Source of the DNA: Geosiphon pyriformis uo1
Taxonomy: Eukaryota; Fungi; Glomeromycota
DNA: 64,000 nucleotides
Assembly (NCBI GenBank): GCA_016748015.1
Contig: JAAOMT010000193.1
Coordinates: 350,042-414,041, forward strand
Direction of reading: 5' to 3'
Positions within the stretch are counted from its first letter, which is position 1, and every line of letters starts with the position of its first letter. A program made the position numbers and the translations under genes. Positions 1-64,000 of this stretch are shown piece by piece. The notes under the pieces are model-generated. The model ran no database searches and was not told where the DNA came from. It saw only the letters and a program-made list of their open reading frames with translations.

Positions 1-1856
1 AGTTTTTTATCAACTTACATCAAATATACAATACACTAAGGTAACTCAAATTGTATAATTTTTTATTGGCTACAGACAGTTGGTAGTATAAAACTTTTAT
101 AAAATAGGATTAAAATACTATAAAAGCAAAGCTTGTGAATCCAAACTGAACTTAACCATCAAGATGCTACATATTGAAAGTCTAACACATGTCAAAAAGT
201 TGCAAAATAATTTATTTATAATACTATTTACATGCTTAAATTTCTAATTAACACAACTAACAGTCTCAAACAAACCTTTGACAAAGTAATAGATATTTCC
301 AAAGACAGATTTGTTTTTTATAACAAAAAAGTAATATGATATCTTAATAGATAGTGTGGAATTAGACATAGTAATATATTGGCAAAAAAATTTGCATGCT
401 TGTTGCTAACAACTCCAAAATAATTTTTGACTTTGTTTCAGCTAATTAACAGATTTTTAGATTCAATAATTTAATAAACATACTTCTTTTTTATTCAACA
501 TTTATTGCAAAAGTCTAGTTTGATATCTTTCATAATTAAAACACAAATATTCAATAATGCTTAACTATTGGTTAACAACTTTACCAAACTAAATACAAAA
601 ACACAATCCAAAACAAAAGTAATAATCTGCATTTTCACAAGAATTGAAAAGAACAAATCACAAATCTAATACCTATATTTATGCCAATGTCTAAAAAATA
701 AGCAGCAGTATTATTGTAAGAATTTATAAACTCTAAATTTTTAACTAATCTATTCATATAGATAACTACTTTATTAGTCTTTTTTCTATAAGATGTTTTC
801 TAACAAAGTTAATATTATATAAGCTCTTGCTAAAAGTAGAATAATATGTTAAAATGCAATTGCCATTTAAATTACCATTTTTAATAAATTTGGCCAGTAA
901 ACTAAACCACCCAAAAATTGAATTTCTAAGATCCAGTTTTTTTTATTTGTAAAATATATTCTATATAAAGCATGTACTGTAATAGTCTAAAAGCTAATTC
1001 ATAAAAACAATACCAAATTTTTTAAGTAAATTTACCATCTTCATATAATATTTCAATTCTAAGACATCTGTAACAACAACACTATTACTGGTTTAAAACA
1101 CATTAAGTATATCATTACTTAATAACAAACCACATAATGTCAAAATATTTATAAGCCTGCCAAAAAACAATTTATAAAAGTAATTAATAGCATAATTAGA
1201 AAACTAAGAAATTGTTAAAACATTTAACTGATAATTTGTAGATTTATAGTCTTGTGTTCAAACAAATTAACATAGATTACTAAATTAACAAATGAGTTTT
1301 CTGCCTACATCTGCTTAAATGTCTTAAAATTGTATAATTTGAGATAGAAAATGGCATCATTAAAAAATTTTTTAGGTAGATTGGCCTTGAGTTTTAATTT
1401 TTTTCTTAGTATTTTGTCTCATTTTTTATACATACTTATTAATACATAACTGAATTACAGTCTGTAATTAATTATAGATTACAGAACAGCAAATACTAGA
1501 TACAGTAATTGTTTATTAGAAACAGTCTTTTTTAAAACCAAATTTGTAAAAAATTTTATGTTTAAGTATGTCTTGACAAAACTTGAACAAAAAAAACTTT
1601 TTGTAGACAAAAAAATGTTCAGGTATTTATGAATTTTACTTTTTTTTGCAATTAAAATATTCGACCTACTTATTATCAAATAAAAATTTTTTACTTTTTA
1701 GTTAATGAAAATAGTAAGTGTTTTATTTATGTTGATTGAAATGTTATTAATATAAGAAAATTTGCTAGCTATATTTAGAATATGCTGAGTAGTAAACATA
1801 ATATTTCTAATCCAGATTATGTTATTTATAAAGATTTTAGCTGCCATAAAAGATAT
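1..1856 (-). mobile_element. Decayed non-LTR (LINE) retrotransposon, ORF2 RT C-terminal part; continues left beyond the window
   Basis: Minus-strand translation from 1856 reads ISFMAAKIFINNIIWIRN...TQHILNIASKF, a LINE RT motif with FxDD decayed to FINN by G>A. It joins the 11822-12423 segment once element A is removed. Confidence 0.8.
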
Positions 1857-2869
1857 TATTATGGATAAACTTAGTGGTATATGGTAGTAATATTTGGTGC
1901 TTAAAATTTGGGTTTCTAAAAAGCTTTTGATAGTTTTTTTTTAGTAAACTTGTTAGAAGTATTAGTATTATCAGTCTCTAAAGGTTTTTTTGATTAATAT
2001 AAATTTACTTATAGAGTTCTTTGGTTATAAGATACAGAGTTATAATTTTTACAATATAGCAACTTATTAATATAAGCTTTTTTCTCTGAGTTAGTTGAGT
2101 GTAGTTGCTAAGATCTGGTAGTGTTTTTTTACTCTTCTGATAAGCTAACAAGATAATGTTAATATTCAAATCTAAGAAGAACTTTCTTTTTTTACCAATT
2201 TATTATGAAGTCTATTCTTAAATAGGTAATTTTTTATGTTACCACTTTACAAAAAAGAATAAAAAAAAATAAAAAAAATAAAAGAAAGATAAAAAAAAAT
2301 AAAAGAAGATAAATTAGTATTATTAATTGTTATAATCAAGAACAATTGGTCCAAGTTATAATAGTTTGAGACTGTTTTATGCTAAGAGCATCTGGCCAGA
2401 AATAAAAATAAGAACAAGATTAATTTAGCTATAATATGTGAAACACAAAAATCATACAGACAGGAATTTTGAGTTTTGTTAATATTTTTTTTATTTCTGT
2501 AATATAAAATATAAGATATAACAAGAGATATATAACAAATATAGGTAAAAAGAAGTTGATTCTTGTCTATCTGTCTATTTTTCTATCTTTTATAACTACT
2601 TTTTTTTATATATTTCTCTTAGTTTTACAAGACTGTTTTTGATTGTTTTATTATTGCTAATTATTGTTTGCTATTTTTGTTATTGCTTTGTTTCTCTATA
2701 TTATTACTAGTTATCTTCATTATTTTGTGCTATATTATATTATTGTATTTTGTATTGTGTTATTCTGAGTTATTACATGTTATTCTGTATTCTTTTATAT
2801 TATTCTGTGTTATTACATTTTTTGATCACATTTCTTTATAACTTGGATTAGTTTTTTACTTGGATAACA
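1857..2869 (-). repeat. Element A 3' LTR
   Basis: Aligns end to end with 10814-11817; termini T(G>A)TTA...TAACA. Confidence 0.95.
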
Positions 2870-2884
2870 TTATCTCTCTCTTTT
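2870..2884 (-). other. Element A polypurine tract
   Basis: Minus strand AAAAGAGAGAGATAA immediately before the 3' LTR. Confidence 0.85.
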
Positions 2885-3517
2885 AAAATTGAATTCCTAC
2901 AAAATCATATATATTTGTAATAGTTGTATTTTCTATGTAGTATTAGATTGTTGCATCAAATATTGCTTTTTGTAGGATTTTAAACTGTATATTCATTATT
3001 TGTTCTATGTTGTTAACTGTAATTGTTTCTAAGGAACTGTCTAATACTATAGCTAAACAGTGTTTAAATGTTGTATATAATCAATATACTGTTTTATAGT
3101 ATAGTGTTAAATTGTTTCTTTTTATAAATATTTCTACTTGTTTGAAACCTTTTTTGTTAAATATTCATTGGTTAAGATCTTCATATAATGTTTTCAATCC
3201 TATCTGTTCACCAATTTTATAGAACCAGTAGACTAGTAAAAGTCTTTTTTTTGTTACTAGTTCTAATGCCAACTTGCTAAAAGCTTTTTTGATTTCTTCA
3301 AGCTTTGCCCAACATGTATCTTTTTTTTTGTTCCTTGATTATTCATAGAGATGAGAATGTTCAGTTCTAGTTGAACTTTTGTCCATTTCTTTTCTGCTTC
3401 TGTTTTTGTATTGTATTTTTTTTATATTAATGGTAATTTCTATTTAGATTGTGGATTGTTAAATTGCTTCAAATAGTTGTTTTGAGAGTTTTAAAATTTG
3501 ATTTGAGAGGTTTACAT
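2884..3517 (-). pseudogene. Element A ORF3 (accessory ORF between IN and PPT), decayed
   Basis: ATG at 3517; translation contains VYWFYKIGEQI...YKTVY*LYTTFKHC...ITVNNIEQIMNIQFKIL, which aligns by eye with ORF3 of C. Confidence 0.65.
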
Positions 3518-3593
3518 TAAAAGTTCTGTTATTTTTTTTGTTATTTTGGCTGTTATATATATTTAAATTTCCAATTAAATAGTTATGTATTAA

Positions 3594-4961
3594 TTATATT
3601 TTGGTGATAATAATTGGTTCTAGATCTCATGATATATTATTTAAATTGATTAATGGAATCTGTGTTTTTAGTTAAGATACAGATAATAATATCTTTTGTT
3701 TTGTATGATAAATTTTTAACCAATTTCCATGTGCTACTTTCTTTAAAATTCTGTTTTTCAATCTTAATTTGTAAGCTTTATTGCCTAAAACTTTATATAT
3801 GTGAAATAGATTATTTCACTTCAGGTCAAACTTTTCATTCCACTGTTTTTTAGTCTTTATATAATATAACAGTACTTGGTTTCCAATCTTAAATTCAATT
3901 GGTTGGTTAAGTAGATAATTATCATGTCTTTTTTTTTGTTGTTCTTGTACTTTGCTAATATTATTAACTGCTGTTCTATAATTGTTTTCTAATATTTTCA
4001 TAAGCTGATATGTTCTTTGATATAAGATGATTTCAAAATTTTCTTTGGTGATTGTTTCTATTGGAAAAGAAGATATTTTTTGTTTAATAAGTAAGATAGC
4101 TTTTCTTCTGTAGACTAATTCAAATGGTATGAATTGGGTAGTATTTTGCTTTAATGTTTGGTATGCAAATAATACAGAAGATATAAATAAATTCCATTTT
4201 TGTGCATTTTTATAACTTATTTTTGCTAATGCTTCACACAGTATTTGTTTAAATTGTTTTATTAATCCATTTGTTTATGGGTGATATAATAACAATAAGA
4301 GTTATTTTATTTCAAATTGTTGGCTTAATTTGGTTAATGTACTATTAATAAAATGTGTTTCTTAGTTGAATAACAATTCTTTTGGGTATTTATGATGACA
4401 AATTAGATTTTGGTATAAAAACTTGGTTACTGTTTTAAGATCAGCCACTTGGATTACTCTGGCTTCTGGCTATTTAATAAGATAGTCTATAGCTACAACT
4501 ATGTAATAATTTCTCTTAGATGTAATTAAGAGAGAACCAACCAAATCAATTCCTATTCTATTAAATAAATTTTCAATTGAAATGAGTCAAAGTAATTTCA
4601 TTGTTCTGGCTCCTTCTCTTTATTAATATAAGTCACAGTTGAAAACATATTTAAAAATATCTTTATATATTGTTGGCCAATAATATAGATTTGTGGTTTT
4701 TTCTAGAATAGAGTTTTTATTGAAATGTTCTGCAGTTGAATCAGAGTGCATACTGTGTAAAACAATTTCTTTTTCATTGTATTTTATAACTTGTTGTAAA
4801 GTAGTATGGTTTTGGCATTTTTAATGATATAGTTGGTTGTTGTTAATAAAATAATTATGAGCTTGTTTCTATATACTACTTTGTTTCTGTTGAGATAATA
4901 GTTTCTTAAACTGAAAAGTTGATAAATATTGGTGTAATTACTAATAGATAGTTGTATTCAT
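3594..4961 (-). pseudogene. Element A integrase, separate ORF, decayed
   Basis: ATG at 4961 (MNTTIY..LHQYL), 10 nt after the RH stop at 4974-4972; HSDSTAEHF zinc-finger part, rve core (IGIDLVGSL, QTNGLIKQF-type) and C-terminal EPIIIT. Confidence 0.85.
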
Positions 4962-4971
4962 GGATTCGAGA

Positions 4972-7900
4972 TTAAATTTGCATCATTCTTAACAAACTGT
5001 CAGCATTGGTGTTTTTGGATCTTTTCTTATAATAAACTTTGTATAAGAATTATTGCAGATAAGTATTCTATCATGCATATCTTTTTTCTTATTGTGATTT
5101 ACTAAGTAACTAAATAAGTTTTTTATGATTAGTGTATAAATCAAATAGCTATTTAAAGTAGTGTCTCCAATTTTGTATTGTTTAATAGATGATGAAACAT
5201 TCCAAATCTGTTGTGCTGTATATTTTTTTTGCTAGACTGATACTGTGACTAGCATAGACAATTGAATGCTTTTTGTTGTCTGGTTTTATTTAGAATAGGA
5301 CCACTTCTAATGCATTTTTTGAGACATCTGTTGTAACAATAAACTGTTTATTAAAGTCGAAATAGATCAATATAAGTACTATAATAAAACATTGTTTAAA
5401 ATAGTTGAATGTCTTTTGCTGATCTTTCTTTTATTTATATGACACATATTTTGACAATAGGTAGTGAGATAGTTTTGTAATATTAAAAAATCTTTTAATA
5501 AATCTGCAATAGTATTCATCCAGTTTTAAGAATCTTTTTAGTTTTTATAGGTTAGTTGGGGCTGGAAACTTTTTGACTTTTTGTACTTTGTTCAGATTAA
5601 ATTTGACTTCATTTTTGCTGATTACATGTTCTAAGAATTTCAGCTTAGTTTTTCTAAAAAAGCATTTATTAGAGTTGAGTTTTAGTCTGGCTCTCTAAAA
5701 GCATTCAAAAACTTATTAAAAGTGAAACAAGTAATTGTTAAATATTTCTGAGAACATATTAGTGTTATCTAAGTAGATTATGACTGATTTCCAAAGAATT
5801 TTTTTGTATACTACATTCATAAAATATTGGAAGATAGCAAAAGCATTACACAGTTTAAAGGACATTACATTGAATTTGAAGTTTCTGTCTTATATAATAA
5901 AGACTATTTTTTCTTTGTCTTTGGGATTTATTTTTACTTGCCAATATTTACTGGTTAGGTCTAATTATAAAAACTATTTTTTGTTGCTAAATTGTCTAAT
6001 ATTTCTTGTATAAAGGGAATAAGGTAACTATTGTTATAAGTAACACTATTTAATTTTTAGTAATTTATACAGAGCCATATTTTTCTATTTTTCTTAATAA
6101 TTAATATCACTAAAAAAAACCAAAAACTTAAAAATTTCTTGATTAATTTATGGTTTAATATTTGTTGTACTTTTTTTTAATCAAATTATCACCCATTGGA
6201 GTTATTTAATATGTCTATTGTTTAATAGAACAGACATTTTTCATATCAATCTGATGTTTTATAATGTTTGTGTATCTAAACTCATTTTTGCTAGTAAAGA
6301 TATCAGCATATTAATTTAACAGAATCTTGAATTATATTTGCTACAGAGTATTTAAGTTTTCCAAATTCAATTTATTGATTTTTTTTAGTATAAACAAGTA
6401 ACTTTCTTTTAGCAAATTCTATACTTATAAGGTAATATCACAAAATAAGAACAATTATATAAAATCTGGAATAGGCTGGGGTTTTTTAGGATTTTAAATA
6501 TTCAGAGAAATGGAATTAACAAAGATTTCTTTAGAAATTTTGATTATATCTTCAATGAAATTCCATATAAGAATTTTGAAATGTTTATAAGTTTTAATAG
6601 ATATGTATAGATTAGCAATATTGGCCAGGAAACAGATTTTCAAATTAGCTTTGAATAGTAGAGCTTGGTCTTAGATCTTTCAATTCACTTTGAAAATGTA
6701 TTGTTAATATGGAGAAATGAAGATAACTGTATCAATATAAATAAATTCTATCTTATTACTTTTTTTTTTGATGAAATTGACTGCTATATTTCCTCTTCTA
6801 CTTAATTCAAATCTTTTAATTTCTTTGATAATAAGACTTAATTCTTTGTGTATGATGACTAAAGTTAATTAGAGTATTTTTACAAAGAGTAAAAAGATAG
6901 CTTGAGCAATCTTCTCTTGTAAGTCAATTTTGTAGAGTTTATTAAAATTGTTTTGTAGCATTATGATAATGTTTTCAGTATATTTAGAATTAATGATTTC
7001 TTCTTTTACATCAATTTTTTTGGCAAAACTAGATTTGGATGCTACTTGTATCATTGTACTAACAGAAATTTTTAATGTTATTTTGAGATTTAGTTTTACT
7101 AGGAAGTGTAGAGCTATAACTACAGATAATTGTTCAGAGTATCTTAAATCAAAACCAACATTAGTTTTATGTGCTCTTTTAGAACATATTCTTTTATTAT
7201 TGTTACTATACTATTTTAATTCTAATTTTTTGGAAAGATCAAGATAAGCAAGGTACTGTTCTATTTTGATAGTCTTATCTGGCTCTTAAAATAACAGATC
7301 CTCTTTGGTGAACTCATATTTCTCTTTTGGTTTTGGTAGTTTAACAATAAGATATAGTATTCTTGAAGGTGAATTAAACATAAGATCACACTTATTACAG
7401 TATTGAAAATAGCATGAAATCAAACAATAATTGCATAATTTCATGTTGAAATCTATCAGTCTCTGTTTTTATTTCTTTTGAATTGGAGCTAATTCTTAAT
7501 AACAATCTTGGAATACTTTTGAATTATCTGTAAATAGATCATTTATTTTCTTAATGACTATTAGGATATTTTTGATGGCATGTATTTTTTTAACAGTAGT
7601 ATCTTCCTATTTAGCTAAAACTAATTCCCATATTTTTTTTTTATTGTAGAGATATATATCTAATCAGTTCATTACTTGTTAATATACAGCAATGAGCAGA
7701 GTTTTTTTCTGAGTCCAGTTATTGATTAAGATAGTATACTGACATAATTTATTATATGTTCCTCTTCTGCTAAGAACTTCATTTCATAATCTTTTGTCTA
7801 ACAGAATTTCACCACATATAAAACAGAGCATATTGTCCTATTTGTCTTGTTGTTTTAATCATTCAAATTTTTCTAATACACAAGATCAGCAATAATACTT

Positions 7901-10751
7901 GGTAGCTGTTGGTCATACTTCATTATTTCTAATGCAGGCACTTATTGAAAATAATTTTTTTCCAAAATCATTACAGATTAATTTTAGTGATTAGTATAAT
8001 TGATCTTTTTGATGTGATATTTGATAAATTGGTGATAGAATCTAATGTTTTTTGTTAGCTTTTCTTTTTCCTTTCTTTTTCTAAGTAAGAGATAGTAATA
8101 ACTCTATTTGAAAATTGTCTGCCTAAAAAACTTAGTATGTTTCTAAAATTGGTTAAAAAATAGGTTCATTAAATTTAATTAATGGTTGTTTTAGAGTTGT
8201 TTTTTAGAAGTGTTTACACATTACAAGTACTTAAGCATGTTGCCTGTTAAAAGTTATCTGAAGTTCCTGTGTGTTCTAATCTAACATAGTATAGGCTTTT
8301 GTTAGTCAATTATTTTTCATAAGAGCTTGATATTGTGTGACTTCTATAATAAGCACTTTGGTGAAAATTTGAATTTCACTGATTTTAAATAAAAAATTGT
8401 TGATTTTTCTTATTGGGGTTTTTGTATTTCCATCTGCAATAATAATTTGAGCAGTAACTGTACAATTTACTCAACAATCTAATTGATTCATGAGTTGTTT
8501 TATAATTATACTACCAGCAGATCTACTATTAAGTATTAATTTAATATTTATTTCTCTTATTTTAACATTGATATATATTGCCATGATTGTTTTGTTTTGA
8601 TTAATAACAGCTCTACTAAAAAAGTTAGAGTTATTCAGGTTGTTAACATTAAATAAAAATATAATAGTAAAGATATAATCTTCAGTGATTGTGGCTGGTA
8701 AAATTGTTTTGATAACCCAATATTAATTCAAAGTAAAAGAATTAATTATTTCAATTATATCTTTCCTTTCTAAAGATGTAATGTTACAAAAATTCAGAGT
8801 TTTTATAAAACTGAGGTATAATGCTTGGTTAAGATATTTAGTTTGCACTAATTACAATAATAGACTATTGTACTATAATAGTCAGGATGATTTATTGCTA
8901 GTTTGCATTTGATTGTTACTGGTATTTCTTTATTTTTAATTATAGTTAATTGCTCAAAGTCTGGATTAGTTATAAGTAAACACTTGGTATTGAAGTATTA
9001 TTGGCACTGTTGTAGGTGGCTGATAGTAATTGTAAGGCATTTGTTGTATGTATTATGGTGGTTAATATTAAGATATAGAATATTGAGATCCTAGAACTTA
9101 AGGATATTTCTGTTGTTGTAGATGTTGATTTCCTCTGTTTTGGTCTGCTAACTTTTTTTAGCAGTTTTAAGCAATATGTCTGGATTTTTGACAATAATAA
9201 CAATTATGGGAATTTGATCTTCAGAGTTGTTATTGTTGTTAACAATTCTGTTATTATTAATATCTATTATTGTTGTTGTCTCTTCATTGGGGTGGCTAAT
9301 AAGTTCTTGCAGTTCTGGCTAAAAATTTCTCAATTTTTTGAGTTAATTTTTTACTTAATTGGATAATTTTTGCATTAATATCTGAGATTCTATTGAGTTA
9401 AGTTAATGGCTTGAATATAATTAGCTTTTTGCTCTGTTAACTCAAAATTATGAGCAAAGATGATTGTGTCTTGTAGGTTTGTTGAATAACAAGGTCTTAT
9501 AAATCATAAAATACTGCTTTTTAATTCCTTAACAAATTGATTGAAAACTTGTGCTGTAGTGTAGTAATCTTTTTCAATTGTTAGTATTTGTTAAAAGACT
9601 TGATTAAACCATTTAAGATAAGTAATTACTGCTTCATGAGTTTTTTGTTTTATTATACTGAATTGATTTTGTAGCTGAATAAGCATATTGAAATTACAGA
9701 AATACTGTAAAAAGACAAGTTTAAAAGCAGCAAAGTCAGTTGGTTTCTTCTCAAGACTTTGGTATTAAGAGTTTGCAGTTCTTGTTAAAAAGAAAGACAG
9801 TGCTTGAATGGTTCTGGTATTATCCTAATTGTTGGTGATAATTGCTTTTTCAGCTTTTGTTATCTAGGTGTATATGTTATTTTTTTTATTAGAGAATTTT
9901 TCTAGTCTGGCAATATTTTGGTAAGCTATTATCTGAATGATAAAAAATAGTTTATTTGTTGATAATAAGAGTTTTGATGGCAGTATACTGTATTGTTTTT
10001 CAGATGCTAATGTTAATTGTTTCTTTTTGTTGTTAGAACCAATAAATGGCAAGATGACTGTTTTTTCTATAGGGATGATTGCTAACTCTGTTATAAGCTA
10101 TGCTATTGGTAGTGTTCAAAAGAACATGTTTTTGCTAGATTGGCTGGCAGTTGGGATAAAATTCTTAAATAATAATTCATATTCTCTCAGAAATTTTGTT
10201 CAAAGATTATTATTGTGGCTCCAAAAGTACAGAGTTCTAGGAATTTTTGAAGTTTTTATTTGTGTTTTTATAAGTTAGTTGAATAGAATTCTACTTTCTG
10301 TGGTCTAATGATATGAAGGAATGATTGATAAAAGAAATCTTGATTTTTTGTTGATTATAGTTCAGATTTGCTTTTGTGTGACTGTTGTATTATCAGATTC
10401 AGACTTAAATTCTATGGAGTTAGGCTTTACTATTTGTCTTCTTTTTACTTAAAAGTACTATTGTGTCATGTATTTTTCGATTTTTCTATCAATTATATGA
10501 AGAGTCTCAGCTATAACTTAAGTAATAGTTTCTATTAAGTATGTCAATAACTTTTAATAAATTTGTTCTCTGAATTTTCTTGTGTCTGTTGCTCAGCCTA
10601 ATAAACAGTCAATTTTGGTGTACAAGTAATAACAGAAATCACTTTTTGTAATAATGGTTTCTAATAGTATCTTTAAGTCTTTCCTAAAATGTTAAAATAA
10701 GACTTTTTCATATAGTAAGTGATTTTTTTCTACTGTCTTAATGGTTGCCAC
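4972..10751 (-). pseudogene. Element A gag-PR-dUTPase-RT-RNase H polyprotein, decayed
   Basis: GTG at 10751; capsid (AYQNIARLEKF) at about 9929; PR LILNSRSAGS at about 8520; dUTPase (VGFDLRY, QVASKSSFAKK, EKIAQAIFL) at about 6780-7160; RT/RH at about 4980-6250; many CAA>TAA and TGG>TAG stops. Confidence 0.85.
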
Positions 10752-10794
10752 TTTTGTGAATTTCTGGGGTGCTCTGTCTTTATGGATTTTATAA

Positions 10795-10811
10795 TCTTAC
10801 AAAGAGCACCA
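10795..10811 (-). promoter_or_regulatory. Element A primer-binding site
   Basis: Minus strand TGGTGCTCTTTGTAAGA, 2 nt after the 5' LTR. Confidence 0.85.
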
Positions 10812-10813
10812 AA

Positions 10814-11817
10814 TGTTACAGATAAACTTGGTAGTATATAGTAATAATGTTTGGTGCTCAAAATTTGGGTTTTTAGAAAGCTTTTGATAGTTTTCTTTTA
10901 GTAGGCTTGTTTGAAGTGTTAGTATTATTAGTCTCTAAAGATCTTTTTGATTAATATGAATTTACTTGTGAAATTTTTTGAGTATAAGGCACAGAGTTAT
11001 AGTTTTTATAATATGGCAACTTGTTAATATGAGCTTTTTTTTCTGAACTAGTCAAATACAGTTACTAGGATCTAGTGGTGTCTTTTTATTTTTTTAATAA
11101 TTTAATAAGATAATATTAATATTCGAACCTAAAGAGAGCTTTTCTTTTTTACCAGGCTATTACAAAGTCTATTTTTAGACAATCAATTTTCTTATGTTGC
11201 TGCTCTATAAAAAAAAATAAAAAAAATAAAAAAAAGATAAAAAAATAAATAAATAAATAAATTAGTATTATCAATTATCATAATCAAAAGTAATTGGTCC
11301 AAGTCATAATAGTTTAAAACTGTTTTATGCTAAAAGCATCTGGCCAGAAACAAAAGTAAAAACAAGATTAATTCAACTATAATATATAAAACACAAAAAT
11401 TATACAAATAGAAATTTTGAGTTTTGTTAATATTTTTTTTATTTCTGTAATATAAGATATAAGATATAACAAGAGATATATAACAAATATAAATAGAAAG
11501 AAGTTGATTCTTGTCTATTTGTCTATTTTTCTATCTTTTATAACTACTTTCTTTTATATATTTCTCTTAGTTTTATAAGACTGTTTTTAATTGTTTTATT
11601 ATTGTTAATTATTGTTTGCTATTTTTGTTATTGCTTTATTTCTTTACATTATTACTAGTTATCCTTGTTATTTTATGCTATATTACATTATCACATTTTG
11701 TATTGTGTTATTATAAGTTATTATGTGTTATTCTGTATTCTTTTACATTATTCTGTGTTATTATGTTTTTTAATTACATTTTTTAAAACTTAGATTGGTT
11801 TTTCTATTTGGATAACA
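10814..11817 (-). repeat. Element A 5' LTR
   Basis: TGTTAC...TAACA termini, adjacent PBS, matches 1857-2869. Confidence 0.95.
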
Positions 11818-11821
11818 ATAT

Positions 11822-12423
11822 TTTATTATTTCTAAGATTTTGTTTATCAGTTTATACAATAAACTTAGAATTTATTCTGTAATTATATATATAGTCATGT
11901 TTTAAAACTTTATAAAGTAAAAATTCATAGAAAATTCTTTATAACAATAATAAGAAGACTTTATCTAAATCTAATTTATCATGTATTATATATTTTATTG
12001 TAAATCCAAAATTTGTTATCACTTGATTGATTTGATTATTGTTTATATTTTTAAAGAACTTGATAAAACAAGAACATATTTTGATTCTAGTCAGACTGCT
12101 TTTCAAGTAATGTTATCTAACAGAATCATATATTTTATGCATATTTTAAAAAACCAACCACAGCTTTTTGCTCTTTTTCAATGCATTTTTAATTACAAAA
12201 CCAACAGCAGAAATTAGAGTTTAAGTAAATGTGTTTTTAAAACAAAAAAATTATTACTATACAGAATGTTAAATTTATTATACACTAAAAAAATTCCATC
12301 TAAAAGAAGCTTTAATAAGACTTTTTGAACAGTTTTAATTAAAACTATCAGCTTGGTATTAGTAAAAGTTTTTTCTAATTGTATAGTTTTAGTATTATAA
12401 AAATCTAAGCTTTTTTTTACTGT
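11822..12423 (-). mobile_element. LINE ORF2 RT N-terminal segment between elements A and B
   Basis: Minus-strand translation NALKKSKKLWLVF*NMHKIYDSV...SSLTRIKICSCFIKFF is a decayed LINE RT motif (DxxKAYDSV type). Confidence 0.85.
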
Positions 12424-13173
12424 TGTTACAGGTGATTATTTGGAATCTTAAAGCAAATAACAAATCCATAACTTGGTGCTCAATTGATATTATAATGTTG
12501 GTATCTGAAGGTTTTTATAATCTGAAGATTTTGGTTGAGTTTTTTGTATAATGAACAAAGATTCAATAGTGTTTTAGTAGTCTTCTGGAATCACAATTCT
12601 GTTGAATTTTTTTCTTAGCATAGTGGCTGGTAATCTGGCAGAGATGTTCTTTTGATAAGTTATCCTTAATTTATTAAACTTTATATTCTTCCTTTGAGAT
12701 TTTTTATTAGGCTATTTTTGACATTAATAATTCAGTGCTTTACTCTTTAATCAATTAGTTAACAACAAGAAATAACAAACTAACAGAGAAAAAAATAAAA
12801 AAAAAGAAAGAAATAAGCCAAGACAATAAATGTTAGTATTCCATCAATAGCTGTGATCAAGAACTATTGTTTCAGCATAGTTAAATATTAGCAACTATTA
12901 ACATAAAGTGTTGATAATAGAAAGAAAATTGAGATAGCAAATAATTATTTATTAATATTTGTGATGTGGAAGGTTGCTTAGATTAAATCTAAACTGAAAG
13001 GTCTTTCTTTTTTGTTTCTAATGCTACCACTATATATATATAATTGAGATTTCTTGTATAAGAATCCTGAAATTTCTGAAATCCTGTAATTTCTTTGAAA
13101 AAAATCCTGGAATTTTACATTTTACTATGACTACTTTATATGTTACTATACTTTTTATATTCTATAAGCAACA
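12424..13173 (-). repeat. Element B 3' LTR
   Basis: TGTTAC...GCAACA; matches 31316-32144; followed on the plus strand by the PPT complement TTATTCCCTCCTTTTT. Confidence 0.95.
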
Positions 13174-13189
13174 TTATTCCCTCCTTTTT

Positions 13190-13816
13190 AATATTGAGCT
13201 CTATTGAGATCTCCTAATTCTAACTCTTCATCTTTAAGATTTTTTGACCTTTTTTTCTGAGAATTATTTGTGTTATCTTGTTTTGTAATTTTTCAAATTG
13301 AGCATTGATTATTTTTCTTATTTGGTTAATAGTAATGAAGTCCATTGCTGAATTGAGTAGAATTTTTAGTTGGTTTTGAAATCCAACTTGTAATTAATAA
13401 ATGACTTGTGCTTGTGTGATTAGATTGTTCTTTCTCACAAATTGTTTAAGTTGCTGTAATATTTCTGAGTCAAATAATTGTTTTGTTTTATCCATATATA
13501 AATTTTGGATATTCAGATGTTGTTCCAAGTGAAAATAACAAAAGTTTCTTGAAAATTGTTGTGTTCACCAATTCCATATTTCTATTGTCAACTTTTGATA
13601 TAAAATGACTTTTGGTTGTGCTTCTATTGCCAATTTCACTTTTGTGATTATTTTGTCAATAATATTTTCTGTTTTTCTTTATACTTTATCTCATGGTTCT
13701 TTTCTGGTGTTTTTGTATCTAATGATTTGTTGATTGATTGTAATTTCCATCTCTTGTTGTTAGATCAGTTAAAAAAGTTGTTGTGTTAGTAAGTGAATGT
13801 TGTCAGTAATTTCCAT
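13190..13816 (-). pseudogene. Element B ORF3, decayed
   Basis: ATG at 13816 (MEITDNIHLLTQQLF), then RNFCYFHLEQHL...ITINQIRKIINAQFEKLQ; very similar to E 46222-46864. Confidence 0.7.
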
Positions 13817-14110
13817 TTTTCTGCTGTCTTTTGTTATGTTTACTCTGTCTTTATATTTTTTTTAGTTGTTTAATTTAATGTGTTGGTGTTAATAATAATG
13901 ATTGGTTTTAGATCTTGTGGAATTTCATCTGGTTAGACTAGTATTCTCTATACTTCCAATTGTAGAATATTACTAATGAATAATGATAATATATTGCAAT
14001 ATGGTTTCAGTCAATCTCCATGTGCTATTTTGGTTAAACTTTTGTTGTTCAACCTTAATTTATAAGCTTCATTTTCTAGAATTTCTTCTATGTGAAATAG
14101 TCTGTCCCAT

Positions 14111-15088
14111 TGTTACCAGACAAAATTAGAGATATTATTTAGCATGAAATTATCTTATAATTTCTATCATTAATTAGCATATCATTTCAAATTATCACTT
14201 ATTACATTAGCAAAAATGTCCAAAAATTATCATTTAATTAATAACCCAAATTGTACACAACACAAATATAACCTAATTGTAATGATCAATTATGCAATAC
14301 CCTGAACTATGTAACATTCAAAAGTTTGCCGAAATTTGTAGAAATTTGCCAAAATAATTGATAGTTCACCAAAATATCTAATAGTTTGCAGAAATAACTT
14401 GTAGTTTACCGAAATATATCTTTAGTTCAGTGAAATAGTAGAAAATAGCAAAGTTCAAGTTCATAGAATAGTGTTATGACAAGTTGTATAAAAGAAGAGC
14501 TTCTCTTTTCGAGAAAATGTATCTTACTTTAGATTTATTACTTAGAACTATTCTTACACACACAAAAAAAAATAAATATCAAATAATTCGAAAAACCAAA
14601 CTCTTTAAATTGTTGCACTTGGAAAATCCTCAAAACCCAACTAACGTTTTGAAATTGATTAGTTACCAATTTCAGTAAACTGTTAGTGACTTTAGGCCTG
14701 AATAGAAAACGTTTCTCTTGACAAAATTCTATTTCTTTTACATTTTTTTTATTTTCTTTTTATTTCCTTACTATAATCATTAGGGTAGCCTACAGACGAG
14801 ATTCCTGTAGAAGAGTTGACTTTCACAGCAAAATAACTACACATTTTTTTAATAAGCTTCCAAATGAGCATTTCCTAGGAAAGAGTTGACATTTACTACA
14901 ATGTAACTACATAAAGCAACTGGCACGGAATTGGTTATTCCACTTATAAGTCCAGCAGTTCAAATTATAGGAGATAATTTGAAGATAAATTCAGTTACTG
15001 GAGGTTCAACCACATCCAGAAAACGTGAATTCACAGCAAACAAGCATCAACAACAGTTAAAAAAAGAGACCAAAAACCTCCAGTAACA
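14111..15088 (+). repeat. Element C 5' LTR
   Basis: Matches 22954-23936; about 20-bp AGTT..C.GAAAT repeat array at about 14320-14460 and TATA-like GTATAAAAG at about 14486. Confidence 0.97.
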
Positions 15089-15090
15089 TT

Positions 15091-15106
15091 TGGTGCTCTC
15101 CCACAG
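15091..15106 (+). promoter_or_regulatory. Element C primer-binding site
   Basis: TGGTGCTCTCCCACAG, 2 nt after the LTR end. Confidence 0.85.
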
Positions 15107-15133
15107 AAACAACACAGCAAAAATAACTTCAAA

Positions 15134-18100
15134 GTGGCGACCACACCAGACACAACAACTCTAGAGTATTACCAGTCAATTTACACTCACTGCAAGCAAA
15201 AATTCAACATTCCAGGCGGAATTGAAGTTGTCAAGAAATCAGTATACTAATACATTAAAAACCGCATCAACAATTATCTTTTTGGAAATTACAATATCTC
15301 AAAAGTTAGAAGCAATCTTTACAATAATTTAGCACACTATTCACAGTTGGGAACTGAAGACTTTAACAGTGAAACATTTGCCATTTACTTTCACGAACTT
15401 AATTTTAACATTATCAAATACTGTGAAGAAACATATCCAGTACAGTCTTAATACACTATTGATTTTAAATCGGAAACAGAAACAAGCAACAAAGGCAAAA
15501 ACAAATTAAAACAATACTCAAGAACCACCCCAAATACTCCAACACTACTAAAAACAACTGCCAAACATTTACAAACACCTGAACAAGGAACCAGTTCAAA
15601 ATTTCCACTTACTATCACACCTTTTCCAGCTTTACTTGCACAAGCACAAATACCTAATTCACCCTTAAATCGATTTGTAAGACCAGAAGATTTTACATCA
15701 CTCAGAAGTCCCACCAGACAACAAGAACCCTTTCAAACTAGTTCCAATCTCCTTGATTTTCTAGCTGAAAATCAAAGTGAACACTCTGAGACAGCAGCAA
15801 ACGAAGAAAATGACTTTGAAATAACTAAAAAAGAATCAATAGACAGTGAAAACGAAGAAAACGAAATGACAACATACATCGCAAAAATCCCTAAATTTAA
15901 TGGAGAAGATATTGAGACCAGTCTCCAAAAATGGCTTGACCAAGTTATTAAAGCTGGAGATACAAATGGATGGAATGCTGCCAGAATGTTAAGAACAATT
16001 CCCTATTTTCTCAAAGGAACAGCAGGAGAATGGTTTGAAAACTTGGCTGTCCTATTCAATGATTAAAACACTTTCAAAGCAGCCTTTCTTGAACAGTTCA
16101 CCAACAATAATATCTCTATCACCCTTCGCAATTGTTTTCAAAATATCAAACAAGAACCCTCTGAATCTGTATGACTTATATTGGAAAATTCAACAAACTT
16201 CTCAGACAAATTCGCCAACTCGAAACAAACAATTATTATTCCAATGCTCAAATCTTGGATCAATTTATCACTGGTCTAAAAGATAAACTAATTAAAAAGA
16301 TTCACCCACATGTGCCAGAAGATTTAAACTCTGCCATACAGCATGTGAAAAGATACGAAATGGCCATGGAAGAGGCCAATCGCACAAAACTTGTAAATTT
16401 GGCAATTGGAGAAACCAGCTCAACAGCTGAGGAAAAAATTAACCAACTCACAAAAAAGGTTGAAAACTACTTCACCAATTAACAACAACAGCAACCCCAA
16501 AGATATCAACCACCCCAAAGACAAAATCAAAATAACTTTGCACCACTTTCCAATAACCAGCCTCAGAATTGCCATTACTATGAAATCTCTGGCCACTGGA
16601 AAAGAGATTGCAGAAAGCTACAATGAGACCAACAAAATAGGAGTAATCAATGTTACCTTCCACCACAGCAATCTTATTATCAACCACCACTACCAGCTTA
16701 CTATCCACCAAGACTCCAATACCAAAATAACTATTATCAGCTCACTCCACAGCCAATCCAACAGCAATACCAACAACCACTCACACAACATTATCAAGTA
16801 CCTGCTCAAAGACTGATTACACAAAATCAATTCACATCACAAAACCGATACCAAGTAAACAACAATAGAATCAGTTTGAACAACTAATTGGTTCTCTGAA
16901 ATTCCATTCAACTAAGACCCAACTACTACCACACTCAACCCAGTTATTTAACAATGCCAGAAGAACAGGATTTTCACCATACTGCACCCTTGGAAGGTAG
17001 AGCTGCAGCACAACAACAAAACCCTTCTTATACTCTCACCACAATCCCACCAGCCAGAATCGCTGAAAATGCTAATCTTTCAAATATATTTCCTTTTGAG
17101 TTCAAAGTAAATGAGTCACCATTCCTGCTTAGCAATGCAGCCGCCAATGAACAAAAAGCAATCACAGCTATGTATACTGAAGCAAAAGTCGAAGGAAAGA
17201 CAATTCACTTGATCCTAAACAGTGGATCCACCGGAAGCATTATTATCTACCAGTTAATGCAACAGTTGAAGAGAAATGTTGACTGACCAGCTCAAACAGT
17301 AATTGTCACTGCTGATGGCATGAAAAAGACCCCAGTAGGAGAAATTGACAATTTTCCATTCACTCTTGATGGAATTACTATTCCAGTCAAAGTTCTTATA
17401 ATGGACGCACCCCAGTACCAAGCTCTTGTCGGAAATGATTGGCTTCAAAAAGCCAATGCTAATCTGAATTGGGAAACACAAGAGTTAACAATCTCCTACC
17501 AAAGACAACACGCCCGAGTACCTGCCACTTGTGGTATATTCAACAAATGCTCTAAAAAAGCCTCAGCTTTTGAATTCGAACCGGAAGAGGAAAAACCCCT
17601 TATTAAAACATTCATGGCTTTTGAATCAACGTCCAACTGGGCCAATGAAACAGAACAAGAACATTTTACCCCACACTCTGAACCCGAAACCTCTAGATGG
17701 AATATTCCTTACTTAAAACCCAAACCAAAGAAATAACACCCCTATATTCCCCTTAAATATAAGGACTGCCACAAGAAACTATTATCAATGGGAGCCTGCA
17801 TTTCATCTGAAAAAGAATATGAAAATCATACTTGTTATTACTGCAAGGCATGCCACAGAGAATGATGGAGCCATCTAATAAAAAGGAGCAGAAAATGGGA
17901 CAACATCCCTTGTTTGACTTGTGGAGATATGCTATTGGGAGAATACAATTAGATTGATATAGCCATGAGAGGAGGAGTCTGCGATCAGACCTGCTAATAT
18001 GCTTTATCAATTTCAGAAAAAGTAACAAACTTTATTACTACTCCCATAATGCTGAGATGATTTTTGACTTAGCAATGGCATTAATTAATAGAGCTACCAA

Positions 18101-20708
18101 AGAAGATATTTGTCAAATGAAAGAAGCAGAATACATTAAATACACCATGGAATTAGCTGGATTCGATTACGAAGATAAAGTAAAAGTCTACCACCAAATT
18201 GCAAGTCACACCTACCCAATCCAAGAAGCTCAAATTCAACGATTAGAACAAATAAACATTAGGCTATGTGAAGAATGCATTATGTCTTGTGATGAACAGT
18301 GGTGTCTTGAATGCTATGCTTTTAGTATCCCCTTGCCCAGCAAAAATGATGAAAACAAAATTGAATTTGGAGAACCTGAAGCAATGGAAGAAATTGAAAC
18401 AACACCTATCTACCTTATCAAAAATTAGCCTGCCTTACAACTTAAATACTTTAACAACAACGGACATAGAATAAAATCCGAAAAAGCACATGAAATTGAT
18501 GCTGGATATGATCTAAGATATCCAGGCAAGAATACTCTTGTTCTCAAACCCAAATTCCTCACAAAAATCAACCTCAAAATTGCACTCAAAATTCTGCCAG
18601 GAGCAATAGTTCAAATTACCTCCCGGTCCTCTCTGGCAAGCAAAGGAATCAATGTCAGAGGAGGAATAATCAATGCTGGATATACTGGAGACATTACAGT
18701 GATGCTTCAAAATGAAACTGACAAACCATTTAAGATTGAACATGCTGAAAAAATTGCCCGAGCTATTTATCTACTCTTAATCAACATTTTGGGTTTGCAA
18801 CTAGTCAATCAAAGAGAACAATTAGGAAAAAGCAATAGAGGAACCCAAGGTTTTGGTTCAACTGGATAATTCACAGTTCCAGTTAATATAGCTCTTAACA
18901 CACAAAACAAATCCCACCAGATTCTCAGACTTCCACAACCAATTACCATCTCACTCTTTGGAGAACATCCAAAAATCTACACCTGCCCAAAGCCAACAAC
19001 CACACAACAAATTTTTGAGTCCAATGAACAAGTCTGCTTAAAACATAATATTTTGATCCCAAACATTTATATTCCAGAAGGAACAAAGAAAGTCCGAGTT
19101 ACTTTTTACAACTCCAATAATTACCCAATAATTTTATTAAATAATTTAGAAATTGGAGTTATTCACAGTAATATATTTCAACAAGAATTACCCCAAACAG
19201 TCCCCGATTTCTCTAAAATTATTGGATATTCACTACCAAAAATCAACCCAAACCCCAGCTCCGAAAACTACCATGTTGTCATGGAAAAACTATCTCAAAT
19301 CAACATGGGACAACTTGAACCACAACAACAGACCCAGCTCAAAGAGCTAATTGCAGAATTTGCCAATATCTTTGCTGAAAACAACAATGACTTAGGAAGA
19401 ACCAATTTGGTCCAACACCAAATTTATACAGGAGATGCCAAACCAAGAAGACAACAAGCATATTGAGTTGCTCCAGAAAGCCACCAATTCATCTGAGAAG
19501 AAGTACAACAAATGCTTAACAATGGGCTCATCCAACCCTCCATGAGTTTTTGGGCTTTACCTGTAGTGCTAGTTAAAAAGAAAAATGGAAAGATCCAATT
19601 TTGTGTTAACTATCGACAACTCAATAGTGTTACAATTGGAAACGCCTATCCTCTTCCCCGAATTGATGACATGTTAGATGCCCTTGGAAAATCCAAATAT
19701 TTTTCAACACTAGATTTAGAAAGCAGTTACTGGCAAGTTGCTATGAATCCCAAAGATTGTCCCAAAACAACATTTACCACCCAAGGCAAAAATTACAAGT
19801 TTAATGTAATGCCTTTCGGATTATGCAATGCACCAGCAACGTTTTAGAGATTAATAGATGTTGTGTACCAAGGACTTCTTTGGAAGTCAGTAGTCGTTTA
19901 TCTTGATGATACTGATGTTTATTCTCCATCATTTGAATTATACTTAAAACACCTGCAAGAAGTTTTTCAATAATTATGAAAAGCAGGACTAAAACGCAAT
20001 ATCGAAAAATGCTACTTTAGAAAAACAAGCCTGGCTTTCCTTGGTCATATTGTTAGTAAAGATAGAATCAAACCAGACTCTGGAAAAATCAGCATTGTCA
20101 AAAACTTCAAAACTCCTTGAAACACTACAGAACTAAAAGGATTCATAGGATTAGCATCCTACTATCGGAAGTTTATCAAAAGATTCTTGGAAATTACAAA
20201 ACCCCTCAACCAGCTCACCACCAAAAACGTTGAATACAAATGGACTACCAAACACCAAAAAGCTTTTGAAATTCTCAAGAAAAAACTGACAACAGCTCTA
20301 ATTCTCACCTACCCGGATTTCAGCAACCGATTTTGACTAGCTACAGATGCTTTGTATACTGCTTTTGGTGCCATTTTATCACAACTAGATGACAATGGAA
20401 ATAAGCAAGTAATTGCTTATGCTAGCAGAACATTAAAACTAGCTGAGAAAAACTACCCTGCCACAGAACTAAAAACAGCAGCTGTAATTTGGGCCCTACA
20501 CCACTTCAATCTTTATCTCAGGCCTAAAGAATTCGATATTATCACTGATAATATTGGACTCAAATGGCTTCAGAACAAAAATACTCAGCTGAATGCAAAA
20601 CAAACCCGATGGACAAGATTTCTAGTAAACTATCAATACATAGTACATCACAAACCAGGAAAACTCCACACTAATGTTGACTGTCTCTCCAAAATGAGAC
20701 AAAATTAG
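15134..20708 (+). pseudogene. Element C gag-PR-dUTPase-RT-RNase H polyprotein with point stops and small indels
   Basis: Capsid ATG at 15866; CCHC knuckle remnant CHYYEISGHWKRDC at about 16570; PR LILNSGS at about 17212; RT YPLPRIDD and YLDD (19899-19910); RH ORF 20352-20708 ending HKPGKLHTNVDCLSKMRQN*. Confidence 0.93.
18429..18866 (+). pseudogene. dUTPase domain within the element C polyprotein
   Basis: Stop-free stretch with all five trimeric-dUTPase motifs: DAGYDL, TSRSSLA, GGIINAGYTGDI, EKIARAI, RGTQGFGSTG. Confidence 0.92.
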
Positions 20709-20760
20709 AAAAACACAAAAACCAACACTCAACTTAACCAACCAAAAGAGCCAACAAACA

Positions 20761-22144
20761 ATGAATTTAAAAAACTACAACAATCTCAAGCAATATTTAG
20801 AAACATTAACAATCCCAACAGATTGGTTTCCAGATGAAAAACATTGACTACAACAATAAGCCAAACAATATTTTTTACACAACATTATTTATCATCGAAA
20901 TTTCAAAAACCCAAACAAACCACTCAGATTAATACAAGAACAGAAAAAAGAGACTATATTATACAACATACACTCAGATCCTTCATCAGCCCACTTTGGA
21001 AAAGACAGCACCACCCAAAGAACACTAGAATACTACTTTTGGCCTCAAATGAAAAAAGACATTCATGAATATGTCAAATCTTGTGATAATTGTCAAAGAA
21101 GAGGAGAAACTTGCCCTACAGAACCTTTAAATCCAATCAAAGTTGGACAGCCTTTTAACAGAGTTGGTATCAATTTAGTCGGACTACAACTTATTACAAA
21201 CCAAGGAAACCATTATATTGCAGTAGCTGTAGACTATCTCACCAAATGGCCTGAAGCCAGAGCCATTCAATGGGCAGATGCAAAATCAATAGCAAACTTC
21301 ATCTACGAAGACATCATTTGTAGACATGGATGCCCAATAGAATTTTTATCTGATCAAGAAACACATTTTGTGAACAATTTAATCCAGAAAATTTGTGGAT
21401 GATTTAATGTTAAGAGACCATTATTTTCACCTTATCATCCACAAACAAATGGACTTGTAAAATGGTTCAACAGAACATTGTGTAAATTATTAGCCAAAGT
21501 TTCAACCAATTTTGAACAAGAATGGGATTTCTTTATTTCATCAGTGTTACTAGTATATAGGACACTAAAACAAGATACCACAAAACACACACCATTTGAT
21601 TTAACTTACGGAAGGACGGCAATGTTACCAATTAGTTTCACAGTGAAAACATACCCAGCACAATCAATCAATGAAAACAATTTCCAAGAAATGCTTCAGC
21701 GAAGAGCCTACACTCTGCTTAGCACATTGGAAGGAAAACAACGAATAGCAGCCACCCATATTGAACACTTCCAAGCTCAACAAAAAGAACAGCATGATGA
21801 CAAATTGCCTCCAGTCACCAATGAATTTAAAAATTGGAAACAAAGTTCTCTTACACAGAACTAAAGCTAAAAAACAATGAAGTAGAAAATTTGAGAATAA
21901 ATGGGATAGACCATTCTTTATCCATGAAGTTTTAGGCAACGAATCATAAAAGCTAAGACTTGATGACAAAATTCTAGCAAAAATTGCACATGAAGATTGT
22001 TTGAAACACTATAATTCCAGGAACAATCCTGAACCATTAATTCTACAAATTGGTACACATTCCCCTTTAATCAATCCCAAAAACATTCCCCGAAATTTAG
22101 AACCAATAGTTGTTATTAAACAGCCTCCCAACTTGAACACTTAA
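20761..22144 (+). pseudogene. Element C integrase, free-standing ORF
   Basis: ATG at 20761 (MNLKNYNNLKQYL), 52 nt after TAG at 20708; HHCC (HSDPSSAH...CDNC), core VDYLTKWPEA / SDQETHF, decayed GPF motif (WDRPF); no chromodomain. Confidence 0.93.
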
Positions 22145-22265
22145 TTTAAATTTATTATTATAGTTATCTTCTTATAATTTAGAAACAATCTCACAAAAAC
22201 AAAACAAAAATAACATAAAAACCCATACACCAAAAATAATTTTCTTTTATTTCAAATTGCTTATA

Positions 22266-22985
22266 ATGACTATTCCTCAAAATATTTAACAATTATCCCA
22301 AAAACTAATGTTAGCTTTAAAAACAATACCCGAATTATCCATTACTGTTACTGGAAACCACATTAATTATATCCAAACAGAAGTAGTTACAAATTTAGCC
22401 CCATATTCACGAAAATATCACCCATATAAGAAGAACACAAGAAGTTATACTGGAATTCACCTGTCAGAACTTTTAAAGCTTGCTTTAAGAGAAAACCTAA
22501 TGCTCATTCTGATTAATATTCTACCAAATACTACAATTCAACAAAGACTTCAACTGTGTCTCAAGGAGGAAAACACTGAATATCCTCCAATCTATAGATA
22601 TTTTCACATTGGAAAAACACTCTATGAACGGAAACTGGAACTTACAACAGCAAATCTTATAAAAGAAGCTATTCAGAAACAACTCTACAATGAATTCAAG
22701 ACAACAGCTGGATCAACAAACAGTTGCTACAGGTTCAGAGCTGCTCTTAGACTTTATGATCTATTCCACACCTGTGAAAACGTACTACAAAACCCAATTT
22801 TTCAATCTTTGAAGATTCAATACATTGAAAAGCTCACAGAACTGAAATTTCAACAAATTTCAGACCAAATTTTTTCAATAATTTTGGATTATTATCTGGA
22901 AATGACAAACAGTACTTGGACTTCGACGGAGCTCAGTCTTGAGGAGGAGGTTATGTTACCAGATGAAATTAGAGATATTATTTAG
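22266..22985 (+). CDS. Element C ORF3, accessory protein of unknown function (about 239 aa; open 22308-22985)
   Basis: 225-aa open frame; an in-frame upstream ATG at 22266 is separated from it by one likely CAA>TAA stop; runs through the PPT into the LTR; homologous ORFs occur in A, B, E and G. Confidence 0.8.
22941..22953 (+). other. Element C polypurine tract
   Basis: GAGGAGGAGG-TTA directly before the 3' LTR. Confidence 0.9.
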
Positions 22986-23936
22986 CATGAAATTATCTTA
23001 TAATTTCTATCATTAATTAGCATATATTATCATTTCAAATTATTACTTATTATATTAGCAAAAATGTCCAAAAATTATCATTTAATTAATAACCCAAATT
23101 GTACACAACACAAATGTAATCTAATTGTGATGATCAATTATGCAATACCCTGAACTATGTAACATTCAAAAGTTTGCCGAAATTTGTAGAAATTTGCCGA
23201 AATAATTAATAGTTCACCAAAATATCTAATAGTTTGCAGAAATAACTTGTAATTTACCGAAATATATCTTTAGTTCAGCAAAATAGTAGAAAATAGCAAA
23301 GTTCAAGTTCATAGAATAGTGTTATAACAAGTTGTATAAAAGAAGAGCTTCTCTCTTCGAGAAAATGTATCTTACTTTAGATTTATTACTTAGAACCATT
23401 TTTACATACACAAAAAAAAATAAATATCAAATAATTCGAAAAACCAAACTCTTTAAATTGTTGCACTTGGAAAATTCTCAAAACCCAACTAACGTTTTGA
23501 AATTGATTAGCTACCAATTTCAGTAAACTGTTAGTGACTCTAGGCCTGGATAGAAAACGTTTCTCTTGACAAAATTCTATTTCTTTTACATTTTTTTTAT
23601 TTTCTTTTTATTTTCTTACTATAATCATTAGGGTAGCCTACAGACAAGATTCCTGTAGAAGAGTTGACTTTCACAGCAAAATAACTACACATTTTTTTAG
23701 TGAGCTTCCAGATGAGCATTTCCTAGGAAAGAGTTGACATTTACTACAATATAACTACATAAAGCAACTGGCACAGAATTGGCCATTCCACTTATAAGTC
23801 CAGCAGTTCAAATTATAGGAGATAATTTGAAGATAAATTCAGCTACTGGAGGTTCAACCACATCCAGAAAACGTGAATTCACAGCAAACAAGCATCAACA
23901 ACAGTTAAGAAAAGAGACCAAAAACCTCTGGTAACA
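22954..23936 (+). repeat. Element C 3' LTR
   Basis: Matches 14111-15088. Confidence 0.97.
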
Positions 23937-25144
23937 CCATTTAGGGTTAAATTTTCTATTTTATTGTTTTTTTACTTTGGTATGATGTAAAAGTAATTTG
24001 TTTCCAATCTTAAATTCAACTGGTTTATTTGGTAGTTGGTTATTGTGTCTTTCTTTTTGTTTTTTTTATGATTTTTGGATGTTATTAGCTGTTTTTTGTT
24101 GTTTGTTTTCTAGAGTTTCTATCAAGTTATATGTTTTTTTTAGCAATATTTCTTGAAAATTGTCTTCAATTATTGGTTCTGTTGGATATGTGTTGACTTT
24201 TATCTTAACTGGTAATGTTGCTGTTTTACTATATACTAATTCAAATAGTGTTGCTTATGTAGTGTCTTGCTTTATTGTCTAATAAGCAAATAGTACTAAT
24301 GATATAAACATATTTTATTCATCTTGATTTTTTTGACTGATTTTGACAATTGCTTTACACAATGTTCTGTTAAATCTTTCAATTAACCTATTTGTTTGTA
24401 GATGATATGATGATGACAATAGTCTTTTGATTCCAAATTTTTGACTTAATTCTGCTAGTGTTTTGTTTACAAAGTGAGTTTTTTGATCTGATAGTAGTTT
24501 TTTTGAACATCTGTGTTGACAAATTAGATCTTAATGAATGAATTTGGCAACAGATTCTGCATCTGCTCTTTGAATGGCTTTTGTTTTTCTCTATTTAGTG
24601 AGATAATTTATAACTACTGCAATGTATTTGTTGCTTCTGCTGGTTATGGTTAATGATCCAACTAAGTCAATTCCAATATAATCAAATGGTTGTCCTATTT
24701 TGATTGGTTTCAATGGTTTATTGGGTCTTGTTTCTTCTTTTTTCTGACAAGCATTACAATTTTGAACATATTAGATGATGTCTGGATACATTGATGGCCA
24801 ATAGTATCTTTTTCTGGTTTTTTCTATTGTTGCTTCTTTGTGAAAATGTCTTGCTGTTGGATTTGAGTACATGTTGAACAGTATTATTTTTTTTTCTAGT
24901 TCTGTAATTACTCTGGTTGGTTGATCTAAATTTCTTTTGTCCTTCTGATAAAGTATATTTTGATGGTTGATAAAATATTTTGATTGTTGTTTTATGTTGT
25001 TTTGTTCCTTTTGAGATAATTTTTCTTTGAACTGTTGAGTATTTATATAATGCTAAAATTGTTGTTATTTTTGTGTATTTATTTTTTGTTATATGTTTTT
25101 GTTTTTAACTGTTTAGATTTTGTTATATTTTTGGATTAAAATAT

Positions 25145-28100
25145 TCAGATTTGTTTTATTCACAACAAACCATCAGCATTTCTGTTTTCTTTTCTTTTTT
25201 TATAAGGTACTGTAAAAGTATATAGTAAAAGTGCTATTTTTCATCTCACATGTTGATCATCTCCAAATTTTTGCTTTTGGATTGAAGTCAATCCTTTGTG
25301 ATTGATATGCACTTCAAATTTCTGGCTTAAGTATTCCTTCTATTTCATAATAGCCTAATAAATTGCTAAGTGTTCTGATGTTCTATAGTTTTTTTTGGCT
25401 AGCATTAAACTTCAACTAACATATATTATTGGATGTTCTCTTCCATTTGGTTTTTTTTGTGATAGTACTGCTCTCAATGCTTAACCTAATGCATCAGTAG
25501 TGATTATGAATAGTTTGCTATAATCTGAATAGATCAGTACTGGAACTTAAATGAGCTTTCTTCTTAGTATGTCAAAAACTTTTTGTTGTATTTCAGTCTA
25601 TTTATATTTAACATTCTTGGTTTGTAGATAATGCAATAGTTGAGCCAATTTGGAAAAGTTTTTAATAAAGCAACAATAGTACTCTGCAAACCTTAAGAAT
25701 GCTCTTAGCTCAGTCAAATTAGTGAGTACTGGAAAGAACTTTACTACTTCAATTTTATTTGGATCTGTTTTAATGCTCTCTTTGCTTACAACATGTCCTA
25801 AAAACTTGAGTTTTGTCTTGTCAAAGAAACACTTAGTTGCATTTAGTTTCAATCCTGCTCTTCTCAGTTTTTCAAACACTTGCTGGAGATAATAAAAATG
25901 ATCATCAAATGTTTTTGAGAACACATTGGTGTTATGTAAATATATGACTAATTTCCATAGTAATCTAGTATAAACAATTTTCATTAGCCATTGAAATATG
26001 GCCAGTGCATTAGTTAAGCCAAATGGCATCACTTCAAATTCGAAATTTTCTTTTTTTGTAGTAAATACTATCTTTTTTTTATCTTCTGGATTCATGACTA
26101 CTTGCCAGTAACCATTATCTAGATTTAATGTCAAGAACCATTTTTTTTCTCTGAAAGCATCAAATAATTCTTGAATCTGTGGAGTTGAATAATTGTCTTT
26201 ATGAGTTACACCATTAAGTTTTTTGTAATCCACACAAAAGTGGATTTTTTTATTTTTCTTATGGACTAGTACCACTGATAATGACTATGGGCTCATTGAT
26301 AATTGAATTAGCCCATTGTCAAGCATTTGATTGATTTCTTGATGAATGATCTTATGACTAATAGGTGGTATTCAATATGTTTTTTGTTTGATTGGCATTG
26401 TATTTTCAGTCTTGATCTGATGTTAAATTATGTCAATTCTGCCAAACTTGTTTTTAATTGCAAAAATGTCAGTAAAGTTGTTGAGTAACTTTTTGAGTTG
26501 CATATATTAAAGTGGGTCTAAGTTTCTCATATTCATTTGTTTTAATTGTTCTGGTTGGAGCAAATAACATTTGTTCTGTTTGTAGATGGTTTGTGATGTT
26601 ATGTCAACATATTTACACAGTTGTAGAAAATCTAAAATGGAATTTGGTGGTTGGCTTTCGATTTCAATGGTTAAATATTCAATGGTGGTTTTTTCTGATA
26701 TTTTGATGATGTTTTTTATGTTGTTGTAGATGGAAATTTTGATATGACTATGGTTCTTGGCTGATATGTGTAGATTAATTAATCCAATCTTTCTTAATTC
26801 ACAAAGTATTGCTTTTGCTTCAAAAATCTGAACTTAATCCTTTACTTTTTTTTTTATGGCTTACATATACTAGTTATATAATAGAATGAAAATTGATTAA
26901 TAGGTAGAGATAATTTCTCTCTTGTCAACAATTTCTTTCTTTGTCATATTGACTGATATATCTATTCTACCCATAGATCCAAATCTACTAATCCTTTCAG
27001 CTGTAATCCTTAGTTTTTTTCTGTCTTCTACTGATATTAACTGAGCTATTTTAACCAGAAATAGGAATATTGTCTGTACTATTTTTTTATTTGGCTATAA
27101 TATAGGCCTTTTTTGAATTGTTTTGTAGTATTGCAATAATATTTTTTACATATCTTGCATTAATTATTTCTCCTCTGATATTGATTTTTTTTTTTGCTAA
27201 ACTACTTCTAAATACTAATTGAACTATTGTTGTTGCTAGAATTTCCAGTGCTACTTTGAGATCAATACAGATGCATGAATGTGGTTCTAATTTGATGACA
27301 TCTTTTTCTGAATATCTCAGATCAAACCCTATATCAGTATCATGTATGTGTTCTGGTATAATATCTTCATTATTATTACTGAACCATTTAAGTTCCTGCT
27401 TTTTGCTGAGATCAGGAAGTGCAATATATTGTTCTGGGTTTAAATTGGAGTTTAAATTGCTGTTGTTTTTATTGCCATTTTAAACAGAGCTGGAACTATT
27501 ATTTTCATCATTATCATTGTCAGAGTTTGAATCAAAATTGAATAGTGATTCCAATTCTGATATGCAGCTGCTGATTGGTTTTTCTTCTTTTGGAATTGTG
27601 TAGATTATGTGTGATAGTAAATTGTAGATGAGGTTACACTCATTACAATATTGAAAGTCACATGAAATCAAACAGTGGTTACATAATCAAGTGTTGATTT
27701 CTTCTAAGCATTGTTTCTACATTTTTCTTATGAGTGTTAAATTTTGATAGTGTTCATGAAACTCCTTTGGGCCTGTCTTTATGTCAAGAAAAGCATCTGA
27801 GTTTGGGATGAAAACGATATTAATTAGTTCTGAAGAATTATTTTTAATTTCCAAGATTTTACTGGTCATGGCTCCTTTAACTTTGGCATTTGCCATCTGT
27901 TAAATCTCATCTTCATTGTGTGGGTAACTGTCCAACTGAGAGATTGTTCAGTGCTAGACTGTAGTAATAAGAGTTCCATAACTTACCCAGTTGCTAATAA
28001 GAATTGTGTACTAACACAAAATGTTATACATTCCTCCTCAACCAAGAATGTTATTTCATATTTCTTTGTCGAGCAACTGTTCTCCACAAGCGAGATATGG

Positions 28101-31100
28101 TTTGTTGTTCCATTTACTTTGTCATTTTGAGTAGTCATACTGTTTTTTGTGGCATGGCTTATAGTAATAGTGGATTTGTGTTCAATAGTCTTTATTAGGT
28201 GCTATCTATGCTTCCATGGAAGAAAGTTTTTTGCCGCAATCTTGGCATTTAAGAGGGATATATGATGGTTTTTTGATGAGTTTATGTGAGTATAATTGTT
28301 CTTAGCCATTGGTTATTTCTTCTATGGCTGTGGTTTTCTCAGATTTGTCTTTTTCTTTTTCTTTTTCTTTGTTGTCTCAAGAGAGTACTGATAGCAGTTT
28401 ATTGTGATTGGTGTTGGTCCACAAGACTTAGTAGGCTTTTTAGGTAGGTTTTTTTTTTCTTCTTCAAGTTCTATAAGTGGTGTTGGTGTCATGTTTGTCT
28501 GAAAGTGGTTGTACATGGCTGGTACATGTGTGTGCTGACTGTTTTAACTGAGTTGAAGCTCTTGTGTAGTCCAATTAAGCACTGCATAAGTTTTAAACAG
28601 CCAGTCATTTCCAACAAGAGCTTGGTATTGGGTTGTTTCCATTACAAAAACCTTGATGGGTACAACAATGCCATTGATTTTAAATAGAAAGTCATTAATT
28701 TCGCCAATTGGAGTTTTGGTGGTCTCATCAGCAATAATTATTCTAATGCTGGCAGCATGATCAACTCAGCAACCTAATTGGTCCATAAGTTGTCAGGTAA
28801 TTATGCTGCCAGCTAATCCACTGTCTAGGATCAGTTTAATGAAATGGCCATCAACTTTGGCATTAGTATACATTGTAATAATAGATTTGTTGTCAAAGGC
28901 AGTTCTACTAAATAATGAAACTAGGGCAGTTTTTTTGAGTTCAAAAGGAAATATGGTGGCAAGTATTTTATTTTTGGTGCTGGTTACTGGAAAAATATTA
29001 CTAGTAAGTGGCTGCTTTTGATTGGGTTCCTGGTTGTGGGGTGAGATGTTTTTTGGGGTAACTAAGAGACTTAAATAGTGTTGGGAATTTGGGTTTTGGT
29101 TGTACCCAGTTTTTGAACTCCACTGGTGTGATCCTAATGGTTGGTTTGATGAACTGGAAATCAGTTGGTGGACAACCATTGCTGATCTTTAGTTTTGAGT
29201 GACTCTTAATCTGGAATTTCCTGATGTTATTTAAGTTGAGTTTGATAGTAGTGTTAGAATTTGTTAAGGTTAATATATTACTTGTGACTGTAGTGGTTGA
29301 TATATTACAGACATTGCCAATTAATATATTAGAGGTAAATATAATTGCTGTGTTATTGGTGCTTAATACATTGGCTAAGTCACTTGAGCATAATATAGTT
29401 AATGTTAGTAGTGTTCTTATAATTAATTACTAACATAATTCTGAGTTTGGAGTTGGTGATCAGAGTTTTGATACTGATTACCCAATTGTTAATTACTTAA
29501 CTATTTACAATATTCAAATTGCAGATGTCTTTGTTTACCACAATAGTAGCACACATGTATTTTCTACTGCCACTATTGATTGGTTGAAAATGATAGATGC
29601 AATTGGTTTTGGAAACAATTCATGTTTTCCTGATTATTTCATTATTGTAGAAGTTGATAAATGGCTTGATTGTTAGTTAAATATCTCTTTAATTTCTGAT
29701 TGATTGATTTACTAAATTGCTTCAGTTTAGAATCCAAATCAAATGATTTATTTATTACTAGATTTACAGCTTGGACATGGTTAGCTTTGAGTTTAGCTGC
29801 TTCAAAATTCTTAGTGTTTGTGACTATAGCTTGAAGATCTGCTGGATGTAATGAATGTATGTGTTAAAAAATGCTACTGCACAGGCCTCTAATGAATTGA
29901 TTTAGAATTTGTGGTGCTGTGAAATAATCAGCTTGTATTGCCTGAATTTGGCACAGATTTCTGTAGAAACATCCAAGATAGATAGTGACTGCCTCATTTT
30001 CTTCTTGCTTGATGGTAATAAAGGTATTGGCTAGACAATTAATACTATTATTGTTGCTAAAATATTGTAGAAATGCAAGCTTGAATGCATTGAAATCCTG
30101 AAGTTTGTTGGCCATGTTTTGATACTATAAGTTGATAATATCCTAAAGAAAGTATGGGATGGCTTGCATAGCTCTGGCATCATTCCATCCATTGGCTGTG
30201 ATGGCTTTTTTGACATCATTTAGCCACACTTGGACATCATTCTCTTTACTGGTGAATTTTTTGATCTTGACAATTGGTGTGTATGCCATTTGTTGTTGTT
30301 GTTGTTGTGACAGTTGTTAAAGTGATTGCTATAATTGTTGTTAATGTGATATTTGCAGCTGTTGAATCAATTCAATTGATGGCTAATTGATCATGTTTAT
30401 TGGAGATAAGTTTTGTGGATTAATTATGTCAGAGTTTGGATTATTCTGATTTTGGGGAGTTTGAAGATTTGGAGTTTCAATTTCCAGATTTTTTAAAATC
30501 AGGTTTTGCTGAGTTTAAACATTTGGGGTTTCAATTTCCAGGTTTTTGACAATTAGGTTTTGGTAATTGAATTCCTAATTGTTATTTTTCTTTTTTTCTG
30601 ATTCCATTACTTTCTAAGGACTCATAATTCCAAAATCTGGTGAAAATAGTAATAATCAAAATTTTGATGGTATTGGTGATCACAATTTAAATTCTTCAAA
30701 ATATTTACCATAGGTTCCTAATAGATCAATTTTTGATTGGTTATTTTAAAATAATATTCATGCCAATGAGATTTTCGTGTTTAATGTAAGCATGCCTGCT
30801 GATGAGATGTTAATGGCACTTCCAAGTATATAATGATATGATAGATTGGTTGGTAATTCAAGTTTTGTTTTCTTTTAAGTAAATGGTTGTATTTTTTGAG
30901 ATGTTATTACTAGTGTTTGTAGTTTTTCTTTGTCTTTATTTGCATAGGTAATTGGATATCTTTGTTGAGTGTAAATTTCAATTTCTTTATTGATTTCAGT
31001 AAGGATTGCTGTGAAATTATAATTTACTGGTAGGCTGGTATTTTAGATTAATTTGTTGTAGAAATTTCCTCTGGCTGAATTGGTTTCTATTAGTACTCCT

Positions 31101-31252
31101 AGCAAATATGAGATTCTTTTATTAACATAGAAACTAAAAGCTAATTTTGCTAATATATGATTGTTAATTAATCCCAAGTATTGACAGTAATGTTGAAACA
31201 AAGATTTGGCAAATCCTAAATGGTTTGTCCCTATTCTTTCTGGTTTTGTCAT
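25145..31252 (-). pseudogene. Element B gag-PR-dUTPase-RT-RNase H polyprotein, decayed
   Basis: Capsid ATG at 30289 (MAYTPI); PR LILDSGLAGS at about 28820; Cys-rich region; dUTPase at about 26960-27370 (IGFDLRY); RT 25598-26275 with YLDD decayed to YLHN. Confidence 0.9.
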
Positions 31253-31296
31253 TTTTGGATGGTTGTTTGTTGGTGCTGATTTTTTGTAGAATTATA

Positions 31297-31313
31297 CCTC
31301 ACAGAAAGCACCA
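31297..31313 (-). promoter_or_regulatory. Element B primer-binding site
   Basis: Minus strand TGGTGCTTTCTGTGAGG. Confidence 0.9.
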
Positions 31314-31315
31314 AA

Positions 31316-32144
31316 TGTTATAGATGATTATTTGGAGTCTCAAAGCAAATAACAAATTCATAACTTGGTGCTCAATTAATATTATAATGTTGGTGTCTGA
31401 AAGTTTTGGTTAAGTTCTTTGTATAATAAACAGAGATTCAATAGTGTTTCAGTAGCCTTCTGGAATTGCAATTCTATCAAATTTTTTTCTCAGTATAATG
31501 GCCAGTAATCTAACAGAAATGCCTTTCTAGTAAGCTATCCTTAATTTATTAAACTTTATACTCTTTTTTTGGGGTCTTTTACTAGGCTATTCTTGACATT
31601 AATAACTCAGTACTTTACTTTTTAATCAATTAGTTAACAACAAGAAATAACAACCTAACAGAGAAGAAAATAAAAGAAAAAAAAGAAATAAGTCAAGACA
31701 ATGAATGTTAGTATCCCATCAATAGCTGTGATCAAGAGCTATTGTTCCAGTGTGATTAAATATCAGCAACTATTAACATAAAGTATTGATAATAAAGAGA
31801 TAATTGAAATAACAAATAATTATTTATTGATATTTGTAATGTGGAAAGTTGCTTAGATTAAATCTAAACTAAGAGGTCTCTCTTTTTTGCTTCTAATGCT
31901 ACTACTATATATACATAATTAAGATTCCTCAATTCCTTAATTCTTTACACCAAGAATTCTAGAATTCCTGAAATTCTGCAATTCCTTTGAGAAGAATTCT
32001 GGAATTCTGGAATCTTGTGATTCCTTGTATAAAAATTCTGAAATTTTTGAAATCTTGTAATTTCTTTAAGAAAAATTCTGAAATTTCACATTTTATTATG
32101 ACTACTTTATATGCTACTATACTTTCTATATTCTATGAATAATA
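31316..32144 (-). repeat. Element B 5' LTR
   Basis: Matches 12424-13173; GGAATTC-type repeat array at about 31920-32090. Confidence 0.95.
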
Positions 32145-32148
32145 CTGT

Positions 32149-35100
32149 ATAGAAACTGTAATTAACCCTAAACACACATTTAAAAATATTCAATAGACCA
32201 TCCAAAATTTATATATTATTATGCTTTTAGAGTTTATTAAGAATATTAAAAAAACCAGCAGCTTTTTTATCAGACAGATTCTTAATTATCTGTAAAAACT
32301 TATTAAGATTAATGTTATATATTATCTCCAAAAAAACAGCATTAATAACATTATCTAAAAAGACATATTAATTAAACCATTGGTCTGTTAAAACACTAAA
32401 CACTACATATTTTTTTGTCTATCTTTTTATGATTATATTAATACTAAACTTAATTTTACTAGGTTTTAGTACTAGATTATTATTTACTATTATGTAGTTG
32501 AGTATTATTTTTTAAACTAAATGCTTTAAAACACTTTTGATTATATATTTTTTATTAAAGCAAAAGTTTTTCATGCATTTTTCTATTGTTCTTTTAATAA
32601 AATTGTTTTTAACAATTTTGAATTTATAATACTTGAATTTGCAGTACTTTTTTTTGATGCTTGATAAATAACATAGAATCTTATCTGTCTTTTTACTACT
32701 GCTAATTAAGATTTTTACTTTGAAGACTTTTTCTTATTAATAACAATTCAGATATTAAAAAAATAGTCAGTTTTCAAAGAACAATTCATGCTCAGATTCT
32801 TCATAATCTTGGCTATCAGTAATTTAAGCTTAAAAAATTTGGATAATTGTTTGTTTTTTGAGTATTTGTATTTACTAAACTAATATTTAAAGAAAATTTT
32901 ATCGGCAAAACTTAATATCTTATTTTTTAAAATTTTTTACATTGTATCTAAATCTTTATGGTTTTTTGCATTATTAAATTTTTTTACTTTCAACAAAAAC
33001 TTTTTCAAAGAACATTTCTTAAATTGTAACTATTTAGCAATATTAGCATCTTTGATTTTAAATTTTTATATATTTTTATTGACTTGTTTGCATATGCTAT
33101 TTAGTTAGACATCTAAGAAACTATCTAAATTAATTAAAACCAAAACTGTCTTGTAATTAGTATTAAAAAAGTCAAAAACAGAGTTGACTCTATAATTAAC
33201 AACAGCAAACAATAAACTTTTACTAATAAAAATGTGATCTATGGCTTTTTTAACCCCTCTTGAATTGCTCCAAATAAAAACTTTAACCAATAAATATCTA
33301 TTAAACAAATTGACCAAATTTAGATTTAAACAAAACTTGAAACTTGTACTTTTTCTGAACTTATTTTTATTGAAATTTCTATTCAAAACCATAAAAATAT
33401 TAGAGTTAACTGTTTTAACAATAAGAGAGTTAATTTTTACAGTCTGACCAAACTTAGTTTTAAAAGAAACACCAATATATAAACCTAAAATCATAATTAA
33501 AAGCTTGTTTTTAAAGAAAAATTATACTGAAATAACTCAATTTAAAACTTTTTCTATCTTAAAAACATGCTAAATCAGAGAATTATTCATAATAATAGCT
33601 ATTTTAGTGCCAAAAAAACTCTTATTTAAACCAAACATAAAAATTTATATTCTATTAAACTTATTTATAACTCATAGCCTAACACTAGATCTTAACTTTA
33701 TTTTTGTGATAATAAAAACTATATTATTTATACTTATATATTAATAAACAATGTTTTTTTGCTTTATAAGAACATTAATATCTTAAATATTACATATAGC
33801 AAACTTCTATACTAAGCTAGTTATTAAAATAAAAAGAGAACCAAAGAACTTAAACCAAAACACAACCAATCTAATCTTGCTAAAACTAAATTAACTGACA
33901 CTTTAAAAACCACTATTTTTAATTTTAAGTCATCTATTTTAGTGGTCAAAATCTTTGAACTACTTGAACCAAAATTCAAAGCTTTATTTTTTACAACTAA
34001 AAAAGAGAAAACAGATAATATCAACAAGTCTTTCAAAACTATATTTAAATTTAAATTTGAATTCAAAAACACAGAAACAGTTGAAAAAAAGATATAAAAG
34101 ACAGATATTAGTAGTACTAGTTTTATAAAACTTAATTTTTACACAATACTAGATACTTAATTAATTAAAAGCTTCAAAAAGCATTCTAAAAAGACCAAAT
34201 AAGTATTTAAAAAAGAGTTATTTGGTAGGAATAAAAAGAAATTTTTTATTAAAATTTAAAGCACCAAAAAAAAAAAGCCAAAACCAGAACCAGCAAACAA
34301 ATTGTTAAAAACAAAAGCTGCCAAAACTATTTAAGCCCATAACTTATCATCAAAACCAGTAAAATAAGAGATAAAAACATTTTTTTTAGCATACAACTTG
34401 GTTAACTGAAAACAATTTTTATTTAAAACAAACTTTTTAAATACTTTTAAAGATGAAAAAATAGAGAAACCAAAAGCATTATACTTTAAAACAAAATAAC
34501 CAAAACATTCACATTTTTCATATTAAACCAAATCTATTCTAATCCAAAAAAGTTTTACACTACCAAAAATTGGCTTCATATAAAAGATTAATTTTAGTTT
34601 TTTATCCAATTCAAAACCAATTACAGAATAGCAAATTCTGCTGTCAGTTTCAAATAATTGATTTATAATGCTAGTTTTTTTACCAGTCTCTTCTAATAAA
34701 GTACTTAAATCATGAGTTGCTGTTCTTACTGGCAAAGTAAACAAAAGCACTCTAAACTGATTTTTTAACATTCAAATTTTACAATCTTCAATAGTTTTTG
34801 TTATATACACTAAATTTTTCTTAATAAAAAATGACCACTTTGCTGCCAATTAATCAGCCTAATTTAATTTAACAAATTTTATTACAGTCTTTTATTACAG
34901 CTTAATTAATTGTAATTGAATTAACATTACTTAACCAAACTTGAAAAGTGCTGTAACAATTATTTTTTTTAGTGTATTTATGAGAATTTTTTTAACAGTT
35001 ATAGTCCAATCTGAGTAAAATTTTTGTTTCTTAACATTACTATTTACAATAATTTTTTTATCTTTAGCCAATGATGTGGTCTTTTTTATGTTTTTTTTTA

Positions 35101-35850
35101 ACATAAATATTGATTAGATAATTTTTTCAAGTTTTAAGATAATAGTAATTCTTTTTAAAACTATTAATTGATAAAAAAATTTTCTAATGAACTGATTTTT
35201 TGATATTGTTGATTTTTTTCTACAGCTAAAAAATTAATATTCAATATAAAAAATTTTTTTATTGTTACTTCAATTTGAGTTTTTACTATCTTAGAGTTAA
35301 TTTATCTTTTTTTAAAAAAAATATTAAGAAAAAAAAGAAAGAAATCTTTATTTTTATCTATTTTAAAGTCAATTATACTAATAGAAAAACCATTATTCAA
35401 ACCAGTATTAAATTTTTTAGCTTTAGAAGTTATTACAGCTCAATCAAAAAGAGAATTATTATTAGATTTTATCAGTATTATCAATCTTATTGTCATTGAA
35501 TTCATTATCTATATCTGAATATATATTATCATTAAAACCAAATTTAACCAAAGAAATTTTATTATTATTATCAGAGTGTTTGATATTATTTACAAAAACT
35601 CTTTTTTTTTAAAAGAAAATACTATCAACAAAATCATAAAAAATCTCTTTAAGCATCTTTTTTTTAGACATATTACTATTTAAAACAGTCTTTAGATATG
35701 TCATAAAAGGATTATTAGCTTGAAAAATATTGAAAAAAATGCAACTAAAAAATAAAGTAAAATAAAAAGCTTCTTTTTTAAAAAAATGCTCTTTGAAAAA
35801 TTTTGAACATAAGAGAAAAAGAAGTTTTTTTGTAGTTTTTTAATTTAATT
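32149..35850 (-). mobile_element. LINE 5' part: ORF1 (about 35671-33824) and ORF2 APE endonuclease and linker (from about 33824)
   Basis: APE motifs in ORF 33105-33494 (VLNRNFN = GGDFN; WSNSRGVKKAIDHIF = T...IDYI); ORF1 remnant 34523-34771 followed by a decayed knuckle; NLSDKKAAG pre-RT motif at about 32260. The 5' end is approximate. Confidence 0.8.
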
Positions 35851-37500
35851 TTATAATCAAAAATTAAAACATTTATTAATAATACAATCTAAATTAAATA
35901 TAATTAGATTTATATTAAATATATTTTAAATATTATAAGTAAATTTTTTAGGATTATAAATATTTTAATAAACAATAAAAAAACTGTAACTATTTTTATT
36001 AATCAAAAAATTTAGAATATTTTTTTAAGCATTAATAGTTTTTTAATTTTAATTGCTAAAAAAAATAAGTTATATAAATATTTTGGTATTTATTGTTAAC
36101 TAATAAACTTTTTAAGTCTAGTTTAATTAAGATTTATTTTAATATTAAAATTTTCAATATAATTTTGAAAAAAACTATTTTAAATAAATAATTTTATTGT
36201 ATAATTTTAATAATTTTATATTTTATTATTACTTATAAATTTTAATACAAAAAATATTTGTTGTAAATAGAATATAATAATAATAAAAAAATTAAAATCA
36301 AAAACTAATTTGTTTAAAAAAATTTTTAACAAAATTATTTACTATATTTTTTATAATTTGAAAAATTTTAAATAAGTACAAACTAAGAACAAATTAACTT
36401 TTGTAATTTTTTTCTTAAATATTAAAAGTATTTTAAATTATTTATTTGATTATAAATATTTAGACTTGTAAATATTAAATTAATTACTTAATTATTTTTT
36501 ACAATTTTTTATAAAATTGAAAATTAATCTAAAAAAAATTTTTTGTTAAAGTTTTTAGTATTTTTTGAATTACAACTTATTATTTATTAATAATTTTTTT
36601 AATATATTTTACTTGTTAATAATACATTAATATATAAAAAATTTTTTTTTAAATTTTACAATATGATTTATTTTTTAAAAAGATTTAAAATAGTATTTAT
36701 AAAGTAATTATTAAACAAAATTAGTATTGTTTTAATTAATAATGTTTTTAATCTTAAAAAAAATTTAATTCTATTTTAAATTTTTAATTGATAAAAAATT
36801 ATGTAATATTAGTATAGTTTTTTTGTATAGTTTTTATTAATATAATATATATGATTTAAATAATTTTTGTTTGATTTATAAAAGTCTATATATAATAAGT
36901 AAAATTATTATTAATATATATATTAATAGTTTTCTTAAAATTTTAAGTATTTTTAAAATATTTAGTAAAACTTTTGTATTTTTTGTCAATTTAAATTTAA
37001 ATATAAAAGTAGTAATAAATAGTTTGGTTTTTTCCATGTTAATAAAATTGTAAATTATTATTTAGTATTAAAATATATTTTATTTTTTAATAAAGTTTTA
37101 ATATATTTAATATATTTAATAATTTTGGTAATATTATTAAAACTATTAAAGTTTATAAAATAACAATTAAAAAAACAAATTATAGCAAACTTATAAACAT
37201 AATAATTGAAAAATTAAGCATAATAATTGGAAAAAATTGAAAAAAATTAACAATTATTATTGTAAAAATAGAAAAAATTTGATACAAGATTAAAAAACCA
37301 GTAAAAAAATAATTAATTTTATATTATTTAACAAGTTTTTTTATTTTATGATATTATTTATATTTATTACAATCTTAACACCAAACACACTTTTAACTAA
37401 ATTATTATGAATTATTTATTTAATATTATTTAGTAATTTTATTCAATTTTACAATATTAAAAACTAGTTTAGCAAAATCAATTTACATCACAAAATTATT
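35850..37500. other. Extremely AT-rich low-complexity tract
   Basis: Very few G/C by eye; no credible ORF. Confidence 0.7.
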
Positions 37501-38029
37501 TTTAATTAGCTTATTCAAAAAATCATAGTTATAATTAATTAATTTGCAAAAATAACAGACGACAACTTCCAAATTAATTTACTATTTAACCAAAATACTT
37601 AATAATACCAAAAAAACACATATTTTAATAACTGCATTTTAAAAGATAAAGTTATAGCACAACATTAAAACTTTTTAACCAACATTATAATCTTACCAAC
37701 AATACAACAACATTTAAAAAAAAAACCATTACAGCAATGTATTTTAAAGCAACAATAGAAAGAAAAACTATTAAACTAAAATATTGACAAACCAATCCAA
37801 ACTGTTATTGTATAGCAAAGATTATAAAAAAAAACTCCGGAAGAAATTAATAAATTCTTTTTTTGAAATTAATAATTAAAGTTCTTATTATAAAAACTCA
37901 AAAACTAAAAATTCTAAATTCATGACAATTTATTAAAGTACCAACCACTTGTGGTACTTTTAATAAACATTCAGAAAAAGCTCAGTGTTTAAATTTGAGA
38001 AGAAAAAAGAGAAAAACATTTATAGCACT

Positions 38030-39601
38030 AATTTGTTTAAAATAGTACAACTTTAATTTTTGAAGTTCTGATTAAATTGACGAAATCAGTAAGCACTTAC
38101 TTAAATTCTTTGAATATTTTAAACTAAGAAATTTTTGTAGGCAAAACACTGTTAATGTCGAACGTGAATTAGAACACGCTAAGACCGATAGGAGATGCGT
38201 GAAGCTAGAACCTTAGAGGAAAAAAGTGGACGAACATTGATGAAAAGGAGGCATGGATAGAAGAGAAGGAAGAGCTGGAAGAAGCAAAGGATTTAAAAAA
38301 GAGTAAAAATAGATGGGAGTTGCAGATGCAGAAACTCCAAAATAGTTGACAGAAAAACAGACAGATGACTTGAGCATTGGGGAAATGGAGTAGAGTAAAA
38401 ACTATGTATCCATTTTATTACTACTATGTTTCATTCATTTGACTAACTTGTGCTTATTCACGTCTGCCTCTTGCTTCCAAAATTCCTTTGCATTTTGGGA
38501 CATAGAGTAATGTGTACATGGCATAGAGTAGACATCATAATATGGTTTTCTTGCATTATGAATTTGTTGGTACAATAGACGAATCAATAACCCTCTCGAC
38601 CGTCCTTGTAAACGCATCCTGGATGTCTTGGTTGCTATCGGCGATTATTGAAGGTACGCCTGTCACATTCCCTGCCACTCTCGGATTGGATGACCTGCAG
38701 ATGAATTTAATATAGTGAACACGTTTCTTCTCAAAAGTTCCAATCATGACCTTCCTATTACTATCACGAGTCGATGGCAGTTTGCCGTTCCACTCGTGTC
38801 CCCTTACCTGCTTCGGTAATCAATCCTGACCGCTTGAGCTTTGTCGAGATATCCCACTGGACAGAGTCTTACTCATCCAAAAAAAAAGGTTGACTGGAGG
38901 TCGATTTCGTGGAAGGAAACTGAGCTCATCATCGGTTGGTCGCCAGCCGTATTTTTGATCGCAGATCAGCAACTCGAAGAGACGAGATAACGAAGCAATT
39001 GAGACGGCTCACCATAACAGAGCGGCGATGGTTCCGAACGAGTAACAATGTACGTCAAACAAGGCCAGGATGTCCACCAGTTGAACTAAAAACTGCCTTC
39101 TGGGATAGTAATGGGAAGGCCATGATTGGAACTTTTGAGAAGAAACGTGTTCACCATTATATTAAATTCATCCGCAGGTGGCATAGAATGTGATAGGCGT
39201 ACCTTCAATAATCGCCGATAGCAAACAAGATATCCAGGATGCGATTACAAGAACGGTCGAGAGCCATTTCCTCAATGTCCGAGTCACGAAGTACCTGCCT
39301 ATTTTTCTGTCAACGCAATTTGTAGTTTCTGCATCTGCAACCCCCACCTATTTTTACTCTTCTTTAGATCCTTCACTTCTTTTCCCATCTTTTCCTTCTC
39401 TTCTATCACCAATTCTTTTCTCTCAAATTCTTCTTCCTATACTCGGTCTTAGTGTAATAGTGTTTGTAACACACATAACTTTCTTTTCTTGTACAACTAA
39501 ATTGTAATATATTAAATCACTAATGACACGTGACCAACCACACGAATTTACATCTATTTTGCTTATAAAGTAATTTAAAGTTGTACTATTTTAAACAAAT
39601 T
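38030..39601. repeat. CpG-rich fold-back: imperfect long inverted repeat bounded by a perfect 27-bp IR
   Basis: 38030-38056 is the reverse complement of 39575-39601; 38176-38388 pairs with 39264-39455; 38593-38782 pairs with 39089-39263; loop at about 38783-39088. Confidence 0.92.
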
Positions 39602-40560
39602 CACTGATATTTATTTCATTTAGCATTTAAAAAATACATTCTTTTTGAACTTTAATAAAATTTTTAATTTAACAAAATTATTAATAATTTTATTTAATTA
39701 ATAATCTAATTTATATAATAAACAAATATAATTAAATTTACAAAAGGCTTAAGTATTCTTAATTTACAAAAAACAAATCTAAATGTAAGGTTTTTTGCAA
39801 TCTTGTGATTCAAAAAACTGTTTTAAATAAGCAGTTGGTTTATTTAATAATAGTAGTTTTGGTTTTGATTGTCTATTATTATACATAATTTAGTTTTATA
39901 ATTAATAAATTTTTAATAAAATAAAATAATTTAGTTTATAGATGTTTTAAGTTAAAATTAACTTACTTAGAAATTTTTTAATTGTTTTTTGGTAAGTATA
40001 ATAAAATTATTTAAAAAGTTTAAGATTATTATAAATAATATTAAAAGTAATTTATTTTTTACAACTTAAATAATAAGATATATAATATATTATTATTTAT
40101 TTTAATTAAAACTATAATAATTGTTTTAGTTTTAAAATATATTTTTGTATAATAATTATATAATATTTTTATAAATAGTTTTATTATAATTAATATTTAA
40201 TATTTTAACAAATTTAATATGTTTAATTTTAAAATAATTATTAAAAAAAATATAAAATAAATAATATTATTTAATATAAAATATTTTTTATAAATTTAAT
40301 TAAAATTAAAATATATTTTAATATTTTAAACAATAAAATAATAAATTATATAATTAATATAACTTGTTTTTTAAATTATATTTTACTTTATAAAATTTTA
40401 TATTGTTTTTTTATAAGCACTATAATATAATTACTTTTAATAATATTTGATATTTTGTGTAAAATTTATGTAAAATTTTTAATTATATTAAATAAAAAAT
40501 TAAATTTGTTAAAAATATTTTAAATAAAAATTTGGTTTTTTTATTATTAATATTTTACAA
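39602..40560. other. Extremely AT-rich low-complexity tract
   Basis: Very few G/C by eye; no credible ORF. Confidence 0.7.
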
Positions 40561-41049
40561 ATGAAATTCAACTGCTATCTAATATATAAAACCAAATTAA
40601 GTGACTTAAATAAATACAGTTTATGCTTTTACTATATATAGTCAATTACTTAGACCAGATAAAATAACACTAAATATCTATATTAATATATGTAACTCCA
40701 CTTAAACCAGAAAAAAAAAGCACAGTTTATATCTATTAAAACTAATTACAAAAGATTTACTATATCAAGGAATTAAACTATCTTATTTGATAATATAAAT
40801 ACTATACTACAAAATAAATTTGAAATTAAATTACTATTTTTGACCAATTTAGCTTTTTCTATATTTACTTTATATTTAAATTTCATAAGTCATATCTTAA
40901 TACAATACAATTTTACTAAATGTTCTACATATTCAACAATAATAGAAACAGCTTTTATCTTTTTATTAAAAATTATGACAGTATTTTTATACTAGTTTTT
41001 TAACACAAATCTTTTGTAAATTGCCATATATAACTTTATATTTAATAAA

Positions 41050-41829
41050 TATTAAGATAGAAATATTGTTGTAATACTATAAAATAAATCAGAAAAAACA
41101 TATATTATTGAACTCAATAAAAAGATAATACAGATAATATTTCTATTTTTGATTAAAATAGTTCAATTAATATTAATAAAAACAAAAAAAAATTAAAAAT
41201 AATAATATGAAGAATAAATAGGTTTAAATTAACAAAAAAAATAGAGTTAATAATTAATATAGCAAAAAAAAATCATTAATCAGGAATAAATTATCTCTAT
41301 CTATTAATTGATTTTTATTCTATTTTATAACTAATATATATTAACTATATATAAAAAAGTAAAAAATCAACTCCAATTGTTTAAAGTAGAACCTATTATT
41401 TGCAAATCAGAAAAAATTGCAATTATTAATCTGTATCTGCCAGCCAAAAACCATAAACATATTAGGATTTTAATTTACAATATTATCAAAGATCTAATAA
41501 AATTACTAATTAGAATTATTATTAAATACTTAAATATTAAAGTTGAAAATCAACTAATCACTATTTTAGATTTTTTACAACTTTGTAAATATGTAAACAT
41601 TATATTACAGATCATTTATAAACAAGAAAAATACTATTTGTTATAATCAAAACAATTGAAGCAAATAAACTTAGAAAATTTAGATTCACTATAACATATG
41701 CAAATTAAGTTGCTATTTAACAATTTTATTAATATTTTTACAAGTAAAAATAAATTTGGCAAAACTGATATTATCTAATACCAGATTAAAATTAAAGATA
41801 CAATACTAATTAAACAAAAACCATACTGA
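41050..41829 (+). mobile_element. Fragment H: older B/E-family Gypsy pol fragment (dUTPase C-terminal half to RT start), interrupted by D
   Basis: Decayed SEKTYIIELNKKIIQIIF (dUTPase motif 4 region); ORF 41377-41646 matches B/E; ends at IKQKPY directly at D's LTR. Confidence 0.8.
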
Positions 41830-42657
41830 TGTTACTCATAAATAAAACATATAAAAGAAAATAGTAAAAAAACAGATAGACCAATAGAAAAGTAGTTAAT
41901 ATGTAAGCACATTGCTCAGCAATGTAGAGAAATATCAAAAATTATAATATATTGATTAACAATATAGAGCAATATTAGAAAATTAAGACATATTGCTCAA
42001 AAAATTATAACATATTACTTGGCAATATAAACAATCTTATAAAACCTAAATTATGTATATATAGCAAAAGCATTAAAAGCAGAAAAAAGAGAAAAATTAC
42101 CAATACTTCTTTATTGCCACATCTCTATTAGAATTATCAATATCAATAAATAATTATTCACTATTTAAATCACTTTCTTCACTATTAGCACTTCATGTTG
42201 ATAGTATTGAATACTTGAACACACTGAAACAATAGCTCTTGATCATGACTATTAACAAGATACTAACTTTATTGTCTTAACTTATATTTTATTTTCTTTA
42301 AATTTTTTTTTGTATTTTATTTTTTGTTGTTTACTAATTGATTAAGGATTAAGCATTGAGTTATTGATATCAAAAATTGCTTGGTAAAAGACTTCTGCAA
42401 GAGAGTAGATACTTGAATTTAAGGATTACTTATCAGAAAATTACTGGCCACTATGCTGAAAAAGAAATTTGATGGAATTACAATTCTGAAAAACTACTGA
42501 TAAAACAATCATTAAATCTCTGTTTATTATACAAAGAACTCTAACCCAAAACCTTCAGATAACCAAAACCTTTATATATTATCAACCATATTAGTTATTG
42601 AATACCAAGTAATGGATTTGTTATTTAATTTAAGACTCCAAATAATCACTTGTAATA
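41830..42657 (+). repeat. Element D 5' LTR
   Basis: TGTTACTCATA start; R-U5 homologous to B/E/F LTRs; ends TGTAATA followed by the PBS. Confidence 0.9.
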
Positions 42658-45343
42658 TTTGGTGCTTTTTGTGAGATATAATCTTACAGAAAACTAGCAT
42701 CAATAACAATTATTCAAAAGTAACAGAATTAGAAAAAAGAAGAACAAACCATCTAAGATTCACCAAATTTTTATTTCAACATTACTGTCAACACTTAGGA
42801 TTAACTAACAACCAACTATTAGCAAAATCAGCCTTTAATTTCTATGTCAATGAGAAAATTTTATATTTGCTAAGAGTACCAGTAGAAACTGACTTAGGAA
42901 GAGAAAATTTCTACAATAAAATAATTCAAAATACCAGCCTATTAGTAAATTATAATTTCAAGGCAATTTTTATTGAAATCAATAGAAAAATTGAAAATCA
43001 CACTTAGCAAAAATACCCAATCACCTATGTAAACATAGACAAAAGAAAACTACAAACACCAGCAGTAATATTTTAAAGAATACAACCACTTACTTGAAAG
43101 AAAACAAAAGTAGAATTACCAACCAACTTATTATATTACTATATACTTGGAAGCACTATCAACATTTTATCACCAGATACATTCACTTCAAATGCAAAAC
43201 CACAATTAGTCTAACTCTTATTTCAAAGTAAACAAAAGAAAGCAGAGTTATTAGGAATCTATAGCAATTATTTTGAAAGATTTAAATCACAATTACTGAC
43301 ACCATCAGAATTTTGATCCTTACCACCTTAACCAGATTTCAGAATCACCAGTTCTTGAAAAAGAACCAATTCAGAAGAAAAGGAGGAGGAAAATCAAGAA
43401 TTTAATTACCAAGACCCAATCTCAGAAAACCTGGAAAATCAAACTCTAATTGATCAAACTCAACAAAATCAAAACAATCCAAACCCTGACATTGTTAATC
43501 AGCAAAACTTACTTCTAGAACTTGTAATAGATCTATCACCAGTTGCTGCATCACTACAACAGCCAATACAATACCAGCAACAATTACAACAGCCATCCCA
43601 ACAACTATTAATTGTACCAATAGCATTTGCTCTAATTGTCAAACTTGAGAAATTTACTGGCAAAGAGAACAATGCTCAAATATGGCTTAACAATATAAGA
43701 AAAATCATTGCAATTAATGAATAAAACAATACTAGAGCCCTTCAAGCCATTCCATATTTCTTACAGGATACTACCAATTCCTGGTATTAGAGTTTAGTTT
43801 AGAAATCTCAAACTTTTAATGCATTCAAATAAGAATTCCTAAGATATTTTAGCAACAATAATAGTATCAACTGCCTAACCAATACATTTATCATTATTAA
43901 ACAAGGAGATACCAAAGCAATCACTACTTACTTGGGAGGCTTTCACAAGAATCTACACCAAATTCAGATAATACAAGTTGATTATTTTACAGTGCCACAA
44001 ATCTTGAATCAATTTATCAAAGGCCTACACAGTAGTATCCTCTAATATATATGTTTATTGCATCCAGCAAATCTTTAAGCCACAGTTACAAACACCTGAG
44101 ATTTTGAGACAGCTAAATTAGAAGCCAATTATGCCCAAGCTGTAAATTTAGTAATGAATGGATTATCTGACTTGAATTCTAAACTAAAACAATTCAGTAA
44201 TTCAATCAATCAAAAACTTAAAGGATACTTAGCTAACAATCCAGCAATTTATCAATTTTCACAACAACAAAATAATCAAGAAAATACAAATTACTCCCAA
44301 AATCAGATGTGTTCAGTATTATCAAGTGATCAATTATGGCAACAAAATATGCATGTTTACTACAATTGTGGTAAACAAAGTCATATCTGGACTAACTGCT
44401 AAGTTTATAATAATAATTCACAATCAGGAAATCAGTATTAAAATTCTAATTGTCTGTTTTTAATTCCAAAATATCAATCAAACTTAGAATTATACCAACT
44501 GAATTACTTACTAATAACACAACAGCCAATATACACACCTCTAATTTATCATCCATCAAATCCCATAATTTATTAACCACTGTAGCCATAAATAATTTAT
44601 TAAAACTCATTAATTCAAACACCATTATTAAACTCAGCTCATTTGACATCAAAAAATCAAATACCAAAAGTCACTTATTCTCAACAAAACTGGAGATTAG
44701 TGATAGTTATGCATCAACTAATCTCCAGTTTATTAAACCAACCATCAGGATCTTGTCAGTAGAGCTCGGGAATTGAGTACACCCAAAACCTGAATTTTCA
44801 GAACTATTTAAGTCTACTGGTTACCCCAAAAGACACCTTATTCAACAATCTAGAATGCATTCTAAAACAAATAATTAACAGCAATATATTTCTAGTCACT
44901 ATTACCAATGACAAATTATTAGCAGCAATTTTTTTCTTTGAAATTGAGGAACCAACTGAAGTACCTCTTTTTAATAAAGCTGCCCTTAATATAAAACTCA
45001 TTACCATAATGTACACTAATGCCAAAGCTAATGGTCAGTCTATCAAGCTGATTCTTGATAGTGGATCAGCAAGCAACATAATTACATGACAACTCATAGA
45101 GCAATTAGGTCACTGAGTTGATCATACTGCCAGTGCCCAAATTATTATAGCTGATGGAGCAACCAAAACTTTTATTGGTGAAATTAATGACTTTCCTTTT
45201 GAAGTTAATGGCATAATTATACCTATTAAAGTCTTAATTATGGAAGCCATTCAATACCAAACTCTTATTGGTAATAACTGGCTGACTAAAGCAAATGCTG
45301 TACTTAATTGAACCACCCAAAAATTGCAATTCAGCCAGAATAG

Positions 45344-46220
45344 TGTTACAGATGATTATTTGGGATTTCAAAGCAAATAACAAACCTATAATTTGGTACT
45401 CAATTGATATACTGATGGTGGTTTTTGAAGATTGTTTGTATTTGAAGGTTTCCATGATCTGAAGATTTTGGTTGAGTCTTTTGTATAATGGATAAAGATC
45501 CAAGTGTTGTTTTATCTGTCATTTCTTGGAATCACAATTCCATCAAATTTCTTTTTCAGCATAATGGCTGGTAATCTTTCTGGTAAGCTATTCTTAAATT
45601 TATGAGTTCTCTACCCTTATTTTACAGGTTTTTTACCAGTCCCTATAATGTCTATAACTCAGCATTTTTTAATCCTTAGTCAATTAGTAAAACAAAAAGA
45701 AATATCAAAAGAAAATAAAAAAAAATAAAAATAAAAAAAAATAAAAAAATAAGCCAAGACAATAGATGTTAGTATTCCATCAATAGTCACAATCAAGAGC
45801 TATTGTTCCAGTGTGATTAAGTATCAGTTACTATTAATATGAAGCATTAATAGTGGAGAATAGATTGAGATAGTGAATAATTATTTATTGATATTTGTGA
45901 ATGAAAAAGTTGCTTAGATCAAATCTAAACTGAAAGGTCTGTCTTTTCTACTTTTAACACTACTGCTATATATACATAATTGAGATTTCTCAATTCCTCA
46001 ATTTTTCACACCAGGAATCCTAAAATTTCTGGAATTCTGCAATTCTTTTTGAGAGAAATCTTGAAATTTTGGAATCTTGTGATTCCTTGTATAAGAATTC
46101 TGAAATTTCTGGAATCTTGCAATTCTCTTTAAGAGGAATTTTGAAATTCCATATTTACTACAGCTACTTCTGTTTGGCTAATTTATATGCTAATATACTT
46201 CCTATATTTTATAAATAACA
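45344..46220 (-). repeat. Element E 3' LTR
   Basis: Matches 54514-55380. Confidence 0.95.
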
Positions 46221-46221
46221 T

Positions 46222-46864
46222 TATTCCCTTCTTTTTAATATTGAGCTTTGTTGAGATTTCTTAATTCTAATTCTCCATTTTTGAGTATTTTTTGAACTTT
46301 TTTTTCGAAAATTACTTGTGTTATCTTGTTCTGTAATTCTTTAAATTGGGCATTGATTATTTTTTCTATTTGGTTAACAGTAATAAAATTCATTGCTAGA
46401 TTAAGTAAAATTTCAGGTTGGTCTTGGAATCCAATTTGTAATTAATAGATGACTTATGCTTGTGTGGCTAGATTGTTCTTCTTCACAAATTGTTCAAGTT
46501 GTTGTAATATCTTTGGATCAAATAATTGTTTTGTCTTATTCATATATAAGTTTCGAATATTTAAATGTTGTTCCAAGTAGAAATAACAAAAGTTTCTTAG
46601 AAATTATTGTATTTACCACTTCCAAGTTTCTTTAGTCACTTTTTGATATGAAGTGACACTTGTTGGCTCTTCTATTGCTAATTTTACTTTTAGAATTATT
46701 TTGTCAATGGTGCTTTCTGGTTTTTTCTGTACTTTGTATTGGCATATTTTTCTGGTATTTTAGTATTGAATGGTTTGTTGATTGATAGTAATTTCTATAT
46801 TCTGTTGTTAAATCGGTTGGAAGAGTTGTTGTGTCAGTATGTGTATGTTGTCAGTAATTTCCAT
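46222..46864 (-). pseudogene. Element E ORF3, decayed
   Basis: ATG at 46864 (MEITDNIHILTQQLF)...RNFCYFYLEQHL...ITVNQIEKIINAQFKELQ. Confidence 0.7.
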
Positions 46865-46939
46865 TTTTTTTTGTTGTCTTTGTTGGATATATCATGTTTT
46901 TTTATACTCTTTTGGTTATTTAATTTGATGTGTTTGGTT

Positions 46940-48302
46940 TGATGATTATGATTGGTTCCAAATCTCATGGAATTTTATCTGGTTGGACTAGTATTCTTTG
47001 TACTTCTAATTGTGGAATATGACTGGTAGATGATAACACTATATGGTAATATAGTTTTAATTAATTACTATGTGCTACTTTGGTTAAGATTTTGTTGTTC
47101 AACTTTAATTTATAAGCTCTATTTCCTAGAATTTTTTCTATGTAAAATGGTCCATTCTATTTGAGATCAAATTTTTCATTCCATTGTTTTTTCACTTTGG
47201 TATAATATAAAAGTACTTTGTTTTCAATCTTGAATTCAACTGGTTTATTTGGTAGTTGGTTATTGTGTCTTTCTTTTTGTTTTTTTTGTGACTTTTGGAT
47301 GTTATCAGCTGCTTTTTACTATTTGTTTTCTAGTGTTTCTATTAAGTCATATGTTTTTTTTAACAATGTTTTTTGGAAATTCTCTTCTGTTATTGGTTCT
47401 GTTAAATATGTTTTGACTTTTATCTTAACTGGTAATATTGCTGTTCTACTATATACTAATTTAAATAGTGTTGCTTGTGTAATGTCTTGCTTCATTGTCC
47501 TGTAAGCAAATAATATTAATGATATGAACAAATCTCATTTGTTCTGGTTTTTTTGGCTGATCTTGGCAATTGCTTTACACAATGTTCTGTTAAATTTTTC
47601 AACTAACCCATTTGTTTGTGGATAGTATGGTAATGATAATAGTCTTTTTATCCCAAATCTTTGACTTAATTCTGTCAATGTTCTATTTACAAAGTGAGTT
47701 TCTTGATTTGATAATAGTTCTTTTGGACATCTGTATTAACAGATCAAATCTTAATAAATAAATTTGGCAACAAATTCTGCATCTGCTCTTTGAATGGCTT
47801 TTGCTTCTAACCATTTTGTGAGATAATTCATGACTATTGCAATATATCTGTTGCTTCTGTTGGTGATTGTTAATGGTTTGATTAAGTCAATTCCAATGTG
47901 ATTGAATGGTTGTCTTATTTTGATTGGTCTTAATAATTCATTGGGTTTTGTTCCTTCTCTCCTTTGACAAGCATTACAATTTTTAATATATTGGATGATA
48001 TCTGGATATATTGATGGCTAATAGTATTTTTTTCTAATTTTTTCTATGGTTGCTTCTTTATGAAAATGTTCTGCTGTTGGATTTGAATACATGTTGAATA
48101 ATATTGTCTCTTTTTCTGATTCTGTAATTACTCTTGTTGATTGATCTGGATTTTTTTTGTTTTTTTGATAAAGCATATTTTAATAGTTAATAAAATATTT
48201 TGATTGTTGTTTTATGTTGTTTTGTTTTTTTTGAGATAATTTCTCCTTAAACAATTGAGTATTTATATAATGTTAGAGTTGTTAGTATTTTTGTATATTC
48301 AT
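46940..48302 (-). pseudogene. Element E integrase, separate ORF
   Basis: ATG at 48302 (MNIQKY), 31 nt after RH stop TAA at 48336-48334; rve core and GPF motif remnants. Confidence 0.88.
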
Positions 48303-48333
48303 CTTTTTGTTATATTTTTGGGTTGAAATGTTT

Positions 48334-51300
48334 TTAGATTTGTCTTATTCGCAACAAACCATCAGCATTTCTGTTTTTTTTTCCTTTTTTGTAATGTACT
48401 GTATAATTAAATAGTAAAAGTTTTATTTTCTATCTAGCATGATGATCATCTCCAAATTTTTGCTTCTGAATTAAAGTCAATTCTTTGTGATCAGTATATA
48501 TATTAAACTTTTGACTCAAATATTCTTTCTATTTGATGACAGCCCAATAAATAGCTAAGTATTCTAGTGCTAAAATTCCATAGTTTTTTTCAGCTGGACT
48601 TAAGCTTCTGCTGGCATAAGCTATTAGGTGTTCTTATCTATTCAGTTTTTTCTGAGATAGTACTACTTCCAATGCTTGACCTAACACATCTGTTGTAATT
48701 ATGAATGGTTTGTTGTGATCTGGATAAATTAATACTGAGACTTGAATAAGCTTTTTTCTCAGTGTTTTGAAAGCTTTTTGTTAAGTTTCAGTTCATTCAT
48801 ATTCGGTGTTCTTTGTTTGGAGTTGGTGTAATAGTTGAGCTATTTTGGAAAAGTCTTTGATAAAATGGCAGTAATATCTTACAAATCCCAAAATGCTTAT
48901 AATTCAGTCAAGTTGATGAGTACTGGAAAGTTCTTGACTATTTCAATTTTGTCTGAATCTGTTTTGATTCCATTTTTGCTTACAACATATCCCAAGAATT
49001 TTAATTTTGTTTTGCCAAAGAAGCATTTGTTGGCATTTAACTTTAGTTCTGCTCTTCTTAGTCTTTCAAATACTTGTTAAAGATGATGCAAATGATCATC
49101 AAATGTCTTAGAGAACACATTGGTGTTATCTAAATACATGACAACTGATTTCTATAGCAGTCTGATATAAACAATTTCCATAAGTCATTGAAATATAGCA
49201 AAAACATTTATCAAACCAAATGGCATAACTTCAAATTTGAAATTTTCTTCTTGAGTTGTAAAAGCCATTTTTTTTTATCTTCTGGTTTTATGACTACTTA
49301 CCAGTAACCACTATCTAAGTCTAATGTTAAGAACTATTTGTTTCCTCCAAAAGCATCAAACAGTTTTTGGATCTTTGGAGTCGGGTAGCTATCTCTTTTT
49401 GTTACTCCATTTAGCTTTTGGTAATCCACACAAAAGTGAATTTTCTCATTTTTCTTACAGACTAATATCACTAATAATGACTATAGACTTATTGATAACT
49501 GAATTAGCCCATTGTCAAACATCCAATTGATTTCTTGACAAATGATTTTATGGCTGACTGGTGGTATTTGGTATGCTCTTTGTTTGATTGGCATCATATC
49601 TCCAGTTTTTATCTTATGCTGGATTATGTTGGCTCTGCCAAATTTGTTTTTACTGGCAAAGATGTTATTGAAATTGTTGAGTAACATTTTAAGCTACATA
49701 TGTTATAGTAAGTTTATATTTCCCAAATTCATCTGTTCTAATTGTTTTGGTTGGAGCAGATAACATTCTTCTTATCTGTATATTGTTTAAGATGTAATAT
49801 CTACATATCTACACAATTGTGGAAAGTCTGGAATAATGTTTGGCAGTTGGTCTTTAATTTCAGTGGTTAAATATCCAAGATGATTCCTTCTGGTATCTTG
49901 ATGATGTTTTTTGTGTTGTTATAAATAGAAATTTTAATGTAACTATAGTTCTTGGCTGGTATGTGTAGATTAACTAATCTGATTTTTCCTGATTCACAAA
50001 GTGTTGCTTCTGCCTTAAAAATTTGGACCTAATCCTTTACTTTTCTTTCTATGATTACCATGTATTGGTTATATGGTGAAATAGAAATTAATTAATGAGT
50101 GGAAATAATTTCTCCTTTGTTAACAATTTTTTTCTCTGCCATATTAATTAGTATATCTATTTTACTTATGGATCCAAAACCCTGTATTTCTTTAGCTGTA
50201 ATTCCTAATTTTTCTCTGTTTCCTACTGATACTAATTGAGCTATTTTGATCAGAGGCAGAAATATTGCCTGTGCTATCTTTTTATTTGGTTCTATAATGT
50301 ATGCTTTTTCTAAGTCATTTTGTAGCATTGCAATAATATTTCCTACATATTCTGCATCAATTATTCCTCCTCTGATGTTGATTCTATTTTTTGCTAAACT
50401 ACTTTTGAATGCTAATTAAACTATTGTTGTTGTTGAGATTTCTAATACTACTTTGAGATCAATGCAGGTGCATAAATGTGGCTTTTATTTAATGGCATTT
50501 TTTTCTAAATATCTCAGATCAAATCTTATATCAGTATCATGTGCACGTTTTGGCATAATATTTTCATCATTATCACTGAATCATTTTAGTTTCTGCTCCT
50601 TGAAGAGATCAGAAAGCACAATATATGTTTTGGGATTTGCATTGGAGTCCAAATCATTGTTATTTTTGTTGCCATATTAAGCAGAACTGGAATCATTGTT
50701 TTCATTGTCATCATTGTCGGAGTTTAAATTGGGATTAAAAGTTGATTCTAATTCTGATGTGCAGCTGTTGATTGGTTTCTTTTTCTCTAGGATCATGTAG
50801 ATCATGCATAGTAGTGAATTGTAAATAAGGTTACACTCATTACAATATTGGAAGTTACAGAGAATCAAACAATAGTCACATAGTTGTGTGTTTATTTCTT
50901 CCAACCATTGCTTTTGTTCTTCTTAAGTGAATGCTAATTCTTGGTAATGCTCATAAAATTGTTCTAGGTCTATAGGCTTTAGGATAGTATCTGAGTTTGG
51001 GCTCTAGTCAAGTTTTATGAATTCTGGTAAGTTGTTTTTGATCATCCTTATTTCTTCTGCTAACACTTCTTTGATTTTGGCAAGTGCTATTAATCAGATT
51101 TTGTCATTGTTGTATAGACAACTGTCCAGATGTTTTACTGCTCTTTTCCAGACAGCTTCTATGAAAGTCCTTTTTCTTATCCAGTTATTGATTAGAATTG
51201 TGTATTGGCACAATTTGTCACAAGTTTTTTCTTATCCAGGAATGTTATTCCATATTTCTTTGTCTAATAGAGTTTCTTCACAAGTAAGACAAGATTTGTT

Positions 51301-54300
51301 GTTCCATTTTCCTTGCTGTTTTGGTTGTTCAAAGCATTCTAGAATGCAGAAGCAGCAGTAAAATTTGGTTGCTGTAGAGTATTCCTTATTATCACTACAG
51401 CATACATCTATTGATAATATTTTCTTATCACAATCAATGCATACCAGTTTTGGTTAGGGATAGTTAGATAGTTGTGATGGAGTATAGATGTATAGAATAT
51501 AAGTGGTAATAGTGATTAGTATTGGCTCTTCTTTTTTTTTCCCTTTTTCTTTGTTATTTTCTTCTCACTTCCAAGTTGGTGTCAGTTCAGTACTATCACC
51601 ATCAATCCATCATGTTTGGTTGGTATTTTCAGTAAGTTCCTCTTTTTGCTTTTCCTTTCTATTGTTATTCTAGGATAGTATTAGTGATAGTTCATTGTGA
51701 TCATTGTCAACCCAGAAAATTTGATAGATTTCTCAAGTAGGTTTTTTTTTTGTTGTCAAACTTGATAAGGGGTGCTGATGGCATGATGATAGGTTTGAAG
51801 TGACTACACATGGCTGGTACACATGTGTGTTGATTATTCTGGTTAAGTTAAAGCTTTTGTGTATTCCAATTGAGTGTTATGTTAGTTTTGAACAACCAGT
51901 TGTTGTCAATGAGTGCTTGGTACTAAGTGGCTTTCATGACTAATATCTTGATTAGTATAATGATGCTGTTAACTTCTATGGGGAGGTTATCAATCTTGCC
52001 AATTGGAGTTTTGGTCGCTTCATTGGCTATTATGATTTAGGCGCTGACAGTGCAATCAACTCGGTAATCTAATTGGTCCATGAGTTGTCATGTGATAATG
52101 CTGTCTGCTGACCCACTATCTAATATGAGTTTGATAGAGTGACTATCAACTTTAGCATCAGTATATATAGTGGTAATTGGTTTTTCTTTGAGCATGGCTT
52201 TACTGAACAAGGGCATAGATGACAGTTCCTCGAGTTCGAACAGGAAGATTGCTATTAGTGATTCATTATTGGTGATGGTGGTTGAAAATATATTATTGAT
52301 GAGTGGTTGTGTTTGGTTGGTTTTTATGTAATTGGGTAAGACATTTTCTGTGGTAATCAGGAGACTTAAATAGTTCTAAAAACTCATGTTTTGAGTATAT
52401 CTGGTTTTTGAACTTCACTAATGTGATTCTAATGGCTGGTTGGATAAACTGGGAATCAGTTGGTGGACAACTATTGCTGATCTTCAGTTTTGAGTGACTC
52501 TTGATCTGAGATTTCCTGATGTCATCTGAGCTGAGTTTGGTGGTAGTATAAAAATTTGTTGGGGTTGATATATTATTTGTGGCTGTAGTTGATAAATAAC
52601 TGGTGCTGGAGTCTGATAAATGAGTGGTTAATAAATTGGCAACTGTATCACTAGTATGTAATTTGATTAACATATTTCTGAGTTGGGTTGATATCTTGAA
52701 GTTTGAAACTGGCAATTGGAATTTTGATATTGATTTTCCAATTGTTGGTTATTTATTCTTAATCTGCAGTAAATTTTCAAATGTTCTTGTTTACTACAGT
52801 AGTGGTAAACATATGTCTTCTATTGCTACTGTTGATTGGTTAAGAATAATAAACATGACTGATTCTGGAAACAATTTGCATTTTCTTGAGTATTGTATCA
52901 TTGTGAAAGTTAATAAATTGTCTGATTGTTAGCTAAATATCTCTCTAATTTTTGATTAATGGAATTACTGAATTGTTTCAACTTAGAATTCAATTCAGAT
53001 AATCCATTCATTACTAAATTGACAGCTTAAGCATGGTTAGCTTCGAGTTTGGCAGATTCAAAATTCTGTGCATTGGTAACTGTATCTTGGAAAGTTTGTA
53101 AGTGCATTGAGCATATGCATTGAAAAATACTACTGCACAGTTCATAAATGAACTGGTTTAGAATCTGTGGTGCTGTAAAGTAATTTGCATTAATTGCTTG
53201 TATTTGGTGCAAGTTTTTATAGAAGTGTTCTAAGTAAGTAGTAACTGCTTCAGTTTTTCCTTGCTTGATAGTAGTAAAAATATTGGCTAAGCAATTAATA
53301 CTGTTATTATTGCTAAAATATCTCAAGAACTCAAGCTTAAATGTATTGAAATTTTGTGGTTTGTTGACCAAGCTCTAATATCACAAGTTGGCAGTATTCT
53401 AAAGGAAGTATAAAATGGTTTGCATGACTCTTGTATCATTCCATCTGTTGGCTGCAATGGTTTTTTCCATATCGTTCAATCACACTTGGGCATTATTTTT
53501 TTTACTGGTGAATTTTTCAAGTTTTATTATTAGGGCATAGGCTATTAGTTGTTGTGGTAATTGAAGTGGTAATTGCTAAGATAGTATTGGCAGCTGTTGA
53601 AGTTGTTTAGCAATCAGACCAATTGGTTGTTGATTAATAACAATTTTTGAAGATAAGTTTTGCTGATTAATTAACTTGGAGTTTGGATTGTTCTAAGTTT
53701 GTTGGGTTTAAATATTCAGAGTTTCAACTTCCAGATTTTTTGCAATCAGATTTTGGTAATTAAATTCTTGATTCTCTTCTTTTTTTTTTTTTTCTTCTGA
53801 TGCCATTATCTTTCAAGAACTTGTGGTTTTGAAATCTGGTGAAGATAGTGGTAATCAAAATTCTGATGGCATTGGCAATCATAATTTAAATCCTTCAAAG
53901 TAATTGCTATAGGTTTCTAATAATTCTGCTTTTTTTTGTTTACTTTAAAATAAAAGTCATCCAAATGTTGATGTCACATTTAATGTAGATGTGTTTGCTG
54001 ATACAATATTGATGGTACTTCCAGGTGTATAATAATATAATAGATATAGTAGAAATTCAATTTTTTGCTTTTTCCATGTTGGTAATTGTATTTTTTTTGG
54101 AGTTACTGCTGGTGTTTATAGCTTTTTTTTACCCTTATCTGTGTAGGTAATAGAGAATTGTTGTTAAGTGTATCTTTTAATTTCTTGATTAATTTCTCTA
54201 ATAATTAGTGCAAAACTATAATTTTATGGTAAGCTGGTATATTGGATTAATTTTGTATAGAAATTTTCTTTTGCTGATTTGATGTTAACTGGTTTTTTAA

Positions 54301-54451
54301 GAAAATCTGTGATTCATTTGTTGACATAAAAGTTGAAGGCTGATTTCACTAAATAATAGTTGTTGGTTAAGTCTAATTGTTGACTGTACTATTAAAACAA
54401 AGATTTAGCAAATTCTAAATGGTTTGTTTTTATTATTTCTGATTCTGCCAC
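48334..54451 (-). pseudogene. Element E gag-PR-dUTPase-RT-RNase H polyprotein, decayed
   Basis: GTG at 54451; capsid ORF 53027-53371; PR LILDSGSADS at about 52110; dUTPase at about 50160-50560 (GGIIDAEYVGNI, KIAQAIFL, QGFGS); RT at about 48800-49600. Confidence 0.9.
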
Positions 54452-54513
54452 TTTTGAATAATTGTTGTTGGTGCTGGTTTTCTGTAGGATTATATTTCAC
54501 AGGAAGCACCAAA

Positions 54514-55380
54514 TGTTACAGGTGATTATTTGAAGTCCCAAAGCAAATAACAAACCCATAACTTGGTGCTTAATTGATATACTGATGGTGGTTTCTGAAG
54601 ATTGTTTGTATTTGAAAGTTTTTGTGATCTGAAAGTTTTGGTTAAGTCTTTTATATAATGGACAGAAATCTAAGTGTTGTTTTATCTGTCACTTCCTGGA
54701 ATCACAATTCCATCAAATTTCTTTCTTAGTATGATGACTGGTAATTCTTCTGGTAAGCTATCCTCAAATTTATGAGTTCTCTACCCTTGTTTTACAGGTT
54801 TTTTACCAGTTCCTATAATGTCTATAACTCAGTGCTTTTTAATCCTTAGTCAATTAGTAAAACAAAAAGAAATATCAAAAGAAAATATAAAAATAAAAAA
54901 ATAAAAAAAAATAAAGAAATAAGCCAAGACAATAAATATTAGTATTCTATCAATAGCTGTGATTAAAAGCCATTGTTCCAATGTGATTAAGTATTAACAT
55001 GAAGCATTGATAGTGGAGAATAGATTGAGATAGTGAATAATTATTTATTGATATTTGTGAATAAAAAGATTGCTTAGATCAAATCTAAACTGGGAGGTCT
55101 GTTTTTTCTACTTTTAATACTACTGCTATATATACATAATTGAGATTTCTCAATTCTTTAATTTTTCACACCAGGAATCCTGGAATTCTTGGAATCCTGC
55201 AATTTCTTTTGAGAAAAATCTTGGAATTCTGGAATCTTGCAATTCTTTATATGAGAATTCTGAAATTTCTGAAATCTTGCAATTCCTTTTGAGAGGAATT
55301 CTGGAATTTCACATTTACTACAGCTACTTCTGATTGGCTAATTTATATGCTAATATACTTTCTATATTTTATGAGTAATA
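54514..55380 (-). repeat. Element E 5' LTR
   Basis: Matches 45344-46220; adjacent PBS. Confidence 0.95.
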
Positions 55381-55923
55381 ACAATAAATACACACAAGTA
55401 CTAGCTATCTGTGGTCATTTTAAATCTAGCACCAACACAACAGCACCACTCATCAAATTTAACAACAAAAAAAAAAATCTATCTGAGAAGCCTACTAAGT
55501 TTCCTGGGCCAACACCAAACACAATAAGTTATCACTAATACTTTTTTGAGATGACAAAGGAAAGAGAAAAAAAAAAGACACACCAAAAGAAGACACCATT
55601 AACAAAGAAATAACTAGTGGCTAAGGAAGTTCATACTCTGTGCACAAGCCACTAAAGCAACCACCATATATTCCACTCAAATGCCAAAATTATGACAAGA
55701 AACTTTCTTCTATGAGAGCTTGGATAGTGCCCAATAAAGACTACTGGACACGAACTCATTATTATTGCAAATTGTGCTACAGAGAATAGTATGACTATCC
55801 AAAATGACAAGGCAAGTAAAACAATAAATTATGTCTTGCTTGTAGAGAACAGTTATTCAATGAAGAAATGTGGAATAACATTTCTAGTTAAGAAGAAACA
55901 TATGACACTTTGTGCCAATACAT

Positions 55924-57456
55924 TGTTACAGTTGAAACTTATACTTCTTATTAATTATTACATGTATTAGCCACTAATATTATATAAATTAGCCACTCTA
56001 TTTTTAGTAAGTGATCATTGACCTGATTATTGACCTAGTCGTTGACCTAATCATTGACCACTTTTGATAGCTATATAAGCAATAAATCTCTTAACTGTAG
56101 AAAAGCATGAAGAATCAAAAAAAATAAATAAATAAAATAACAACTTTCATCTCAATTATTCTCTTATTGCTAATTTCCTTTTCCCTACTTTCAAGTATCT
56201 GAACATCTTAAAGATAAAAAATTACTTATTGGTTATTTCTTATCTTTTTCTTGAAATGTATAATTGCAACATTTGGAGATTATTGAATAAAACATGACTG
56301 AAGAGCACATCTGATATTTGATATTGAATTCTAAGAGCACTGACATAAGGCATAGAATTATACCAAGTGTGATCATTTGTTGACAGTATGGACTATCTCT
56401 CTACCTTCAGATTTTTTGGTTACTTTGAAAAGTATAGCAATGTTACTCATAGAATATAGAAAATATAGTATTATTAGTCAGTAGATATTAGCCAATCAGA
56501 GGTAGACGTAGTAAATATGAAATTCCAGAATTCCTCTTAAAAGAATTGCAAAATTCTAAGAATTTTAGGATTCCCTAATGAGGAATTGCAGGATTCCAGA
56601 ATTCCAGGATTCCTCTCATCAGGAATCACAGAATTCTTGTCACAAAGAATTGAGGAATTGAGAAATCTCAATTATGTATATATAACAGTAAAATTAGAAG
56701 CTGAAAAGACAGATCTCTCAAGTTTAGATTTAATCTAAGCAACTCTCCAAATCACAACCATCTAATAAATAACTATTTGTTATCTTAAATTCACTTCCAC
56801 TATCAACACTTCATGTTGATAGTAATCAACTCTTAACCACACTGGAACAATAGCTCTTGATCATGGCTATTGACAGAATACTAATTTGTAAATCACTTTG
56901 GCTTATTTTTTTTCTTTATATATTTTCTTTTCTTTTCTTTTCTTCATTTTTCTTGCTTTGAGTTTATTGTTGTTTACTAACTTTATTGAGGATTAATGCG
57001 CAGGGCACTGACATCAGAATAAACGTGACTGGTAAAAAACCCAGGAATAAGAGTAGAACACTCGATTGAGGATAGCTTACCAGGAAGAATACCAGCCATC
57101 AAGCTGAGAAAAAAATTGATGAAACTGTGGTTTCAGAAAGCTACAGATAAAACTTTTACCATTGAATCTCTGTTCATTATACAAAAAACTCAATTAGAAA
57201 ACCTTCAGATAAAATACCTTCAGATTATCATCATCACCAATCATCTTGAGCACCAAGTTACAGGTTTGTTATTTTATCAACACTCCAAATAATCACTTGT
57301 AACAGTAACTAAGATATTTTATAAGACTAATCTCACACATTGAATCTTTATTCATTCAATTCATTCTTTGAAGTTGAATTCTTTTTGATTCTTTTTATCA
57401 CTCTATAATTCTGTTTTCCCTTGCTATCTATTAGCTTATTACTCTAACCCATAACA
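55924..57456 (+). repeat. Element G 5' LTR (about 665 bp plus inserted solo LTR F)
   Basis: Start TGTTACAGTTGAAAC matches 63778 onward; ends CCCATAACA before the PBS. Confidence 0.88.
56441..57304 (+). mobile_element. Solo LTR F (B/E family) inserted in G's 5' LTR
   Basis: TGTTAC...TGTAACA; homologous to B/E LTRs; flanks GCAA / GTAA; no adjacent PBS or PPT. Confidence 0.92.
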
Positions 57457-57509
57457 TAAAAGTGGTGCTCTCTATGAGGTTGTCAAAATCCACTTTGTTT
57501 CTTATTTGT

Positions 57510-60500
57510 ATGGGTGATTATTCATACCTGCCACAACAATCAAAAGAATACTTTAAAGCATACAACAAAAACAATCTAGATTTTATTGAACTTAATCTTT
57601 TGCCCTTCTGCTTGATTTGCTTTCTCATTGAAGAACAATCCAGCAGACAATTCCAAGACTTTTAGAACTGGTTTCTGAATGAGCATTCAGCTGAAACCTA
57701 CACAATTTATACAACTTATTACTTTGACTAAGCTTATTTTGAAGATAACTTTGATGAAAGAAACAACAATATCAATCAGCTCTTATATTCTACAATCTTT
57801 AAACAACAGCCCCCTAATTTCGAATATCTGAATCATCAAATCCACATTTGGATTGCTGCCCATCAATTAACAGAAACTCCTCTTAAAACAGAAGAAAAAA
57901 GCTATTAAACCACTCCTGTTTTTGATCTCTTTTTAAGTGAATCAGAACACTCCACACAAACAGTTACATCTAAACCAATGGTTCAAGACCCTCTACAACA
58001 AAACATTCTAATCACCCTCCAAGATATACAAACTGCTTTAGGGTGAAGAAACAACACCCCATTACCATTATTCAGAGGTAATGCCCAAGATTCAATCAAA
58101 TGGCTGGATGATTTTGAGAGAGCTATTACAGCAAACCAATATAATAATAAATACAAGTTCCAAATTGTTGGTGGCTACCTCCAAGGCTCTTTTGCTACTT
58201 GGTTCTCACAAGAAACCAATACCAATGCTCAGCAAAAAATCATTAGATGGGCACTGGCAAATGCTGAAGAAGACAACACCTCTTTTACTATCCAGTTTGA
58301 AACTAAATTTAGAACTCCCATCTTAATTTCAAAATGGCATATGGAATTAGAAAAAAAAACTCAAGGCCCTGGTGAGGTTGTAATAGAATATGCCAAAACA
58401 ATAAGAAAACTCATTAAACGAGTAGACTTTGGAAGAAATTGGACAGAAGAACAGAAAATACATTTCTTTACAAAAGGACTGAAAACTGATCTATCATATG
58501 CTCTTTGGTCCCTTCTGGTCTTGAAAAATAATCCCACAACAGACATGGCCATTGAACTTGCTCAGAGAATAGAAAACAATTAAAGAATGCACCTAGGATC
58601 CACACTTCCAGTTTTTGCTTCTGCTCCTGTTATGGCTCTTGCTCCCCAAATGGCTGCTACCTCTTTTGCTGCCCAAACTCAAGACTTAAATGAACAGTTA
58701 ATAGATAGACTTACAGCTAATCTTGTCTGGCTATTAGAACCATTGGCCCAAGCAGTTAGAGAGAATTAACAATCCCAAAGACCCAGATTTGAATCCTGTT
58801 TTAATCAGTCCCAACAACCACCATATCAAAGACAGCAAAATTGTGGCCCATCTGTGTACTATTATTGTGGACTAACTGGACACTTTTCAAAAGACTGCAA
58901 CAATCTTCTATTGCCCTTTTCAGCTCCTAGAAACAATGACAATTAAAACAACAGAACCATTAACAATAATATTCCCAACCAAAGAACCAATCATGCCAAC
59001 ATCAATTTCTTTGAAGAAAATCCTCTAGTTAAAGCCACTGTTTATCAGCCTTTAAACTGGTAGATGCACCTCCAAAGAGTGAGAGTGCAAGCCAACCAGA
59101 AAAAAACCCTTTTTATGCTTTTAACCTAACTGATAATGATCATAATATAGATAAACTAGCAATCAACACCTCTGAATCAACCAGAAAGAAGAAAAAAACC
59201 AAGATTGATTTTGTCTTGGATCCAAACAAAGCATCCAAATCATTTGCTGATAACAATGAGCCATCAAAGACTAAGGTTTTTAAAAATTCTCCAAAGTTGG
59301 AACCCCCAGAAATTGTACAAAAATCTGGACCCTATTCTGTTGTTAAAGATCTCATAGAAACCCCAGCACACATTACATTTGGCCAACTGATGACCCATCC
59401 ACAATTTAGAAAAGATCTTCACAAATTATTGATACCAAAAAAAAAGACACCAAAGATCAACAAACACTCTCGCCAAGCTGGACTTGTTGATAACAGCAAT
59501 ATTACCCCTCTGATTTATAAAGCCCAAGTGGCTGGTTACTTCATTGATCTGATTCTAAACAGTAGATCATCTGTTAGTGTAATTGCCAAACATTTTCTTG
59601 AAGCAATTGGCAGAAAGATTGATAAGTCTTCTACAAGATCAATGACTAATGTACATGATGACAAGAAAAAAGGCCTAGGCATAGCCAAAGCTATTCCTGT
59701 TTACATCAATAGTATCAGCATTAAAACAGATATAAAAGTATCTAAAGCAAAAGAGTACACCATCATTGTTGGTAATGAATGGCTTAAGAAAGCCAAAGCA
59801 CTACTTGACTATAAACTTTGTGAACAAACTATCAGATGTGGTGAGAAACTCATTGTGGTTAAATGCTGACATTGGACAACCCCTCCAGTATTCAAGCAGA
59901 ACCAATAAGAAGAACAATCAAATGAATCAGATAACGATAAGAGTGATGATAAAAAAGATTAAGAAGAACCAGAAGAAACTGCTGAACTTGTTTATACTAT
60001 CTTTACCAGCAATGGCAAGCCACTGGACAATATTAAAGCTAACAAAAAAAAAATCATATTAAATGGCAAGCTAATCTGCTAGCCCTACTATAATATCCTC
60101 AGAAGAACCTTTGACAGAAAACTTAGCAAGAAAGCAAAATACAGTTATTGGTGGCATGGCCCTTGTGCATGGTGCTGGTGTAATAAACTTTTGTATTCAC
60201 CAAGTAATGAATGCAAATTCTGTCTAATCTACTACAAAGATTGGAAACCAATTAGCTTAATATTTCAAGAAGAACTTAAAGAAATACAAAAGTTCTTTGA
60301 GAATGAACCACCTGAAATCCAATCACTAGTTGTAAAACAAAGAGAATCTTCTTTTAAAGAAAGAAAAATGGACATTAAAAATCTGTTGGTTAGAAATAGC
60401 CCAGTTATCTCAAAAGAAAGTGATGTTCCTGGATGAACTCATGTGATACAACACACCATCACCACCAAAGAAACTCACCCCATCCATTTGAAGCCTTATT

Positions 60501-61743
60501 AATTCAATTAACACAATGATGAGTTTATCAAGAAAGAGATAAACTGAATGAAAAATCTTGGATTCATATAAGAAACCAAGAGTGAATGGGCTTTCCCAGT
60601 TGTAGTGGTATTCAAAAAAGGTGGAACTCTATGCTTCTGTGTTAACTACCATCAATTAAATGCCATCACTATAAGAGACATGTACTCACTTCTCAAAATT
60701 AATACAATGTTAAATAAATTCAATGGTGCTGCTTTCTTTTCAACCATTGATTTAACTGCTAGATTTTGGCAAGTAGAGATGGATCCAAAAAGCAGAAAGA
60801 AAACTGCCTTTATCATCAAGTATGGCACCTATGAATTCACAGTTATGCCTTTTGGTCTTACCAATGCTTCTCCCACTTTTCAATGTCTAATGGATAAAGT
60901 GTTTGAATCAGTAAAAGAAAAATTTGTTCTGGTTTACTTGGATGACATAATGGTATATTCAAAAACCTGGAATGAACATCTTGAACATTTACAAAAGGTT
61001 TTTAATCTGCTCAGAAATGCTGGCCTTAAGATCAACCCAATCAAATCTTTCTTTGGATGCCAATTCACCTAATTTTTTGGTCATCTTGTTACAAAAGATG
61101 AAATCTTTCCTGATCCAGCTAAAGTTAAAAAAGTTCAAAACATTAGACACCCAATAAATGTTCCTAAACTATGCTCTTTTCTTGGTTTGGCCTCTTACTA
61201 TTACAAATTTATCAAGGATTTCTCCAAAATTGCTTTTCTTTTCAATCAGCTACTCAAGAAAAATGTCAATTATCACTAGAGCACTTATCAACAAAAAGCT
61301 TTTGAATTTTTGAAGGAAAAACTTCTTACTAAATCAATTCTCAAACAACCTGATCTGGACCAACCTTTTATCCTCCACATTAATGCATCTGGCTATGAAC
61401 TTGGTGCTGTCCTTTCACAGAAAGATAAAAATGGCAGAGAACATGCTATAGCATATGTCAGTAGATCTCTCACACCATCAGAAAAAAACTATTCAGTTAC
61501 TGAACAAGAATGTCTAGCAGTAGTTTGGGCTACCAACTACTGGGATTAATATTTTCTTGGTGCAAAATTCTTAGTGGTAACAGATTATCAAGCCTTGGTT
61601 TGGCTGGGCAAGAAAAAGAAACTGGAACACAAAAAATAACTCACTGGATACTCCACTTGGATGAATTCGACTATAATATTTAACACTGCAAAGGAGCAAA
61701 TCATCAAAATACTGACACTCTATTTAGACTTACCATCCAGTGA
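57510..61743 (+). pseudogene. Element G gag-PR-RT-RNase H polyprotein, decayed
   Basis: Capsid ATG at 57978; knuckle remnant YYCGLTGHFSKDC at about 58860; PR LILNSRSS at about 59550; RT YLDD 60935-60946; RH 61310-61743. Confidence 0.9.
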
Positions 61744-61807
61744 CAGTACAATCTCTTAAACCAAACCAACTTAATTATTAGTAATTCCTTCATAAACAAA
61801 CACGATA

Positions 61808-63121
61808 ATGGACTTGGACAACTACTCTGTCTTAATGAAATTTTTGGATAAAAAACAATACTCATCTGAATACACTTGACAGCAAAAAGAATATTTGCAC
61901 AAACAATCAAATTTTTATTTGATCTGCCAGAACCAATTATACAAAAGAAACAGAAAAGATTCTGACTGCTTCCAGAGAGTCATCAGATTTGAAAAAAGAG
62001 AAATTGTAATATACAACATGCACACAGACCCATTAGCTGGACACTTTGGAAAAACAAAGACAATTCAGAAAACTTTAGCTTGCTATTATTGGCCTATTTT
62101 GGGAAAAAACATTGCTGAATACATCAAAATCTGTGACATCTGCCAAAGAAAAGACAAACCCAATCACAAAGAAGATATCCATCCAATCTCTGTTGATCAA
62201 CCATTTGACAGAATTGGTATAAATGTTGTTGGATCTTTAACAATTATTTCTGATGGCAACAGATATATTATCACAGCTACCAACTATCTTACAAAGTGAG
62301 TAGAAGCAAGAGCCACCCCAGACCAAACAGCAGTCTTAATAGCCAATTTCATTTATGAAAATATCATCTGCTGTCATGGCTGCCCCAAAGAACTTTTATC
62401 TGATAGAGGAAGAGCTTTTCTCAGTACACTGGTTGAAGAACTTTATAGAAAAATGGGAATATGTCATAAACTTTTCTTCTCTTATCACTCCCAAACAAAT
62501 GGCCTAGTAGAACATTTCAATAAAACATTATGTGAAACTCTAGCCAAAACCAATAAAGAAACAAACTTATAGGACAAAGTACTGCCTTCAGCTTTGTTTG
62601 CTTATAGAATTGTAAATTATGACACAACAAGTTATGAATCTTTTTATCAGCTCTATGGATGCATGGCAATGCTACCAATAGAAACTAATATTGAAACAAT
62701 ATCCTTTGAAGAGATCACAATAGGGAATTACAAAGACATTTTGCAAAAAAGACTTAGTACCATTCTTGACTCCTTGGTAGAAGCACGAATAATTGCTTTT
62801 GAAAAGATAAAACAGTTCCAAGAAAAGCTTAAAAAAAAGAAAACCTATAAAACACTTTCTTTAAGTGTTGGTGACTTGGTATTGGAATATTGTTTAGACA
62901 GAGACAATGTCTATAGTAATAAATTTTTTAGCCAGTGAAAAGGACCTTTTATAATCAACAAAGTTTTGAACAATGGTTCTTATATTCTTCAAGATCAATC
63001 TGAAACAATCTTCAATAATCGTTCTGTTTACAGTACATGACTTAAGAAATATCATAAACGACCTGATTGGCTGTCTGTTGTGATAATATCGACTCAAATG
63101 ATCAGCAAAAATCAAGGATAA
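61808..63121 (+). pseudogene. Element G integrase, separate ORF
   Basis: ATG at 61808 (MDLDNYSVLMKFL), 64 nt after TGA at 61743; HTDPLAGH...CDIC, rve core and KGPF. Confidence 0.9.
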
Positions 63122-63162
63122 ATAAATACATCATTCCCAAAACAGAAGTATTTTTAATCAAC

Positions 63163-63777
63163 ATAAACAATTATTTTCTGGATTAAAACATTCAAAACGC
63201 TTTCTATACTCTTCATGAGTATTGGATTAAAAACTATCCAAATGCTACTTTGACCATTGGAAAACAAACTACTATAACTGATAACAGTAGAACACATACT
63301 GTTATTAAACCAAAGAAAACCACTACCAGAAGAGAAAAAATTGGTAGTAAAATAGATAAATATCTGTTGGAAAGTATAACAGCAGCTATATTCTTACCTT
63401 CCAACACAATTGGAAAAACACTTCAAGAAATCTTACCCATAGACAAAAACTTGTCATATGGAAGACAATTAGAACTCTATAGTTGCTTTGGTAAAATCAT
63501 AGAGGATATGAAACTCATAAAGAAAACAACTTCAGAGATACAGACAGAAATTTTGAGCATTATATGGTTAGATATCTCAAGAGTTTTAACTATTGCTAAA
63601 AAGGCCAAAACTCTAATACAAAGATTTGGTCTCCTAGATACAAAACTCATTTCGCCTTAAGTATTATATACTTTATTGACAAAAGACTTTAACAAACTAG
63701 TTAGATAAAACTCTTCCAATAGATTACACCATAAATAGCTTAATTTTGCCAAAGCTCAATCTCTTTGGAGAGGATAA
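63163..63777 (+). pseudogene. Element G ORF3
   Basis: Open 63250-63660; probable decayed start ATA at 63163; continues through point stops to the PPT; LYSCFGK...AKKAKTLIQRFG...ISP. Confidence 0.65.
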
Positions 63778-64000
63778 TATTATAGTTGAAACTTATACTT
63801 CTTATTAATTATTACATGTATTAGCCACTGATGTCATATAAATTAGCCATTCTATTTTTAGTAAGTGATTATTGACCTGATTAATGACCTAACTGTTGAC
63901 TTAATCATTGACCTGATCATTGACCTGATTATTGATCTAATCATTGACCTAGTCATTGACTTGATCATTGATCACTTTTGATAGCTATATAAACAATGAA
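63778..64000 (+). repeat. Element G 3' LTR (partial)
   Basis: Matches 55924 onward; contains nine 12-bp GATCATTGACCT-type units. Confidence 0.92.

Follow-up and report, generated by a model that had tools for sequence, protein, structure and literature searches.

A GTG-headed N-terminal Gag extension in Ty3/gypsy retrotransposons of Geosiphon pyriformis: comparative sequence analysis of a candidate non-AUG start

The AAV capsid protein is made in a long form started at a non-AUG codon and a short form started at AUG (VP2 and VP3). The furovirus coat protein, through its N-terminal extension, is likewise described in long non-AUG and short AUG forms (PMC3542737). Murine leukemia virus (MLV) glyco-Gag is started at a CUG located in frame upstream of the Gag AUG and adds 88 residues including a signal sequence, and is described as a secretory protein that is not in virions (PMC5120145, PMC3542737). 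PEG10, a domesticated mammalian host gene derived from a retrotransposon, has a Gag-type frame started from an upstream CUG, which adds 34 residues, and from an AUG, as proven by mutagenesis, and its description mentions neither a long AUG-free stretch nor an extra folded domain (PMC2800197). In rice tungro bacilliform virus (RTBV), a weak non-AUG start (AUU) is followed by approximately 900 nt without AUG, after which ribosomes reach the capsid-bearing ORF; ORFs I and II are separate and a ribosome shunt is needed (PMC5902531, PMC3542737). Near-cognate codons including GUG are reported to start 2-30% of ribosomes when A is at -3 and G at +4 while the rest scan on (PMC3542737), and filamentous fungi are described as making N-terminally extended proteins from non-AUG starts, at less than 1% when one reporter was assayed in vivo (PMC5487733). 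The literature searched, a limited collection, yielded no LTR retrotransposon whose Gag is extended from a non-AUG codon; the nearest case in it was Ty1 internal initiation, which is a different design (PMC5408680).

Decayed Ty3/gypsy elements and their leaders

Self-comparison of the window, the whole 64-kb stretch of Geosiphon pyriformis DNA that was analysed, revealed a cluster of decayed Ty3/gypsy LTR retrotransposons (elements A-F), in a genome of which 41% is reported to be covered by LTR elements (PMC11952901). Element C (14111-23936) is a Ty3/gypsy LTR element by its LTRs, target duplication, primer binding site (PBS), Ty3-type capsid and pol order. The 5' LTR (14111..15088, + strand) has TG...CA ends and is 96% identical to the 3' LTR (22954..23936, +), the 4-bp target duplication CCAT was found on both flanks, and the PBS (15091..15108, +) is recognisable from a TGG that adjoins the LTR end in six elements. 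The capsid and zinc knuckle of Gag (15866..16630, +, end approximate) are decayed in C, and the close relative P0003, which is 87% identical to C over the extension, matched Retrotrans_gag (E 5.6e-15), Ty3_capsid (E 6.1e-10) and zf-CCHC. The pol region of C (17179..21441, +) encodes protease, dUTPase, reverse transcriptase, RNase H and integrase, that is, the Ty3/gypsy PR-RT-RH-IN order, with the dUTPase domain at 18486-18866 (+) between protease and RT (E 7.5e-19). The gag end and the protease of C share one reading frame (16170-17450, +), so that no gag-pol frameshift is evident in C. A stop-free frame of 231 codons without a Pfam match lies between the integrase and the 3' LTR of C (22290-22985, +) and is possibly a second accessory gene.

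The elements studied formed three families, namely C, B/D/E and A, with RT identity to B of 51% for C and approximately 54% for A. Decay in the copies takes the form of C>T and G>A changes. CpG is nearly gone from the whole window and C>T at CpA is also frequent, a RIP-like pattern in which CpA decay turns many Gln and Trp codons into stops. Element F (observed at 57462-57980, +) has an LTR like that of the B/D/E family and an unrelated pre-capsid frame of approximately 170 codons with two Met codons early in it and an AAA-GTG that overlaps the PBS, and might represent either a chimera or another, fourth variant. The region 35833-40557 contains direct and inverted stretches of 200-570 nt, approximately 65% mutually identical and unrelated to the elements studied.

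A TATA-like box in the LTR of C (14487..14494, +), 604 nt before the PBS, is a candidate promoter, and its offset is similar in B, D and E (600-623 nt). Downstream of this box the family-C LTR holds two AUGs. One opens uORF1 (14864..14914, +), which has 16 codons in the gag frame and a stop at 14912 and in which C has acquired a TAG at 14876 by decay (14877 A>G in 94%); the other opens the start-stop uORF2 (ATG TAA, 14901..14906, +), where no T>C variant was seen at 14902. As these AUGs precede the GTG, ribosomes would need to leak past them or reinitiate. The LTR also includes a long pyrimidine tract (14720-14784, +) that ends in TAG-G and resembles the 3' splice site of a 5'-leader intron.

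The GTG codon, its reading frame and the scarcity of AUG

A GTG at 15134 (AAA-GTG-GCG; candidate start 15131..15139, +) with A at -3 and G at +4 lies in frame with the capsid ATG (15866..15868, +) and 244 codons upstream of it, as the initial annotation had placed it. The sequence AAAGTGGC occurs three times in the window, in C, A (G at 10751, - strand) and E (54451, -), while codon 1 is GTA in D (42720) and ATG in B (31252), again in agreement with that annotation; the ATG of B is likely a G>A lesion. The homologous extensions have 274 codons in A (9930..10751, -, GTG start), 321 in B (30290..31252, -), 300 in D (42720..43619, +) and 302 in E (53546..54451, -, GTG start).

Family counts were taken from computed gene models of decayed copies and from contig depth in one sample, with two additional runs contributing 1 and 0 further contigs to the family set. 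In family C, codon 1 was Val in 80/98, Met in 13/98 and Leu in 5/98 (98 of the 120 gene models listed cover the codon), all of the Leu residues sitting after predicted splice joints. In B/D/E, 78 of 95 models hold the motif and read Val in 74, Leu in 2, Ile in 1 and Met in 1. When 336 proteins were pooled, codon-1 Val was present in 104/127 and 97/109, two small subfamilies being richer in codon-1 Met (3/16 and 2/4), and both known family-A members (A and P0343) read K-V-A. The codon was seen as DNA in C, A, E and the family-C contigs, and Val is a proxy for it elsewhere. Positions 15128-15160 had zero variants at a threshold of at least 12% of family-C contig depth. The residue before Val was K, T, I or N, encoded by A-starting codons, in 200/201 models and the next residue was mostly Ala, which together place A at -3 and G at +4. 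The 13% share of codon-1 Met in family C equals the median E>K share (0.13 over 27 columns), a measure of the G>A background. An ATG consensus at this position, against which the initial annotation had staked its reading, was therefore not found, with Met at background level in C and in 1/78 in B/D/E. By the sequences compared, Val, hence GTG where the DNA was seen, is the family state at codon 1 in three families. GTG was the sole near-cognate codon common to one position ahead of helix 1, and no hairpin was found after it in 5/5 copies (z -0.8 to 0.4).

Upstream of the GTG the frame of C contains stops at 14912, 14975 and 15026, which are family-wide as 14975 and 15026 had no variant and 14912 had T>C in only 16% (all 33 variants with at least 12% of depth). 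An in-frame TAA at 15110 is present in 48% of family-C depth and an in-frame stop lies inside the PBS of A, D and E. The B/D/E residues before Val were divided by a rough pattern sort into three multi-copy groups (69, 14 and 13 of 97) that represent three frames of the same leader DNA, which means that the length of the B/D/E leader changes by non-multiples of three. Downstream of the GTG, B, D and E differ by four indels (6, 54, 9 and 9 nt), all of them multiples of three, and the extension is in frame to the capsid Met codon in 5/5 copies. A frame that is broken upstream and kept downstream suggests that coding begins there, and the start of coding appears to be at about the GTG. The 244-codon extension of C is in frame with the capsid as had been claimed but is not open, with TAA at codons 39 and 106. 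The family reads C at both sites (15248 in 97% and 15449 in 90% of depth; calls here and at 15811 were taken from 40 of 106 variant rows), so both stops are C>T lesions of C, and no family-wide stop was found within the 240-320 codons. The capsid ATG encodes the first family-wide Met (M in 105 gene models, columns 244-245).

Candidate starts further upstream were rejected. Read-through from an LTR AUG without splicing would have to cross the three family-wide LTR stops, and 0/120 models hold the LTR frame contiguously. The upstream model starts 'MELAIP' and 'MGLLF' look like ACG decay, C and F keeping ACG/Thr; HQV-T and HQV-M were counted 9 and 7 times.

A single ATG in any frame was confirmed in 15091-15865 of C, at 15810, and the guess that it arose from ACG proved right, with C at 15811 in 66% of family depth. 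The expected number was 7.1 (1,000 dinucleotide shuffles, P=0.001). The same length downstream of the capsid ATG in C had 16 ATG versus 15.9 expected, so that the earlier description of pol as ATG-rich is to be replaced by a count at expectation. The other copies hold ATGs, with 10 in B (start codon included), 8 in E, 4 in D and 4 in A, all below the shuffle means of 17.8, 13.8, 9.9 and 10.8, respectively (P 0.005-0.025). Depletion against shuffled controls, which had been proposed as a check, was consequently seen in 5/5 copies; the downstream control of A was also low (6 ATG versus 10.6, P=0.04). None of the 12 ATA sites of the C extension was ATG in the family majority (manual check against column counts). 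Met made up 7/26,842 and 59/20,790 aligned residues in the extensions and 0.9-1.5% downstream, and the extension alignments had no Met-majority column before the Met majority at the capsid start. For out-of-frame ATG, codon-order shuffling gave an expectation of 34.0 in the extension, where 18 were observed, and of 19.7 in the capsid, where 27 were observed. When the protein was held fixed by synonymous permutation the extension had 18 versus 15.6, which is no depletion in a comparison that CpG decay biases upward.

The predicted helical domain and its linker

The extension had been described as a helical domain of about 100 residues followed by an S/T/P-rich and acidic linker, and the AlphaFold2 model and the composition agree with this description. 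The predicted four-helix domain is N-terminal (15134..15442, +, approximately 100 codons, with the stop lesion at 15248 in C) and was modelled as four helices with pLDDT of approximately 90 in one member each of two families. The linker (15443..15865, +) is S/T/P/Q/N-rich with an acidic end, is predicted to be disordered (pLDDT <50) and carries the stop lesion at 15449 and the decay-made ATG at 15810.

From Val onward C and B/D/E were aligned over 108 columns at 22% identity (hhalign 94.6%, E 7e-8), and the extension of A was 21% identical to that of C. Transversion-only dN/dS among B, D and E was 0.88 for the domain, 0.68 for the linker and 0.08 for the capsid, with the domain and linker values not distinguishable from neutral (P=0.49 and 0.27) in pairs that are few and not independent. 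Substitutions were mildly conservative within families (P 0.04, 0.16 and 0.02), the values between families being 0.40 and 0.86. Evolution of the helical domain is fast, under selection that is either relaxed or positive, two cases between which the B/D/E data do not discriminate. The coding constraint that the initial annotation had called for was found in part: frame, predicted fold and homology persist from one family to the next, and the domain is near-neutral by dN/dS.

No signal peptide or membrane segment was found in the extension, the best 19-residue hydropathy being at most 1.15 in 6/7 natural proteins, while a value of 1.68 came from one decayed copy, within its linker. Sequons numbered 0-6 per extension and were inconsistent, the Gly2 needed for myristoylation is absent with Ala as the second residue in all three families, and the extension pI of 4.7-8.1 reflects no consistent basic charge. 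Pfam, PDB sequence and Atlas searches with the domain gave zero matches, and Foldseek gave no match at E 0.001 and no significant viral structure match. Regarding a matrix fold, the best fold matches (Z 7.1 and 7.3) were to unrelated helical proteins, while archaeal filamentous virus coat proteins recurred (Z 5.0-6.7, rmsd 3.6-4.6) without ranking above unrelated rows; the fold matches listed include no retroviral matrix protein, which leaves a matrix fold compatible with these searches. The four-helix domain is therefore without a recognised relative in the sequence and structure searches made. Matches to the extension of C were hypothetical proteins of Geosiphon pyriformis (best 120 of 306), and no relatives from outside this species were among the protein matches listed (120 of 306, 95/95 and 1/1). 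A representative search (best 150 of 314) gave 120 new proteins, of which 114 matched C or B/D/E by BLAST and 6 had no domain match. Metagenome and viral contig scans for relatives gave zero matches.

Proposed translation of the extension and comparison with known systems

It is probable that these fungal Ty3/gypsy elements produce a GTG-started long Gag and an AUG-started short Gag by leaky scanning. The GTG, which has a strong context and lies 240-320 codons ahead of the capsid ATG, would start a minority of ribosomes (by analogy a few to approximately 30%), and most would scan the AUG-poor stretch of 750-950 nt to the capsid AUG. A weak start, an AUG-poor stretch and a conserved capsid AUG would be the layout expected if both starts were used, as in RTBV. 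The long Gag would be the minor product and the short Gag the major one, and as gag and protease share one frame in C the choice of start would apply to Gag-Pol too. The role is the weakest step of the proposal. Most likely, particles made mostly of short Gag would take up the long form by way of its capsid domain, and the fast-evolving helical domain would be displayed on a flexible tether as a host-facing accessory module in localisation or counter-defence. The GUG start and two Gag isoforms of the initial annotation gained comparative evidence, from which we infer both the initiation and the isoforms. Weighing against them are the near-neutral dN/dS of the domain, the only mildly conservative substitutions, the lack of out-of-frame ATG depletion with the protein held fixed, the richer codon-1 Met of two small subfamilies, the two AUGs in the family-C LTR and the missing hairpin after the GTG.

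A more tentative proposal is that, in a lineage of fungal LTR retrotransposons, an ancient GUG start tunes the ratio of the two forms of Gag (and of Gag-Pol) and that the minor form brings a new, fast-evolving four-helix domain to the particle, where it engages a host factor. If true, the retrotransposon would have its own equivalent of a retroviral accessory protein, one that annotation based on AUG starts overlooks, and long AUG-free 'leaders' of fungal retrotransposons could hide an accessory domain. Gene finders bridge the extension with invented introns in most family-C gene models. How an element sets its Gag isoform ratio could be tested simply with this system, which also provides a new small helical domain for study.

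Other readings of the extension differ in which form is the main one and in how the GTG is reached or bypassed. It is unlikely that the main structural protein is the long Gag started at GUG, with a matrix-like domain later cut off by the protease and an AUG-started short form that is minor or regulatory. In its favour, all copies and families examined carry the extension, for which a good fold is predicted, PEG10 is described as preferring its upstream CUG (PMC2800197), GUG can be efficient (PMC3542737), and the capsid AUG of B/D/E is preceded by a Pro codon, so that C is at -3. This reading does not fit the missing Gly2 and the lack of a consistent basic charge, however, and the clearing of AUG over 750-950 nt is best understood if the capsid AUG has to be reached by many ribosomes, while near-neutral evolution of the domain would be unusual for a stoichiometric shell protein. 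At the other extreme, the GTG would be unused if the extension were a vestige that once coded and now serves only as an AUG-free scanned leader. The near-neutral transversion dN/dS and the weakly conservative substitutions are in keeping with this, but 240-320 codons without a family-wide stop, indels that keep the frame only downstream of the GTG, and homology and predicted fold kept between families at RT identity of approximately 51-54% make a vestige distinctly improbable.

The GUG start would also be unneeded if an LTR AUG exon, for example uORF1 (14864) with a donor at 14903, were spliced to an acceptor after the PBS. In C, phase 0 is common to the donor at 14903 and to the acceptor after 15106; A, C, D and E each have a CAG behind the PBS, and gene finders splice there. 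The acceptor at 15106, offered as an alternative in the initial annotation, is present in C but is not a family-wide feature: 43% of depth has G at 15105, so that the CAG at 15104-15106 seems to have arisen from CGG by decay, the acceptor codon reads R, W and Q in 5, 8 and 8 of 21 models, and the TAA at 15110 would end the fusion in about half of the depth. In B/D/E the distance from acceptor to GTG shifts frame between groups, and splicing leaves the kept GTG context and the AUG depletion unexplained. These observations weaken the splice alternative, which we regard as doubtful, slightly less so than the vestige. Least probable, with very little to be expected of it, is that the GTG is reached by reinitiation or a shunt after the short LTR uORFs, which would give the same two Gag forms. 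The 16 codons of uORF1 and the start-stop uORF lie 220-270 nt before the GTG, and in RTBV approximately 10% of shunted ribosomes are reported to start at AUU after a short uORF (PMC5902531), but the transcription start is only guessed from the TATA-like box and the uORFs were checked family-wide in family C only.

Leaky scanning from the GTG to the capsid AUG, the preferred reading, resembles MLV glyco-Gag in its in-frame near-cognate start upstream of the Gag AUG (here a GTG known from sequence only) and in the long and short Gag with a common C-terminus proposed here (PMC5120145, PMC3542737). The initial annotation's likeness to glyco-Gag held for this translation logic but not for the protein, as no signal or membrane segment was found. 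In place of the 88-residue CUG-started product of a retrovirus, the fungal retrotransposon, which is without a recognised env, has a GUG, 240-320 residues, no hydrophobic segment and a predicted soluble four-helix domain. Judged on its sequence, the extension is not a glyco-Gag, lacking the signal anchor of that type II membrane protein. PEG10 is alike in combining an upstream non-AUG codon with an AUG for a Gag-type frame (PMC2800197). RTBV is also a reverse-transcribing element with a non-AUG first start and then a long AUG-poor stretch, a likeness here at the sequence level, but the extension is in frame with the capsid in 5/5 copies and is not a separate ORF. Furovirus and AAV differ as unrelated viruses with unrelated folds and CUG or ACG starts.

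Compared with a typical Ty3/gypsy (Metaviridae-type) element, LTRs, PBS, Ty3-type capsid, zinc knuckle and PR-RT-RH-IN are all features in common, and the GUG-headed extension of 240-320 codons, the dUTPase between PR and RT and the extra 3' frame are not. In the sources consulted, non-AUG Gag extensions have so far been described for a retrovirus and a domesticated gene. The feature is real, and the translation logic proposed for it is already known from MLV glyco-Gag and PEG10.

What the first reader, a model, noticed from the sequence alone, without database searches (positions are those of the whole stretch)
20690..20800. Integrase is cut loose from Pol: conserved stop after RNase H, then a fresh ATG, in five copies
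Seen: RH ends a few codons after the N-A-D-x-L-S-R-like motif (A MMQI*, B IKQI*, C MRQN*, E IRQI*, G LTIQ*). IN starts at an aligned Met (MNTTIY, [ATA]NTQK, MNLKNY, MNIQKY, MDLDNY). Spacers are 10, 62, 52, 31 and 64 nt. None is a multiple of 3, so reverting the stop would not restore a fusion. The same break position in different families argues against random decay. Four of five spacers put IN in the +1 frame, which is open across the stop in A, C and E, so a +1 shifty-stop frameshift is the alternative to reinitiation. C's spacer is an unstructured CAA-rich run.
Basis: seen in the sequence. Interest (0 to 1): 0.85.

Follow-up and report, generated by a model that had tools for sequence, protein, structure and literature searches.

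The report
Retrotransposons with a free-standing integrase gene
These are dead copies of a large family of Gypsy retrotransposons, related to those of soil fungi, whose integrase is its own gene with its own start codon instead of the tail of the Pol polyprotein, and it is likely made by ribosomes that restart after the Pol stop codon.

Summary
Confirmed, and lineage-wide rather than decay. All five window copies stop 3-4 codons after the last RNase H motif. Spacers are 10, 62, 52, 31 and 64 nt (four families; B and E are one). Intact relatives keep the split: 35 of 35 metagenome junctions, 89 of 89 called Pol proteins of the RT clade lack integrase, and 94 of the 120 best integrases start with Met-Asp/Glu/Asn 67-72 residues before the zinc finger. 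The +1 frameshift idea fails: spacers run from -11 to 727 nt in all frames (9/11/15), and the integrase frame is closed in 5 of 5 intact +1 spacers. Termination-reinitiation fits best (about 0.6, not shown): stop/start overlaps occur, short spacers lack AUG (3 against 15.5 expected) while the end of Pol does not, and Kozak context is strong. A subgenomic RNA or internal entry remains possible; no RNA run was available. New here: one sub-lineage has a covarying RNA structure, absent from Rfam, just before the integrase AUG (12 hits, all there). This scan noted the split before in other genomes; my ten paper searches found no description.

The parts
14111..15088 (+). 5' LTR of element C (TG...CA); 4-bp target-site duplication at 14107-14110; primer-binding-site-like TGG at 15091
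   Evidence: 96% identical to the 3' LTR; ends and TSD read from sequence
15090..17950 (+). Decayed gag, zinc knuckle and protease region of element C (approximate limits)
   Evidence: motifs read by eye in the three-frame translation; the four ORF pieces scanned had no Pfam hit
17958..20708 (+). Decayed Pol of element C: dUTPase, Spuma_A9PTase-like stretch, RT, RNase H; ends at the conserved TAG 20706-20708
   Evidence: Pfam dUTPase 5.6e-21, Spuma_A9PTase 9.5e-06, RT_RNaseH 3e-29; one frame with 9 decay stops read as X
20709..20760 (+). Pol-integrase spacer of C: 52 nt, A/C-rich, no ATG, no predicted structure
   Evidence: related copies in run X1 diverge from this copy right behind position 20707 (loose ends)
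20761..22144 (+). Integrase cistron of C from its own ATG: N-terminal helix region, HHCC, core, C-terminal domain; decayed (internal stops, one frame change near 21850)
   Evidence: Integrase_H2C2 3.7e-19, rve 3.5e-06; start matches the conserved Met of stand-alone integrases
22266..22985 (+). ORF3 of C: extra helical protein gene that runs through the polypurine tract into the LTR
   Evidence: 30% identical to ORF3 of L010, pairwise E 9e-20; only weakly like the ~145-aa ORF3 family of other loci (probability 4%, E 0.0098); no Pfam hit
22954..23936 (+). 3' LTR of C, preceded by a polypurine tract (22941-22950) and followed by the TSD (23937-23940)
4959..4974 (-). Copy A junction: TAA, 10-nt spacer, ATG
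25080..25147 (-). Copy B junction: TGA, 62-nt spacer, ATA at the Met position (G>A decay inferred)
48300..48336 (-). Copy E junction: TAA, 31-nt spacer, ATG; same family as B
61741..61810 (+). Copy G junction: TGA, 64-nt spacer, ATG; integrase frame closed by stops in the spacer

Best explanation
These are decayed copies of a Gypsy LTR retrotransposon lineage in which Pol ends after RNase H and integrase is a separate gene with its own start codon, likely translated by ribosomes that restart after the Pol stop on the same RNA. Shown: the conserved stop, the conserved Met, free spacer length and frame, stop/start overlaps, AUG-poor short spacers, strong start context. Inferred: after termination the small subunit stays on the RNA and takes the first AUG at or after the stop, by slipping back a few bases in overlap types or scanning an AUG-free, often A/C-rich spacer such as C's. 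That would give free integrase at a small fraction of Pol, with no protease cut to release it. Integrase would then have to enter the particle, or meet the cDNA, without a Gag-Pol tether. One sub-lineage adds a structured RNA element just before the AUG, which is predicted to recruit or hold the ribosome or to regulate the restart. The window copies lack that element.
For: Split: 35 of 35 junctions with a located upstream stop, in 80 metagenome loci, are unfused. All 89 ORF-called Pol proteins in the 109-row RT clade (SH 98) lack integrase; 79 of the 87 with the motif end within 45 residues of it. Of the 120 best stand-alone integrases, 78 start with Met exactly 71 residues before the first His. 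All 94 with offsets 67-72 have Asp/Glu/Asn second, the pattern of NatB-acetylated true N-termini (recalled knowledge). Reinitiation: 8 of 35 junctions overlap (-1 TAATG x2, -4 ATGA x2, -8 x3, -11 x1). The integrase ATG is the first ATG at or after the stop in 29 of 35. Spacers of 20-199 nt hold 3 ATG against 15.5 expected from dinucleotide shuffles (22 spacers, 0 of 500 shuffles as low); 3' non-coding controls hold 78 against 80.8. The last 150 nt of Pol are not depleted (82 against 75.1), so the AUG-free zone begins at the stop. Start context: purine at -3 in 33 of 39 and G at +4 in 32 of 39, against 151 and 73 of 232 internal Met codons. Precedents: UAAUG coupling in the fungal hypovirus CHV1 (PMC2699510, abstract) and in SART1 (PMC10275272, passages).
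Against: No expression data. Three long spacers (278, 365, 727 nt) are not AUG-depleted (22 against 21.3) and do not suit simple scanning; three short ones hold one ATG each. Reinitiation after long ORFs usually needs an upstream RNA element (PMC10275272, passages), and none was found: no 5-mer clearly stands out among 158 tested (best nominal p 0.0075), TGGGA is in 0 of 23, and folding z at the end of Pol averages -0.05. AUG depletion and Kozak context would also fit a subgenomic RNA starting in the spacer. GTA is depleted in the short spacers too (8 against 16.7), so part of the signal may be compositional or splice-donor avoidance. +4 G may reflect selection on the second residue. Metagenome loci have no host assignment and are related, so they are not independent.
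Confidence: 0.6

Rival explanations
1. Integrase is made from its own subgenomic mRNA: an internal promoter starting near the Pol stop, or a spliced RNA joining the leader to an acceptor just before the AUG (env-like or foamy-virus-Pol-like expression; the analogy is recalled).
For: An AUG-free zone and good Kozak context fit a 5' leader. The three long, AUG-rich spacers need something other than scanning. Some spacers are U-rich, like introns (L009, L016, L042).
Against: 10 of 23 RNase-H-type junctions have no YAG in the AUG-free stretch, and YAG positions are scattered elsewhere. Overlap junctions would put the 5' end or acceptor inside conserved RNase H codons. The AUG-free zone starts at the stop whatever the spacer length.
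Confidence: 0.22
2. Integrase is translated by internal ribosome entry, independent of Pol termination, at least in the sub-lineage with the structured RNA element; that element could instead be a nuclease-blocking RNA that leaves an integrase-leading decay fragment.
For: A covarying two-helix element lies just before the AUG (loop start 20-32 nt upstream): 96% of cells paired, 7 of 11 pairs with two-sided changes. The model finds 12 hits at E<0.001, all at that position, including L056 and L018, which were not in the model.
Against: It is small (about 45 nt), weak (consensus -9.8 kcal/mol) and confined to one sub-clade. It is absent from the window and most loci. C's and E's spacers have no predicted structure.
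Confidence: 0.12
3. A programmed +1 frameshift or stop readthrough makes a Pol-integrase fusion.
For: 4 of 5 window spacers are +1 and that frame is open in A, C and E. 4 of the in-frame intact spacers (L010, L012, L025, L032) have only the Pol stop.
Against: Frames 0/+1/+2 = 9/11/15 in 35 junctions. The integrase frame is closed in 5 of 5 intact positive +1 spacers. Near-identical L012 and L047 differ by 1 nt, 63 against 64, and B and E differ in frame. A conserved Met-Asp/Glu/Asn start with Kozak context would be pointless in a fusion.
Confidence: 0.03
4. An intron removes the stop and restores a normal Pol-integrase polyprotein, as NCBI gene models suggest.
For: Four close NCBI gene models join RT-RH to integrase sequence: P0122, P0123, P0270, P0277.
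Against: Each model joins at a different place, and each drops the last RNase H motif (NxxAD) and the integrase's first residues. No conserved donor appears in the RNase H end codons and no conserved acceptor. These look like gene-prediction artefacts.
Confidence: 0.03

Closest known systems
Canonical Ty3/Gypsy (Metaviridae) LTR retrotransposons, nearest to the YPYY-bearing Athila/Tat-related group
   Same: LTRs with TG...CA ends, TSD, PBS and PPT; order gag-PR-RT-RH-IN; HHCC-core-C-terminal-domain integrase. In the IQ-TREE integrase tree the split integrases fall in one group (99/97) with plant elements that I take to be Athila/Tat-like (label recalled; one search names only the plant hosts), Ginger-like proteins and fused P0273/P0126, as described for YPYY integrases in PMC2836005 (passages).
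   Different: Integrase is normally a domain of the pol polyprotein (PMC3248453, PMC5911963; passages). Here it is a separate ORF with its own AUG, usually followed by a further ORF, and some members carry other cistrons between Pol and integrase.
Ginger1 DNA transposons (stand-alone Gypsy-like integrase; PMC2836005)
   Same: A free-standing integrase-type protein of about 400 aa that begins with the region upstream of the zinc finger; related in the integrase tree.
   Different: Ginger1 has terminal inverted repeats, no RT and a C-terminal protease domain. These elements have LTRs, gag and RT-RH. FastTree puts the Ginger-like rows outside the split clade; IQ-TREE leaves it unresolved.
Termination-reinitiation in CHV1 hypovirus, HvV190S and the non-LTR element SART1
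   Same: Stop/start overlaps (TAATG, ATGA) between a long upstream ORF and a downstream ORF; CHV1 shows 2.5-4.4% reinitiation in a fungus (PMC2699510, abstract).
   Different: Those have fixed overlaps and a needed RNA element near the stop (PMC10275272, passages). Here spacing is free from -11 to hundreds of nt, no shared upstream element was found, and the downstream product is an LTR-element integrase.

Membership tests
Ty3/Gypsy LTR retrotransposon | Paired LTRs with TG...CA ends, TSD, PBS, PPT | tested here: met
   Element C: 96% identical LTRs, 4-bp TSD, PBS-like TGG, PPT
Ty3/Gypsy LTR retrotransposon | Domain order gag-PR-RT-RH-IN with Gypsy-type domains | tested here: met
   Pfam hits along C and G; intact loci L015, L037; best RT-RH and IN hits are Gypsy-type
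Ty3/Gypsy LTR retrotransposon | Integrase encoded within the Pol polyprotein | tested here: not met
   0 of 35 junctions fused; 0 of 89 ORF-called clade Pols carry integrase. Filed as a variant of the superfamily, not a canonical member.
Ginger1 DNA transposon | Terminal inverted repeats, no RT | tested here: not met
   Integrase lies inside LTR-bounded elements downstream of RT-RH
Programmed frameshift/readthrough site | Conserved frame and open downstream frame across the stop | tested here: not met
   Frames 9/11/15; integrase frame closed in 5 of 5 intact positive +1 spacers
Termination-reinitiation (coupled translation) | Downstream AUG is the first at or near the upstream stop | tested here: met
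   29 of 35 junctions; 8 overlaps
Termination-reinitiation (coupled translation) | Cis RNA element upstream of the stop (TURBS-like or pseudoknot) | tested here: inconclusive
   No shared 5-mer or folding signal in 23 Pol ends; family-specific elements are not excluded; a structured element lies downstream of the stop in one sub-clade
Termination-reinitiation (coupled translation) | Downstream output depends on upstream translation and no subgenomic RNA exists | not testable with these tools
   Needs reporters and RNA data

The most novel reading that the evidence does not exclude
A whole lineage of LTR retrotransposons has become operon-like. One genomic RNA carries gag, pol, integrase and accessory genes as separate cistrons read by successive restarts, a new structured RNA element drives the integrase start, and integrase works as a free transposase-like protein. 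That would make the lineage a living intermediate between Gypsy elements and Ginger1 DNA transposons.
Probability: 0.25. Interest if true: 0.9.

Novelty: new variant of a known kind. Interest (0 to 1): 0.72.

Why it matters
In the LTR retrotransposons described in the papers I read, integrase is part of Pol, which is how it is thought to be packaged and dosed. A successful lineage with free integrase needs another way to translate it from a eukaryotic RNA after a 1.5-4.5 kb ORF and another way to bring it to the cDNA. The natural series of spacers (overlaps to hundreds of nt) and the covarying RNA element are ready-made reporter inserts for studying reinitiation after long ORFs. The layout also offers a route between Gypsy integrases and Ginger1 transposases. 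In practice, these elements are mis-annotated in mycorrhizal fungal genomes as spliced fusions or as separate 'DDE transposase' genes, and they would be scored as broken.

Tried and rejected
Own genome: none held, so no in-genome census. Sequencing runs: no RNA holder listed. One DNA holder, X1, may be the window's own source. It laid 6,649 pieces on the region, listed no variant at the stop and G>A at the ATG in about 3% of depth, but these tables are filtered and cut, so this is weak. IMG/VR gave 8 distant loci, not analysed further. The motif pattern had 0 matches in viral and prokaryote contigs. Rfam at E<=10 on 16 loci gave 6 weak hits, none at the motif. ORF3 model (pLDDT 91.6): no Foldseek match at E<=0.001, best VIA Z 4.3, so the idea that ORF3 is a reinitiation transactivator has no support. 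The viral fold library and the protein atlas did not complete. Random decay, frameshift/readthrough and a stop-removing intron were rejected (see rivals). Capture of a Ginger transposase is not favoured by FastTree but not excluded. Single origin: 72 of 73 split integrases form one clade in FastTree (SH 96); IQ-TREE on 52 rows does not resolve it and does not reject it (p-AU 0.283). In the RT tree 5 split loci (L031, L064, L061, L069, L058) lie outside the 109-row clade. Rows dropped before junction counts: L047 (near-copy of L012), L022 (near-copy of L023), L050/L070/L082 (no stop located or decayed), loci starting inside or just before integrase, and fused or integrase-first outgroup loci. 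Literature: searches found no description of a separate integrase ORF in Gypsy elements. Repbase, GyDB entries, subscription journals and supplements were not seen, and any of them may hold one.
Full report
OBSERVATION. The window is an AT-rich field of decayed LTR retrotransposons. B has ATA where the others have ATG. B and E are one family (82% identical; other pairs 51-60%), so there are four independent families. Decay stops make up only 1.6-2.6% of Pol codons in C, B and G. Element C is complete in outline: 96% identical LTRs, a 4-bp target duplication, gag, protease, dUTPase, RT, RNase H, then integrase from ATG 20761, then a third ORF and the polypurine tract. The host is not known; the nearest named relatives are from Rhizophagus and Cetraspora.

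THE SPLIT IS THE NORMAL STATE OF THE LINEAGE. C's integrase found 1,146 proteins of 201-643 residues. Of the best 120, 78 begin with Met exactly 71 residues before the first zinc-finger His, and all 94 with offsets 67-72 have Asp, Glu or Asn second. That is the pattern of NatB-acetylated N-termini (recalled), which fits a real start. The search for longer proteins gave 80 hits; only three scored like close relatives (297-348 bits; the rest 213 or less). All three are NCBI gene models without the last RNase H motif. The RT-RH search and a FastTree tree of 194 rows gave a 109-row clade (SH 98) that holds C. All 89 ORF-called Pol proteins in it lack integrase, 79 of the 87 with the motif end within 45 residues of it, and 8 carry a longer tail. 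The three integrase-bearing rows in the clade are gene models, each joined at a different place. A truly fused relative (P0273) lies just outside. Of 80 metagenome loci, 35 gave a junction with a located upstream stop, and none is fused. In DNA run X1, which may be the window's own source, many related copies diverge from C right behind the stop (weak evidence).

NOT A FRAMESHIFT. Spacers run from -11 to 727 nt and fall in frames 0/+1/+2 as 9/11/15. All five intact positive-length +1 spacers have stops in the integrase frame. Near-identical L012 and L047 have 63 and 64 nt. C's nearest intact relative in the RT tree, L010, has 24 nt. C's open frame follows from a spacer with 6% T.

HOW INTEGRASE IS LIKELY MADE. 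Eight of 35 junctions overlap stop and start (two TAATG, two ATGA, three at -8, one at -11). In 29 of 35 the integrase ATG is the first ATG at or after the stop. The 22 spacers of 20-199 nt hold 3 ATG where dinucleotide shuffles give 15.5, whereas 3' non-coding controls hold 78 against 80.8 and the last 150 nt of Pol hold 82 out-of-frame ATG against 75.1. The AUG-free zone therefore begins at the stop. Start context is strong (purine at -3 in 33 of 39, G at +4 in 32 of 39; internal Met 151 and 73 of 232). This is what ribosomes restarting from the stop would select for, as shown for UAAUG in the fungal virus CHV1 (PMC2699510, abstract and outline seen) and for SART1 (PMC10275272, passages seen). 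Against it: three long spacers are not AUG-poor (22 against 21.3); GTA is also depleted in short spacers (8 against 16.7); no shared upstream element was found; and a subgenomic RNA starting in the spacer would give similar signals, although 10 of 23 junctions have no YAG acceptor in the AUG-free stretch. No expression data could be examined. I put reinitiation at 0.6, subgenomic RNA at 0.22 and internal entry at 0.12.

A STRUCTURED RNA BEFORE THE START. In one sub-clade the spacer ends in a conserved element of about 45 nt: a short outer helix, an 11-nt purine-rich bulge (GAAAGCNAAAG), a 6-bp inner helix and an 8-nt loop (CANNGUGA). On 9 sequences, 96% of cells pair and 7 of 11 pairs change on both sides, above 500 of 500 shuffles for pairing and above all slid controls (the sequences are related and the structure was derived from them). 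A covariance model found 12 hits at E<0.001 in 365,520 bases, all just upstream of an integrase ATG. They include L056 and L018, which were not in the model, and L023, a near-copy of a training row. There was none in the window. L056 swaps a pair that was invariant in the training set for another standard pair. Rfam has no match. In the 8 motif loci with upstream sequence, the upstream ORF ends in an acidic and Cys/His-rich tail, shown in L023 to be the end of Pol; shared ancestry alone could explain this. The element's role is inferred from its position only.

WIDER ARCHITECTURE. The elements look polycistronic. A conserved helical ORF3 follows integrase, sometimes overlapping its stop (L014 -4, L016 -8), with no known fold. 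L030 chains three ORFs by two ATGA overlaps, one of them an Mrr-like nuclease (Pfam 5.3e-09).

ORIGIN. FastTree groups 72 of 73 split integrases (SH 96) beside fused integrases, with Ginger-like proteins further out. That suggests fission of an ordinary Pol. IQ-TREE on 52 rows places all of them in one group with the fused relatives and Ginger-like rows (99/97) but does not resolve it; one origin is not rejected (p-AU 0.283). This matches the YPYY-bearing Athila/Tat/Ginger1 grouping in PMC2836005 (passages seen); I did not score the YPYY motif formally.

WHAT IS KNOWN. Integrase is described as a Pol domain in fungal and yeast LTR elements (PMC3248453, PMC5911963; passages). The two mycorrhizal TE surveys do not contain the word integrase in their main text (PMC11952901, PMC11075540; term search; supplements not seen). 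'Separate ORFs' in PMC2582038 and PMC5911963, as seen in passages, does not concern a split integrase; PMC11943222 and 10.64898/2026.05.21.726589 (passages) are unrelated. Ten searches found no description; Repbase and closed journals were not searchable. Two earlier notes of this scan report the same layout in other genomes; I had reached my reading before opening them.

VERDICT. A real, conserved departure from the Gag-Pol plan in a large Gypsy lineage: a new variant of a known kind. The split is near certain (about 0.97); the mechanism is inferred (0.6). Interest 0.72.

Noticed in passing
L013:572-626, L014, L016, L018, L022/L023, L026, L033, L038, L042, L051, L056 (just upstream of the integrase ATG): Conserved covarying RNA structure, not in Rfam, found only at this position.
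   Followed up: yes
L023:3449-4441; proteins P0257, P0286, P0288, P0293, P0310, P0312: Pol continues after RNase H into an acidic stretch and a Cys/His-rich putative zinc-binding domain; no Pfam hit for L023's; it accompanies the RNA element.
   Followed up: partly
window 22266-22985; L009, L010, L013, L014, L016 and others: A third ORF after integrase, ending at or across the polypurine tract; all-helical, confident model, no known fold.
   Followed up: partly
L030:3-2436; also L039, L050, L057: Extra cistrons just upstream of integrase, chained by ATGA overlaps in L030: an Mrr-like nuclease (Pfam) and an ORF that looks by eye like a nucleoside kinase (no Pfam hit).
   Followed up: partly
window 18483-18866 and 27090-27479; P0245, P0268, P0290, P0297; P0274, P0278, P0289: dUTPase inside Pol of window elements and some relatives; other relatives carry a NUDIX domain (PF00293) instead.
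   Followed up: no
L015, L031, L037, L046, L023: The gag-pol junction also varies: overlapping in the -1 frame (L015, L031), in-frame stop (L037), or one ORF (L023).
   Followed up: no
L073, L087: Outgroup elements with integrase upstream of RT (Gmr1-like order; label recalled).
   Followed up: no
window 40900-46200 (+) and 55400-57300: Further LTR-element fragments related to B and E, inserted in the opposite orientation, with no RH-IN junction detected.
   Followed up: no
window 56012-56086 and 63866-64000: 12-nt tandem repeats inside the LTRs of element G.
   Followed up: no
window 38256-39407: An inverted-repeat element (arms up to 89% complementary) of higher GC inside very AT-rich DNA.
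   Followed up: no
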